A stretch of 64,000 nt of DNA, from positions 2,790,001-2,854,000 of the forward strand of contig CM074518.1 in the NCBI GenBank assembly GCA_037379345.1, written 5' to 3'. Under the pieces are notes generated by a model. It saw only the letters and a program-made list of their open reading frames with translations. It made no database searches and was not told where the DNA came from. Within the stretch, counting starts at the first letter, position 1. The number at the start of each line of letters is the position of its first letter. Source of the stretch: Perna viridis (taxonomy: Eukaryota). A program made the position numbers and the translations under genes. Positions 1-64,000 of this stretch are shown here, one piece after another.

Positions 1-48
1 TATTGATCAAAACAGCTAGCTTTTCTGAATTTATCTTCCATGTTTTAG

Positions 49-292
49 GAAGTTCTTGATGGTGATGCATGTGACCTGATTGCTAAAGTTGCTGGTACAG
101 AACCCATTGATATTGTTTGGTCAAAGGATGGAGAGACACTAAAGAGCACTAAGGATTGTAACATCACTTTTGATAAAGGCACATGTCGTCTCTACATCCC
201 TGAGGTCTACCCCGACGATGCTGGCATGTATCAGATTGATTTAGAAAATGAGTTTGGAAAAGCCATGTCACAAGCTCAACTCTCAGTTACAG
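49..292 (+). CDS. unc-22: Twitchin exon, I-set Ig domain (probably Ig6)
   Basis: [28 protein letters not shown]...[26 protein letters not shown]; tttag/ and /gtaaat. Confidence 0.92.
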
Positions 293-3200
293 GTAAATTT
301 ATGAAAAAAAACTAATTCATTGTTTTAGAAAGCTTTCAAAATTTTTAACCTATAGTCCCAATCAAATGTGCAAAACAGAAAATGATTTGTGTGGTGGTGA
401 TGACTAAAGATCTGAACTGGCACCTGCACCACGAAACTTGAAATAATGATTTGTGTGGTGGTGATGACTAAAGATCTGAACTGGCACCTGCACCACGAAA
501 CTTGAAATAATGATTTGTGTGGTGGTGATGACTAAAGATCTGAACTGGCACCTGCACCACGAAACTTGAAATAATGATTTGTGTGGTGGTGATGACTAAA
601 GATCTGAACTGGCACCTGCACCACGAAACTTGAAATAATGATTTGTGTGGTGGTGATGACTAAAGATCTGAACTGGCACCTGCACCACGAAACTTGAAAT
701 AATGATTTGTGTGGTGGTGATGACTAAAGATCTGAACTGGCACCTGCACCACGAAACTTGAAATAATGATTTGTGTGGTGGTGATGACTAAAGATCTGAA
801 CTGGCACCTGCACCACGAAACTTGAAATAATGATTTGTGTGGTGGTGATGACTAAAGATCTGAACTGGCACCTGCACCACGAAACTTGAAATAATGATTT
901 GTGTGGTGGTGATGACTAAAGATCTGAACTGGCACCTGCACCACGAAACTTGAAATAATGATTTGTGTGGTGGTGATGACTAAAGATCTGAACTGGCACC
1001 TGCACCACGAAACTTGAAATAATGATTTGTGTGGTGGTGATGACTAAAGATCTGAACTGGCACCTGCACCACGAAACTTGAAATAATGATTTGTGTGGTG
1101 GTGATGACTAAAGATCTGAACTGGCACCTGCACCACGAAACTTGAAATAATGATTTGTGTGGTGGTGATGACTAAAGATCTGAACTGGCACCTGCACCAC
1201 GAAACTTGAAATAATGATTTGTGTGGTGGTGATGACTAAAGATCTGAACTGGCACCTGCACCACGAAACTTGAAATAATGATTTGTGTGGTGGTGATGAC
1301 TAAAGATCTGAACTGGCACCTGCACCACGAAACTTGAAATAATGATTTGTGTGGTGGTGATGACTAAAGATCTGAACTGGCACCTGCACCACGAAACTTG
1401 AAATAATGATTTGTGTGGTGGTGATGACTAAAGATCTGAACTGGCACCTGCACCACGAAACTTGAAATAATGATTTGTGTGGTGGTGATGACTAAAGATC
1501 TGAACTGGCACCTGCACCACGAAACTTGAAATAATGATGTGTGTGGTGACAATGACTAAAGATCTGAACTGGCACCTGCACCACGAAACTTGAAATAATG
1601 ATGTATGTGGTGACAATGACTAAAGATCTGAACTGGCACCTGCACCACGAAACTTGAAATAATGATGTGTGTGGTGACAATGACTAAAGATCTGAACTGG
1701 CACCTGCACCACGAAACTTGAAATAATGATGTGTGTGGTGACAATGACTAAATATCTGAACTGGTACTTGCACCACAAAACTTGAAATAATGATGTGTGT
1801 GGTGATGATAACTAAAGGTCTGAACTGACACCACAAAACTTGAAATAATTACTTTGGTCTTTGTGTTTTCTGAACTGTTTGTGAGATCAGAAAGTCCCAA
1901 GACTTTGATTGGAGTTACCATGGAAATTAAGAATAATCTCAGACATAAGTAGTCTTGAAGTTTTGTGGAACTGAGTCAGTAAAGGTATACAAATCTTTTA
2001 GTTTCTGTATAAAATTGACTCTACATACATTTTTCATATGAAATTTTTAAGAAATGAAATTTTTTTTCCGAATGATTTCACTTACTAATCATTATTTTGC
2101 CCACTTTTGTTTGAGTCTATAGAATCTTTTCATGTAATGAAGAATAATACAATGTTATACATCAATATCTATCAATAGTAATGATTATGTAAATTGCTTG
2201 CAGAGAATCCAGAACTGGAGATGCCAGTGATTACACCCATGTTAGGAGATGATCCAGAAGGAAAAGTCATTGAACAGGTTAAATTTATATGTTGAAATAG
2301 AGGAAAAATTAACATGCACATAAGGCTTACTTAAATGTTAGTCATAGAAATTTTTAACAGCAAATATTCATGAAGGAAATCAACGACTGTCCTCCTACAC
2401 TTTAGTCAGCAGTCACTGTTGTAATTATAGTTCCATCAAATAAGGACAGCATCTACTCCCAAACTAACATCAAATAAGGACAGCATCTACTCCCAAACTA
2501 ACATCAAATAAGGACAGCATCTACTCCTAAACTTACACTTTGAATTATAGAATAAATACTGTTAGTACAAAATTAAAATCATGTTCAGCTATGAATGTCA
2601 GAAAAAGTCCAGTGTAATTGTCCTGTAGAAACAGCCACACTGTCTAAAGCTATGGTTAACTCATCAGTATTAGATTCTGTAACTTTACATGCCAAAGATC
2701 CAATGTAGATTTCATTTATTACTGATTTAACATTATATATAAGCAGAAGATACCAGATGAACCACAAGAGATAAAGCCACCACAGAAAAAGCAGCCAGAG
2801 ATTAAAGTACCTGAAGAGAAACCAGGAAAGAAAGGTACAGTGTGGATTATTTCCCCTGTGTCACAAACACACATCAATATTAACATGAATCTATAATTCA
2901 TTTATTGATTAAACCATGTACACCTATGGGAAGCTGTATACTTAGATTGAAAAAAATATATTATTTTAAATACAAATTGAAGAATTGTAGCTATCCATTG
3001 TTACAAAATTTCAATTTCCTTGTAATGCTGTATGCATAAAAAATTAATATCAATATTACTAGTATTTCTTCTCTTCTCTTTTGGCTTTTAAATGTAGGCT
3101 TTATAATAACAACTGTAAGAATTGAGATTCATGTTACGCCTTATGTTAGCAGAATTAGTGACTGTTAGTTTTAAATATCTCAATCAAATATAGGATAGCG

Positions 3201-6200
3201 TGGAATGTTAGCCAGATTTGACTTGGTGTGTCTCTGATTTTGATATTTATACAACAGTAGATAACTTATTTGAGAATAAATCATGTTCTGCTGACATAAG
3301 TTCTGAGACCAGTACACACTGCCGTTTTTATTTTTAGCACATGATTTTATCTTTATTTTACATTCAGTCTATACCCTTTTTAAGTTCTCTTGAGTTGACA
3401 TATCAAGATATACAAAAAAAGGGGGAGGGGCCAAGATTATTTTTTATTTAATTTCTTTTCATATGTTTAGCTCTGATATGTCTATTCACTGATATCTTTA
3501 TACCACATTGTCTCTGTTTATTATAAATTTAATTATTATTATGTTTTTGCTATATTTAAATTAAGTTTTACCCACTCTTGATGTTGTAATCACAAAAGTA
3601 ATATTCCCTAATATAACTAAGCCACTTCCATATAACATTGGGAAAGACTAGGATGAACTTCAGAAAGGTAGTTTCATGACAATCTAGGAGGAGTGGTAGA
3701 CACTTAGTTGTGATTTGGATGGTTTTGCCATGGAGACATTGCATGGAGTATAGAGATTTCAGCTACATGTATATAGCAATCTGGGTTTCTACTTTGTCTT
3801 ATTCTCCACCTTACATAGAAACTTTCTATGTTTTCTTATTTATACATGCACCTTCTTTTGTTAATCGAAAATTAAACTGAGAAGCCTCATGAGTTTCTCT
3901 CTGAAAATCGAAAAGAATGGAATCTACTGAATTTTTATACTGAAAACTTATGAAACATAATATAACCTACCAATATTGGACATTTAGTTTTTTTTTTGGT
4001 AAAAAACTGAACAAAGATTGGCAAATCTTCACATTCTCATTTTATCTTTCTAAAACATTACTGATTGTTATAGTATTGTTAGTATCTTCTCAGTTTAATT
4101 TGATCTAGATTTCACACTAGGTTATATCTATTCTTTTCTGTTTTAACACATGGCTACATGAAAACAAGTAATAAAATGTCAAGATTGCTAACATCTTTAA
4201 GCGTTTTGGTTTATAAATTTATAATCATTATCCGAATTGGAGAAAAATAAATCATTTTTAATTCAAATGTTAATAATTCCTATTGTTATATAAAGTATCT
4301 ATATTTAGACCACATCATGTTAGCCATGTGTAGTGTTATGATTTTGTTTTTACAGTAGTATATTTAGTTTCTTTTGTCCTTTAATTTTGCTCCTATGATG
4401 AACCACAACAGATGAACCAAAGAAACCACTGATTCCTCCTCCTTCTATTGTCATCGCTGATGAAGATGAAGGTAGGGTCAAAGTTCACAAGGGAAGAATA
4501 TTCCCATCCTTTTGTGCTGGGGAGGTAATCCTGATGTTTAGGATATTGCTGTTGTTACTATGAAAAATAGCTTTGACGTATGAGCCAAATGGAAAGTGTT
4601 TTTTTTTTTTTTGGGGGGGGGAGGGGAATTTGTCCTGATTTTGAATTGAAATAATTACAGGGTGTTTTAATTCATCACTATGTATCCCTGGTTTACTTTA
4701 GAAATGAAGTAAAGTGTTTGAAATTCCAATTAGTTACTTGCTTCTGTAGAAGTCAGAACTCTTTCCACTTTGCTCTTTAGAATCTACAGGAAAACTTTGA
4801 CCCATTTTTTCAGGAACATTCACCAGATATTGACTTTTATACTCATATTTATTTCTATTTAATTCTTTTGCCTTCTTGCCTGCAATAACTGCATGGAGAA
4901 TGACTCAGCTTACATACAATACACAATGCTCATTTATATCTTAATTTGTATCATTAGATTTAAAATCATGATGGATATATCATAAAAATGGTAGGTATGA
5001 ATTATTTAAAAATTAGTTCTGTTCAACATTTGATGCTTTTAACAGATAATGTATTTATTCGTACACCCCCTCGGAAACAAAAGATGTACATAAAACAACC
5101 CACAACTATATTTGAAGAGGCAGGTATGTATTATCTATATTGAATACCAAAATAGTCCACAGCCAGTCAACTAAAAAATTCAGTCATCTATATTTAAGAT
5201 GCATATTTTTTTTTCTAAATGATACATTTCACAAATATATGCTTGCCCTGTGTATTTTAGAAAGTATGTTCAGATTAAAAGTAAATTAAAAGAAAATTAG
5301 ATTATATATATTTGGTTGATATATGCTGTTGACTATTGGCATGTCTCGCTGGGCCTTTGCTGTACAAATGTCTTGCATGATATATGTCCCTAACATTCAT
5401 TATATGTTGTCAAGATTATCATTCAAACATTTCATTCCACCTGAAGTATGATTTTTAGTCAATCTTACTACCTTTTGAAATACTAAAAAAAAACATCCAT
5501 TTTTAAGTAGCAATGCAAAATTGGGTTCTGTGTGTTTAAAATGTCATATTTTTCTTTAAACCCCAGTTGGTAAGGTTTTCTTGATTTGTTAATTTGGTGA
5601 AAATATTTGATTACTTAAAAGAAATGTCTATTTTTTTATCTTGCAGTATATTAACTTTATATCTAGTGTAACTTCAATTTCACATTTTTCATCAACATTT
5701 TGGCATTGTCATGTTTGTTGGGACATGTGTCATGTGACTGTTGTCATAGCAATAACTCACAATTATCACCCTTGCTGTGGTTCAAGTTAATAGAAATTTG
5801 TTTTATAATAGAAGAAATTTTATTTTTAGAGGAACTTTTAGGGTTTCTGTTGTTTCAATAAAACCCATAGTTTTAGATGCTTTTTCAACATTGATTCAGC
5901 TGACCGAATTTTCATCAAGAAAAAAAATTTAATTCAAAGATATAATAATTAAGTGAAGTAAAAATTAATACACACAAATTTAACCTTTAAATAAACTTCT
6001 CCTCTGTACCAAGTCAATTACTTGTGATTTTTGTGTCGTACTTGCTCATTTACTTGAAAATTTCTACATTTAACATAGACAATAGAACTGAAAACGGTGA
6101 CTATGTTTAAAAAATAGCTTGCAAATATAAAGTAAATAGCTTCATGATCTAATATATAGCTTAATGCATCAGATATAAAATATACATGTATATATCATAT

Positions 6201-9200
6201 ATATTTTTAGAATTGCTTTATATAATTAAGCAAAAAACAATTAGCTTAAATATATGTAGATAATTTGTTTGATAAAGACATATGTATAAAATATATCTTG
6301 GTGCATTTATCATATAAGGTATTGTGATGACCAAAGATTGGATTGTTTATATATATTTACACTGCAGAGCTTAATACAAAGTCTTGTTGAGCAATTAAAG
6401 GTTTGAATTCTTCATGTGTTGGCACAACTATTAGTTATATTAAATAAGTCTTTTAGCTAATCATTCAACTTGTCATTACCCCAAGGTATAAATACAAAAT
6501 TAAACAAACCCATTCAAAACATATATAATATTGGTTTCTGTTAATGACCTTCTTAGGTTAGTCAGATTTTGATGAAAATTTGAATGCTGATTCATTTGTT
6601 AAAGCTCATAACTCATTTAACTGCTCAGCTTCATTGTTTTTTTTGGTAGATTATAATACACTAAAGGTAAACAAACATGCTGCAACAATAGAATAGATAC
6701 AAAGTTCAAAGTTAACACCAGTAGTTTTAACAGCCCGAAAAAATAAGAATGGGAATGCCAAATCAATCTTCATGTATAAAAAAGAATAACCAATGCACCA
6801 ACCACTTAGGTGTTGTAAACCTCAGTGTCTTGTAAGTGACATATGGCACTGTAACATTTTAACTGTTTAAGGGTTTATCATAATTTATGATTCTAGACAT
6901 TATATTATAGAAAACATATTTTTGAAATAGTCTTTGCCTTCAGCTTCTTTTGACTTTGAATAACTCTTAATCACTTTTAAAAGCAGTCTCCTTTTTTTTT
7001 TTTTAAATTTCTGATGCAATGAATAGCAGTAAAATTAATATAGGAATTTTTAGAGTTAATTAAGATAAACACACAAGGGTGATAACTGTATTTTTACTGA
7101 TGATTTCTGAAGATGACCCAATTGATGGACATGAGGAGGATTACAATGGCAGACCATCCATACCTCTAATTATCACAAACCATGGTAAGTTAAGTCAGGG
7201 TAGAACATCTTTACCTCTAATCATCATAAACGGTGGTAAGTTAGAAGCAGGCAGTTTTCTCCCTTCTTAACTGAAGAGGTCTTATGATAATTAATCTCAT
7301 TTAGTGGCTACTTCATGATTTTCAAAATAGGCCAAATTATGGTTGCCCTCATAAAAGTTTTAGAGGAAATCTGCTAATTTTTATATGAGAAAACTAGAAG
7401 GAATTTAAAATAGAATCCTGGCGTAGCTAAGGATTATATTTTATTAAATGATTTGAAGAGTTACCAGTATTCCAACATTCTTGGAATATGGTCTGTCAGT
7501 AAGACACTTTTAACTTTATTAATTGTGTCTGTAAGTCTGTATCAGAATACCATGTTAGGGATTTTCTGAGTGGAATGATTATAGTTCGAAATGCACTGTT
7601 AAAAAGGGGAACAATCCTGTGTTCTCTGTTGCCATGGATTTTTTCTTAAATGCACCTGTAGAATACAGTTGCTCCTTTCACATAGTGCTTGTATGGAATA
7701 CAGAGGATATATTTTTTTTTAAATTCATGTAATGTACCATATAGATCACATTATTTATGAAAGAACAAAATACTGCTGTTACACAATATGGTAAGTTGAA
7801 TGATTTAGCTGTTTCCTGCTGTGAGTCACTCATTTGTTCTGATACACCATCATTAAACACATGGCTGCAGCTTAAATCTTCATAACACAACATGCCCTAA
7901 GGTTACTTCTAAGGTCAATTCTTATGAGATCTTCATTTTTTTTCAATTTATTTTGATCACATTTGATTAATTTTAAATTATTTTAACTGAGGACATTGTT
8001 CTTAGGTTGTTAAACTTTGGCATTGTAACAATTTCTCGTTTAATGTTTTTGCTGAGGAAAAAACTGAAAAAGATACTTATAAATGAAGAATATTTGTTCA
8101 TTAAAGTAATAAATCTATATGACATTGATGTTTCTATAGATGTGGAGTATGAAGAAGCAGGTCCTAGGAAGATCTCAGTCAGCAAGAAGAAGGATACACC
8201 TGCAGAGAAGAAAATAGAAGGTCCGACCCATGGACTGGCCAAGAAACCAGAGAATGTTACTATTGTTGAAGGTACTGATTAAAAACAAAGTTAAAAATCA
8301 TTACTTAATTTCAATAAGTACATTTTAGTAGATTTGTCCATAAGTTTGTTTTTTTTCTTAGACTCTATTCAGCAAAGTATTCTAAAGGATCTTATAGTTA
8401 CAGCTATCACATACAAGGTCCCTATTGTATCTCAGTATTACTAGATGAGATATAGAAATGTCTTGGCAGGAGGCAGACAGCTATCACATACAAGGTCCCT
8501 ATTATATCTCAGTATCACTAGATGAGATATAGAAATGTCTTGGCCTGACTTGCAGGAGGCAGACAGCTATCACATACAAGGTCCCTATTGTATCTCAGTA
8601 TCACTAGATGAGATATAGAAATGTCTTGGCCTGACTTGCAGGAGGCAGACAGCTATCACATACAAGGTCCCTATTGTATCTCAGTATCACTAGATGAGAT
8701 ATAGAAATGTCTTGGCCTGACTTGCAGGAGGCAGACAGCTATCACATACAAGGTCCCTATTGTATCTCAGTATCACTAGATGAGATATAGAAATGTCTTG
8801 GCCTGACTTGCAGGAGGCAGACAGCTATCACATACAAGGTCCCTATTGTATCTCAGTATCACTAGATGAGATATAGAAATGTCTTGGCCTGACTTGCAGG
8901 AGGCAGACAGCTATCACATACAAGGTCCCTATTGTATCTCAGTATCACTAGATGAGATATAGAAATGTCTTGGCCTGACTTGCAGGAGGCAGACAGCTAT
9001 CACATACAAGGTCCCTATTGTATCTCAGTATCACTAGATGAGATATAGAAATGTCTTGGCCTGACTTGCAGGAGGCAGACTAGTTCTGTTGTTTTAGATT
9101 TTAAAAGTATGATTCATTTTCCTTCATTAATTGTGTGTAAATTTGCAAGACTGAGAACTTACAGCTGGAAGATTTACTAGCAGTTAAAGTAAGCACATAA

Positions 9201-12200
9201 AATTATGCACATACTTTTGAAAAAAAATAAGTGACTGTGATAACTATATTTTCAGTTTCTTAAAAGTGAGTTTTTGACAAACCCTTACAGATGTAATTAA
9301 GATGGTGTCCATGCAAAAACCAGGCAGTTAGTGACACATACAAATTTTGTTTTCAGAAAATTTTCATCTAAATTTTATCTGAAATGCATCCATCCTCACA
9401 GCTGAATGATGGTTTTTTGATGATTGTTTATGTTATATGATACTAAGATGTGAGTCCAGTTTACAGGTCTATCAGTATAATTTAATTTGAGTTGAAAATG
9501 TACATTAAACATGATTGAACATCCCTATAACACAATACAGGGGAAGATCTTAGAGTAAGCTGTGCACTAGACATCAAAGAAGGCATACCACCACCAAATG
9601 TCAAGTTCTTCCGTGGAAAGCGTGAATTAAAGGATGACACTAGAACTCGTATCATTCACAAAGACAAGGCATCATCGCTTAACATAAATAAAGCCAGATT
9701 TGCTGATGAGTCAAAATATACTGTGATTGTAGAACAGGATGGTGTCAATGTTGACCAAGCAACGTTCAGCGTCTTTGTTAAAGGTTTGTTTCAGCTATTA
9801 GAGATTCACAAGAAGCGCAGCAAGGGGAATTAATCAGCGGCAGGGTACTGCTTTTGAAACCTAAGAGACAACTGCTTTTCATGTGCTAATTACTATTTTT
9901 ATCACTATTTAGGCCCCCTTGCGCCTGGTAAGTGTCAAAAGAAAAATCATTATGGAGATTGTAATATTTGTCTTGAAAGCTGTTCCTTTGCAGGACAAAT
10001 ATTTAAAAATACCATATGATTTGAATGCCTAATTATTTGCTTAGATAAAGGATCTTGCGTAAGAAGGTCTGCGGTATGCTGCTTTAGTTGTAAGGTTGAT
10101 TAGCACTTATAGTATTAAGCGTTTGCATGCTATATGTAGGCCAAACAAAACTATTTGTTATTTTCTCAAAATAAAACTTTAGGGCCTTTATTTTATATTT
10201 TATGGTAGAATTTACTTTTATGCTTTTTTTGATGATCTTTAGTCCTTATTTTGTTTCACTCTGATCAATCAATTTTTTGTATGCAGTTTTTTGTTTGGCC
10301 ATACAATAACAATATTGGCTTAAATTTGAAACAGTTGGTTTATTTGTTAAATGGCTTCATTGTTATCAATTGTTTATAGTAACAAAATTTGATCTAGTTT
10401 TTGTTTGGTCTTTTGTCATAACACTATCTGTTTCGTCCTTCATATTTGTCTGTTTCTAAGCATGTGACTAGCTAAATGTAGATCAGATCAATACGCATGA
10501 AACAGAATTGCTCTTACAGCTGAACTTCAATTACTGTACTTAAACTGTTCACAGCAAACTTTAAATTATTTCCATTTCTCTGCTTTCTATGTAATTATAC
10601 CCCTACCCTCTCTGTGTTATTACAAACTATCATGTGAAATTTCAAAATTCCACACATAACAAAGCCAAATTTGTCAGTTTCCTTGACAATTTGTTTTAAC
10701 CTTTTTTAACTGCCCCTCATTTATGCAGTACCTATGCACCTATATGTCCTCCTCCCCTGCACCAGCCACAGCAAAGCACAGCTCAGCAGCTATCGGGGCA
10801 GCAGCAGCCATCGCAAGCAACTTGGGGAAAGATCAGAGCCGCTAGCTCATTAAAGGCAAGTATAGGGAGATTGGATTCAATGCAAAGTCCAACCTGTAAA
10901 ATAAAGGTCACCTGTCTGTATAAGCTTGGTTTAAAGTGTTCATATTGATGTAAGACTCAAACATGTAAAAATGAGTTTAAATTGTTCATATTGATGTAAG
11001 GCTCAAACCTGTAGAAGTTGACTTTAAAGTGTTCATTTTGATGTAAGACTCAAACCTGTAGAAGTGTGTTTAAAGTGTTCATATTGATGTAAGACTCAAA
11101 CCTGTAGAAGTATGTTTAAAATGTTCAAATTGATGTAAGGCTCAAACCTGTAGAAGTTTGGTTTAGTGTTCATATTGATGTAAGGCTCAAACCTGTAGAA
11201 GTGTGTTTAAAGTGTTCATATTGATGTAAGACTCAAACCTGTAGAAGTATGTTTAAAATGTTCAAATTGATGTAAGACTCAAACCTGTAGAAGTGAGTTT
11301 AAAATGTTCAAATTGATGTAAGGCTCAAACCTGTAGAAGTTTGGTTTAAAGTGTTCATACTGATGTAAGGCTCAAACCTGTAGAAGTTTGGTTTAAAGTG
11401 TTCATATTGATGTAAGGCTCAAACCTGTAGAAGTTCATCCTGATGTAAGACTCAAACCTGTAGAAGTGTGTTTAAAGTGTTCATATTGATGTAAGACTCA
11501 AACCTGTAGAAGTGTGTTTAAAGTGTTCATATTGATGTAAGGCTCAAACCTGTAGAAGTATGTTTAAAATGTTCAAATTAATGTAAGGCTCAAACCTGTA
11601 GAACTTTGGTTTAGTGTTCATATTGATGTAAGGCTCAAACCTGTAGAAGTTGAGTTAAAGTGTTCATCTTGATGTAAGACTCAAACCTGTAGAAGTTTGG
11701 TTTAAAGTGTTCATATTGATGTAAGCTCAAACCTGTAGAAGTGAGTTTTAAAGTGGTCATATTGATGTAAGATTCAAACCTGTAGAAGTGAGTTTTAAAG
11801 TGGTCATATTGATGTAAGCTCAATACTGTAGAAGTGAGTTTTAAAGTGGTCATATTGATGTAAGGCTCAAACCTGTAGAAGTGGGTTTAAAGTGTTCATA
11901 TTGATGTAAGACTTAAACCTGTAGAAGTGGGTTTAAAGTGTTCATATTGATGTAAGGCTCAAACCTGTAGAAGTGGGTTTAAAGTGGTCATATTGATGTA
12001 AGGCTCAAACCTGTGTTAAGTTTTGGTTTTGTTGTATGGTGTCAGCTCAAGGCCACCTTTGGAAGACCTGTGAGCTGCCATTTTTCATTCCAGTGGGGTT
12101 GTTGTCTCATTGACATATTCACCATATCCATTCTCCTTCTATTTAAAGTGTTTGTAATGACATAATGCTCAAACCTGAGATAAATTATGATGAGAAAGGG

Positions 12201-15200
12201 ACCTTTACTACAGGTTGGGCTAATTTTTTCTCACTTTAGAAACATGTTTTGAATTCATTTTCGAAAAGTTCCAGATATTGAGTTAAAGGGACACATTTAT
12301 AATTACTTCTATGAGATGATTTATAATCCTTGGAAAACAAATACCTACCTAAAATCATCTCTTTGTAATTAAACTAATAATAAAGGTAAAATATTTTTAT
12401 TAGTAACTTTATTGTTGTCTTTAATTGAACAGATTGTGATTGTTGGACATTTTTACTGATATTAACTTACTTCAGATTTTAAATACTTCATCACTTGCTA
12501 TAAAAGTGTCATTTTTTGTGGTACTCCTGGTCTGTCAAACCACAAAATTTGGTTCTTAGCAAAAAGGAAATTTTCAAATGATTATGAAGACCATTTTTTG
12601 AAGAATATTCAAATTAACATTCCTTCTCTTAACCACAAAAATTTGTTCACACAAAAGAGGGCACTTTCACAGAATTTCTAAAATTATAAAAGTGTTGTAA
12701 ACAATGCTTGGAAATATTAACATACTAAATACCATAATGATGGTTATATTTGACATCTTTAAAGGCATCAAAAGAAAACATATCTCGAAATATACTACCA
12801 GACATTTAGAGAGATAGCTGTAAGAAACTGGGTGAATTTTTTTTTTTGAAAAGATGGTGAGAAATTATGTGAAACATTAGTGAGAAGTTATGTGAAACAT
12901 AAGTGTGAGTAAAATATTAGTGAGAAGCTATGTTTAACATTTGTGAGAAATTATATATAACATTAGTAAGAAGTTATGTGAATCATTTGTGAGAAGTTAT
13001 GTGAAACATTAGTTAGAAGTTATGTGAAACATGAGTGAAAAGTTATGTGAAACATAAGTGAGAAGTTAGGTATACATGAGTGAGAATTTATGTGAAATAT
13101 TAGTGAGAAGTTATGTTAAACATTTGTGTGAAATTATGTATAACATATGTAAGAAGTTATGTGAACCATTTGTGAGCAGTTATGTTAAACATTAATGAGA
13201 AGTTGTGTGAAACATTTTGAGAAGTTATGTGAGCATTGGTAAGAAGTTATGTGAAACATTGGTGAGAAGTTATTTGAAACATTGGTGAGAAGTTATGAAT
13301 ACATTGGTGAGAAGTTATGTGAAACATGAGTGAGAAGTTATGTATACATTTGTGAGATGTTATATACACATTAGTGAGAAGTTATGTTAAACATTAATTA
13401 GAAGTTGTGTGAAACATTTTGAGAAGTTGTGTGAAACTTTTTGAGAAGTTATGTGAAACAGTGGTGAGAAGTTATGTAAAACATTGGTGAGAAGTTATGT
13501 GAAACATTGGTGAGAAGTTATGTGATTTATAAGGGAGAAGTTACGTGAAATATTAGTGAGATGTTATGAGAAGTTATGTGAAATATTAGTTAGAAGTTAT
13601 ATGAAATAGGGGTGATAAGCTATGTGAATAATAAGGGAGAAGTTATGTGAAACATTGGTGAGAAGTTATGTATACATTGGTGAGAAGTTATGTGAAACAT
13701 TAATTAGAAGTTGTGTGAAACATTTTGAGAAGTTATGTATACATTGGTGAGAAGTTATGTGAAACATTTTGAGAAGTTATTTGAAACATTGGTGAGAAGT
13801 TATGAATACATTGGTGAGAAGTTATGTAAAACATTGGTGAGAAGTTATGTGAAACATTGGTGAGAAGTTATGTGATTTATAAGGGAGAAGTTACGTGAAA
13901 TATTAGTGAGATGTTATGAGAAGTTATGTGAAATATTAGTTAGAAGTTATATGAAATAGGGGTGATAAGCTATGTGAATAATAAGGGAGAAGTTATGTGA
14001 AACATGAGTGAGAACTTTGGTGAATATTAAGGGTGAAGTTATTTGAATCATTTATGAGAAGTTTGGTGAATATTAAGGGAGAAGTTATAAGAAAAATAAG
14101 TGAGAATTAATGTGAAACATTAATAAAAAATAAAGTGAAACATTACTGAGAGGTTATGTGAACCATTAACAAAGGAAGTGATCAGCTTGTGTTGTCATAT
14201 GATGGTCTGAAAAAAAAACTACATATAATCCATTACTAAGGTTCCTCTATATGGGGTTTAACAATATTTCCATTGTAATCACTTATGACTTATTTTTTCT
14301 GTTGTTTGCAAGGTAATTTTTATCTCTGTTTACAGATCCAAAGGACTCAGCTATGGACTTCAGATCTCTTCTAAAACACAGGTATGTAACCTTTGCATGA
14401 AATGTATTCTTTTGTTAAAATAAAATTAATTTACCAAAACTAGAATAATTTGAGATGATGAGGAAATAGATTTGTTATGTTGGTGCCTGAACCATTGAAG
14501 AGAGACAGTTTAGTTTGTACAATGAATATAAAAATAGAAGATATAGAAACCTGTTTAAATCGAACCCTTAATAATCTGAAAACCTGTCTAAACTCTCAAC
14601 TCTGAATAATCTGAACACCTGTCGAAACAGAACTCTGAATAATCTGAAAACCTGTCTAAACCAGACCCTGAATAATCTGAAAACCTGTCTAAACCAAACT
14701 GAAAAAATCTGAAAACCTGTCTAAACCGAAATGAATAATCTGAAAACCTGTCTAAACCGAAATCTTAATAATCTAAAAACGTGTCTAAACCAAACTGAAT
14801 AATCTGAAAGCCTGTCTAAACCAAACCCCAAATAATCTGAAAACCTGTCTAAACCAAACTCTGAATAATCAGAAAAAACAGTCTAAAACAGATTTTGTTT
14901 AAACTTCCATCAACATTTGTACAAGATTTTGTAACTTTCCTTGATTTTAGTATACTTATAATGATATTTAATTTAATGTCATCATCCTTTGTTGAAATAA
15001 TAAAAATTGCGTGTGACTTTGTAAATGACTTAGTAATGTGTTATCATTCTCAGTGTAAACCTAATGTGTTACTATTCTTAGGGGTATATGATGTATGATG
15101 GCTTTGAAATACTTTTTTCGAGAGATGACATTTGTTAATACGGTTGAAAGTCTCAGGAGAAAACAAATAACTTTAAGTCATTTGTTTCAGGGAACATAAA

Positions 15201-18200
15201 AAGAAGGCAGATGATGAAGATGACATTGATTGGGGCTCATTAAAACCAGGTTTGTTGTCCGCCAGTCTGTTTCCCAATATCCTAAATATACATTATCTGC
15301 GGCTATTGAAGTCAAAATAGTTCTGTTCTTATAAGTCACCATTTCTATATAATGAACTGTTTATTAAATACATACAATTTATCATTTTCCTATGAAACAA
15401 TACTTTTCTAGAACTGTCTAAGAAAACTGTTGGAATGGAATAGATAATTTAATACATTGGCAGGATTTTATTTTGCAATGACATTTTATTGTAGATTATT
15501 AATGTTCGAAATCAAAGTTTGTAATTTTTGTTAATATTTTTTGTCAACATATTATTATCATTTAAGATGCCATTTATACTAAAACTTTGAAAAAATAACA
15601 AATAATCCACTAATTACGAGACTTTTGAAGAACGATGGTGATTTGAGGGAAGTTTCCACTGTCCTTGTATAAAGCTTTCTATGTTGTCTTTAAGATCAGA
15701 CATTTGAAGCTTTTGATAGGTTTTATTCAGAGTTATGTGTACTCTTATTTCAGTGGATACTCCACCTGGACCGCCTCAGAGTATGTGTAGTCGAGGATTC
15801 CCCCTTAAGCTAGAGCAATTCTGCAGGGCGCTGTTATCTGCTGTGTCGAACCAACTGCAACTTATATTTTGCTATTCAGTAAATTGAAAAATTGGTTCCA
15901 ATTGAAAGAGTGAAAATTTTTTTTCCAAATTTCTAATATCTTGATGATAAACAAATCATAGGATATTTTTTTTTCAATAACAGACTATCTCCGCCCGTAT
16001 CTAAAGGTACTAGCTTCAGATGATGGAAATCACATAATTAAGGGTTTGCTAAAATATCTGCTTTTATTTAACTACTTTAATGATATCTGTAGTATACTAG
16101 GTAAAATTATTGTGACTATGGTCTTTGAATGACTAATTTCCTCCTTATTTTTGAGGTATGTTTTATATTTGTTAAATTGCACATTTATTATTCTAACACA
16201 AATATTTTGTTTTCAATCAGTTTTGTAAAGAAAGAGATATTTGAGTAATAAGTTACAGTTGGTTGGTTTTGCAAGCGCATTGATATCCAGATTTGTGACT
16301 GTCTTTATTGCTTTGTAGATTTAGTTTTGTTTTTATAGATAGAGGTTGTTTTACATCAGTAGGGTCACAAGTTCATAATTAGACATAAAGTGATTTGTGC
16401 TTATTGAAGAACAAAATAGTTCAAAAGTCACCAAATTTGTAGTATTAAAATGATTCTGGCATGCCTAAATAGTTAGATTTAAGAGTGACACCTGATTTCT
16501 TTAAATGTTGTTGGGTTTCTGTTAAATTTAAATTTGGAGAAGTGTGCTCTATAGTTTAGATAATGACATTTACAGTTTTAACTGAATTGATTTTTTTCTC
16601 CTTTTTAAAGGCAGGCATAAAATTGTCAAGATCTGTTGAAGAATTGACTTGAATATAAAACATTTTGGGTTTTTTTAGCAGTTTATGCTTAGCTGTTGAA
16701 ATTCCGTTTATCTATATGTATTTATTTTAAGTGCCTTGTGTTTATATCGAAGTTTGAATTATTCGTTCATATATACATATACTTTTTTTTATTTTATGTA
16801 TGCTTGTATATTTGTGCTGTGCCTTAGTGTTTAACAGGCACAAAATGCATTCTTCATTTTCTGTAGCAATTTAATTTAAAAATCCTGTTGAAATTCACAC
16901 GTAAGAAAAGCGCACTGCTCTTCAATAACTATTGCTGCTTTGATCACGACATTTAAATGCTTTGTATTTAACTACTGCGCATATTTTTTTGCAGATTTCA
17001 ACAAAAATATTAAAAATATATTTTGCTTTTTCACGACTTATATGTACTATTCAACTTTCCTCTAAAACCTAAAAGAATCTAACTAATATTGACCAATCAA
17101 AATCATGGATGAATATTTAATATTGTATAACCTTATATATGTTTGTATCATAGTTAAGAAAGAAAGACGTGCATCCATTATTGACACGATGAAGGAACAG
17201 ATAGCAGAGGATACTCATAGCAAGGTATGTTATACTATGACAGAGTTACCTCTCTTTGAATACTGTAAATTTGAAATGTTTGCATCAGTACCTTTTTTAT
17301 TAAACATTTCAGAATAAGAGACTTTTTTCATTTGATTTTTTTTAATTATTTGAGGTGATTGCATGATAATAATGCATAATTGAACAAATAGAAAACTAAA
17401 ACTTTTGGCTAATACTGTATTGCTTTTGATGCTATTATTTCTGAATTTTCAGTATTCAGTTTGATATTTTGACATTTTAATAAATGATCTATATTATTTG
17501 ACACACTGTTTATGACTTCAGCTGTACAGTTTATTTTAGCATCATTATTTAGAACAAATTATTAGTATTAAATTGTTACTTGTGTATAAATCTATAATGT
17601 ATATCCTAATATAAATCTCTTTGGAAGTACCATACTAAATATACATGTATGATTGAAGCCAAACAGTGCTAGTTCCTCCAGGAGAGGGTCAACTATTTTT
17701 GAAACAGAACCTAAATTATTAAGAAGAGGGACACCAATTTTTGATATGGACCCCAAATTTAGAAGAGGGTCATTGATGTTAGATGCTGAGCAAAAGTTCT
17801 CAAGACAAGGCTCTACCATTTTCGACACTGAGCCAAGAATTCAACCGTTTAGAAGAGACAGTTGGATGCGAAAGTTGTCCACCTCTTCCACTGGCTCAGA
17901 AGCAGATTTTTTTCATGTGCAATTACGCCATCGAGACACTTCAAAAGACAAGGCAGTATTTCTTGCTTTGATGTGTCTTTTGTAGATCCGCTAGGTTTTT
18001 TGTGTGTCTATTTTTAGATTTGCTAGTCAATTCTATACATATATGATATATTTAGTTAGATACATTGTTGATGACTCTGTTTACTACTCTTATAATGTTA
18101 TCAATTACGGTCAGTTATAATTGAGAATTTTATAGGTTTGAATTTTAAATAAACAATTTTGAAAGAACACAAAAGGTGTATTCCTTTTGGACATAGACAT

Positions 18201-21200
18201 AACTATTGACTATTAGTTTAATTTTGTTCACGGTGCATGAGGGGCTTAATGGTAATAGGTTAAAGTGATATATGAAATCAAAATATGTTCGCTTTACTCC
18301 ATTTTCTTACCGATTTGAGCTGATTATAATTTACACTATATATTTCACTTACATGAATCCTGTAGGTAACTATATATCAGTCAGTTTTATACAAAATTCT
18401 TGCTGGGAAATACTTAAAATGATTATTACATGTATGTAATCTATATTTGGTATTATGTAAATATGGCTCTCATATTACTTTACTAATATTTTATGTCATT
18501 AAATGTTGTTTTTTTTAGTTTTCAGTTTTTGCTAGGTTATTAGTAGAATAATTAACAAGTTGTTTTTAACTTTATTTTGCATCTGTAGCCAGAAATAGAT
18601 TTGAAAAACCGCAGACTCTCATTGAAACATAATGTACATGTAAGTGTAGGTTGAAGTCCTTCTGCACATATCACATCATGCCTTTCTCTATACACATTAT
18701 TCTCCTTGGTAGCAATTCTCTGTTGTCTTATTCCAGAACATATCTATTGTTATTATGGAAACTCAGCATTACCATTACCATTCAGATTATCATCCTTCAT
18801 TGATGTATACTACTTTTGGCTGAAATAATACAGTAAAATTAAATCAGACTTCTCCATTTGTTCACCACTGTTATCTCATGGTGCTATCCACACTGTTGAT
18901 AAGAGACCTGGGAAGAGAGTATCAAATTGATTCCCTTTTTTTTAAAGAAAAAATATGAAAAAGTTTTAAAAAGTTTAAAGAGATTTGGAATTCCATAAGT
19001 TTATTAATATTAAAATGAGCTTTGTATGTTAATGTTGAGCTTTCGTATTATAAGAGCTTCATACTGGACATATATTACACATCCTCTTCAGTCATTTACT
19101 TCATCCATACAGCACTTACAATCATATAATACATGTTGTTTAGTAATCTGTTTCATAAAATATTATAAAAATTTGAATATCCTCATATCTTCAAGATTTG
19201 TTAAAATAATCTATTCCTATTTGTTTCATTATGGTTTAGGTGTAAAAGGAATGAGGAAATATTCTGTGGAGATTATTTTATGAAACAGAACCCATTTACT
19301 GCACATTCAGTAGTTATAGATTTTCTAGTGCTTCCTATATACATACTGGTAGTTGATGCAGAATTTCAACCATTTTCTGCTGTATGCAATTCTGAAATGG
19401 TTCCTTTATATCCCATGATTCCTGTTTCCTCTATATATTCAAGCACAAATGTTACCCTTCCACTTTTTAGCTTTAGAACTTACAGATATGTTACCAATCA
19501 TTGTAGTCTATATAGTATGCATACAGCTACATACATTAATTTAGTAGGTGTCTTTCTATTCATTTTCTTAAAAAAAAACAGTAATGATAAATTTGTTGTA
19601 ATCTGGAAGGAATATTGTACATTTGTTACTGAAGACTGTTTTTTGTATTGAGATTTTTATTGTTCTACTGGTTTTTCTATTTTTGAAACTTTTATAGGGA
19701 GGTGTTTTCTATGAATTGGGACAGTGTGACGAAGTCACTAGGATACATACTTTCTCTGTTTAGATTTTTATCCACTCAATAGCTCTATAGTTCTGGTCTT
19801 TTCTCATCATATACATTCTGTATCATATTTAAGTTTTTTCATGATGCCTTGTTTCCTTTGAGGTGTTTCATTGTTTCAAGTAATGAGTAGAAGTTTTTTT
19901 CTCTCTTTGGTATTCTATTGGTCATGAAGTAATATACCATTGTTGATTTTTTTAAATTTTATTTTTGATAAGCATGAGTTCTTGGTTTCAATGAGTTTGT
20001 GTGCATTTTCTATAATTTCTACCAGAGTTGATTTTCTTTTTTATTTGATTGTCTTGTCATAGTTAAGGAACATTTTATCTTATTGCCAAATATTTCCATA
20101 CCATGTCTTATTTATCCACATTATGGTGTGTTTCACTCCCCTGTTTCCTCTAACCCTATACCATCTTTATTTTTTAGCCTCAATCACAGAAGGTAAAACC
20201 CCTAGTTTTGATGTTGTAACTCTGTCTGTAAGAATAATGTAATCACAGTTATTAATTTTGGGAAATTATTAATATAAATAATACTTAACAAATTAATACA
20301 AAATCAAAATATTAATATAATTAATATATAAAACTATTACTACAGGGGTGACACGAAAGGATATTTTCCTAATTTTTAGGTATATTTGAATTTTTTCATA
20401 CAATTCTTTTCTGCTTTCTATACATTTTTTGACAATTATTTATATTATTTTCATCTGTATTAGCAAATTCCATTTGTGAAATGAAAACCATTCTCCAATT
20501 GTCCTATATGGTGTCACTCCTCTCTCACTAATACAGATTACTTCAAAGATGTATTATTTACTTTTGATATGGAGAGAAAAAGGTATACATAGAGAGCCAT
20601 TTGTCTGAGGTCACATAAGAAATTAAACTGTTAAGAAATATATCAGCTCAAATACTTAAATGAATAATAGAATCTATTTAAAGTTTATTATACAGATTTC
20701 AGTATTTTCCAGTATTCATAATTATATAAGAAATTGGAAAGATTGATTACTGATTGTAGGATGCTTTACACTTTTATTAGTTTTATTTGTTTCTTTTGAT
20801 CCTCTATCTGTATTGAAATTATTAAAATGTGGACATTTGTTAAGCCCAGTCCCAAGAGAGAGTATACATTGCTTCAAAGCATTTCCATATTTATTTGTAG
20901 GAGTGTTTATTACCCAGGAATCAGTCTTTTCACTTTCTTCAGTTATTATACCAATGCCTACTGTATTGATCAGTATCTCTAAGTCCTTGTCTTATAAAGA
21001 CTACTTTCCACATCGTATACAGTGTAATTGTAGAGTACAGATTACCCCAGTAGTTTATTTATATTTTGCAGTATTATTAATGGTCAGATGATTTCATTCA
21101 ATCATATTTCCATTTCTTTTAATTATAATATAGTTTCAAATCTGTCAATAATTTTCAATGTATACAGTAGTTCATTTGGTATAATAGTTGAATAGTTGTA

Positions 21201-24200
21201 TGTTAAGTTAAGAAATTCCAATAAAGTATCAATATTATTGCTTGACCTTATTGCACTAAACAGAGAGACTCAGCTTTTGCCCAAAGAAAACTATCTCGAG
21301 AAAACTTGGAGGTAGAGAGAGCAACAGTAGATAAACTTGAGGCCTTGGAACAACAACGTAGATCCTCTATGCAACAATTCCGTAGGCCCTCCCTTGTTGA
21401 TGTTATACCTGATTGGCCAACACTACAACATAGGGAGGTTAAAAGAGAGGTAGATGAGAAATCGTTGTCACTAACACTAACATTGCAGCATCCTTATGCT
21501 TCTCCGTTTTATTTTCAAAATTTAATTTGAGTTATCTCCCTTACCTCATATTTTAATTTTAAGCATGCTCTCAGTTCATTGCTTTGATAATTGTTCTTCT
21601 ACTCATGTGCTTTATTTATAAACACTTATGAAGTGAAATTATAAATTTGGTAAATTAATTCTGGTATGTTATACTCATTTTTTATCTAAAATATCCAAAA
21701 ATCTTAAACCACTGGTAAAAAAATATTTAATATTCTATTCTAATAAATTTATATATGCTTTGACATCAGATAATATTTGGATAGCAGTAACATACTGAGA
21801 AACTAGTTTTCACATTATGGAGACAATAGGGGATGGTATTGTACTAATTGGTTAAAGTTTTTCTGTTGTGCAAGCATGATATTTCAATATAAGGAGTGCA
21901 GTGGTTATATAGGGGGTAGACAAACAGCTGAATAGTAGGATTAGTTGTGTCTTATTCAAGTTCTATTTTGGCTTTAATGTAGGGATAGATTTTTTGGATG
22001 GCTTTGCATTTACTATATTTATTGCTTTTTTTCAAATTCAGCTTTATATGGTTTTTTGTGTATGTGTTTGGCAAGAAATTGTATTGATTTATTATGTTTT
22101 TTATACCAGACTTGTAAGGTTGCTATAGTTTCCTCTCATCCACTGTTAGCAGTGTTAATGTTTAAGTCTTTATTTATCACTTTTCTTATTAAGTTATTTC
22201 ATCTTTTCATTTCTTACAAGTTTATTTTTCTTTTATTCTGAATTCTTTTTTCTCCATGGCTAAACTAATCTTTTCTAACTTTTACCTGTCTTCTCATGGT
22301 GTAGTATGAGACATCTATAGACAGAATGACCTTTGACCTTCATTTAGGCATGAAAATGTTTAATATACAGTTGTTCATTTGTGTTTCCATAGAAACCAGA
22401 CAAGTTCATGATAGAACTGGATGATGTCAAGGCTGTTGAAGGAGACAAAAAAGCTGCTTTTGAAAGTGAATTTTGTAAACCTAATGCCAAGGTCAAATGG
22501 TTTAAAAATAAACTGGAAATCTTTGCTGGACATAAATACCACTTTGAGAATGAGGACAAAAAATACAGACTTGTTATTAACAATGTCAAACTTGAGGATG
22601 GAGGGAAGTACACACTGGAATGTAACGGTGTTAAAACAGGAGCTTGGTTATATGTTGAAGGTATGTAGAATTAATCATTTCTAACCAATGCAGAAATAGA
22701 AAAAATATGTAGAATCAGAGAATCTGTTCAAACATGATTACTTAAAAGTTCCAAATTTCAATGTTACAACTGTAATAATTGTTACATTTGTAATACAATT
22801 GTTGATATCTTGTTTTAGCCAAAACGCCTGAGTATGGATTTACACAGAAACTCCCAGAGAAATATGAACAAACCAAGAGGAAGGAAGCTAACTTAGAGTG
22901 CTTTGTCAATGATACAAGAGCTCGAGTTAAATGGTTCAAAAATGGCCAACCAATCGAGGTATAGTAACAGTGTGTGTATAGATATTTTGTAGTTATTAGG
23001 TTTTGTTAAAGTTTGACTTGATTGGTTAGGCTATGAGATACTGAAAACCAACTTATTTTGGGGATGGTCTATTTTTGCTCATTTATTACAGGAATAAGAA
23101 AAAAAATTGAATAATTTATGTATAATTATTCAGTATTGTGTAAAAATGCAACAAAAGCCTCTACATAAATAAGTTGGTTGCAAATAGATTCATAATTCAA
23201 GGTCTCAGATTTTCAAAAGAAAGAAAAATTTGGGCAGTGATGTATTTTTCATAATTGTAAATTATTTAGAACAAGCTCTGCTTTATAATATGAAAAACTT
23301 GATACCAGTCTTGTTAAAGAGATTGCAGCAGGTCCCTAAAATCTGGTTTGATTTTTTAATTTCTCAAACACCTACCGATGCTATTATTATATTCTTACAA
23401 CCTGAATTTTGCATATCAACTTGAAAAGTTTTGATAAGTAAAATTTAAATTCCATTAAAACATGTATCTTTGCAAATTCTTTTCATTAAACATTTTTCAT
23501 TTTCTGTTAAACAGCATTTAACAGTCTGCATGATATTTATAAAGATTGGTACCAGAAGTCAATTATACAAAACTTTGTTAAAATTATGTCTTATTTCAAA
23601 TTTTACTGTCATACTAAATTACAAAGAAATTTTACATTGACTGCTTTTTTTGGGTTAGTTGCTGGGACTTTGGAGAGTAGATATTGAATGGTTATGATTT
23701 GTCTTGTTTGAAATAAAAGCAATTATTTGGTACATTGTATAAGAATTACTGTTTGTTTTGTAATAGTGATTTGGTCTGTTGGGAGATGACACAATAGAAT
23801 CTCATTTAATCATATTATTAGTGTTTGTAAATATGTAAAGTCATGCAAAGTTTAATCTTTATCTTGTAAGTAATCCAGCAAAGTTTAACCATAATCAAGG
23901 ATCCTTTAATAAATTAATGAAATTGAGAATTAATAATTTGATGTTAACTTATTTTAAGTAGGTGTTCCAATCATATTTCTTTGATTTTTGTCCAGTTCAT
24001 TATCAAAGGACACTTATCACAATTCAGGACTTCAAAAGAAAATTCTAAGTGATCAAATATCATACTTTTGGAAGAAAGTGTTGTGGAAGCATGGAATCTG
24101 ATTGGTCTTCATATCCGTCTTCACTTGCAATGTAATCAAAAATTTGAAAATCGTATCGAAATCTCTTTGGTATTACAGAGTTAGGTTTAGTCCTTGGTTT

Positions 24201-27200
24201 GTACATTTTATGGGAATGATTTGGTTTAAGTGGATTAGCCTCTGGTGGCTTACTTTTTATTTTTTTCCTGATCTTTGATGGATGAAACCCAACCATGCCA
24301 TGAGGTCCTTCTTCCACAGGTGCTAATGTCAGTCTGTTAGCCTGTGATCTAGTCTGAATATTTTTCATCCATGGTGGAACTGTAGATCTTGGTGAATCAT
24401 ATATTTGTGGATGTCCAGTCCCTCCAGACTCTAATTTTATATTTGGATCTATAAATTGTGTTGACTCGAACTTTGGTAAGTTGTTGCTTTTGATATGATG
24501 GTGAACTTTGGGGGGTTTGTTTGGCTTATGTCCACTCCATGGGATGGGTGAAGAATATGCTGCCCTTAACTTATGCTTAGCCAAGATGTCCTTTTCCAAA
24601 TATTGAAGTTTGCCCTGATTTTTCAGGTCATAAAGTGTTTCTCTTGCTACTGGCATTCGTTTCTTGATCTTTGTTTTTATGTATGGTCGACTAGATTCTG
24701 CAATCCTTGGCATAAAGTACCAATATAGTATTGTTAGAATAGAATTCAAACTTTGTTCAGATACCTTTCTAGTATTCCAAACTGCTGCTTTTACATCTGA
24801 TGCTGTTGCATTGTGGGAAATTCTTATTTTTTCTAGCCATCTATTTCCCAAAATGTTGAAAGTTTCTATGTCTTGAGGAGGAAGGAAGAAAATTGAATTT
24901 CGACAACTGATTCCTGATTCAAAGAGAACACTTTCATGATTTTCTCGGATTTCATTTCCTGCCACTAGAAGTCTGCTATATCTCAAGGGATATCCAGTTT
25001 TTAACTCAATTTTATGCTTAAAACTAGATATTGTTTGGTTGACTCTCAGATAAGTCTTGTAGATAACTCCATCTGGTGTATGGGCAAATACAGGAAAGGT
25101 TTCTTGTTTCAGAACTAGGGGAATTTCAAGGTCAAATACTGCATCCATTATTTTGCTGCTATTTGGAAGTTTCTGATTTCCAATAGTTAATTCATAAAGC
25201 GTTGCATTTGGTACTCCCATTTTTTCTAGTTTCTTTTTCAAATGTTTCACTGTTTTATTAGCAGATATTCTTAGATTTTCTATAATGCCATGTCCTATGC
25301 TTATTTTTAATGGAACTCCAAATACTATATCTCTATCAATTTGAGTCATGACAACATTCATGATAACTAAGTTATCATACTCCAGATGTCCCATGGGGGA
25401 GGAAAAATCAACTCTTTTACTGTTCTTATAAAGTCGTATAAGGTCAACAGGAATGTTTGTTAGCCCATGGAGCATGAATGCAAGAATAGACCAGCGATCA
25501 TATGGTGACACGGTCACAGAGTATCTCTCACCAGTTTCTGTCACTACATTAACAGTGGAAAGTCTCATGTTACTATGGTGAACTACGGTTGACAGGAGAA
25601 GTTTTTCTCCTGTGCGAATACCTAAGTATGCTATACAGAAATCCCAGTTTACTATTTTGTTTTTGTATTGAAGCACAAGAACATGGATTGGCACATATAA
25701 TTCATGAAGTCCTGCATCCTCTGGCCCATTTGAGCTGAAAGCCCTATTGAAAACTGCATATATTATATCCATTCCAGTGCTACATGGGTCTAAGTAAAAG
25801 CGGTAGTTCTTGCCCCAGAATGTTTCAACATTAATTAGCAAGTCAAAATGTGCTTGTATCATCACATACAATTTTGAATCATTTTTTATTCTATATTCAA
25901 ACAGTCTCCTATTATTTTCCAGGGCATTGTTTGAATACAAAATTTCTTGTCTCTCTACAGGTATTCCTTTCCTTCGTCGAATCAATGTTTTGATTTTTCG
26001 CACAGTCCAAGATAAGTCTACAGGAAGGTTAAATTTTGTTTTCAGTTGACTTATTTCAATATTTACACTGGCATTTTCCTCTGGCATCACCATGACAACA
26101 GACCCAGGTCTAACACTGTAAACTGTCTTCAGATTAACAGGTGATAGTTGGCCTGGACTGAGAATCCGAAGTTTATGCTGAAATCTTTGGAAACCTAAAT
26201 GTTTCTCAGCATACTCAATAATGTTATTAACCAGATATCTGTCAGGTTCAAAGATAGCAATGCTATCATATTTAGCAAAGGACCAAAGTGCTACATTTTG
26301 ACCTGCCAAGGGATGGAGGTGCATGAATTCAGTATTTTCATCAGTTTCAAAATGTTCAAAATCTGAGTTGTCATCATCTTCTGAGTCTGACATCCTCTCC
26401 TGCATATTCCGTAGATGTTGTCTTTGTAGCTGTCCATCATGACCAGGTCTCTAGAAACACAAAAAATAGTCAGAAATAACAAAATTTTCCTGAGGTTTGT
26501 TTTGATTTTTTGATGATTGAAACATGGTTTGGCTTGAGGAATATTTAATAGTTGTGATTTATAAAAACTGGATCCTTGACTGACTAAGAAAGCTTGTTTC
26601 ATGTTCTAAAAAGCTTCTTTCCTCTACTGTTAAAATTAGTTTTCTTCATTTCATTTGGAGATAGGATCTTGAATTAGTTGTTTCCTTTTTTATGCATACG
26701 TGTTTGTCAATAAAATATATTTATTTTAGTATCCAAATTTATTTTTTATGTTAATGATGAAAACTGTAAGATTAATGCCCATAAACAATGTAACAGGTAA
26801 AAATTGTTTTATTAGGCACCAGAAACATTGAGAAAAAACATTTAGACTTTTAAATAAGCAATTTTATATCATGAATAAATATAGAATAAGTATATCTTGT
26901 CTAAAACTTACTTGGTAATGAACTGGTAACACCATATCTGTCTCTCTGAATGGTCCATTCATAAAGTCGGCATTCATCGTACTAGATTTCTATGTCCTAC
27001 CCAAAACATTCATAAAGTCAACGTTCATCTTACATGATTTCTATGTCCTGCCCAAAACATTCATATTGACATTATGTATGTGAACACTATTACATATTTT
27101 GATTTCCTATATCAATGTTCCATATAAATTGTTTTCTCAGTCCACTAAATTCCATTTAAAACTCGTATGGTAAATAAATAAACTTAGCTATTCAATTTAA

Positions 27201-30200
27201 CCTGTTTGGGCAATTTAAGTGGATTGCTTATGTTTTTTAAAAAACCAATTTACCTTTTTAAAGCATTTAAAAATGATATGTTCCATTAGTAACTTCAAAA
27301 TGATATTCAATAATTAATACATTTTATAAAAATGTATGATTATTTTGTACTTGGAAAACAAATAAAGATTACTAAGGAGATAAACTTTATTTGTACTTTA
27401 GCTTCTGTTGTGTTGAATTAGAAATGTAAAAGTATATCAAATTCTAACCTTTGACATGAAGAATTTATCCATGGACATGTCTCTTATTAACTACACTGAA
27501 ACAAGTAATGTATGAATGGTGGTACACTGAGTTATTGATGTACCTTGCCAAATTTGAAGCTTATATCCAGTTAAGCTTCTGGTATCACAGGTACAAAATC
27601 CCTGTCGTGTCAGAGAACTTTACAAATCTGTTCAAATCACCTTCATAAATCAATTATTATTGGATACCAACACTGTAATCCCTCCTCTCGGTTCTTCTTA
27701 ACATCCAGTCCAATACTTTTGATTGAATCGGCTGTTTGTCATTTTCTCTTCAATAAATGCATTTTAAAGTCCTGATTAAATGCATTGTCAGGTTTTAGGT
27801 TATAAATTGACAAAAAAATGCTCTGCAACATACAGAGCACTTCTCCACATATTGAAAACCATGCACTAGAAATATTGAAAACATTTTAAAATTACTGCAT
27901 TAGATTTGAACACCTATTCAACAATAGAATGTTTATACTTCATCATAACCTTTTGTTGTGTGATTCAGTAATAAAAGTTCTCCTTCAAGTCGACAGTTGT
28001 CAGTTAAATTTAGATTGTGCAGTACATTAACTGTTGCCCCGTGGTTGCTATTTAGTTGTCCACGAACTCCTATTAAATATAAATTAATTGACAATTCAAT
28101 AGCTTGTTTGGCTTGTTGAAATTTATCCTAAAATGCCTTTGATTTGTTATCCAGTAAACCCAGTTAAGTGTATAGTTACCTCCATCAGTAGTAAAGTATG
28201 TTCTATTTATATTACTAAATTAAACAAAGTTTTTATAATCCTTCTCTTTGCCAAATACAGTGTACATGCTTCTAGAATTATGTCATGATATTATTCCTCT
28301 TACAATCTGATGCATTTATAATGTCCACTTCAACAAAATCTGATGACTAAAGCCTTAATGTCTTGTATAAATTAAATTTTGGTGTTAGATTGTTAAGATC
28401 CTAATTTGAATTGAAGTTACTTGTCAAATCAATTGATGATCAGTTCTCAAAACATTCTTTTATGGAATAGTTAATTTGATAAAAATCCAAGAGAGGGGAA
28501 TGTTTCACAACTTATGTAGAACATTCTTTGAATTTTTCCTGATGATTTTTTTTATGGTTTTAAGAAAAGTGTAAGGTAACATTTTCATAATTTTTTTTTT
28601 AAATTTGGTGTACTGTTTAATATTTTATATGGTAATTAACAAAAAAATATATGCGTTCCTTCATTAACCCCATTTTAAATTAAATTTTTAATTGAATGTA
28701 AACAGAACAAAGGCCAGTTTAAATGATATTTAACATTATATGGAATAAGATACCTGATAAGTACTGGTTCGTTAGGTCTGTTCACCATGTTACACTTTAA
28801 CACAAACATCTGTGGAAATATAAAGTGTGTTTAAATTAACTCTATTTGGTAACAACTGATTAAAGACTAGTAGACTAGCCATACATAACAATCCATTACC
28901 ATTATATTGTTATTAGTATCAGTTCTAGTATGGAGATGCATGTTGTCTAAGTAACCTTGCATTTAAAAAGGAATCTTTTTAAATAAAAAAGATAAGTATG
29001 ACCCATTGAAACTCTAGGTTATTGAAAATTAAATGATGGGTTTTGTAAGGTAAGTATGACCCATTGAAGCTGTAGGTTATTGAAAAGTAAATGATTGGTT
29101 TTGTAAGAAGAATTATTGCTTGTTTTGTATAGCTTAGTTTATAGATCTTTGCATGTTTTGTGATTTTAAAAATCTTGTTTTTTTTTCGATTTCAGGATTT
29201 TTCAGCTAAAATCATAGTAATATTATTGTTTGTCCATTCTTGTAGCTTCCAAAGCGAGGTACTCCTGAGGTATAGAAATAAAAACTACATGTATAATCCC
29301 ACTAAAGCCATCTTGTCTTAAAGAATCATTTATACCTACTTTTCAGATCACTTTTTTTTTTCATCTCCTCAACTTTTATTTCTGTCTTTTAAGTATAATT
29401 TTGATCACACTGCTGTTGTTTTTATTCATCACCTTTCTCTTAAGTTTCAACCTTGTAATTCAAACAAAGTTTTTAGTTTTCAGTTACAATCATGTTGGTT
29501 GTACAGATATTTTTGTCACGTGTGAAAGAGTTGTCTCCCCTCATCACTTCCTTTTCATGGCACTATAAACACACTAGTGAACTGTATCTGTATAATATTA
29601 CAGCTTAGAAAATAGCAAACTAAGAATATTTATAAATGTAATTATAACTCCATGTTTTATTTAATCATCTGCTTATGCTTTCATTGTCCTTTGTTGCTTG
29701 TACATTTAGTACAAAGCTTGTTCCTTATGTCATCAAAAAATTGAGTGAAACATTTCATATAATACCAGTAATATTATTCTTACTTATTTGTTTTTACTTT
29801 TGATATTATAATGATAAGTTTGGTCTTACTGAGTTGATAAGATATATTAGAAATAGTACATTTTCTGTGTAAACATGAGTTGAACTGTAGAAAAATAAAT
29901 GTTTTCTGTCAGTAACTAATCATGCTGACTTTTATCATCAGTAGTTGCTAATTTTGTTGTAAAGCCTGCCAATTCTACTTGTGTCCATTATCAAGCTTGA
30001 TCTTGTATTGTTTAACATATAAATACAAGGTTTGGGCTGAATTTCTTTGGCTTAGATGTCAAATGTTTTCTGTAGAATGTTTTAGGTTCATCACATTAAT
30101 TTTAAAGTTTAAAGTGATTTTGTTCATGAATGCAAATGATTTCTATAACTTATTTTTGTAACAAATAACATATTAAGACTAGATACTTTAATATCTATTC

Positions 30201-33200
30201 TGCTTCTTAGATATAAATCTTTATTGTGCTGATTCAATAGTGTATGTTCTGAATGTAACATTCAGTGAAGAAGTTCTCTATATTCTGGGAATAGTTCATT
30301 TAACATTACTTGTATTATTGCCTTCAGTACCAAGCTGGCAAGATGGAGATCCAACGTCGTGAGAATCGCTGTATCCTTAGAATCAAAGACTGTCAGCCTG
30401 AGGATGAAGGAGAATACACATGTACCTGTGGTGATGCCACAACTTCCTGTCAATTCAAAGTCACTGGTAAGAGGATGTTAATGACTTAAGTCATTGGAAA
30501 ATGAGAACTGACAATGCAAAATATTTATTTTGTATGTGATGCAGGTTCAAACATTAGATTTTATTGTTTCTAATTTCTTAAGTACTAATATAATATGATT
30601 GTTTTATGAATGAATTTTAATATCAAATCTACTATTCACTATACCATGAGTTCATCCTTGTATCAAAGCTTTCACTTAAATAAAAATGTCTAGGGTCTAT
30701 TCTAAGTTGACATCTATTTATAGATCCTGAATGGGACTTTATGAAGTTATTGGATGATGTTGAAGGAGTGGAAAGAGACAGAGCTGTATTTGAATGTGAT
30801 GTCAATGATCCTGAGGCAGAGGTCAAATGGTTCAGAGGTGACAAGGTAAGGTCAGGGGTCAAACAATAAAAACATCTTCATTTTAATTTCAGTAACTTTA
30901 TTTTTTTCTGGTCCACATTACATTATTCATCAATACGCTCTTGTTATATTATGTATGTAATCTGCAGAGAAGGTTTAGTTGCTTTTGAGAGATATCATAT
31001 GAGAATATTATTTTGAGCATGTCCCATCATCCTAAACTGCAGTATCTGATGTTATGCTACAATCCAATGTTTACATTATACCAGCCAGTACACATCTATA
31101 ATACAAACTGCTATCACTAGAGTCCTCCGTCACACATGTTATACACCAGTATGTTATATATATACAAGTACATGACTATAACCTCAGTGACACATGATAT
31201 ACACCAGTATGTTGTATATATACCAGTACATGATTATAACCTCAGTGACACATGTTATACACCAGTATGTTGTATATATACCAGTACTTGACTACAACCT
31301 CAGTGACACATGATATACACCAGTATGTTGTATATATACCAGTACTTGACTTTTACCTCCGTCACACATGTTATACACCAGTATGTTATATATATACCAG
31401 TACTTGACTACAACCTCAGTGACACATGATATACACCAGTATGCTGTATATATACCAGTACTTGACTATTACCTCAGTCACACATGTTATACACCAGTAT
31501 GTTGTATATATACCAGTACTTGACTATTACCTCAGTGACACATGATATACACCAGTATGTTGTATATATACCAGTACATGACTACAACCTCAGTGACACA
31601 TGATATACACCAGTATGTTGTATATATACCAGTACTTGACTATTACCTCCGTCACACATGTTATACACCAGTATGTTATATATATACCAGTACATGACTA
31701 TAACCTCAGTGACACATGATATACACCAGTATGTTGTATATATACCAGTCCTTGACTATTACCTCCGTCACACATGTTATACACCAGTATGTTATATATA
31801 TACCAGTACATGACTATAACCTCAGTGACACATGATATACACCAGTATGTTGTATATATACCAGTACATGATTACAACCTCAGTAACACATGATATACAC
31901 CAGTATGTTGTATAAATACCAGTACTTGACTATTACCTCAGTGACACATGATATACACCAGTATGTTGTATATATACCAGTACATGACTACAACCTCAGT
32001 GACACATGATATACACCAGTATGTTGTATATATACCAGTACTTGACTATTACCTCCGTCACACATGTTATACACCAGTATGTTATATATATATACCAGTA
32101 CACGACTATAACCTCAGTGACACATGATATACACCATTATGTTATATATATACCAGTACTTGACTATTACCTCCGTCACACGTTATACACCAGTATGTTG
32201 TATATATACCAGTACTTGACTATTACCTCCGTCACACATGATATACACCAGTATGTTGTATATATACCAGTACATGACTATAACCTTCGTCACACATGTT
32301 ATACACCAGTATGTTGTATATATACCAGTACATGACTACAACCTCAGTGACACATGATATACACCAGTATGTTGTATATATACCAGTACATGACTATAAC
32401 CTTCGTCACACATGTTATACACCAGTATGTTGTATATATACCAGTACTTGACTATTACCTCAGTGACACATGATATACACCAGTATGTTGTATATATACC
32501 AGTACATGACTACAACCTCAGTGACACCTGATATACACCAGTATGTTGTATATATACCAGTACTTGACTATTACCTCCGTCACACATGTTATACACCAGT
32601 ATGTTGTATATATACCAGTACATGACTATAACCTCAGTGACATGTTATACACCAGTATGTTGTATATATACCAGTACATGGCTATAACCTCAGTGACACA
32701 TGTTACCTCAGTCCTTCACACAGTTATTGATCCTATTGTTTGTTTATTTTCATCATAGATAGAGGTCATTGTCAACTCTTTGTTCTTTATGACTGTCATT
32801 AAATCATTCAAATTTATAGTTACATATGTTTTTCATCTTTTTGTTAACTATGCTGAATTTTTTTTTATAGCCAATATCCCTTGGAAAAACAACTAGAAAT
32901 AAACAAAAATATTTAATAGAGCCTTTTATTAAGAATGAATGAAGAGAAAAAAAAACAAGGAGTTGTCAATGTCTATGTGTGTTTCTCCTTATACATTCCA
33001 TGTGCCAATTTTCTAGGGTAAAGTGAAGGTAAGACCCCTTGTTGTACCTCTGTTATGTAGCCAATAGAAATCTAGATTTCCTTTCTTCTCCTAAAAAAAA
33101 GAATTAGAGGCTTATTTTTAGGGGTACATTAAAACAGCTATTTGGATTTTGGGAACTGATGTCGATTAAGGGCAAGGATAATATTTCATAACTTGGTTTC

Positions 33201-36200
33201 AGACAGGAACATTTTATTTTATTTTTTTATTTTATTTATAGTTAGGTGTTCTCAGCTTTTTAAGTATGTGATGAATTTCATTGAATTTTGTCTTACTTGA
33301 GCTTAATTGTCTTTTTGTCAATTTAAAAATAGCTGTAAAAATAAGCCTCTATTTCATATGAAAACGGAATTCTTTTCAAAATAGCTCATCTTCCTGCAAA
33401 TTTGGAAATATAATCCTTTCATATTTGTATGTATACACTTGTTCATATAGAAAGAACAATAGAACACAGACTTGACATAAAACCAATGTACAGATGAGGC
33501 TTAAAACCAAAGGGAAAGATTAAGATGAGGCTTAGAACCAAGGGAAAGTTAAGATGAGGCTTAAAACCAAGGGAAAGTTAAGATGAATCTTAGAACCAAG
33601 GGAAAGTTAAGATGAGGCTTAAAACCAGGGGATAGTTAAGATAAGACTTAAAACCAGGGGAAAGTTAAGGTAAGGCTAAAAGCCAGGCGAAAGTTAAGAT
33701 GAGGCTTAGAAACAGGGGAAAGTTAAGGCTTAAAACCAGGGGATAGTTAAGATTAGGCTTAGAACCAGGGGATAGTTAAGGTGAGGCTTAGAACCAGGGA
33801 AAAGTTAAGGTGGGGCTTAGAATCAGGGAAAGTTAAGGTGAGGCTTAAAACCAGGGGGAAGTTGAACCAGTGTAAAGTTCAGATAAGATTTAGAACCAGG
33901 AGATAGTTAAGGTGAGGCTTAGAGCCAGGGGATAATTAAGGTGAGGCTTAGAACCAGGGGATAGTTCAGTTGAGGCTTAGAACCAGAGGATAGTTAAGGT
34001 GAAGCTTAGAGCCGTGGGAGAGTTAAGGTGAGGCTTAAAACCAGGGGATACATGTAGTTAAAGTGAAGCTTAGAACCAGGGGTTAGTTTAGGTGAGGCTT
34101 AGAACCAAAAAGAAAGTTAAGATGAGGCATAGAACCAGAGGAAAGTTAAGGTGAGGCTTAGAACCAGGCGATAGTTAAGGTGAGGCTTAGAACCAGGGGG
34201 AAGTTGAACCAGGGAAAAGTTCAGATGAGATTTGGAAACAGAGGAACTTAAAGCTGTATTAAGCAGCTGTTTTAGCCTAATTTGTATCTTAATGTTTTTT
34301 GTCAAGTCAGTACATTGTAATTGTCTTTATACTGCAACATAAATTTTAATATAATGTTTCAAGTCAGAAAAATAGTGCTATTGATTAGGTCAATATCCTG
34401 GCAACTCCAGAACAATGTATCATTTGTGATGTCACAACTAAAAGATTCAGTATATATCTCTTATAAATATACATTGTATTTTGGCTACTTAAATTGAGCA
34501 ATTACAGTATAGAATTATTTTTGCATTAAAATATTTCGGTATTTTGATATGTGAGGTAAATACAATTAAATTATTCCTTACAAAGAAAACAAGGAGCTTA
34601 ACAACCCCTTCTGACATTCTTACCTTACAGTGCTGTGAATTTATGTCTGAATCCACTCCTCAATCCTCTCTCACCCATTAAATCAAAGGGCAATAAGCCA
34701 GTGAGATATAATTTACATATTTAATCACTAAATAACTTCATGAAATCAATCCCATGAGTTTGTACCTTCTTCTGCATTGGCTTGTTTGGGGTGTATTTAA
34801 TTTTTTTTCACAGGATGAACAGATTTTCTGCTGGAGTGCTGTCATAAAAACTATCCTACAATATTAACCTGTGTCGTGGATTTTTAGATATCACATGATA
34901 ACACCATACAATGTAGTTCTTTAAAACAACATATAACAAACATATATATACATAATGTCTATTTTACATAATGTAATATTTTCCAGGACTTTTTTTCAAA
35001 GTAGAAAATGTTAATGTATTATTTTTGACATCATATAGAGGAGGCAAATAAGATAAAATAAGAAAAAAATTTGTTTATCACCCATTATTTACTAGATTGA
35101 CTTGTTTCAGTAAACACAATCAAAATATGGGGTTTTGTTAATTAGAAGATACATGTAGTATGCACCTTTTCAATGATTAGAATACTCTGATTTAGATCAT
35201 AAACAGATTACTTGTTAAGTAATAATCTTAGAAGCTGCATGTCGATCAAGTCTTAAAGCAGTTGATTAAGTTAACTTCCATATTTTAATGCATTGTTTTT
35301 ATGTCTTTTACAGGAACTGAACTCTGGAGGGAAATATGAGATACAGGCTGATGGATTTAAGAGACGTCTCATTGTTAAGAATTGCCACATGAAGGATGAT
35401 GGTCCATACACCTGTAAAGTACTTGACAAAGAAACAACAGCTAATCTGTTTGTAGAACGTAAGTTTATAGCAGTTATGGAAATATATAAAAGTCATGTTG
35501 TCAAGGATACATTGTCAAGATCTGTTATATTGAATTAAGGTACAAAATATATATTTTTTAAAATTCATTAAATTTATCCTTTTGGACAGTTTTATTGAAA
35601 TGCAACCTGTGATACAGTTAAAACAACCACAGATTGTTTTGTTTTTGTGTGTGTGTTTTTTTTTGGTTTTTTTTTGTGGTATCATGATGTTGTTAGCATC
35701 TGGCATCCGAAGAAAATTTGATTTCCAGAAAATAACTTGGGTATGAGTGTTTGGTGTTCATGAAACTTTACCACAAGGTGCCATGCCAAAAATGGAAGGC
35801 TGGAATTGATTTTGGGGTTATCACTTATATTGTTATGGAATTATGACTAAAAGGGGGCCAGAAACTGGCATTTTGGTGGTATCTGGATAGTAAATTTAAT
35901 TTTTGGGGGTTATTACTTGAACAGTTAAGGAATTAAGGTCTTTAACAGGACCAGAAACAAACATTTCCAGTATGTCTTAACTTGATTATTGAAAATTGTA
36001 CCATAAGGTTTGTTTGTTGGGGTTTAACGTCCGAGCAGCAATATTTCAGCTATATTCAGACAAATAAGTGCCACACCCCAAAAGTTATGACTTAAAACAA
36101 CATTTTTAATTTTCAGCTGATGTCAAATTCTTCAAGAAACTTGAGAACAAGAGAGAAAGAGAAAAGGGAACTCTGATATTGGAATGTAAAGCTTCTAATC

Positions 36201-39200
36201 CACATAATCAGCCTGTTAAATGGCTGAAAAATGGAAAACCCATCGATAAAGATGATCCGTAAGTACTTTCAGTAAAAATGGAAAACCCATCGATAAAGAT
36301 GATCCGTAAGTACTTTCAGTAAAAATGGAAAACCCATCGATAAAGATGATCCGTAAGTACTTTCAGTAAAAATGGAAAACCCATCGATAAAGATGATCCG
36401 TAAGTACTTTCAGTAATTATCTTTTCTTATGTTTTCTAATATTTTAAAACTTTAAATCATCTTAGTTAGAGTGCAAAAAAATATGACTGTTAGATTTTTA
36501 GAAGTTAACTGTATTAGAAGCCATTAAACGCAAAATACAAAAAGTTTCACTAGTCTTATAATTCAATGTGCAATATAGTAGTGCTTTGGTAAGGTTAATC
36601 TTAATAAAAAAAATCTTTTTTTCTTTGTGACATTAAATGATGAAGTATTATATTTAGTTGAAGTCATGTGATTGATCCTTTTTTATATTTAACAGTCGTT
36701 TGGAGGTTACAAGGAAGGGAGAATTGTATAAGATTGTCCTGAAGAACTTGAAACGTGAGGATGCTGGTGAATACTGTTGCCAAGTAGGAGAAAGACCTTC
36801 TAAATGTGAAGTCATTGTCGATGAATGTAAGTTTGAGAATTAACCCTAAAACAAATTGCAAAGAAAAGATATTTAACTAAATATATCTAAGAAATAGAAG
36901 TCAATGTTGATAATAAATTTTTACAGATTCAATCAAATATTCAAATAAACAGAGTTAATTGATTAAAGAAATTGTTTGTCACCCTTTTTTTCTTTTGTTA
37001 TTTCTACATTGAAAATTGCTAAATTTAGTGACCTAGAATATTTATAAAAAACAGGATTCATTACTAAAATAGATATGCGTTTTGTTATGGGTAACCCATT
37101 TATTTATTGATTGTACCTATATTAAAAGTACATGGGCGAATGATAACATGGAGTTTATTTACACACAAATGATTAATTTACAAATTACATGTGAGACACT
37201 TTTATAGAATACTGAATATAACAAGTAGGTAAATAGAGAGGATTACATTAACAGATTATTTTCTTTTGAAACAGTGCCCAAACCACCAAAGATAGACCCC
37301 AAAGATATTCCAGAGGAGGTCATTGTGAAGAAGGGAGAGGTCATTGAGATAGGTATTCCATTTATTGGTGTACCTCAGCCTGAAGGTCATTGGAAGAAGG
37401 ATGGTAACCCTCTCAGTGAGGCTAACACTGATATTAGAATGAGTGAAAACTTAGCTCAAATCATAATCCCTGATGCACAGAGAGGTGATGCTGGAAATTA
37501 TGAACTGACCTTAACTAATGAGGTTGGTTCAGAGGTCATTCCTGTACCTGTTAGGGTCTTAGGTAAGAATAGAATGTTGATTTATCACTGGATCACTCTG
37601 AAACTTTTCTAATAATACACTATCTTAAATGAGTCGTGTAAATGGTACTTCAGTTAGTAGAAATTAAAATACTAGATATGAACTTTGTGTGTCCCCTTTT
37701 TCAGTTTTACATGTCTATGTATCTTTGCAGTACGAATATGATTTATTTTACAGATGTACCAGGCCGTCCAGGAGAACCCCTTGATGTTGTTGATGTCTAT
37801 GCTGATCGATGCTCATTGCTCTGGGACAGACCTAAAGATGATGGAGGCAGCCCAATTAAGAATTATGTCGTAGAAATGAAAGACTCAGAGAAAGATGACT
37901 TTGAGGGTGTATGTACAACTGAAGACTTGGAAGTTGATGTAACTGGACTGAAGGAGGGACATCGTTATCAGTTCCGTGTTAAGGCTGTTAACGACCAGGG
38001 AGTCAGTGAGCCTCTAGTTGCTGATGGTGAAATCATTGCCAAGGATCCATGGGGTTAGTCCGACTATTAATAGCATCATTTCATGTGTTAACTTCATTTC
38101 TTTGTTAACAATGTCATAATTGTTTTATATCTCACCATTTGATAAGTTCTTGTTTTGTTTATTTACTTGTTTGTATTTTTCATTTTTGAATTGGGTTTCA
38201 TTATAAAATGTTTTTAGGCTTACATTGAACACTTTGAAAGTTTCTGTGGACTTTGTATATTTTGTTTCAACTGAAAGAAATCCTCTGTAACAAACATGTA
38301 TACTCGGCGTCACATAAATAACATACTGTTAAAATTTGAATAAAAATATTTTCGACGACTTTATTGACACCAACCGTCGTTTAAATTGTCTTAAATGACT
38401 TGCTCATTCGTTTAGCCAAACAGCTTCTCAAAAACAAGTCGCTTATTAGCTTAAATCATGCGTAACAAATCCTTACGGGAAAATCCCATACTAAATCCGC
38501 CATGTTGGTTTTTACGGGACGATTTGTTTACAAACGAAGTTCGTAAGTTCCCGTCGAACTCCGGTGACAATCGTCTGCTTGATCAACTTCTCGGTATTGT
38601 ACGTTGTTCGCGTAAAATAAATCCGAGATATCCGAAATAACGCCGAAGTGCATTCTGGGTTCTTCGGTTTTTGGACAAACCATTTAAACGTAAACAACAT
38701 CTCCTAGCAACCCGATCACTGTAAACATGGCCGACTTTTTACAATGTAAATATTGGCACCTAGAATTAAAATCTGACCGGAATTTAACGATTCAATGTTT
38801 AGGGAGAAGCTGTTTGGCTAAACGAATGAGCAAGTCATTTAAGACAATTTAAACGACGGTAGGTGTCAATAAAGTCGTAGAAAATATTTTTATTCAAATT
38901 TTAACAGTATGTTATTTATGTGACGCCGACTATAGTTAAAGTTCTTCTCTTTCTTTCATTATAGCAGATATTGAAAGTTCTTTGTTTATACTGTTTATGT
39001 ATCTCTGTACAGATCCGTCTGACCCACCTCAGGACCCAGTGGTAGAGGACTATGACAAGGACTACGTAGAATTAGGATGGAAGCCACCAGCAAATGATGG
39101 TGGTGCTCCTATACAGAAATATGTCATAGAGAAGTGTGAGAAGGGGATACCAAAATGGGAACATGTAAGGTTTGCTCGTTTATATCAGATAAATTTGAAG

Positions 39201-42200
39201 AAAAATGAAGACAAAAACACGAAAAAAGATGTTAGCTCTCGTTATGCATAAGGAGAAGTGAAATATCAAAGAAGAGTTTATAACTATTGATAATACAAAC
39301 TCTAGTCTGCCAAAAAGTGCCACACATAAGAATTATTTTAATTGTAACGTATGATTATCATATGAATCTAGCATGATATGATGGTTTACATTTGCATATG
39401 ATCATGGTATGATTATCAGTTTATAATTATTCATTTTTCACAAACAAATGATAATCATATTTTGGATATAAGAATCATATTATAACTTTATGACTATTAA
39501 ATGTAAATTATCATGTGATTTCTATATAATTAATTTATGATATGAGCTTCATATGATTATATGTGTATTTTTGGCTGTGTACATCCAAAATGATTTTTGC
39601 CTAATTATTACACAATCCTTGGCTTGTTTCACATTTATGATTAAAGTGAACTATGTATTACAGGGTACTGAAGTACCAGGGGATAAAAATGTTGGTACAG
39701 TCAGTGGACTGAAGGAGAATAAAGACTACATCTTCCGTGTTGCTGCTGTCAACAAAGCTGGTAGATCTGAACCCAGCGAAGCAACACCACCTGTATTTAC
39801 GAAGTCTAGAAGAGGTTAGTTAATAGTTCTACCATCACGATATTACAGCTTTATTGCCTTTATAAATAGATTTATTCTGTTATTCCGCTAATTCTGTTAA
39901 GTCCAATAGTTTTTTTATGATTTTAGTTTTAATCAAAAATTGTGAAACTCAAAACTAATTATTGATTTGAACATAATAATATTGTTTTCCAGTCAAGCCA
40001 AGGATTATGAACAAGAATGACTTGATTCCATTAAGAGTGAAAGTCGGCACAAAGTTTACCATTCCTGTAGAATACATTGGTGAACCTACTCCTAAAATTG
40101 AATGGAAGAGAAAAGGATTGGTATGTAGATTTACTTGATTTCATATTTAATTCATTTTTCCAAGGAATTTCGGATAAGAACTTTCCATAAAATCTTTACA
40201 TAAAATCAGAAAAGATAGCGCACAACTTTTTATTCAGCTTGGTTATTAGAGTAATGAAATTTAGATGTGTATTTATCAAATAAAAAAGATCTTGCAAAAA
40301 AAAAACTAGACCGACCAAAATTTTGTGCTGTATCTGTCTGGACCTTCATCATATAAAGAGTATATTTGACCAACATTCACAAGAAAACCATGTAACATTT
40401 GTGAAGTTACCGTCTCTCTGATTCTCTTCAATTTGTGTCAGTTTTCCTCATTAGTACAACTGTACCAGCACCAATTGATGCAAACCTAAAAAAAAAAAAA
40501 ACTAGTCAGAAATCAAACTTTAGGCCTCATGCACAGTTTATTATCCACTGGATCATATAACACAGCAGACATACCACCAACAATAATTATAAATTATTCA
40601 ACCTTTTATTCCATCATGCATGATATTTACCAGCATTGTCCTTTTCTACCACTTTAGGACTTATCAAAAGTAAGTATTCCACATCCTCAACCTCTTTACC
40701 ACTGTATAAATGCTTGAACAAACACATTACTTATATATTATAGAAGATTTCCAATCAATGTTGTATACCACTCTATGTCATTGTAATTTTATGTCAAATT
40801 TATTAGGTATTTTATTTAGGTATTGTCTCTATGATTTAGATTGTGCATGTTGATAGCAAACTTTTAAATGACAGTGTATAGGTGCTGTAGTTTTTTGTTA
40901 TAGATTGTTAACTAAGTCTGTATTTTAGATCTGAAAATCTTTTAGTTTTTGCTTAATATGGTCTTTATCTCTATCCCTACTTTTACTTTATTTAGAAGCT
41001 TTTTTTCTATTTAGCTTATACATGTACATGTGTATTTAATTTTTAATGTTGTATTTTTAGCTTAATTTTACCAATCAAACTCTTTTACACTACTTTTCTG
41101 AAACATCTCAGTCAGTACCTACATTAGGTACATACTAAACTTTCCCATGAAAATTTTTATGGTAAAGCTTCCATAAGTACTGGTTGAGCCTGCTTAGAAA
41201 GAAAATACTGTAGTGCAAAAGAGTATCTTCAACCAGAAACAAAACTACATTAATGCATTGATAGCTTTAAACAAGCTTAGATAACTGCTATATCATTATA
41301 TTTCAGCTTTAATCAGTTAACTTGTATAAAGCAAATATCATGCTAACTTATGTGTTAACAAAATACTCATTATAAAACAATACAAACTTGCTACTTTATC
41401 GGAGTAATAAAGTGCATATTTCAGAAAGTCACTCATGAGATAATGACTCCAGCCATCAAACTCAGAACAAAACATAATAAAGGTACTGGTACATCAAAGT
41501 CTATATCTGTGTGATGTATTTTAATTCAATTTTAAATTATCTAATACAGGACAACAAGGTGGAAGATGTACAGCCTTCAGATCACATGAAGATTGACAAC
41601 AGTACACCAAAGAAGACTGTCCTTAACTGTACTGACCCACAGAGGAAGGATACAGCTGTATATACCATCAATGTTACTAACAAACATGGCTCCGACTCAG
41701 CTGATATTGAGGTTGTCTGTCTTGGACCACCTACCAAGCCTAAAGGTCCTATCAAGATCTCAAATATTACTGCTGAGAGTGCTACCCTGGAATGGGAGGC
41801 ACCTGAGGACCTTGGAGGTTCTCCTCTTGAGTAAGTTAAAATTAGAGGCAAAATCATTTCAAATAATCTCACTAACAAAAGTTATATTAAAACTTTGAGA
41901 AAATATCATGAATATTTATTTTTGTCATGATTTAGATATTCATATATGATGCTTTTTTTTAAAGTCTTCTTTGATAGTTTATAGTTAAAAATTATAATGA
42001 TTTGCCTTGATGTAAAATATTGTGCTCGGATAAAATTTGCACCAAAATAAATTAACACAGAAACATATTGATTTGTTACTAAAAATGCCTTGGACAAGTT
42101 CATATCAGTAATAAAACCAGAAGGCACTTTTGCCATTCTACATCAGTAGAGTTTGATCTCCATCACTGATAGCTCATATTAATTTCATTTCTAGTGGATA

Positions 42201-45200
42201 TAAGGTTGAGAAGATGGACACGAAGAAAGGAAGCTGGGAACCAGTTAGAGAGGGTGTTAAGGGCACTAAGGTCACTGTACCTAAGTTGAAGGAAGGTAAC
42301 GAGTACAAGTTCCGTGTGTCTGCCATCAGTCCTAACGGTGCTAGTGAACCACTAGAGACAGAGAAGCCTATTGTTGCCAAGAAACCATATGGTAAGGTTT
42401 GGTGAAAATTTAGTAACAGGATACCACACTGTTCATTTTCTATGTCTATTGCTTTAAACAATTGTACATGTAAATTGCTAAAATATGTAAAAGTGCTTAA
42501 GTGTAAATTTCAAGTTTTGACAAAGTTACTTTTGTTATAAATACAGCCATATTCTAAATATGATTAGCCTAACTGTCTTTTGCTTGGGGTAAATTGAGTA
42601 ATATAACAAGAATAACAGTTAATGGTATAAAATTTTGTTGATAGATGAGCCATTCCCACCAGGACAACCAAAATGTGTTGCTAGAGATCGTGATCATATC
42701 AAGATTGCCTGGGAACCCCCACAAAAAGATGGAGGTAACCCAGTCAAGGCATATGATGTGGAAAGGAAGGAACCTAAGACAAACAGATGGGTCAAGGTCA
42801 ACAAGGAGCCAGTCACTGTAAGATATTTTAAACAGAACTATACAACGAGTGTCAAAAGATTTGGTAAAGACATATGCTAGACACATTACGTAACTTAAAG
42901 TATGTGGAAAATACAGGAAAAATTTACTTGAAATTAAGATGATTTTTAGTTCTTCAGAAGGTTATTAGTGATTTTGTGGTCATTTCTTTTTTTGTAAATT
43001 TACTCAAAAAGGATACATACATGTATGCTTACTTTTTTATACACTTTTAGGGTTGTGAATATGATGACAAGAAGGTAACTAAAGAAAAGGAGTATGAATA
43101 CAGAGTCATCGCTATCAATGATGCCGGACCTTCAGAACCTAGCGTAGCTTCTAAACCCATCCAAGCCAAACCAGAGAAAGGTTAGTATATAATTATCATA
43201 GTGGTTGAGATGGTGAATAAGTGGTTAGGGTCTTGCTGGGTTTAAAAATGCTAACTTTTTTCAATATAGCTTTTAATGATTAAAATAATTATACTGACCT
43301 ATCTGAAAGCATGGAAACTTGTAGATAATGTATACATGTATACCCAGTACTTCTTAATATTGTTATTTCTTGCTTAGCCCTATATATATGCAAAAATAAT
43401 GTTATAACCTCAACATAAATTGTGGAATGTGTGGAGTCTTGAAGTGCATTTCACATTGGTTTACAAATAATTGGAATATCAGTTCAATGTTTTATCAAAA
43501 TACCACTTGTATGTAGTAACATTAAAAAGTCTTTGTCAATAATCACTATTAAATTTTTTACATTTCCAGAGGCACCAAAGATCAACCTTGATGCCCTGTT
43601 CGGTGTCAATGAGATTAAGGTGAAGGCTGGTGAACCACTGGACATTGCTCTTGGAATCAGTGGAACACCTACTCCTACTGCATCTTGGGAGAAAAATGGC
43701 CGACCTGTCGACAGGAGGGTATGATGGCACTATTTTTTTCCTAGGCAAAATTGAAAATAAAATTACTTCATTTGGAAAATTGTTAAAATGTCAAGTAATG
43801 GCTAAATGAAGAGATATTCACATTGTTGTTTTCTGTCAAGTAATGAATTGATCCTCAACTTTTTGGATATTTATTGATGTTACATAGAAAGGACTACATA
43901 ATTACTTTTACCCCACCTCTGATAATTATCAGTTGAAGTCAACTAATCAGTGCTCTGTATTTTGATCACGTGAAGACGGTGTATTTCTGATACACAGTCA
44001 CTATTTTAGCAATACCCGGTCAGTTATCGTTTTTTAGTTTACTACAACAAAACTGGCAACCAAAGGTTTTGCGTCGCTTACAGCAGACAATATACAAAAC
44101 AATAGTACCGTAGAAGCAACACAAGGGTAAAAATTGAAACACACATCAGGAACATAAAAGAAAATTATTGCTATCTAAATATTGGGTATTAACTTTTTTT
44201 CTCTTAAAAAACAAAAAAACAAAAACAAAAACAAAATAATCGATGGGGTAAATTCCTTATATAGTGATTGAGTGGCTGTGTACGGAATTTACCCTGGTCA
44301 ATAGATTCCATACTTGGCTAGGCTGCTCCTTGCTTGGTATGAAATATACTGACCAGGGTAAATTCCGTACACTGCCACTAAATCATTATGTAACTAATAA
44401 TTCTTCTGACAACTGTTCAGCTTTTCAATAGATAGCTTTGGTAATAAAACACCCAACAACAAAAACTTAGAAATGTTTCAAATTAATTTTGATGATAAAA
44501 CTTCTTTGACATTTTTATTAGGCACAGTGCACAAGCTCTGAGGATGATGCTAAGCTCCATATAGATCAAGCAGAGAGAGGAGACACAGGGAAATATACCA
44601 TTACTGTCTCTAATGAGAGTGGATCTCAATCAGCTGATGTTAATGTTATTGTATTAGGTAAGTTGTCAGGGGTCCATCTGGGATGTTCTCAGGGGACTAA
44701 CTTGGAAGTTGTCAAGGGACTTACTGGGAAGTTGTCAGGGGACAAACTGGGATGTTTTCAGGGGACTAAATGGGAAGTTGCCAAGGGTCCATCTGGGATG
44801 TTTTCAGGGGACCAACTGGGAAGTTGTCAGGGGACCTACTGGGAAATTGTTAGGGGTCCATCTAGGATGTTTTCAGGGGACTAAATGGAAATTGTTGACT
44901 TACTTTCTGTATGATCTTCTAAAATCTCATTGTTCTGACATTACTTTTTCACTACTACTCATAGATAAGTTCCATGTTATCTATACTATTTCTATTCTAT
45001 ATCAATGGCTGAGATAATCCATCATGTTATGTTACAGATAAACCTGGAGCACCAGAAGGTCCTCTTGCTGTCAGTGATGTCTTTGCTGATAATTGCAAGT
45101 TGTCATGGAAACCACCAGCAGACAATGGTGGAGCTGATGTCACAGGTATTACTATCTAATCTCCCTTGTTATACTCTCTCAAAGTTCAGGGGTATACAAG

Positions 45201-48200
45201 AATCATCCTGTCTGTCTGCTTGTCTGTCCACATTTCTAATTCTAAAGGATTTTTATAGAATTATATAGGAAGATTAGGCATCACTTGTAGATGTACATGA
45301 AGGAATATGACTACTGTCAGAGAAAACCAAAGGGAAATAATCAAACTTGAGGTTTTTTTTTAACATTTTGCATTTATCCCCATTGGAAGTGGGGGTATTA
45401 TCTTTGTAAATTTGCACTCAGCATTTGTAGTAAGATTTAATTTGTGAAGAGCATTTTGAAGTTACCTTTTATCTCTGCAGAGCTATGTTTTTGAAAATGG
45501 AAATAAATTATATTAAAATTGGATTTTAGTTTAAATTTGAATAAAATGTCTGAGTATTTCTCACAAAATTTTTAATGTTATCAAATTGGATTTATAATTT
45601 TTGAAAACATGAATAAAATCCATCTGTGACTTGTAATCTACTCCTAATAATCCTATTGTTAACAGGTTATATTGTTGAGAAGTGTGAGGATGGGAAAGAA
45701 TTCTGGGAGAAAGTTCCTGGAATTGTCAATGGTACATCTCATAATGTCAAAGGTCTGAAGGAAGGAAAAAAATATAAGTTCCGTGTCAAGGCAGAGAATA
45801 TCTATGGTGCTGGGCAACCACTGGAAACAGAGAAACCAGTACTTGCTAAAAATCCATTTGGTAATGTTTGGCTTTATATATTTTATATTGAGGTAATGAC
45901 ATTCATTGAAATTTAGCAAATAATGCAGTATTACAATAGGTTTATTTTTGTCACTTGGTTTTTATGAAAGAATTTTTTTATGAGCTGTTCAAAGATTTAT
46001 AGAAGATTCTCAACAAACGACGTATTTTCAGAGGCAATATCACTCATTGTTAAGCAATATTAATTGCTTGAAATATTGTCATTGTAATGACGATGTTGTT
46101 ACCATGACAACATCAAATTGATGAAGCATACTATTTTTATTTATTACAGATGCTCCTGATGCTCCTAAAGATCTGGAAATAGACAAATTTGACAAAGGAT
46201 CTGTAGATTTGGTTTGGAAGAAACCAGACAATGATGGTGGAGATCCTATTCAAGGTTTGTGAAATGCCAATAAAACAATACTATATCTTATCTAGATATT
46301 AACTGGTACTTATGCCATACCACTACCATAATTAAAACTTTACAGCACTTAATTGTAATGCATATGTATGTTTTATGTAAATTTCTTATTGATCTCTCCT
46401 TCCTAATGCCATTGTTTCACTTTACTGTTACCATTTAAGGTTACATTGTGGAAAAGAAACCCAAAGGAGGAGACTGGGTACCAATAAATAACTACCCAGT
46501 AAAGGAGCCAAAATATTCTGTACTTGGACTAAAGGAAGGACAGGTGCTGGAGTTCCGTGTGTGTGCTGTTAACCAGGGCGGTCAGGGCAAACCAAGCAGA
46601 CCTACCAAACAACACACAGTTAAAGACCCAGTCTGTAAGTCATGTTTAATTACCATTTATTCAATGTTTAATTTCATTTATGTGAAAATTACAAGTGGGT
46701 TTTATATTTAATTTATAATGTTAGTTTAAAACTAATGCTTGATGCTCTCAAAAAATTGTTTAAAACTAATGCTTGATGCTCTCAAAAAACTTTTTCTTTG
46801 TTTGATGCTTAGGAAAAGAACCTCCACTTCCAGAAAAAAAAAACTTTTTGAAGTTTCTAATTTTAATCACAGAGTTACAAGATCAGAACAAAAGAAATCT
46901 ATTGTCTACTGCTTTAGAAACCGCACCAGAATAGGCCAATCTTTATAAATTATTGGATATACCAGTAAGCTAGACCAGTCAAAATATATAGGGACAGTTG
47001 CTTGAATATAGAATATGTGTTTATTTCAGATGCTGCTGGAGCACCAGGACAACCTAATATTGATAAGATGACACCAACATCTGCTGAGCTGTCCTGGACC
47101 AAACCATCCAAAGATGGCGGTGGTAAAATCCTTGGCTATGTCATTGAGAAGAAGAAGAAGGGAGGTGACTGGGAAACAGCTACTGAAGTTCCTGCCAACT
47201 CTACCCATGGCAAGGTCAATGATCTGACAGAGGGTGAGGAGTACCAGTTTAGAGTAAGAGCAATCAATGATGCAGGACCAGGAGAACCCAGTAAACCAAC
47301 ACAGCCAGTCATTGCTGAATATCAACCTGGTATGTTGGTTTGTATGAGTCTGTCATAACAGGTATCTATTGTAATAAAAACTGAGCATTTATTATTTATA
47401 TAAAGGTTGCAGTATTTCCAATGTTTATCTAATGTTTTATCTACTTGTACCTAATCAAAGTGATTACATGTATTTACATCAGAATATGAAAAAAGTATAT
47501 TATACAGGTATCTATTGTAAGAAAAACTGAGCATTTATTATTTATATGAAGCGTGCAGTATTTCCAATATTATCTAATGTTACATCTACCTAAAAGTGAT
47601 TACATGTATTTAAATCAGAATATGAAAAAAAAATTACTGTCTTGTTTATTTTTAGAAAAGCCCCAGCTAGATATGTCTGGAGTTAAGGACATTACAGTAA
47701 AACAAGGCCAGAAGTACCAGATCAGAGTACCATACAAAGCTTGGCCCAAACCTTCAGCACTCTGGACTATCAATGAGGAGGAAATGCCTTCTGTTGCCAG
47801 GATGGACTCTAAGGTACAGTAATTGTACAAGTTTCTCTCTAAGCTAAAATCTGACTATTGGCATTCATTTAAAGATAAACAGGGTTTCTCTTGTAAATGC
47901 ACATAGTTAAAAGTGATAGATAATCTTTAATTGATATTCCCGACTTGCGGACCAACGTTTTGTCAACATTTACCTCCCTTTGGAGCAGGTGTCTATTCGG
48001 AACATGTAACGTTTTCCATCCGATATCGACAATACTTTAGAAAATTTTGAAAGTCAAAAAGGAACTTCTCGTTCTACTGACCCTGCCATAATTTTTCTTT
48101 ACCCGGGATACAAATGAAAATCATCCTTATGTAACCTACCAACAAAATGAAACACCCTGTAAATTTTAGAAACACCGTTGTGTTTGTCTGCTGGGGATTC

Positions 48201-51200
48201 CATTTTCATTCGAGTTACCTCTTTTTTCTGCACCCGAATCCGAACATCAATTAAAGAGACTTCGAAATTACACCTGCTCTTACGGGAGGTAACTCTGCAA
48301 AAACAGGATAAAATATGGCTGCATTCCGAGCTCCGCAAATAGGGAATATACCTGGAAAAATGAAGGAAGTTATATGGCTGCATTCCGAGCTCTGCAAGTA
48401 GGGAATATACATTGTACCTGGAAAAATGAAGGAAGTTGTATGGCTGCATTCCGAGCTCCGCAAGTAGGGAAAATACCTGGAAAAATGAAGGAAGTTAATG
48501 TGAAAACTTACTTAGATATCACATAATACCTCACCACTTGGTTATAATACCTCACCACTTGTTATAATACATCACCACTTGGTTATAATACCTCACCACT
48601 TGTTATAATACCTCACCCCTTGTTATAATACCTCACCACTTGTTATAATCTGTTTTTGCTTTGAAAAAAAAAAAAACTACTAACATAAAACTCAAAAAAA
48701 TTTTTTTCATTGTCTGAAGAACCTATTAGGTTTATGATTATAAATTAGATTTACCTTAATTAATTTTTTATTGCTCTGAACATTTCTCCATTCATTAATT
48801 GTGGTAAGAAATCATGTGGTTATCCTTTCAGGTTGAGGGTGATCATGTCTTGCTGACAAATGACAAGGCTCAAAGAGTTGATGCTGGAAAATACAAACTG
48901 ACCTTGAAAAATCCTTCAGGTCAAGACTCGGCATCATTTACTGTCAATGTACTTTGTAAGTAATTTTCATTAATCTCCATTAATGTTCAGTAATCTGTTG
49001 TTTTTTGTTTTTACATTTTTGTTAAAAAAATTGTGTGTTATTAAATGTATATTTGAATGCATATCATTGACAGAACAATCTATGAATACCAAAGCACCAG
49101 TACAATATAAAGGTACAACTTAGCTTTAACATTGCTCAATTTCTAAGTTAATCAACTTGCACAAACATACATAGTAGATGATAAATAGAATGATTTATGA
49201 TTTATATACATATGCTCCATCAATGTATTTTCATTTCAGCTCCACCTGCCAAACCAGAGGGGCCAATCACAGCCTCTGATATCATTGGTGATGAAGTGAC
49301 ATTGTCATGGAATGCCCCCAAAGATAATGGTGGTGAACCAGTCACTAACTATGTTGTTGAGAAGAGAAAGAAAGGATCAGGAAAATGGGGCAAGGTTACC
49401 GGTACAGCTAAAGAACCAACATGCCAGGTCCGTAACCTGGAACCAGGAACGGAGTATGAATTCCGTATCATGGCTGAGAACCCACAGGGAGTTAGTGAAC
49501 CATTAGAGACAGAGAAACCAATCCTAGCTAAACTGCCTTATGGTAAGCACATTGAGTTTTTGTTTTAAGAGGAACAACTTTAGGGGTAATAACTACTATC
49601 TGTCTATTGTTTCTAGTAATTTACAGTTAAGGGGAGGTAAATCAGTAAAAATTGGATAGAACAGTACCATTATTAGGTAGATTGGGTCAGCCCCTTTGAT
49701 CTTTTTTAATCATTGATGGGCTTTACTGTATTGATTTGAGACAGTAATGCCCACTTCCATGATGTATGTAATGTCAGAAATGATTACATAAAATTTAAAA
49801 CATTCAGTTCTACTGATCTGCTCATAAAAAGTGATATAGAATGAACCTCAGGCTATATACTGATAGAGTCTTGGTGATTAAGGCTACCTGTACAGCTAAG
49901 TGTTGCTAGTCCATGTAGCATTATTTCCTTCTAGGATTTTCATCTTTAGATTTTTTTCTAGGAATTACATGCAGTATCTATTACAGTATTTTTTATGTTT
50001 ATTTTTCACCATATGTACAACTAACAAAGATAAAATCTGGTTATCTTTGTGACGTTGTTATCAGTAATTGTGACTATCTGTTTATAGACAAACCAGGGGC
50101 TCCAGGTACACCTAAATGTCTTGAATACACTGAAGATTCTATCACACTAACATGGACTCCACCAAAGGATGATGGTGGTAACCCTATCAAAGGATATGTT
50201 GTTGAGAAGAGGGAGAAAGGCAAAAAAGATTGGCAGAAGTAAGTTTATGAATGTTGTTTTGTTCTCAGTAAGGAGGTTCTCTGTAAGGAGGTTCTCAGTA
50301 AGGAGGTTCTCTGCTATAAATTTGTCATATGGTTTTGTTGATAATCTTCAACACAAAAATATGCATTGTTCTGTGATCTACACATTATGGATTCTGCAGG
50401 GACTTTTCATTACAATTGCTTTGTCTAATACATTTGCTAAAATCCATGGAAACTAGTTAGTAATACATGTTACCCTAAACCAGGTGTTCTGATTGGGAAG
50501 AAATTTTCCTTCATGGATTTCTTTTTTAAGTAACTGTTTTGAGAATTTCTGATTTTTCAACATTTATTCAGCTTAGTAAACCAAGTTTGTGTAACACTAA
50601 TCAACATTGTTGTCTATTATAGAGCTAATATTGCTGACGTGCTGACTGATGAGTTCCAAGTTAAAGGTCTACAGGAAGGCAAGGAGTATGAGTTCCGTGT
50701 CGCTGCTAAAAACAATGCTGGTCTTGGCGACTGGGCTGAAACATCTGAGGCCATAAAAGCTAGGTCTCCACCAGGTATAACTTTACCATAAAAGCTAGGT
50801 CTCCACCAGATATAACTACACCATAAAAGCTAGGTTTCCACCAAGCATAATACTAAAATATTGTACTACCTATTTTATTTTTCCTGATTGATTTCTAACA
50901 AGTTTAGATGATTTTTATCCACAGAGTCAGTCCAAAATGCCTAGAAATGAAGAGTAAATACTAATCATTTAAATCTTCTTTTTTTATATTTTTAAAGTAA
51001 GTTGTCCTTTCTTATATCAAATTTATTTATTTTTATTTTATTTTTGCAGTTGCACCAAAGGTAGACAAGAACTTTACACCAAGAGATGTTGTAGCTAAGG
51101 CTGGAGAGCCTTTCAAGATAGTCATTCCATACACAGGCAATCCCATTCCATCTGTTAACTGGGCAAATGTAAGTCTTACACAAGCAATACAATTCCATCT

Positions 51201-54200
51201 GTTGATTAGGCAAATATAAGTCTTATGCAGATAATGCTAGGCAAATATAAGTCTTACACAGATAATGCCATTCCATCTTTTAACTGGGCAAATTTAAGTC
51301 TTACACAGGCAATTTCATTCCATCTGTTAATAGGGCAAATGTAAGTTGTCTTATTTCTCTTTTTTTTAGTTCACTAAGTTGTGGGGCATGTAAGTTTTCT
51401 GGATGTACTTACACATTGTCTTTTTTTCATCAAATGATTCAGGTTTATGTTCACACTGAGTTCACACAGGTTCATTTTTATCTTATGCATTCAGCAAAAT
51501 CAGGAAATGTTTTAAACTGTAGAACTTTATTTTTAAGTTAGTAAATATTTATCTCAGTGAGACTAATGCCAGTGACACTAATAAAGTTCCTAAAGTGATT
51601 TATCTTTAAAAAAAAAACCGGTTGGGAGTCTAGAAATGTTTACACTGTTCTGTTTTAAGGGTACAAAAGATATATTTGAAGGAGACAGGATTACATTTGA
51701 GAACACTCCAAATGAACTGAAGTTGCTCAACAAGAAGGCAAACAAGGATGATGCAGGCAGATATACATTGACTATGAAGAATGAGAAAGGACAAGATACT
51801 ATCTCTCTGAATGTCGTCGTTGTTGGTCAGTTGTAGTTTATAAAGTAAAATAATTAAGATACATGTACTAGATCTTCTAGTGCTTTCAAAAGATGGACTT
51901 TGAATGACTTTCTAATTTCCTGATTGTATGATGTATCCTTATAACAGTCATACTAAAACCAAAGCTAAATGTTTTGACTACATTAAAGATGCGATGTCTG
52001 TGTGTATGGTTACTTATATCTTTTTGCCTAATTATAAAAACAACTATAAATGAGATTTTGATATGGTATGCTGTAAAGGACTAAAGATGTTGTTTTTAAA
52101 TTACAGATAAGCCTAATAAACCAGAAGGACCATTGGAGGTCAAGGACATTACACCAGATTCCTGTGTTCTCACATGGAACAAACCTAAGGTTGGTACTTT
52201 AACTGTGTTAGGGTGTGACCTGACAGTTTTTCAACCATCTGTATTAGAGTGTGACCTGACAGTTTGTCTACCAGAGAGAAGGAAGGTTACCTTAGGACCC
52301 CAAAATTACCTAACTTGGAAAAGGAGAGTCACGTACACCAACAATAGCTGTAGGTGGTGTATTTATTGTATTTCTTGCAACAGATTTGTTCATTACATTC
52401 ACACAATACAATACTATTATAACAAAATAAGACAGCACATTGAGCTGACTATACTATAAATAGACAATTTTTCATTTGACAGGATGATGGAGGAAGTCCA
52501 GTCTCTAACTATGTTGTAGAGAAATGTGATACCAGAACAGGAAAGTGGGAACCAGTCAGTAAATTTGTCCGAGGAACGAAGTACGAGGTGATGGGATTAG
52601 ACGAAGGTCATGAATACAAGTTTAGAGTGTCGGCTGAGAATGAGAATGGAGTCAGTGAACCATTAGAAGTTTTGTCCCCTGTTGTTGCTCAACATCCTTA
52701 CAGTAAGAACTTATCTATATATTGACTTAATCACTGATATCATTCCGTTTTATCTTAAAGGTTTCAGTTCCTTTCCTAAGATTGAATTTTGTCTGTTTAA
52801 AAAAAAGAGTGAAATCACTACACATGTCTCTGTTTATAGGCCTGTTATAAATATATATATGTATATAATTATTTTCAACTATGATTAGTCTTACAACAAA
52901 ACTAGTATCTCAATACTTCAATGTAGAAAGTTATTTAAATGTTTTGTGATCTTGTCAACAGCCGCCCCTGGTGCACCTGGAAATGTCCATGTCCTTGATG
53001 TTGACGAAGACAATGTTACATTGGCATGGCAACCACCAAGAAGTGATGGAGGCAAGAAGATCCAGGGATATTGTGTTGAGTACAAAGATCCCACTTCTGG
53101 AAGATGGAAAATGTACAATGATATACCTAACCCTGACACAAAAATGACAGGTATTTTATACCCTTGTATATAAAAATCAGTCTTTTAACTTAAAACGAAA
53201 ATCATATGACAAAAAGTTGGCATTTACCTAGTTTTCATCCCCTCTAGGTCAGTAGAGAATTGTTCTACCAGTCTCTCTCATTTTGCCTGGCCCTCTGTTC
53301 ATGTGTATAAGTTTATTTTGCATAACTTGAGTCATTTTGAATGGACTTTAATGAATAAAGTTCACAAATGGAAGCATCAATAAATTTGAAATCATTAGGT
53401 CTAAGAAAAGTCTTTCAGAATTTTATAGTTAATTTTACGGCAATGTCTCATCACCCAATAACTATTTAAAATGGAAGGTTTATATTGTATGTGTTTTGTT
53501 TGTTGGGGTTTAACGTCCGAGCAGCAATATTTCAGCTATATTCAGACAATGAACATGAAATGGATGACAAAATGAACATGAAATGATAAAAAAAAAAGTA
53601 TGGGTCACAAGGACAACAGGGTCGACAAATTTTGATTGCCACTAGAAAAAGGGGGGATGGGTAAGGTCGGGCAATTTAGCCTCCTGTGGCGGAGCGCAAA
53701 GGTTCCTACTCCTATCGAATACCACAGCAGGGTTCTTTAACGTGCGAGGAACGTGGCATCTTTCCCAACACGGTGCACCACTATGGTTTGCGGTCAGGTT
53801 TTACGTATTATAGCCTGACAACCCCAGCATGTAATATGCCAGGGGTACCCCATTCCACCACCTGGGGCACACATCCCAGTTGCTCTGTGGGCAGAGCGCC
53901 TAGCCCCCGGCTAGGTTTCTGAGCACTATTTAGTCGCCTTATACGACAAGCTTAGCGCTGCTGCAGGCCTATTCTTTTGACACCCGGACCTGCACGGGGT
54001 TATTGTATGTGACTGATACATAATATTATTGTCTATGATTACAGTTGATGGACTGAAGAAGGATAAAGAATACGAGTTCCGAGTTCGAGCCAAGAATGTC
54101 GCTGGATTAGGTGAACCAAGCAGTTGTACCTCTCCAGTGACAACCAAACCTAAATTCAGTATGTAGATCTTAATTGATGTTTATGTACCGTGTTTATTGC

Positions 54201-57200
54201 CAGTGGTGAAGTCAAAATCCAAAATGTTGTTTTCGAGTGAGACCATTTTGAACATTTTGCAGTCCCCAATTTTTCACCATTATTTGTTTAGGTATCGATG
54301 AATGTACTATTAATGCCTTATTTATGAAATAAGTTTTAATGTTTACAACTTTTTTTTGTAGTTTATAGATAAGTATTATGAGTGCATTTTCTACTGGTAG
54401 TCCAAACTTGATATGAATTATTATTTTGAGAGATATTTCCATGTAAACATCTATTTACAGCTGCCCCAGGATCTCCTGGAGTACCAACAGTAGCTAACAT
54501 TGGTAAAACATTTGTCGAGCTGAAATGGGACAAACCCAGGAATGATGGTGGAGACAAAATCAAAGGTAGATAACTCAGTCAGTTTATATCCATATTTGTA
54601 CACGGAAGTCTGTAACTCCTTCGTATTTGTGAGTCAGATTATGATAAAAAGAATAGATTCACTACCACTATTTATGGTGTTTTATTTAGTGAAAACTGAC
54701 TTTCTTTAATATCATATTGGCAAATTTTGAAGTTGAAAATATATCCAATTTTTAGCCTACAAATATTACATGTTTTTTTCGTTATTGTTGAGTCATAATG
54801 ACATCACCGAATACTGGTTTTATATACTAGTCAAAGAATATGTTTGAAAATGAGAGATCCAAAAATAAAGTGTGTAAGCTTCAAACAACAAAATATTTTA
54901 CCAGTTGTAATGATACAGAAGACTGTTTTTGTATGAATATTTAAGAGTTAAACACTTGCATTCTATGTTTTCTATGTAAAAAAGTCTAGTGAAATATAAT
55001 GATTTTTTTTCTCCATAATTTGTCTGATTTTTTTTGTCTTCAGTTTTAGTGAAGCACATACATGAGTAGAAATAAAACTTTATAATAAAACTTAATTTTC
55101 AAAAATGACATATTAACAGGTAATTTTCACAGACGACATATTAACAGGTAATTTTCAAAAACAACATATTAACAGGTAATTTTCAAAAACAACATATTAA
55201 CAGGTAATTTTCACAAACGACATATTAACAGATTTCAAATCTATTCAGAACACTTGGATTTTTGGGGCAAATTTTGATATTTTTTTTAACATGCCCCCTT
55301 TTTTAAACAGATATGTTGTAACATGTGACAGGACTTTCATGTGTTTTGTTATATTTTAGTGGTAGAGATTTGTTACTTGGATTGAGTTTATTTGTAACTT
55401 TATGTACATCACACCTGTAAACAACTCGTGTTGGAGATTCTCATCATTGTCATTGTCTAATGTGGGAAACTTTTACATAAAAGCAAATTTTTTTTTCGTT
55501 AAATTATTTTGTGTTTTTCACAGAAAATGTAATAATTTTAACCAAAAACCTCCGACAAATCTGACATTTTTATGTGGGAGATTCTAAATTTTTTCATAGA
55601 CGTTGTTATAGTCTCTCCTCTTATCATGGGAACGTTAATAGGTATGTTACATAGTTTTGAAAATATGCACAATATTTTCTAGGATATGTTGTTGAGAAGA
55701 AACCCAAGGGTAGTGATACCTGGGTTAAGGCCACAGACTTTCCTGTCACTGACTGTGGTTACACAGTATCTGGTCTACCAGAGGGGTCAGAGTTTGAGTT
55801 CAGAGTTCGTGCTGTGAACCGTGGTGGTGAAGGTGAACCCAGTGCTAGCACTGGACCAATCAGAGTGAAGGAAAAAGTGGGTATGTATCTGTTCATGGTG
55901 TAATCTGTGGCTTTCATATAACTAGTAGTTAGTAATGAAAAAAATTTTTATGTCAAATATTTTACCTTTACATAAAGTCATGTTTGAAAAGATTTTATTC
56001 ATTTGGTTATATCATAAAGATCAGCATACTTTTCAACATTGTAACTAAGTCTGAAATGAAAGCATCTTGCTTATCATAAGGTAATTCTAAATATTTGCTT
56101 CTTTAAAGTTGGCATTGCCCCAGAATTCATCAAGAAACTCCACCCAACAGAGATGGGTCCACTTGGTGGAGAACAAATATTCACTGTCCAAGTACATGGC
56201 AAACCAATGCCCGATGTTACATGGTAAGTCACATGGCAAATGAATGCATGATGTTATATGGTAAGTCACATGGCAAATCAATGGCCGATGTTACATAGTC
56301 ACATGGCAAACCAATACCCAATGTTACATGGTAAGTCTCGTGGCAAACAAATGCCTGATGTTACATGGTAAGTCACATGGCAAATCAATGCCCTATATTA
56401 CATGGTAAGTCACATGGCAAACCAATGCCCAATGTTACATGGTAAGTCAAATCATGTGAGACCAATGCCTGATGTTACATGGTAAACCAGATCACGAGAG
56501 ACCAATGCCCAATGTTACATGGTAAGACAGATAAGGAGAGGAAGAAAATGACGAACATCATCTTCATTTTTGATAATTCCCTTTACTTTTTACATATATT
56601 TATACCTATTGTTAGATACCATGTGGTTACTCTGCAACTTCTTACAGCTGCTTGATATATGTTTTTTGACAAAAGCTTTTTATGGATTTACCAAATTTTG
56701 GAATTGATTATTACCTATAGGATTTAACCTTCTGACCTTTGTTCCACAGGTATAAGAATGGTGTACCATTAGGTAGTACCAGTAGAACTAGACTACAACA
56801 GAATGATGATATATTCACCTTGACTATCAATGAAATCTATGCCAACGATGCTGGAGATATCAAATGTGATATATCTAACCCACTGGGCAGAGATTTCTGT
56901 TCTTGTAAATTCAGTGTACAATGTAAGTATTATTGTTTAAGAAAAACCAATGTAAACTATTCATTGTACTCATTAAAAACTAAGAACTCTTACTTATTCT
57001 AACTAAAATTCTTTTCCATTATAGATCCACCTAGATTCTCTTCTCTCTTTAAAAAACTCTCGTTTATACATTTCACTTCATCATATTCTCTCTTTCATTC
57101 ATTACAGCTATACCAAAACTCTCTTTAGTCAATTACAACTCCACTAAAAGTTGTTTTAATCACTTTTAGCTCACAAATATTCTCCTATATCCATTACAGC

Positions 57201-60200
57201 TCTACTGAAATTTTCTTTAATTCATTACAGCTCCACCCAAAATCTATCAATTCCATTTAAGCTCTACCTAATTTCCCTTCAATCCACTACAACTCCACCT
57301 AAAATCTCTTTATTCTATTTAAGCGCCACCTTAAATGTCTTTATACCATTTTAGCACTACTTAAAATCTCTTTAGTCTATTACAGCTCATCATAAAATCT
57401 CTTTAATCCATTACAGCTCATCATAAAATCTCTTTAATCCATTACAGCTCATCATAAAATCTCTTTATTCCATTTAAGCTCCACGTAAAATCTCTTTAAT
57501 CCCTTACAGCTACACCTAGAATCTAATTCTCTATTCAATTCAAGTACCGCTTAGATTCTCTTCAATCCATTACAGCTTCACCTATTATCTCTTAATTCCA
57601 TTTTAGCTCCTCCTAAGTTCTCCAAGGATATACCACAACAACAAGTAGAACTTGGTAATCAGTTCAAGATTAAGATTCCCTTTACTGGTACTGGACCATT
57701 TGATGTCAAGGTCAGGAAAGATGGACGTGACCTTGTAGAAAATGGACGTATCAAGATTATGCCATTTGATGACTATGTCACCCTTACTATTAATGGTGAG
57801 TACAGTGAGACAATAATGGTGAGTTATATGTACAGTGAGACAATAATGGTGTTATAAGTACAGTGAGACAAAAATGGTGAGTTATAAGTACAGTGAGACA
57901 ATAATGGTGAGCTATATGTTCAGTGAGACAATAATTGTGAGCTATATGTACAGTGAGACAATAACCCTCAATTAAAAAAAAAATGTTAAGTTTAAATACT
58001 TTCACTTAGGCATTAACTTTTTGCAGAAACAGACAATATTTTTTATATTTATGTACATAACATGACTTAAATGCAACCTATGATAACTCTTAGATAATTT
58101 ACACCAATATTTATCATAACCAAGGTTCACTGTTTGATTTGATGTATGATTACAGATACAAACCCAGATGATGCTGGCATGTATAAGATAGAAGTTGGTA
58201 ATGCTGGAGGTAGTGCTGAACTTGGCTTCCCTCTCAGAGTTGTTGGTAAGTTCACAACTTAAACTCTTCTCATCTTGTGGTGTACTGAACCCAGATTTAT
58301 GTACCATATAAACAGGAAGTAGAATTAGTAAACGTCTGTTTACATTTAATCAAAGAATTATTTAAGATATGGAATGAGTGAAGTGAGATAAAATACTGTA
58401 AATTATTTAAAATCAATGAGAATAATCATACCAGAAACATGTGTGATGATTTATTTTTATTGAATAAGACAAATTTCACCCAAATTTATGTGTGAGTTTA
58501 AGGCTCAAGAAGATGCACATTGTCAGGAAGTTCTTTACTTTGATATTTATTTTTAATTTATACTGTTATCTTAGAGATATATATTTCTCATATATGACTT
58601 TTTGTTGATAATTACATTTAAGAATTAAGGGACCACATTTGAGTTAAACATATCATTGAATATTTAGGTCCACCCGCCTCACCTACTGGACCTCTAGGAG
58701 TATCAGACATTACCAAGAATACATGCAGGTTGTCATGGAAACCACCAAGATCTGATGGTGGTGGCAAAATCACTGGCTATGTTGTTGAAAGACAGGAAGT
58801 AGGAAAACCATACTGGGTTACAGTCTCCTCAAGATGCAAGGTTGGAACCAGTTTATCTCTTCTCTCTTTTACTGTTGTAATTGCTTTTGACAGTTTTATT
58901 TCTTTGAAATTTTCATCATCATACACTACTTAACCTCCAATTTGTGACACTTCGAATATATATGAACTGAATAGAAACCTAACAAAACATTAGAAAGCCT
59001 TATATATCAGTACATGTTCTATCTGTTTTCTGTGTATTAATTTAATATACTTTTTATGTAAATAACTAATCTATACCATGTATAATAGGACTGTAACCAA
59101 GATGTACAAGGACTCTATGAGAACCAACAATATCTTTTCCGTGTGTCAGCTATCAATGAATTTGGCCAATCAGAACCACTTCAGGCAGAGTCATCAATTG
59201 TAGCCAAGATGCCATTTGGTAAGATTTTAACTATTATCAAAACATGATTACAATGCTTTGTTCAAATCAAGCATAGAAAGCTTTAAAGAAGAAAATAATG
59301 GATTTTGAAAGCCTGCTTAGAAATTATTTTGAGGTATAATGTAAAACTAATCATTTTAACACTTGATACCTTGTTTTACATTTTAACAAGTGATAACAAA
59401 AATAACTTTAATTGGTAGGAAAGTGTTGCAAGGAAATTAATGATAATATTTTTTCTCCCTTGCAGATAAACCAGATGCTCCAGGAGTACCAGAAATTGAA
59501 GAGGTTGGAAATGACTTCGTCAGTCTGACCTGGGGGAAACCACAATCTGATGGTGGTGGTCGTATCAAAGGGTACTGGATTGACAAACGTTTACATGGCC
59601 AAGATAACTGGACAAGAGTTAATATGCAGCCGTGTATTACAAACATTCTTAATATTCCTAATCTTATTGAAGACAAACGTTATGAATTCAGAGTATTTGC
59701 TGAGAATGAAGCGGGTATGAGCAAACCATCCATGAACTCACAGGCAGTCAAGATTAAAGATCCTAAAGGTAAAATCCTTTGTATGTTTAAACAAGATAAT
59801 TAATGGTACGGAGATTCCCTTATTTAATTTATGATTGAAGCTACATTGTACCTGGTATAATTTGATTTTATCATACAATACTATATGTATCTCTTACAGC
59901 TGCCACTATTCCTGAATTTGTATCTGGACTAAAAAAATGTCATGCACAGCAAGGAAAATCTGCTAAATTTGAATGTGAAGTCAGTGGCTCTCCCACTCCA
60001 GATATTCAATGGTTCAAGGGAACCAGAGAACTTTATGATGGAGGCAAATATGAGATTTACAATGAAGGAGACAAGCAGATCCTTGTTGTCCATGATGTAT
60101 TTGGAGAAGATCAGGATGAGTACTCCTGTAAAGCATCCAACCCTGGTGGAAACCGAGTCTCCAGAGCTAATCTGGAAATTAGCTGTAAGATATTTAAAAT

Positions 60201-63200
60201 ATTAAATTTAAGAAAATCAATTAAAAATCCATTATTAAGAAATGTCCTCTCCTGCCTATGTTGACAAAAGATTGGCTAGCACCCATCTGCATCAAATTAT
60301 TAATTTAGTAGATCATAATTACATGTATTATGTTAATTTTCCCTATATTTTACCATAAATATTATTCATGTCATAAGTCAGAAAAAGTTTGTATTATTAG
60401 TGGCTTTATGCACACTTTTTTCTGGTTATAAATGAGTAAAACATATTTTATTGTGTAATTTGTTAATGTCAGTAATTTCTTGGCTAGATTCTGATTATTG
60501 TCCTGTTTTAATAGCACCACCCAAGATCAATGTACCAAAGAGATTCCAAGATGTTGCTATTTTCGAGAAAGGAGAAAATGTTGTATTGAAAATTCCATTT
60601 ACTGGTAGCCCCAAACCTACCATCACATGGTTGCATGATGGAGAAGAGGTCAAAGGTCGGGGTTACAATAGCGAAGTCACTGAGAGGCATGCCATCTTGA
60701 CTATTAAAGATGCTGGAAAGGACCAAGATGGACCATATAGAATTACAGCTGAAAATTCACTTGGGTCAGATTCAGCAGTAATAAAGATACAAATCAATGG
60801 TAAGTTCTTGTTTCATCTCTGCTTCCTCAGAAAAATGTGTTGATTTAAAATAATCTATACCTGTATCAGATTTAAAGAGAAATGCCAATAAGGTATTCAT
60901 CAGCAAAAATGGCATTTGTCAAGGAAATGTTAATGTATTACACCCAACATAATATAAAAAGATTCGTTTTACATCCTTTATTACTGGTAAACTTGAATTT
61001 TATTTCCCATTTCAGACCGTCCAGATCCACCACGTTTCCCAACTTGTGAAAACATTCGTGATGATTCTGTTCTATTGACATGGAAACCACCATTGAATGA
61101 TGGTGGTAGCTTTATCACACAGTATGTCATTGAGAAATGTGAGCCTCCCAACAAAAACTGGATCAGAGTGGCAACCAGCAGGTAAAGTATCATTATTAAT
61201 AGAAAAGGATTTTTTTTGCATAAACAAGCTCTTGAATAGTCTTATTTAAGTACTTGTTGTTCTGTAAGAATTGGTAACAGGAGATTGTTAAGTAAATTGA
61301 GCTCTAAATGTATTTTGCAGAATGATTTACAAAACCTTCTTCCTTAAATTTCCATGATAAAATAACTAAGTTGATAATTTTAATCTACTTGAACTGTCAC
61401 TAACCAATCAATTTTATCTACAGAATGTGTTTCTTCAACATCACCAGTCTAACACCAGAACATGAGTATCAGTTCCGTGTGATTGCCGAGAATTTCTATG
61501 GATCCAGCGACCCATGTGAACCCACTCCTGTCATCAAAACAGACATACCTGATGCTATCAAGAAGAAAAGAGCTATGGAAGGTTTGGAAACAGGGATTTA
61601 ACTTTTTTAAAAGCACACCGTCTGCCGATCACTTACTGTGAACAGTGATTTTTTGGCATCTTTCTGTTTTTTTAGCAGCTTCTGTAATACTTTTGTTCAG
61701 TTATGGGTCTGGATTGTTCCTTCAATCTGTTTGATATTTTCTTTGAAGAAGATATTATCGACAGTTGAATTTTTGTTTTATGGTACAAACATTTCACAGT
61801 TTACAGTATTTATCTAATATCAACTATAAGGAATCAAACTGAAACTATAAAAAAAACTTACAATAATCACATGATATCTTAATCACAATAATCACATGAT
61901 ATCTTATAATAATCACGTGATATCTTAAATACATTTAATTGAATTGCAGATGAATTTGGTAGAAAAGTAAGAGGTACTGGACCAAAGGTAGACAACTATG
62001 ACAAATACTGTAAGTTCTACTCTGTAACTTTAGGATAGGAAGAAATGGCTTTATTACTTTGTAAAGTTTACTCTACCTTAGGGAGGTCCATTTTATAACA
62101 CAACTATTAGTCTGCTCAGGAGAAAATATTGTCATTACATTTAAATAACTTATTAACCAGGAAAAACCCTTCTTCTGAATACTTCATTAACCAGGGAGAG
62201 TCTTCCTTTTCAATGTTTTTTTGACCAGAAAGAACCATCCTTCCCGATGCTTCATTGACCAAGAAAAACCCTCCTTCTCAATATTTCATTGATTAGGAAG
62301 AACCGTCCTTCTGGATACTTTTTACTGGGGAAATCCCTCCTTCTACATACTTCACCCTCCTTCTCCATATTTCATTGACCAGGGAGAACCTTCCTTCTAA
62401 AAAGTAAATGAAATAGAAACAACAAAAAATACTCTCATGCCACTCAATGTTTGTTGACATGTGATTGAACTGATCTTTTTATCAGCTGTTTTGTAGTTAC
62501 TTCCCAGAAATTGTAAACAAAACAATAGTATTTGTTTGTCTGAATGTAGTGTAGTTGTTTTTTATTTCTGAAACTATCTGTATTATGATTTACAGACCAT
62601 GACTTATGGAAAAAGTATGTACCCCAGCCTGTATCTGTCAAAACAGGAAATGTCTCCGATTACTATGACATACTGGAAGAACTTGGGAGGTAAGAAATAT
62701 GCTGGTACAGGAAATTGTCTCAGATTTTGGTATTCTTAAAGAACTAAGAAGGTAAGATCTTTACTGAGACAGGAAATTGTCTCAGATTACCGGTACTATG
62801 ACATTCTTAAAAAACTTAGAAGGTAAGATCTTTACTGAGACAGGAAATTGTCTCAGATTACCAGTACTATGACATTCTGGAAGAACTTTGAAGGTAAGAA
62901 ATATACAAGGTTACTAGTAAATACTTCAAAACATTGCCAAAAGGTCTTCATCAAGTGTAAACACACCTTTAAGTAAGCTTTGAAAGGTTAACTTAATTTC
63001 TGAAAGAATCCAGTCCAAATCATAGCCAAAATTTGATTTTGTTTGTAATTCAATTGCACATTGTGGACCAAATCAACATAAATGATGTCACAGTATCAAA
63101 CCAGATTACACAAAATATCCTGATTTGGTCTTAGAGAACTAACCAACCAAAACTCATTTTACAAATCAAATTAATTTATTTACTGATAAACTGTTAATCA

Positions 63201-63967
63201 GATCTGGTAGCAGTTTTTCCAGGTATAATAAATATAAATGTTAGTTTGTTCCTTTTTTACAGTGGAGCTTTCGGAGTTGTTCACAGATGTGTTGAGAAAT
63301 CTACAGGGCGTGTATTTGTAGCCAAGTTCATCAATACTCCTTATCCATTAGATAAATATGCTGTAAAGAATGAAATCAACGTAATGAACCAATGTCATCA
63401 CCCTAAACTCCTCCAGTTAAAGGATGCATTCGAGGATAAATATGAAATGTGTCTTATCCTGGAGTTGTAAGTTTTACTACAATGTATATTATCAATAAAA
63501 ACATATGCAAACATGGGCAAAACACACTAAAAAATATCTTGAACTGAACCTTAGGAAGGAAGTAGGATAATTTGTGATTTTATGTTTAGTTCTACAAATA
63601 TCCAAAATATCTACATGAGTGTTTAGATACTTGTAATTACAATGGACTATGTATTCACAAAAACAGAATGTTACATCGCCTGATAAAAAAGATGAATTTT
63701 TAATTATTAAGAGTGAAAACATAATTAACAAGTGTTCAATTTATGACTTTTAAGTAGTGAAAGTTTGGTATGTTTGATACAGTTAGAAGAATTACTTAAT
63801 AATTGAGAATATCATCCTGTTTCAGTTTGGCAGGTGGAGAATTGTTTGACAGAATAGCAGCAGAAGATTACAAGATGACAGAATGTGAAGTTATTAACTA
63901 CATGAGACAAGTCTGTGATGGACTTAAACACATGCATGAGAACAGTATTGTACATTTAGATGTTAAA
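49..63967 (+). CDS. unc-22: Twitchin (titin/UNC-22/projectin family giant muscle kinase), multi-exon gene, partial at both ends
   Basis: Phase-consistent chain of GT-AG exons encoding I-set Ig and Fn3 repeats, a PEVK-rich linker, a DFRSLL motif, the [13 protein letters not shown] (D1) site and kinase motifs GSGAFGVV / VAKFI / HLDVK. Confidence 0.96.
381..1848. repeat. 64-bp tandem repeat, ~23 copies
   Basis: Unit aatgatttgtgtggtggtgatgactaaagatctgaactggcacctgcaccacgaaacttgaaat; about 17 identical copies, then diverging copies. Confidence 0.97.
2204..2277 (+). CDS. unc-22: Twitchin exon, start of PEVK-like linker
   Basis: [25 protein letters not shown]; phase 1 to 0; tgcag/ and /gttaaa. Confidence 0.75.
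2435..2533. repeat. 34-bp tandem repeat x3
   Basis: catcaaataaggacagcatctactcccaaactaa. Confidence 0.85.
2747..2834 (+). CDS. unc-22: Twitchin PEVK-rich exon
   Basis: [29 protein letters not shown] (21 of 29 residues P/E/V/K); phase 0 to 1. Confidence 0.8.
4412..4471 (+). CDS. unc-22: Putative 60-nt cassette exon in PEVK linker
   Basis: [20 protein letters not shown]; symmetric phase 1-1; acag/ and /gtaggg. Confidence 0.65.
5046..5123 (+). CDS. unc-22: Putative 78-nt cassette exon in PEVK linker
   Basis: [26 protein letters not shown]; phase 1-1; tttaacag/ and /gtatgt. Confidence 0.55.
7113..7184 (+). CDS. unc-22: Putative 72-nt cassette exon in PEVK linker
   Basis: [24 protein letters not shown]; phase 1-1; /gtaagt. 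Confidence 0.55.
8140..8271 (+). CDS. unc-22: Twitchin exon, end of PEVK linker and start of Ig7
   Basis: [44 protein letters not shown]; contains RKIS PKA consensus. Confidence 0.85.
8401..9080. repeat. 86-bp tandem repeat, ~8 copies
   Basis: cagctatcacatacaaggtccctattgtatctcagtatcactagatgagatatagaaatgtcttggcctgacttgcaggaggcaga. Confidence 0.95.
9541..9783 (+). CDS. unc-22: Twitchin exon, Ig domain (Ig7)
   Basis: [39 protein letters not shown]...[26 protein letters not shown]. Confidence 0.9.
9913..9927 (+). CDS. unc-22: Candidate 15-nt microexon (GPLAP)
   Basis: actatttag/gcccccttgcgcctg/gtaagt; phase 1-1. Confidence 0.45.
10931..12012. repeat. 46-47-bp tandem repeat, ~23 copies
   Basis: aaagtgttcatattgatgtaaggctcaaacctgtagaagtttggttt. 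Confidence 0.95.
12856..14165. repeat. ~23-bp degenerate minisatellite, >50 copies
   Basis: gtgagaagttatgtgaaacattg. Confidence 0.93.
14336..14381 (+). CDS. unc-22: Twitchin exon with DFRxxL motif
   Basis: [16 protein letters not shown]; DFRxxL is the F-actin-binding motif of smooth-muscle MLCK. Confidence 0.88.
14547..14890. repeat. ~31-33-bp tandem repeat, ~10 copies
   Basis: aaacctgtctaaaccaaactctgaataatctga. Confidence 0.9.
15191..15249 (+). CDS. unc-22: Twitchin linker exon
   Basis: (R)[19 protein letters not shown]; phase 2 to 1, fits the preceding exon. Confidence 0.85.
15754..15780 (+). CDS. unc-22: Candidate 27-nt microexon (VDTPPGPPQ)
   Basis: cttatttcag/ ... /gtatgt; phase 1-1. 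Confidence 0.5.
15984..16006 (+). CDS. unc-22: Candidate 23-nt microexon (YLRPYLK), phase 1 to 0
   Basis: ttttcaataacag/ ... aag/gtacta; same phases as exon 17154-17224. Confidence 0.4.
17154..17224 (+). CDS. unc-22: Twitchin linker exon with RRAS PKA site
   Basis: [24 protein letters not shown]; phase 1 to 0; /gtatgt. Confidence 0.82.
17659..17955 (+). CDS. unc-22: Putative twitchin cassette exon with tandem PKA-consensus repeats
   Basis: [76 protein letters not shown]...; phase 0-0; donor either GC after 17952 or GT after 17955. Confidence 0.65.
18589..18639 (+). CDS. unc-22: Putative 51-nt cassette exon with RRLS site
   Basis: [17 protein letters not shown]; ttttgcatctgtag/ and /gtaagt; phase 0-0. 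Confidence 0.65.
20178..20192 (+). CDS. unc-22: Candidate 15-nt microexon (PQSQK)
   Basis: ctttattttttag/cctcaatcacagaag/gtaaaa; phase 0-0. Confidence 0.5.
21264..21449 (+). CDS. unc-22: Twitchin exon with the D1 PKA phosphorylation site
   Basis: [62 protein letters not shown]; [13 protein letters not shown] is the D1 peptide of molluscan catch-muscle twitchin. Confidence 0.9.
22393..22660 (+). CDS. unc-22: Twitchin exon, Ig8
   Basis: [39 protein letters not shown]...[21 protein letters not shown]. Confidence 0.93.
22819..22958 (+). CDS. unc-22: Twitchin exon, N-half of Ig9
   Basis: [47 protein letters not shown]. Confidence 0.9.
24060..26450 (-). CDS. Nested antisense gene, main exon: protein with tandem ubiquitin-like domains and a basic Pro/Lys-rich tail
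   Basis: 781-aa ORF (ATG at 26405), frame open back to a minus-strand acceptor (ttttttgtgtttctag at 26451). Segment [53 protein letters not shown] aligns by eye with ubiquitin [53 protein letters not shown]; 4-6 more ~70-85-aa repeats. Confidence 0.85.
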   Translation of the reverse strand, partial: RPGHDGQLQRQHLRNMQERMSDSEDDDNSDFEHFETDENTEFMHLHPLAGQNVALWSFAKYDSIAIFEPDRYLVNNIIEYAEKHLGFQRFQHKLRILSPGQLSPVNLKTVYSVRPGSVVMVMPEENASVNIEISQLKTKFNLPVDLSWTVRKIKTLIRRRKGIPVERQEILYSNNALENNRRLFEYRIKNDSKLYVMIQAHFDLLINVETFWGKNYRFYLDPCSTGMDIIYAVFNRAFSSNGPEDAGLHELYVPIHVLVLQYKNKIVNWDFCIAYLGIRTGEKLLLSTVVHHSNMRLSTVNVVTETGERYSVTVSPYDRWSILAFMLHGLTNIPVDLIRLYKNSKRVDFSSPMGHLEYDNLVIMNVVMTQIDRDIVFGVPLKISIGHGIIENLRISANKTVKHLKKKLEKMGVPNATLYELTIGNQKLPNSSKIMDAVFDLEIPLVLKQETFPVFAHTPDGVIYKTYLRVNQTISSFKHKIELKTGYPLRYSRLLVAGNEIRENHESVLFESGISCRNSIFFLPPQDIETFNILGNRWLEKIRISHNATASDVKAAVWNTRKVSEQSLNSILTILYWYFMPRIAESSRPYIKTKIKKRMPVARETLYDLKNQGKLQYLEKDILAKHKLRAAYSSPIPWSGHKPNKPPKVHHHIKSNNLPKFESTQFIDPNIKLESGGTGHPQIYDSPRSTVPPWMKNIQTRSQANRLTLAPVEEGPHGMVGFHPSKIRKKIKSKPPEANPLKPNHSHKMYKPRTKPNSVIPKRFRYDFQIFDYIASEDGYEDQSDSMLPQHFLPKV
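26912..26977 (-). CDS. Probable upstream coding exon of the nested Ubl gene
   Basis: [22 protein letters not shown] followed by caa/gtaagt donor, phase 0, joins in frame to 26450. Confidence 0.5.
29246..29269 (+). CDS. unc-22: Candidate 24-nt microexon inside Ig9 (LPKRGTPE)
   Basis: gtccattcttgtag/ ... gag/gtatag; phase 0-0, matching the host intron. Confidence 0.45.
30328..30466 (+). CDS. unc-22: Twitchin exon, C-half of Ig9
   Basis: [46 protein letters not shown]. Confidence 0.9.
30724..30845 (+). CDS. unc-22: Twitchin exon, N-half of Ig10
   Basis: [41 protein letters not shown]. Confidence 0.92.
31123..32712. repeat. 58-bp tandem repeat, ~27 copies
   Basis: atacaccagtatgttgtatatataccagtac(t/a)tgacta(tt/ca)acctc(c/a)gt(c/g)acacatg(t/a)t. 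Confidence 0.96.
33493..34240. repeat. ~29-bp degenerate tandem repeat, ~25 copies
   Basis: ttaaggtgaggcttagaaccaggggatag. Confidence 0.92.
35314..35458 (+). CDS. unc-22: Twitchin exon, C-half of Ig10
   Basis: [48 protein letters not shown]. Confidence 0.92.
36008..36063 (-). mobile_element. 5'-truncated copy (3' tail only) of the SINE-like element at 53494-54000
   Basis: tttgtttgttggggtttaacgtccgagcagcaatatttcagctatattcagacaa is identical to about 53495-53549. Confidence 0.8.
36117..36258 (+). CDS. unc-22: Twitchin exon, N-half of Ig11
   Basis: [48 protein letters not shown]. Confidence 0.9.
36227..36414. repeat. 47-bp perfect tandem repeat x4 of exon end plus donor site
   Basis: aaaaatggaaaacccatcgataaagatgatcc/gtaagtactttcagt. 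Confidence 0.95.
36696..36826 (+). CDS. unc-22: Twitchin exon, C-half of Ig11
   Basis: [43 protein letters not shown]. Confidence 0.9.
37275..37562 (+). CDS. unc-22: Twitchin exon, Ig domain
   Basis: [43 protein letters not shown]...[14 protein letters not shown]. Confidence 0.93.
37754..38053 (+). CDS. unc-22: Twitchin exon, Fn3 domain
   Basis: [15 protein letters not shown]...[20 protein letters not shown]...[23 protein letters not shown]. Confidence 0.95.
38301..38932. mobile_element. MITE (non-autonomous DNA transposon) with 129-bp terminal inverted repeats and TA flanks
   Basis: 38301-38429 is a near-perfect reverse complement of 38804-38932; TA on both sides (Tc1/mariner-like); no transposase. 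Confidence 0.88.
39013..39164 (+). CDS. unc-22: Twitchin exon, Fn3 N-half
   Basis: [51 protein letters not shown]. Confidence 0.93.
39664..39814 (+). CDS. unc-22: Twitchin exon, Fn3 C-half
   Basis: [50 protein letters not shown]. Confidence 0.93.
39993..40120 (+). CDS. unc-22: Twitchin exon, Ig N-half
   Basis: [43 protein letters not shown]. Confidence 0.9.
40658..40669 (+). CDS. unc-22: Candidate 12-nt microexon inside an Ig domain (DLSK)
   Basis: cttttctaccactttag/gacttatcaaaa/gtaagt; phase 0-0. Confidence 0.5.
41550..41830 (+). CDS. unc-22: Twitchin exon, Ig C-half plus Fn3 start
   Basis: [16 protein letters not shown]...[34 protein letters not shown]...[14 protein letters not shown]. 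Confidence 0.92.
42195..42391 (+). CDS. unc-22: Twitchin exon, Fn3
   Basis: [17 protein letters not shown]...[35 protein letters not shown]. Confidence 0.93.
42645..42817 (+). CDS. unc-22: Twitchin exon, Fn3 N-half
   Basis: [58 protein letters not shown]. Confidence 0.93.
43051..43180 (+). CDS. unc-22: Twitchin exon, Fn3 C-half
   Basis: [43 protein letters not shown]. Confidence 0.92.
43570..43718 (+). CDS. unc-22: Twitchin exon, Ig N-half
   Basis: [50 protein letters not shown]. Confidence 0.92.
44262..44388. repeat. Long hairpin / inverted repeat (52-bp arms, ~23-nt loop), probably a foldback or MITE remnant
   Basis: tagtgattgagtggctgtgtacggaatttaccctggtcaatagattccatac pairs with gtatgaaatatactgaccagggtaaattccgtacactgccactaaatcatta (6 differences, 23-bp perfect core). 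Confidence 0.85.
44522..44657 (+). CDS. unc-22: Twitchin exon, Ig C-half
   Basis: [45 protein letters not shown]. Confidence 0.92.
44655..44895. repeat. ~22-23-bp tandem repeat starting at the donor site, ~10 copies
   Basis: gg(t/g)aagttgtcaggggactaact. Confidence 0.85.
45038..45145 (+). CDS. unc-22: Twitchin exon, Fn3 N-part
   Basis: [36 protein letters not shown]. Confidence 0.92.
45666..45860 (+). CDS. unc-22: Twitchin exon, Fn3 C-part
   Basis: [19 protein letters not shown]...[36 protein letters not shown]. Confidence 0.93.
46150..46254 (+). CDS. unc-22: Twitchin exon, Fn3 N-part
   Basis: [35 protein letters not shown]. Confidence 0.92.
46440..46634 (+). CDS. unc-22: Twitchin exon, Fn3 C-part
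   Basis: [21 protein letters not shown]...[24 protein letters not shown]. Confidence 0.93.
47030..47329 (+). CDS. unc-22: Twitchin exon, Fn3
   Basis: [40 protein letters not shown]...[23 protein letters not shown]. Confidence 0.95.
47359..47633. repeat. ~140-bp intronic direct duplication
   Basis: caggtatctattgtaa..aaaactgagcatttattatttatat...gtgattacatgtattta.atcagaatatgaaaaaa occurs twice. Confidence 0.8.
47656..47813 (+). CDS. unc-22: Twitchin exon, Ig N-half
   Basis: [53 protein letters not shown]. Confidence 0.92.
47930..48650. mobile_element. Probable transposon-derived insertion with internal tandem repeats
   Basis: CpG-richer than its flanks; 3x tggctgcattccgagctc.gcaa.taggga...cctggaaaaatgaaggaagtt (48316-48497) and ~6x ataatacctcaccactt(g)gtt (48523-48648); ends not resolved. 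Confidence 0.45.
48832..48955 (+). CDS. unc-22: Twitchin exon, Ig C-half
   Basis: [41 protein letters not shown]. Confidence 0.92.
49240..49542 (+). CDS. unc-22: Twitchin exon, Fn3
   Basis: [41 protein letters not shown]...[22 protein letters not shown]. Confidence 0.95.
50088..50238 (+). CDS. unc-22: Twitchin exon, Fn3 N-half
   Basis: [51 protein letters not shown]. Confidence 0.93.
50623..50774 (+). CDS. unc-22: Twitchin exon, Fn3 C-half
   Basis: [50 protein letters not shown]. Confidence 0.93.
51050..51168 (+). CDS. unc-22: Twitchin exon, Ig N-half
   Basis: [40 protein letters not shown]. Confidence 0.92.
51660..51825 (+). CDS. unc-22: Twitchin exon, Ig C-half
   Basis: [55 protein letters not shown]. 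Confidence 0.93.
52107..52189 (+). CDS. unc-22: Twitchin exon, Fn3 N-part
   Basis: [28 protein letters not shown]. Confidence 0.92.
52483..52702 (+). CDS. unc-22: Twitchin exon, Fn3 C-part
   Basis: [60 protein letters not shown]. Confidence 0.93.
52962..53150 (+). CDS. unc-22: Twitchin exon, Fn3 N-part
   Basis: [62 protein letters not shown]. Confidence 0.93.
53494..54000 (-). mobile_element. SINE-like non-autonomous retroelement with (CAAA)n tail and 11-bp target-site duplication
   Basis: TSD tattgtatgtg at 53483-53493 and 54001-54011; GC-rich body; tail ...atatagctgaaatattgctgctcggacgttaaaccccaacaaacaaa; second truncated copy at 36008. Confidence 0.85.
54045..54158 (+). CDS. unc-22: Twitchin exon, Fn3 C-part
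   Basis: [38 protein letters not shown]. Confidence 0.93.
54461..54565 (+). CDS. unc-22: Twitchin exon, Fn3 N-part
   Basis: [34 protein letters not shown]. Confidence 0.92.
55093..55231. repeat. 28-bp tandem repeat, ~5 copies
   Basis: taattttcaaaaacaacatattaacagg. Confidence 0.85.
55683..55880 (+). CDS. unc-22: Twitchin exon, Fn3 C-part
   Basis: [54 protein letters not shown]. Confidence 0.93.
56109..56223 (+). CDS. unc-22: Twitchin exon, Ig N-half
   Basis: [39 protein letters not shown]. Confidence 0.9.
56194..56527. repeat. 37-bp tandem repeat of exon end plus donor site, ~9 copies
   Basis: acatggcaaaccaatgcccgatgttacatg/gtaagtc. Confidence 0.92.
56750..56922 (+). CDS. unc-22: Twitchin exon, Ig C-half
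   Basis: [57 protein letters not shown]. Confidence 0.92.
57005..57628. repeat. ~31-bp degenerate tandem repeat of the acceptor junction, ~18-20 copies
   Basis: atctctttaatccattacag/ctc... variants, ending in the real acceptor ttccattttag/ctcctcctaagttctcc. Confidence 0.8.
57607..57795 (+). CDS. unc-22: Twitchin exon, Ig N-part
   Basis: [62 protein letters not shown]. Confidence 0.92.
57791..57963. repeat. ~30-bp tandem repeat starting at the donor site, ~6 copies
   Basis: taatg/gtgagttatatgtacagtgagacaa. Confidence 0.85.
58156..58245 (+). CDS. unc-22: Twitchin exon, Ig C-part
   Basis: [30 protein letters not shown]. Confidence 0.9.
58668..58840 (+). CDS. unc-22: Twitchin exon, Fn3 N-half
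   Basis: [58 protein letters not shown]. Confidence 0.93.
59089..59218 (+). CDS. unc-22: Twitchin exon, Fn3 C-half
   Basis: [43 protein letters not shown]. Confidence 0.93.
59466..59768 (+). CDS. unc-22: Twitchin exon, Fn3
   Basis: [42 protein letters not shown]...[24 protein letters not shown]. Confidence 0.95.
59900..60184 (+). CDS. unc-22: Twitchin exon, Ig
   Basis: [44 protein letters not shown]...[26 protein letters not shown]. Confidence 0.94.
60515..60799 (+). CDS. unc-22: Twitchin exon, Ig
   Basis: [38 protein letters not shown]...[26 protein letters not shown]. Confidence 0.95.
61016..61181 (+). CDS. unc-22: Twitchin exon, kinase-adjacent Fn3 N-half
   Basis: [55 protein letters not shown]. 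Confidence 0.94.
61424..61581 (+). CDS. unc-22: Twitchin exon, Fn3 C-half
   Basis: [52 protein letters not shown]. Confidence 0.92.
61950..62009 (+). CDS. unc-22: Twitchin exon, N-terminal kinase linker
   Basis: [20 protein letters not shown]. Confidence 0.88.
62155..62400. repeat. ~33-bp degenerate tandem repeat, ~7 copies
   Basis: tcattgaccagggagaaccttccttct.aatact. Confidence 0.7.
62596..62689 (+). CDS. unc-22: Twitchin exon, linker and kinase start
   Basis: [30 protein letters not shown]. Confidence 0.93.
63263..63466 (+). CDS. unc-22: Twitchin kinase exon (subdomains I-V)
   Basis: [68 protein letters not shown]. Confidence 0.96.
63826..63967 (+). CDS. unc-22: Twitchin kinase exon (to the catalytic loop)
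   Basis: [47 protein letters not shown]. Confidence 0.96.
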
Positions 63968-64000
63968 GTAAGTTAATCATATTCATCCTCATTATATGAA

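Follow-up and report, generated by a model that had tools for sequence, protein, structure and literature searches.

A coding-type segment with tandem PKA-type motifs in a twitchin linker intron, a candidate cassette exon skipped in the available RNA

An intron of the twitchin gene holds a 99-codon segment that varies among its internal repeats in the manner of coding sequence, keeps a reading frame compatible with its neighbouring exons, is rich in basophilic-kinase motifs, and is skipped in the RNA available to us. We tentatively read the segment as a twitchin cassette exon, skipped by default and included in particular contexts, and give this reading a little less than an even chance. The segment was found in a window of 64,000 nucleotides of Perna viridis DNA, to which all coordinates refer, and it had been singled out in an earlier reading of the letters alone (hereafter the original prediction) as an alternatively spliced, multisite phosphorylation module.

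Results

The host gene and its alternatively spliced linker

Ig- and Fn3-like open segments run along the plus strand of the window and are followed by a kinase exon (63198-63467) whose best match is twitchin, PDB 1KOB (E 1.7e-36); judged by these features, the host gene is a mytilid twitchin. The segment lies in the twitchin intron that separates the RRAS exon from the D1-type exon, in a linker flanked by two I-set Ig exons; it is 5' of the D1-type site (Table 1), as the original prediction had said. The exon at 21264-21449 was 87-94% identical in two mytilid fragments (P0033 and P0035), and its D1-type motif was 72% conserved in two distant mollusc loci (L003 and L004). The D1-type sequence, which here lies between the two I-set exons, is common to P0033-P0035 and partly to L003/L004. 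D1-type strings were not found in a literature string search; we assign D1 by type.

Our RNA evidence consists of the assembled contigs of four RNA-type runs (X1, X4, X6 and X20), which show presence, not absence; X1 and X20 resemble near-duplicates, leaving about three independent samples. The twitchin contigs (depth 18-29) joined 17224 to 21264 in X1, X4 and X6, and did so via a 15-nt microexon in X20; the linker is therefore alternatively spliced. These contigs also established 17224, 20178 and 21264, all named in the original prediction, as genuine splice sites. Phase 0 was found at every verified neighbour, at the 17224 donor as well as at the 20178 and 21264 acceptors, and the length of the segment, 297 nt or 294 nt with a GC donor, is a multiple of 3, in keeping with the phase 0-0 that had been proposed.

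Table 1. Positions of the linker exons, the candidate segment and the antisense exons in the window
Feature	Position	Strand	Evidence and remarks
Ig (I-set) exon before the linker, borders predicted	9531-9800	+	Pfam I-set E 2.7e-09 (segment 9531-9830)
Linker exon with DFRSLL, inferred	14336-14381	+	Regex match with acag/gtatgt borders; matches the start of P0035 and exon A of L004
Linker exon	15191-15249	+	30-letter loose end of twitchin contigs maps here; cag acceptor, GT donor
Linker exon, upstream	17154-17224	+	Carries RRAS; donor after 17224 RNA-verified; contig loose end ahead of 17152 falls on 15218-15247
Candidate cassette exon	17659-17955	+	99 codons, phase 0-0; five [RK][RK]x[ST] motifs; single copy; skipped in 4/4 RNA runs
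Four tandem units	17680-17850	+	Encode R-R/Q-G-S/T-x-I/M-F/L-D/E-x-E/D-P/Q-K/R
Last antisense exon seen, non-coding	18578-18819	-	X6 contig; CT..AC joints, GT..AG on minus; stops in all frames
Antisense non-coding exon	19347-19566	-	RNA contig
Antisense non-coding exon	20102-20225	-	Joined from 24254 within a 796-codon minus-strand ORF; GT..AG on minus
Microexon, 15 nt, PQSQK	20178-20192	+	Its letters occur only in the X20 contig, between 17224 and 21262; absent from X1, X4 and X6
D1-type exon with RKLS and RRSS	21264-21449	+	RNA joints 17224 to 21264 and 21449 to 22393
Ig (I-set) exon after the linker	22393-22660	+	Pfam I-set E 1.8e-11 (segment 22393-22665); joint 21449 to 22393

A GC-rich, tandemly repeated open frame with kinase motifs

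The segment translates without a stop into the residues quoted in the original prediction, and the full open frame around it spans 17653-17982 (110 codons). Its GC content is 0.418, compared with 0.242 and 0.265 in the flanking intron, so the AT-rich intronic setting described earlier is borne out. The borders of this GC island are the borders of the open frame. The island is sharp (0.38-0.48) and has the A>T skew of the verified exon 17154-17224, whereas the surrounding intron is T-rich with 0.18-0.27 GC. Tandem Repeats Finder (TRF) reported a period of 42 at 17683-17772 (score 97), and repeat finding gave four copies of 42 nt that start at 17680, 17722, 17761 and 17803 (identity to the first 71, 64 and 62%), with a partial fifth unit from 17851. 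Successive units are spaced by 42, 39, 42 and 48 nt, each divisible by 3. The 13-14-residue periodicity is therefore real at the DNA level, and the four 42/39-nt units with their partial fifth agree with the suggested origin by internal duplication. Both the DNA and the peptide, each matched to the 723-Mb genome, hit this site only (one copy), and on that ground we rejected both a transposon and a pseudogene fragment derived from some other gene.

We counted five strict [RK][RK]x[ST] motifs in the segment (RRGS, RRGT, RRGS, RRDS and RKLS) and one degenerate RQGS, matching the roughly six R-R/K-x-S/T-like motifs originally reported. Shuffled peptides contained 0.77 strict motifs on average, and five or more were rare (P(>=5) = 0.00035, 20,000 shuffles). 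The density of 5 per 99 aa is akin to that of the four verified linker exons (4 per 109 aa), whose motifs all fall in exons 17154-17224 and 21264-21449 (85 aa together). By its residues, the segment fits the R-R/K-x-S/T consensus of a candidate PKA substrate array. Its sites would differ in quality: RRGT-P is a poor PKA site owing to the proline at +1, and RRGS-L and RRDS-W have a favoured hydrophobic residue there.

The segment is skipped in available RNA and has weak splice sites

Inclusion of the cassette, as originally claimed, did not appear in the RNA: all four contig sets skipped the segment, and junctions at 17659, 17952 or 17955 were seen in none of them. Depth over the segment was zero in X6 and X4. 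X1/X20 had one 275-nt contig over it (17529-17803, depth 2.8), unspliced and, as with other fragments of intron, colinear across the putative acceptor, which puts coverage at the intronic background. None of 16 putative RNA runs contained more than 0.24 of the sequence words of 17100-18700, and no run had the full segment together with a flanking exon.

The splice sites proved as weak as anticipated. The acceptor is aag with 9/20 pyrimidines, compared with c/tag and 12-16/20 in five comparison acceptors, four of them confirmed by RNA joints and the fifth, at 15191, placed by its sequence. Among all GTs of the window, the GT donor (the alternative to a GC donor) ranked at the 53rd percentile on a rough scoring matrix; five comparison donors ranked at the 93rd-99th, four of them with both sides in RNA contigs and the one after 22660 shown by a loose end only. 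By the same rough matrix, no in-frame donor in 17700-17985 scored above 0.3. A better-looking acceptor at 17682 (ttcctccag/G) was discarded, as continuing the frame of either verified exon upstream soon brings a stop. An alternative last exon that uses the AATAAA near 18153 was likewise unsupported; the X1/X20 contigs continue past it to 18243. As a separate, post hoc hint, Rbfox-type TGCATG words flank the segment at 17360 and 18234; the window has 18 such words against 11.4 expected, and 2 of the 18 lie in the linker introns.

Splice sites at the background level beside strong, RNA-supported neighbours, together with consistent skipping, are also what a retired exon would leave, that is, a long-standing twitchin coding exon that recently lost its splice sites and is now silent intron, with no stop or frameshift yet. 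We regard such retirement as a serious possibility, somewhat less likely than the cassette reading. Retirement is in line with the absence of the segment from every database protein searched: searches with single, unjoined sequences found no similar protein among 1.84 billion representatives, proteins of 60-192 aa, or the ESM Atlas. At the position of the segment, P0035, the single spliced mytilid fragment across the linker, has just 8 residues (VERTPKDQ). The distant loci L003/L004 (Ig exons 37-43% identical) gave no homologue of the segment (best E 1.4). In favour of a cassette, the L004 linker consists of five short, well-spliced exons in a row that carry six such motifs.

How long a dead exon could look intact bears on both readings. 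In a simulation of neutral substitution, the ORF survived in 63% of cases at 0.02, 33% at 0.05 and 13% at 0.10 substitutions per site, so a young relic, at about 0.02-0.05, may look intact. However, the nucleotide divergence between units is 26-41%, and because neutral survival of the ORF is low, we infer that selective constraint lasted for most of the time since duplication; the period in which the exon was dead yet intact would be short relative to that divergence. The intact 110-codon ORF also argues against retirement, as does a GC island that is still sharp in an intron of 0.25 GC under strong AT pressure. Moreover, contigs lose rare variants, and the tissue that would include the exon may lie outside these RNA runs.

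The units diverged in a coding-like manner

Pairwise differences between the units numbered 17, 15 and 51 at codon positions 1, 2 and 3, and the variable columns were 5, 5 and 12 of the 13 at each position (Fisher p 0.0018). In the plus frame, pN/pS among the units was 0.36. Because of the third-position excess and the in-frame unit spacings, we conclude that the segment evolved as protein-coding sequence, the twitchin frame being the likeliest. For the third-position signal, the minus frame with coincident wobble positions is nearly as good a fit (pN/pS 0.42). By codon usage, the twitchin frame scored best of the six (-1.9 overall, +4.0 in the repeats), compared with -67 to -115 for neighbouring intron and -25 and -27 for two other intronic ORFs.

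These data weigh on the idea that the frame is open by chance, the segment being what is left of a GC-richer minisatellite that never coded, with RRxS motifs that are copies of an accidental AGAAGAGGGTC word. Tandem repeats would duplicate an open frame and a motif together, and some features do have this look: two frames, one per strand, are open across the repeats, the non-repeat tail is open in all three plus frames, and the same introns hold other ORFs of 114-148 codons. Nevertheless, we consider a chance origin improbable. The third-position excess and the in-frame unit lengths are unexpected without coding constraint, the codon score is far above that of the other intronic ORFs, the phase of the segment matches its verified neighbours, and frame 0 stayed open in just 21 of 20,000 mononucleotide shuffles of the 297 nt.

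Searches for other identities were negative within their scope. Pfam gave no match for the plus-strand ORF at E <= 0.01, and tblastn of the cassette against the window returned itself and internal-repeat matches (E 1e-4 and 2.8e-4), with nothing else below E 1, so that paralogy with the neighbouring linker exons was not detectable. A structured RNA was rejected, Rfam having 0 matches at E <= 1 over 16800-18800.

An antisense gene crosses the same introns

We also observed a spliced minus-strand transcript of a nested ubiquitin-like gene that crosses the same twitchin introns (Table 1). A loose end behind 20225 maps to 24254-24283, and an AATAAA lies just beyond 18578. The acceptor proposed at 18589 was not seen; this site falls inside the antisense 3' exon. 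With this transcript in the same introns, with pN/pS at 0.42 and with no stops in the units, the 82-codon minus frame (17840 to 17595), which shares its wobble positions with the plus frame, might be taken for an antisense coding exon under selection, but this is very improbable. Every antisense exon seen has stops in all frames and is non-coding, and the transcript finishes some 600 nt before it would reach the segment, near 18578 and next to the AATAAA. X6, the run with the antisense contig (depth 5.5), shows zero depth over 17391-18375. The right third of the GC island is not open in the minus frame, which extends on its left into AT-rich sequence; its codon score in the repeats is -10.2 vs +4.0 for the plus frame, and Pfam found nothing for it (best E 0.064).

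Discussion

We favour, with the reserve stated at the outset, a context-specific cassette exon that is skipped by default. The segment arose when a module of 13-14 residues, RRGS/T-x-I/M-F/L-D/E-x-E/D-P-K, was duplicated in tandem, and its inclusion would be confined to a tissue, stage or condition outside our samples. Because the segment's own splice sites are weak, we propose that its purine-rich AGAAGAG repeats may assist inclusion. If included today, the exon would add 99 residues, probably disordered, to the linker. Over the stretch that starts with the RRAS exon and ends with the D1 exon, basophilic-kinase (PKA-type) motifs would number 9 instead of 4, and the RRAS serine would stand 158 or 163 residues from the D1 serine, not 59 or 64.

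Catch muscle keeps force at almost no energy cost, and phosphorylation of twitchin by PKA releases catch; the number of twitchin sites that matter, and whether they cooperate, is still debated. In the Mytilus linker, the site next to D1 is called DX, and DX and D1 peptides bind thin filaments in a phosphorylation-sensitive manner. PKA might phosphorylate the segment and thereby affect catch. The fullest version of this idea, which we think unlikely as a whole, is an optional 99-residue module, gained in a mytilid lineage, that sets five tandem PKA-type sites between two phosphorylation-sensitive thin-filament-binding sites of the N-terminal twitchin linker, is included in a specific muscle or life stage, alters how many phospho-switchable actin contacts there are, widens their spacing from 64 to 163 residues, and makes the release of catch graded or thresholded.

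If the segment is an optional exon, the multiplication of sites in a regulatory linker would amount to a natural experiment, in which thin-filament binding and cAMP sensitivity could be set side by side for isoforms that have 4 or 9 motifs and differ in spacing. If it is a retired exon, it would document both the growth of regulatory linkers, through duplication of a phosphosite module, and their shrinkage when an exon is lost. Under either reading, the segment is a candidate rather than a demonstrated isoform.

The closest known system is the Ig7-Ig8 linker of Mytilus twitchin. According to a review, D1 (Ser-1075) is located between Ig7 and Ig8 and is phosphorylated by PKA (PMC12040844), and another paper cites Kusaka et al. 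2008 for a catch-muscle-specific, D1-containing twitchin isoform in Mytilus (PMC6059360). The segment shares with that linker the gene, the place between two I-set Ig exons (the numbering 7/8 is taken from Mytilus), D1-type sequence common to the mytilid fragment P0035, and alternative splicing, here by the 15-nt microexon. It differs in its tandem RRGS module, of which a literature search whose reach ended short of the primary twitchin papers found no description, either as a cassette or in the described isoforms.

The M-domain of cardiac myosin-binding protein C, a thick-filament protein, is a disordered linker between Ig domains that carries several RRxS-type PKA sites, and its phosphorylation loosens binding to the partner filament. 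The likeness is by analogy only, a multisite PKA-type linker between two Ig domains, and we claim no sequence similarity; the gene family is another one, and the sites there are constitutive, whereas those described here would belong to an optional exon.

The spring exons of titin resemble the segment in their symmetric phase, in disordered or modular sequence between folded domains, and in their origin by duplication. Their inclusion is supported by RNA, unlike that of the segment, and they tune length and elasticity, whereas the segment would contribute kinase motifs.

The twitchin gene and the exons of the D1 linker

Ig- and Fn3-like open segments run all along the + strand of the window, with kinase exons at its end; the best match of the kinase exon was twitchin (PDB 1KOB, E 1.7e-36), and the open segments on both sides of the linker region are I-set Ig domains. 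The review PMC12040844 places D1 (Ser-1075), a PKA site, in Mytilus twitchin, where the 7th Ig domain precedes it and the 8th follows. We placed contigs from four public RNA-type runs of the species (X1, X4, X6 and X20) on 16800-22700 and traced loose ends back to the window, which gave the exon chain listed in the table.

Position 17224 was joined straight to 21264 (GT..AG) in the twitchin contig of X1, X4 and X6. In X20, a 15-nt microexon encoding PQSQK separated exon 17154-17224 (RRAS) from exon 21264-21449 (D1); the other three runs skipped it, so the linker is alternatively spliced at this microexon. The original prediction of alternative splicing concerned the candidate segment, which all four contig sets skip.

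DFRxxL, the motif type of the exon-like segment in the table, is the motif by which myosin light chain kinase binds actin. A microexon-like segment at 15754-15781 (+; tttcag/TGGATACTCCACCTGGACCGCCTCAGAG/gtatgt) reads VDTPPGPPQ in the phase set by exon 15191-15249 and was skipped by the twitchin contigs of X1, X20 and X6. A long tandem array with a 64-nt period (window about 330-1900) lies within a twitchin intron; on the minus strand it is visible as a ladder of 63-codon open frames that are nearly identical to one another.

Features of the linker region
Feature	Position	Strand	Basis and content
Exon-like segment, DFRSLL motif	14336-14381	+	upstream, fits in frame; good splice borders; outside contig-covered stretch
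Exon	15191-15249	+	RNA contigs
Exon	17154-17224	+	RNA contigs; encodes 23-residue stretch
Candidate segment	17659-17955	+	99-codon open segment
Microexon	20178-20192	+	RNA contigs; optional in the chain
Exon	21264-21449	+	RNA contigs; RKLS, RRSS, D1-type site
Exon	22393-22660	+	RNA contigs
Antisense non-coding exons	20225-20102, 19566-19347, 18819-18578	-	contigs; GT..AG on minus strand

A repeated phosphosite module that probably is or was coding

The description of the candidate as a periodic, phosphosite-rich open segment in AT-rich intron held up. It yields the expected 99 residues with no stop, inside an open frame of 110 codons (17653-17982); frame 0 was open in 21 of 20000 mononucleotide shuffles of the 297 nt. 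The 13-14-aa periodicity is present in the DNA: TRF reported a period of 42 at 17683-17772, and a repeat search found four 42-nt copies (starts 17680, 17722, 17761 and 17803), copies 2-4 being 71, 64 and 62% identical to the first, with a fifth, shorter unit from 17851. Where about six R-R/K-x-S/T-like motifs had been claimed, the strict pattern [RK][RK]x[ST] occurs five times; shuffled peptides hold 0.77 on average (P 0.00035). GC content is 0.418, compared with 0.242 and 0.265 in the flanks, and the GC island (~17640 to ~17980, in 60-nt steps) has an A>T skew like that of verified exon 17154-17224, in an intron that is T-rich around it. DNA and peptide searches found the candidate as a single copy in the 723-Mb genome.

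Pairwise differences among the four units fell mostly at the third codon position (51, against 17 at the first and 15 at the second); in the same order of first, second and third position, 5, 5 and 12 of 13 columns each were variable (Fisher p 0.0018). The summed pN/pS in the + frame was 0.36, and the unit spacings (42, 39, 42 and 48 nt) are all divisible by 3. In simulations with substitutions only, the ORF survived in 33% of trials at 0.05 neutral substitutions per site and in 13% at 0.10; set against this decay, the nucleotide divergence among units (26-41%) argues that the segment was maintained as coding sequence during most of the period after the duplications. When codon usage was scored after training on 25 Ig/Fn3 segments from the window, the twitchin frame came out best of six (-1.9 overall, +4.0 in the repeats), with scores of -67 to -115 in flanking intron and of -25 and -27 in two other intronic ORFs. 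On this score, ~11% of all 297-nt windows do equally well. The candidate is probably a present or former coding exon of twitchin, built from a tandemly duplicated phosphosite module. A repeat that never coded is unlikely.

The position test by itself picks no strand, because the wobble-coincident minus frame is also open across the units, with a pN/pS of 0.42. However, over the right-hand third of the GC island that frame is not open; it extends into AT-rich sequence, scores -10.2 for codon usage in the repeats and has no match in Pfam, and the observed antisense transcript is non-coding and stops ~600 nt before reaching the candidate, next to an AATAAA close to 18578; antisense coding in place of twitchin-frame coding is highly improbable. 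The three antisense exons, located in twitchin linker introns, are joined from 24254, where a spliced form of a nested minus-strand ubiquitin-like gene exits a 796-codon ORF. The + strand mini-exon proposed at 18589 falls in the last of these exons. The window is from a mussel outside Mytilus, and the ubiquitin-like gene shares 67% identity with that of M. galloprovincialis.

Weak splice sites and skipping in the sampled RNA

As predicted, the acceptor is weak: aag with 9/20 pyrimidines, against c/tag with 12-16/20 in the comparison acceptors (four at RNA-supported joints; that of 15191 read from the sequence). Donors were ranked with a rough matrix against all 3853 GTs in the window. Five donors, four with both sides in RNA contigs and the one after 22660 known from a loose end alone, ranked at the 93rd-99th percentile; the candidate's GT donor at 17955 (GCA/GTATTT) ranked at the 53rd, and its GC donor (AAG/GCAGTA) scored 0.3. 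We found no better in-frame splice site near the candidate. Classical exonic enhancers are purine-rich; so are the candidate's repeated AGAAGAG words, which encode Arg-Arg and might possibly act as enhancers. TGCATG occurs at 17360 (299 nt upstream) and 18234 (279 nt downstream), the only two of 18 in the window that lie in linker introns, a post hoc observation not significant alone.

Depth over the candidate was zero in X6 (twitchin contig depth 29.2) and in X4. A 275-nt contig at 17529-17803 (depth 2.8) was common to X1 and X20, whose twitchin contigs had depths of 18.5 and 17.9; it begins 130 nt before the proposed acceptor, is colinear with the genome and appears to cross 17659 unbranched. 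Other low-depth pieces likewise lie on plain intron (18093-18243 and others), and we read the 275-nt contig as pre-mRNA or DNA background. Because the same small contigs occur in both, X1 and X20 count as at most one sample. Among 16 runs guessed to be RNA, the top word share over 17100-18700 was 0.24 (X1), explained by the low-depth pieces. Contigs lose infrequent variants and the tissues behind the runs are coded, so the lack of spliced use in some three samples does not prove that the candidate is unused. An X4 contig links 18006-18154 with 18167-18243 on opposite strands, which may reflect either a fold-back artefact or an intronic inverted repeat.

The candidate could quite possibly be a cassette exon that is skipped by default and included in specific contexts; that it is a recently retired exon is a credible but somewhat doubtful alternative. 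As a cassette exon, its place and motifs make it reasonable to infer that it would act as a phospho-rheostat. This idea also draws on thin-filament binding: in 2010 work by Butler et al., peptides from the D1 region and from a nearby site reportedly bound thin filaments solely when unphosphorylated. PKA favours a hydrophobic residue and disfavours Pro at +1, so RRGS-L and RRDS-W are predicted to suit the kinase well and RRGT-P to suit it poorly.

Comparison with other molluscan twitchins

No candidate-like protein was found at E <= 0.001 among 1.84 billion representatives, a search to which isoforms within long-twitchin clusters are invisible, as they are to the ESM Atlas, which returned nothing usable. 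Among proteins of 60-192 aa in a 5.8-billion set, a range that leaves long twitchins outside, there were five candidates, none scoring.

With the D1 open frame as query, we found three fragments. Two of them, P0033 (94% identity) and P0034, come from genomic sequence, and P0035 (87%) is a spliced mytilid sequence that reads ...DWGSLKP-VEGQDQSQLQKPPQM-KKERRPSLVDSMKQHLADSE-VERTPKDQ-RESAQAMRKLS... up to a D1-type site. At the candidate's place P0035 has eight residues (VERTPKDQ). By manual count, the serine of the first RRxS and the D1 serine are 64 residues apart both in P0035 and in the window's microexon isoform; the exons between these serines differ in sequence and division. P0035 carries VEGQDQSQLQKPPQM at the position matching 15754-15781, and the DFR motif of 14336-14381 also occurs at its start and, as DFRGLL, in the metagenome contig L004.

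A metagenome scan (JGI) gave L003 (1-6335) and L004 (1-8723), 99.6% alike and from one distant mollusc, which hold an Ig-linker-Ig part of the twitchin gene (GC 0.43; Ig exons 37-43% identical). Nothing in them is homologous to the candidate (best E 1.4). Their 4-kb linker has five small exons in a chain with strong splice sites and carries RRAS, RRLS, RKAS, RRSS, RKVS and RRAS-LAE/VIPDWPTLQ, the last a D1-type motif interrupted by an intron after RRASLAE. This chain indicates that the linker is normally built from small exons bearing arrays of basophilic-kinase motifs.

Follow-up and report, generated by a model that had tools for sequence, protein, structure and literature searches.

A conserved gene for a divergent array of ubiquitin-like domains, nested antisense in an intron of a twitchin-type gene of Perna viridis

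RESULTS

Gene structure at the locus

The window, a stretch of 64,000 nucleotides of Perna viridis contig CM074518.1 (positions 2,790,001 to 2,854,000; assembly GCA_037379345.1), carries on its forward strand exons of a twitchin-type gene and, on the opposite strand of one of its introns, a gene for a protein with ubiquitin-like (Ubl) units, referred to as the Ubl gene. The features are, by position in the window:

22833..22958, plus strand: aligned part of host exon B, encoding the N-terminal half of an I-set Ig domain, profile positions 3-42
22959..30327, plus strand: 7,369-nt intron of the twitchin-type host, donor GAG/GTATAG and acceptor TTCAG/TAC, enclosing the whole Ubl gene
30328..30468, plus strand: aligned part of host exon C, encoding the C-terminal half of that I-set Ig domain, profile positions 45-85, E 1.7e-6
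26912..26977, minus strand: Ubl gene coding exon 1, ATG at 26977, 22 codons, the last being CAA (sequence read directly)
26451..26911, minus strand: Ubl gene phase-0 intron, 461 nt, with a polypyrimidine tract and an AG acceptor at 26452-26451
24060..26450, minus strand: Ubl gene coding exon 2, 796 codons plus a stop at 24060-24062, encoding the complete Ubl array together with the tail

The original prediction of a minus-strand ORF inside an intron that splits an Ig domain of the host was borne out, with the intron at exactly 22959-30327 and one I-set Ig domain divided by it. The ORF itself was found as claimed (24060..26405, 781 aa), and all residue numbers used here are counted from its first ATG. 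Upstream of this ATG the frame stays open as far as 26450, which is a splice acceptor and not the start of the gene. The donor of exon 1 (GTAAGT) begins at 26911, and the exon 1 peptide is 67% identical to residues 5-22 of the Mytilus galloprovincialis orthologue (P0002). The orthologous gene models of Mytilus, Pecten, Potamilus and Haliotis do not translate colinearly either, indicating that they too carry an intron. The gene is therefore not intron-free: its N-terminal coding region is interrupted by a phase-0 intron, and the peptide encoded upstream of this intron is conserved in Mytilus. The product of the two-exon gene is ∼818 aa.

The G+C content of the ORF is 0.34-0.38, compared with 0.26-0.29 for the intron around it, and by our estimate an open frame of ∼800 codons in such AT-rich DNA is far beyond chance. 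A protein identical to the product is present in a public collection (P0001). The gene has one copy in the 723-Mb genome, the remaining matches being two true polyubiquitin loci (G000:C3 at ∼32.29 Mb and C10 at ∼36.15 Mb), and the two Logan contigs that bear it are unspliced or genomic. That this is a real, conserved gene is virtually certain. Judged by its sequence, it appears to be functional and protein-coding, a single-copy gene with two exons whose family is unnamed.

Predicted domain organization of the protein

AlphaFold2 predicted a recurring strand-strand-helix-strand-strand-strand topology over residues 36-570, with pLDDT 80-90. The resulting units and the tail are, all on the minus strand:

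26076..26300: U0, residues 36-110, predicted beta-grasp (AlphaFold2 topology only)
25848..26075: U1, residues 111-186, canonical ubiquitin fold
25578..25847: U2, residues 187-276, beta-grasp predicted by AlphaFold only, its helix 1 followed by an insertion
25332..25577: U3, residues 277-358, beta-grasp by structure search
25104..25331: U4, residues 359-434, predicted beta-grasp (AlphaFold2) with a weak ubiquitin-clan sequence signal
24876..25103: U5, residues 435-510, predicted beta-grasp with a sub-threshold ubiquitin signal
24690..24875: U6, partial, residues 511-572, two strands and one helix followed by a second helix (550-568), long and hydrophobic, in which W562 lies
24063..24689: basic Pro/Lys-rich tail, residues 573-781, predicted disordered, with a short acidic C-terminus

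U1 is the most ubiquitin-like unit. The ubiquitin match claimed for residues ∼114-185 was recovered at ∼112-186, where U1, scanned alone, matched Pfam PF00240 with E 1.8e-15 and 56.9 bits (cutoff 25.4). The modelled unit superposed on ubiquitin chains with Z scores of 15-16 and an rmsd of ∼1 Å over 74-76 residues, and its identity to ubiquitin is 24%. It retains the structural core of ubiquitin, with equivalents of K27 and Y59, and an Ile44-type hydrophobic patch (L121, L156, Y/H180 and M182). It has no lysines corresponding to K11, K48 and K63 of ubiquitin, and F187-D188 stand at the positions of G75-G76. A phmmer alignment against the PDB ran from ubiquitin residue 13 past the unit boundary and into the following repeat; U2 starts exactly 76 residues past the start of U1, with its first hairpin in phase with the next ubiquitin repeat.

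The other units are more divergent. U0 (strands 38-42, 49-52, 77-82 and 103-108, helix 58-69, pLDDT 81-88 by AlphaFold2) had no Pfam match and no detectable sequence similarity to ubiquitin. U2, which contains a TFWG hairpin (T195-G198) invariant in the family, had pLDDT 83-89 outside its insertion in the full-length AlphaFold2 model and <50 in a sub-model that was poor, being built from 7 sequences only. U0 and U2 are thus classed as Ubl domains by prediction, from a single AlphaFold model. U3 gave no sequence signal, its beta-grasp being seen by structure alone: when 48,161 chains were searched independently of Foldseek, sub-model residues 95-170 matched ubiquitin variants, the C-terminal domain of ISG15 and the OASL Ubl (Z 12-13.3, rmsd 1.5-2.2 Å, 71-77 residues). 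It bears an invariant D303 and a near-invariant W305. U4 gave Pfam matches to RAWUL (E 0.02) and Ubiquitin_2 (E 0.07), and was related to U1 by hhalign (probability 74%, E 2.8e-5, 55 columns); the same unit-against-unit profile comparison gave nothing for U0, U2, U3 and U6. U5 scored 21.8 bits against PF00240 (E 1.6e-4), under the cutoff of 25.4, with AlphaFold2 topology at pLDDT 82-90. The partial U6 (AlphaFold2 pLDDT 78-84) had no Pfam match, and its W562 is invariant in 25 family members.

For the protein as a whole, the best Foldseek matches were to linear tetra-ubiquitin (E 2.5e-22 over 404 columns) and to the USP7 tail with its five Ubl domains (PDB 2ylm; 535 columns, E 9e-15, 9-10% identity). 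Language-model features of residues 187-600 fell in multi-Ubl clusters only (scores 0.84-0.88), which counts as a lead only. No catalytic or other known domain was found in the protein by the Pfam scan. A multi-Ubl architecture is highly likely, and the models predict six complete beta-grasp domains and one partial, head to tail and without linkers. Such checks on the number of folds had been suggested beforehand; the count comes from the AlphaFold model, with Pfam and hhalign signal for U1, U4 and U5. The further units that had been listed by eye agree with predicted beta-grasp starts at 189, 283, 363 and 436, and the model adds a unit at 38-108 and part of another at 513-568.

The acidic N-terminus and the basic, Pro/Lys-rich tail had also been recognized correctly, with a pI of 4.05 for the N-terminal 35 residues and of 10.0 for residues 573-781 (12% Pro, 18% Lys+Arg). 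The tail has AlphaFold2 pLDDT <50 and is little conserved save for short motifs (alignment columns 650-983). As had been noted, none of the units terminates in GG; the protein has a single GG, at residue 661 in the tail. The view that this is not a polyubiquitin precursor, with a divergent, non-cleavable array of 6-7 Ubl units in its place, is upheld.

Conservation of the gene

Thirty full-length homologues were found, with E down to 1e-107, and none of the 24 that were aligned had a frameshift, so that the frame is intact in at least 24 species. With a profile built from residues 186-600, colinear full-length relatives were found in Haliotis, Biomphalaria, Babylonia, Lineus longissimus and Dimorphilus gyrociliatus, and in each of the relatives scanned (6/6) a single canonical ubiquitin domain lies upstream of the matched region. 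Named family members thus include molluscs (bivalves and gastropods), a nemertean and an annelid. Comparison of the core with Mytilus gave pN 0.154 and pS 0.747, a dN/dS of ∼0.04-0.1 with synonymous sites saturated; the ratio proposed as a check is not near 1, and the gene is under strong purifying selection. The array lies in a single open exon at 8/8 loci by tblastn, and also in the Dimorphilus model. Being common to all loci checked, the single array exon is ancestral and not a mark of retroposition.

As originally supposed, this is not a named gene: the names on the matches are only 'uncharacterized', 'hypothetical' or an automatic 'polyubiquitin-C-like', and literature searches returned no paper on the gene or on its pairing with twitchin.

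Conservation of the nesting

In seven other genomes, the Ubl gene adjoins an orthologue of exon B (49-81% identity). Exons B and C bracket an opposite-strand Ubl gene in Mytilus, Pecten, Saccostrea, a bivalve-like genome (L005) and Haliotis, while for Potamilus and Lineus, where the fetched DNA took in only one flanking host exon (the upstream exon, B), exon B lies 1-2 kb from the 3' end of the Ubl gene. Wherever found, the exon B donor and the exon C acceptor are at the same codon, the sequences at the end of exon B and the start of exon C being the same as in Perna, and the distance from the 3' end of the Ubl gene to the exon B donor is always 0.8-4.2 kb. The proposed synteny check thus found the same twitchin intron in orthologues, deeper than expected. 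We are very confident that nesting in the host intron is conserved, and the comparison of loci suggests that it predates the mollusc-nemertean divergence. In the compact annelid Dimorphilus the gene is present and the nesting has been lost, so nesting is not required for persistence of the gene.

The hosts of the orthologues are antisense-enclosing genes with products of 4,666-5,047 aa, and I-set/Ig Pfam matches are on record for three of them (Mytilus, Saccostrea and Potamilus). Mytilus twitchin has been described as a 530 kDa protein with 24 Ig and 15 Fn3 domains (PMC12040844). From this description, the product size and the domain content of the window, the host is probably twitchin; a kinase domain was not located in the host gene.

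DISCUSSION

On balance, the best explanation is probably that of a conserved, unnamed multi-Ubl gene, whose product serves as a non-conjugatable scaffold or adaptor and whose nesting is ancient. The absence of Gly-Gly at the unit ends, and of lysines in U1 at the K11, K48 and K63 positions, implies that the protein can be neither split into monomers nor conjugated, and would have to work as one intact chain. U1 might dock on ubiquitin or Ubl receptors, and U2-U6, divergent yet highly conserved, might together with the short tail motifs hold other partners. This non-covalent mechanism, drawn from the conservation of U1 residues and from analogy, is put forward tentatively. The most likely ancestor of the array is an ancient tandem array of the polyubiquitin type, an origin made plausible by the 76-residue step from U1 to U2, across which the first hairpin still aligns. 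The most economical reason for the nesting, by analogy with TIMP in synapsin, is that it would be kept because rearrangements that break the host are selected against. A regulatory link between the Ubl gene and twitchin is possible.

Such a link could go further, the nesting being maintained by functional coupling with the host: the product could be a muscle protein acting together with twitchin or the thick filament, for example by forming a bead chain that resists mechanical load or by serving as an adaptor in the turnover of sarcomeric proteins, or antisense transcription could tune twitchin, with polymerase collision altering its expression or splicing. The retention of the gene in one intron since before the mollusc-nemertean divergence and the narrow range of distances to the exon B donor would both fit. 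Polyubiquitin is mechanically stable, and on this ground a tandem beta-grasp chain resembles the Ig/Fn3 bead-chain design of the host. However, Dimorphilus retains the gene outside twitchin, neither the basic disordered tail nor the ubiquitin-like patch points to a particular sarcomere role, and no functional link of host and guest is seen in deeply conserved nested pairs such as SYN-TIMP (PMC2825198). Functional coupling is thus unlikely.

We give still less credence to a mimic or decoy of linear (Met1-linked) polyubiquitin, in which a non-hydrolysable, head-to-tail Ubl chain would occupy deubiquitinases or linear-chain receptors of the UBAN or NZF type, with innate-immune or stress signalling being damped or scaffolded as a result. 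The best Foldseek matches are indeed linear tetra-, tri- and di-ubiquitin from complexes of HOIL-1L, ABIN, optineurin and OTULIN, and the U1-U2 junction has the exact period of polyubiquitin without a cleavable GG. These PDB matches, however, reflect fold and tandem layout only, with TM-scores of 0.10-0.15 on the query. Ubiquitin-like surface residues are kept by U1 only, and most other units lack detectable sequence similarity to ubiquitin, that of U4 and U5 being weak or sub-threshold, which makes it unlikely that linear-chain readers would recognize a junction.

The idea that a recent retrocopy of polyubiquitin, a pseudogene in decay or the ORF of a transposon lies in the intron by chance, for which the one-exon array nested in AT-rich intronic DNA would speak, is refuted and retains almost no probability, given the conserved 5' coding intron, the single, intact copy under strong purifying selection, the ancestral single-exon array and the same-site orthologues in gastropods and a nemertean, whose shared intron position and colinear protein alignments also make independent insertions untenable. 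Of the original interpretation, then, the nested antisense gene for a divergent Ubl array stands, and the intron-free, recent retrocopy does not, the family, its single array exon and its twitchin position being common to molluscs and a nemertean.

The favoured reading, a conserved scaffold or adaptor gene, can be compared with several known systems. Polyubiquitin genes have a 5' intron. The Ubl gene shares this with polyubiquitin precursors of the UBB/UBC type, as well as the linker-free, head-to-tail beta-grasp units in one uninterrupted exon. It differs in that its units, U1 and U4 apart, are mutually unrecognizable in sequence, in the lack of RGG at the unit ends and of K11, K48 and K63 equivalents in U1, and in the addition of an acidic head and a basic tail of 200 aa. 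The pattern of divergence is also opposite: the Ubl units have diverged from one another and are each conserved between species, whereas polyubiquitin repeats are near-identical.

The C-terminal HUBL region of USP7/HAUSP likewise combines several divergent, non-conjugatable Ubl folds in one chain, and suggests a platform role here. The USP7 domains, however, sit after a protease domain and regulate it, whereas the Ubl protein has no catalytic domain, and at 9-10% identity the likeness is one of shared fold only. ISG15, FAT10 and the OASL C-terminus are also fused Ubl domains without internal cleavage, and U3 matches ISG15 and OASL with Z 13. They have two units, compared with 6-7 units and no terminal GG in the Ubl protein; ISG15 and FAT10 are vertebrate immune modifiers with a conjugatable terminal GG, whereas the Ubl family is found in molluscs, a nemertean and an annelid.

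For the arrangement of the genes, the closest parallel cited here is TIMP, which is nested antisense in synapsin across Metazoa and has been lost from the synapsin locus in nematodes (PMC2825198). Although host and guest genes are different, both pairs have a reverse-orientation intronic guest at an equivalent position of the host across phyla, and in both the nesting has been lost in some lineages.

Gene structure and host intron

A minus-strand ORF of 781 codons occupies 24060..26405 of the window, with a G+C content of 0.34-0.38; the flanking DNA has 0.26-0.29. Since so many codons stay open in very AT-rich sequence, the length of the ORF cannot be attributed to chance, and the original observation of a 2.3-kb minus-strand ORF in the host intron is confirmed. 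The frame is open 5' of the first ATG up to 26450, where tblastn searches with the N-termini of two mytilid homologues place an exon boundary, and conserved peptide resumes at 26965-26912, with 67% identity to Mytilus residues 5-22. This boundary and the splice sites read in the DNA give a gene of two coding exons, here termed the Ubl gene, with a product of ∼818 aa. What had been described as an uninterrupted ORF is exon 2, and the idea that the repeats come from an intron-free gene does not hold. The features are listed below; slashes mark splice junctions.

26977-26912, minus strand: coding exon 1, read in the DNA; ATG at 26977, 22 codons, the last being CAA at 26912
26451-26911, minus strand: phase-0 coding intron of 461 nt; donor GTAAGT, a pyrimidine tract, acceptor AG at 26452-26451
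From 26450 to 24060, minus strand: coding exon 2
22959-30327, plus strand: host intron; donor GAG/GTATAG, acceptor TTCAG/TAC

The exon 2 protein was the query for all searches, while the joined exon 1 and exon 2 sequence served for length and composition only; residue numbers refer to the 781-aa ORF. At 26956-27065, 2.2 copies of a 51-bp unit repeated in tandem (88% matches) overlap the start of exon 1, so that the ATG-bearing segment of this exon is partly duplicated just 5' and the likely 5' leader contains extra upstream ATGs.

The two Ubl exons (24060-26977, minus strand) are contained entirely in the host intron, in the opposite orientation to the host gene, whose exons on the plus strand of the window code for I-set and Fn3 domains. 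The intron interrupts one I-set domain, with profile positions 3-42 encoded by the upstream host exon (exon B) and positions 45-85 by the downstream host exon (exon C), in agreement with the predicted antisense gene nested in a 7.4-kb intron that splits an Ig domain. By gene look-ups, six orthologues are each antisense within a gene with a giant product.

Host products of six orthologues
Mytilus: 4,914 aa
Pecten: 4,826 aa
Saccostrea: 4,868 aa
Potamilus: 4,666 aa
Haliotis rufescens: 5,047 aa
Lineus: 4,803 aa

Only three of these hosts (Mytilus, Saccostrea and Potamilus) have recorded Pfam I-set/Ig matches, with FN3 as well for Potamilus, and in a bivalve-like genome (L005) an I-set exon lies nearby on the strand opposite to the Ubl gene. 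Twitchin was defined as a giant ∼530-kDa Ig/Fn3-repeat protein with a C-terminal MLCK-like kinase domain; Mytilus twitchin has been described as a 530 kDa protein with 24 Ig, 15 Fn3 and one kinase domain (PMC12040844). The product size and domain types of the host fit this published description, making it a twitchin candidate.

Orthologues in the same intron had been proposed as a check on the nesting. In Mytilus, Pecten, Saccostrea, L005 and Haliotis, the Ubl gene stands between orthologues of exons B and C; in Potamilus and Lineus exon B alone was found, 1-2 kb past the 3' end of the Ubl gene, the DNA examined in these two covering that flank only. Wherever found, the end of exon B and the start of exon C fall at the identical codon. 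The host-guest arrangement predates the mollusc-nemertean split. In the annelid Dimorphilus gyrociliatus, the orthologue (L010:10001-12004) has an annexin gene on one side and a Sushi/EGF gene on the other and lies outside any giant Ig gene, and this flanking makes it a clear case of nesting lost in a compact, miniaturised genome.

Conservation and range of the family

A word-indexed search returned the identical protein and 29 homologues, including those of Mytilus galloprovincialis (68% identity), four scallops, oysters, a unionid, Dreissena, Mya and the gastropod Batillaria. All 29 are unnamed or carry an automatic label. The literature searches, which included LOC, UniProt and locus-tag identifiers, found no paper mentioning the Ubl gene, a gene nested in twitchin, or a molluscan tandem Ubl counterpart; as in the original observation, no named gene with this architecture was recognised.

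The homologue alignment has few gaps and high conservation from residue 36 to ∼590, followed by a variable tail. Against Mytilus, pN for the core is 0.154 and pS 0.747, corresponding to a dN/dS of the order of 0.04-0.1 with synonymous sites saturated, so the selection test originally suggested indicates purifying selection. The strongest constraint in this comparison is on units U2 and U4 (pN 0.08-0.12). The Ubl gene is single-copy in its own 723-Mb assembly (G000), the remaining matches being two genuine polyubiquitin loci. These loci (G000:C3:32288993-32290618 and G000:C10:36154308-36155933) have open frames of 615-625 aa with at least 7 ubiquitin repeats matched, each repeat being 28-29% identical to U1.

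A family HMM was built from residues 186-600, excluding the canonical unit U1, and run against 1.84 billion representatives. It gave colinear full-length matches far above the noise from multi-repeat ubiquitins. Cluster look-up identified relatives in Haliotis (four species), Biomphalaria, Babylonia, the nemertean Lineus longissimus (1,454 aa) and Dimorphilus gyrociliatus (667 aa), all labelled 'uncharacterized'. Since one canonical ubiquitin domain lies directly upstream of the HMM-matched region in all six relatives scanned, the architecture is common to them. Six residues (K139, N164, W197, D303, G483 and W562) are invariant in 25 diverse members. About a dozen further members form annelid-like, nemertean-like and other mollusc-like sets, as judged by BLAST similarity alone, and word-indexed searches starting from the family alignment and from an orphan member (P0049) added no further named taxa. 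No members beyond the lophotrochozoan phyla were identified among the family matches, which is not evidence of absence.

The N-terminus of P0003 (L006:1-120), an 814-aa protein from a related mytilid, is translated from the intron directly before the exon-2 acceptor, a gene-calling artefact on unspliced DNA. The Saccostrea echinata model (L003:9596-11929, 643 aa) starts ∼135 codons 3' of the point from which the frame is open and similar to the window protein, and N-terminal truncation of the annotated protein is probable. The Lineus orthologue (L009:10001-14365) encodes its 1,454 aa, nearly double the usual length, in one exon; its Ubl array spans approximately residues 150-710, with no Pfam match in the remainder. 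In metagenome proteins of 1,000-2,400 aa (P0037-P0040 and others) the U4-U5 part of the HMM is matched 8-21 times, and one of these very long poly-Ubl proteins bears the JGI name 'ubiquitin C'. Two Logan contigs were considered as transcripts and rejected: in L006 (3,192 nt) exon 2 is immediately preceded by intron sequence with its acceptor, so that the N-terminus of P0003 reflects intron read-through and no spliced mRNA, and L007 is colinear with the window including the host exons, hence genomic or unspliced.

A chain of predicted beta-grasp units

An AlphaFold2 model built on a 24-sequence alignment has pLDDT 80-90 across residues 36-570, with residues 1-35 and 571-781 disordered. The order strand-strand-helix-strand-(strand)-strand occurs six times, at 38-108, 112-183, 189-273, 283-351, 363-433 and 436-508 (U0 to U5), followed by a half unit at 513-543 (U6) and a long helix at 550-568. 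The spacings between first strands are 74, 77, 94, 80, 73 and 77 residues. A transmembrane role for the final helix was rejected on reading the sequence, as its unbroken hydrophobic run is just ∼10 residues.

A unit was assigned to the beta-grasp fold on the basis of a mixed sheet of strands 1, 2, 5, 3, 4 on one helix together with a structural match. The best PDB matches in Foldseek were linear tetra-ubiquitin, aligned over 404 columns with E 2.5e-22, and the USP7 tail with its five Ubl domains, aligned over 535 columns. U1 superposes on ubiquitin with Z 15-16 and rmsd ∼1 Å over 74-76 residues (VIA-align). A search independent of Foldseek matched the U3 part of a separate U2-U3 sub-model to ubiquitin variants, ISG15 and OASL Ubl domains (Z 12-13.3, rmsd 1.5-2.2 Å, 71-77 residues). 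This sub-model, from a 7-sequence alignment, had a mean pLDDT of 57; its U2 part was below 50 and unusable, leaving U3 alone assessable.

In the Pfam scans, PF00240 matched the whole protein with E 4e-23 and 81.4 bits. When units were scanned alone, U1 (111-186) scored 56.9 bits and was the sole unit to exceed the 25.4-bit curated gathering threshold; with this domain over the threshold the protein belongs to the PF00240 family. U5 scored 21.8 bits (E 1.6e-4), under the threshold, U4 gave weak RAWUL and Ubiquitin_2 matches, and U0, U2, U3, U6 and the tail gave no Pfam match. By hhalign between unit profiles, U1 and U4 are related with 74% probability and all other pairs with 15% or less, with a faint signal for U1-U5 and U4-U5. 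U0, U2, U3 and U6 had no similarity to other units in this profile comparison, and their ancestry as repeats is thus not demonstrable from sequence. Language-model features for residues 187-600 pointed to multi-Ubl clusters only (scores 0.84-0.88), which serves as a lead only.

Of the predicted array of 5-7 Ubl units, the beta-grasp fold of the modelled U1 and U3 was therefore confirmed through structure search, and U4 and U5 are two more with sequence support in addition to the model. U0, U2, U4 and U5 all have the correct element order at pLDDT 80-90 within the full-length model, in which U0 and U2 are predicted Ubl units, while U6, with just the first two strands and the helix, appears to be a partial one.

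Unit ends and ubiquitin surface residues

The PDB alignment relates U1 to ubiquitin numbering by an offset of 112.

Ubiquitin residues and their U1 counterparts
K27: K139, invariant in the Ubl gene family
I44: L156
K48: N160
D52: N164, invariant in the Ubl gene family
Y59: Y171
K63: N175
H68: Y180, His in many orthologues
V70: M182
G75-G76: F187-D188

On this alignment, U1 is without the main chain-building lysines, yet retains an Ile44-type hydrophobic patch. As originally noted for LRGG/GG ends, no unit ends in GG; the whole protein has a single GG, which lies in the tail at residue 661. With this and with F187-D188 at the G75-G76 positions, the product, to judge from its sequence, cannot be cleaved into monomers or conjugated via a C-terminal glycine. 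The predicted acidic N-terminus and basic Pro/Lys-rich tail were both recovered: the head (1-35) has a pI of 4.05, and the tail (573-781) a pI of 10.0, with 12% Pro and 18% Lys+Arg.

Function and persistence of nesting

The Ubl gene is a conserved single-copy, two-exon gene with a fused multi-Ubl product that has no cleavage sites. Tentatively, the protein may act as an intact scaffold or adaptor, in which U1 would dock on ubiquitin or Ubl receptors and the other units and tail motifs would hold partners. The nesting is probably kept mainly by selection against breakpoints inside the host, by analogy with TIMP nested in synapsin, the comparison case for such selection (PMC2825198).

Functional coupling of the Ubl gene with twitchin or muscle is doubtful. 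Its fullest form would make the two genes an ancient, functionally coupled lophotrochozoan host-guest unit, the intact chain of seven mechanically stable ubiquitin folds being a hitherto unrecognised muscle (thick-filament/catch-apparatus) component or a dedicated turnover adaptor, with expression tied by opposite-strand sharing of one transcription unit; we regard this as improbable, and if true it would add a structural, non-modifier class to the known uses of the ubiquitin fold. That the protein is a mimic of linear ubiquitin chains seems very improbable.

Origin of the array

Residues 125-210 align without a break to polyubiquitin in PDB sequences, from residue 13 of one repeat to residue 22 of the next, placing the start of U2 exactly 76 residues, one ubiquitin period, after U1; the first U2 hairpin is still ubiquitin-like. 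A single array exon behind a 5' intron is the usual layout of polyubiquitin genes. From this layout and the 76-residue phase, the array probably derives from a polyubiquitin-type tandem array. The idea of a recent polyubiquitin retrocopy, or of a pseudogene or transposon ORF, is refuted, given the phase-0 coding intron (26451-26911) and the same-site orthologues in bivalves, a gastropod and a nemertean, which are not lineage-restricted, together with the gap-poor conserved core and its low pN relative to pS (against a pseudogene or recent retrocopy) and the single copy in the assembly (against a transposon).

Comparison with known systems

The Ubl gene belongs with the tandem Ubl proteins and with nested gene pairs that are deeply conserved. 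Its architecture, in which six to seven non-cleavable Ubl folds are fused into a stand-alone chain, is undescribed; every unit has been conserved between species over hundreds of millions of years but differs from its neighbours. Among the carriers are several molluscs of economic and medical relevance: mussels, scallops, oysters, abalone and the schistosome host Biomphalaria. The position of the gene is a precise orthology marker for introns of the twitchin-type host, and the pair is a testable case of nesting by passive constraint versus regulatory coupling. The current view of ubiquitin signalling is unaltered until a partner or phenotype is found.

As in a polyubiquitin precursor, the units follow head to tail without a spacer, and the 76-residue phase runs from U1 into U2. 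The precursor, however, has near-identical 76-residue repeats with Arg-Gly-Gly ends for release by deubiquitinases, whereas here the units are barely alike in sequence and U1 is followed by Phe-Asp; the earlier judgement that this is not a polyubiquitin precursor was correct. In ISG15 and FAT10 the last Ubl domain is followed by a free C-terminal Gly-Gly, in place of which the Ubl protein has a helix and a 209-residue tail with Pro-Lys-Val as its last residues. Ubl folds are otherwise known singly, paired or appended to enzymes, rather than as a stand-alone chain. In its nesting, the gene resembles the SYN-TIMP pair, in which the guest likewise lies entirely in one host intron, in reverse orientation and in the same intron in distant taxa, and it becomes the second clear cross-phylum nested pair beside TIMP in synapsin.
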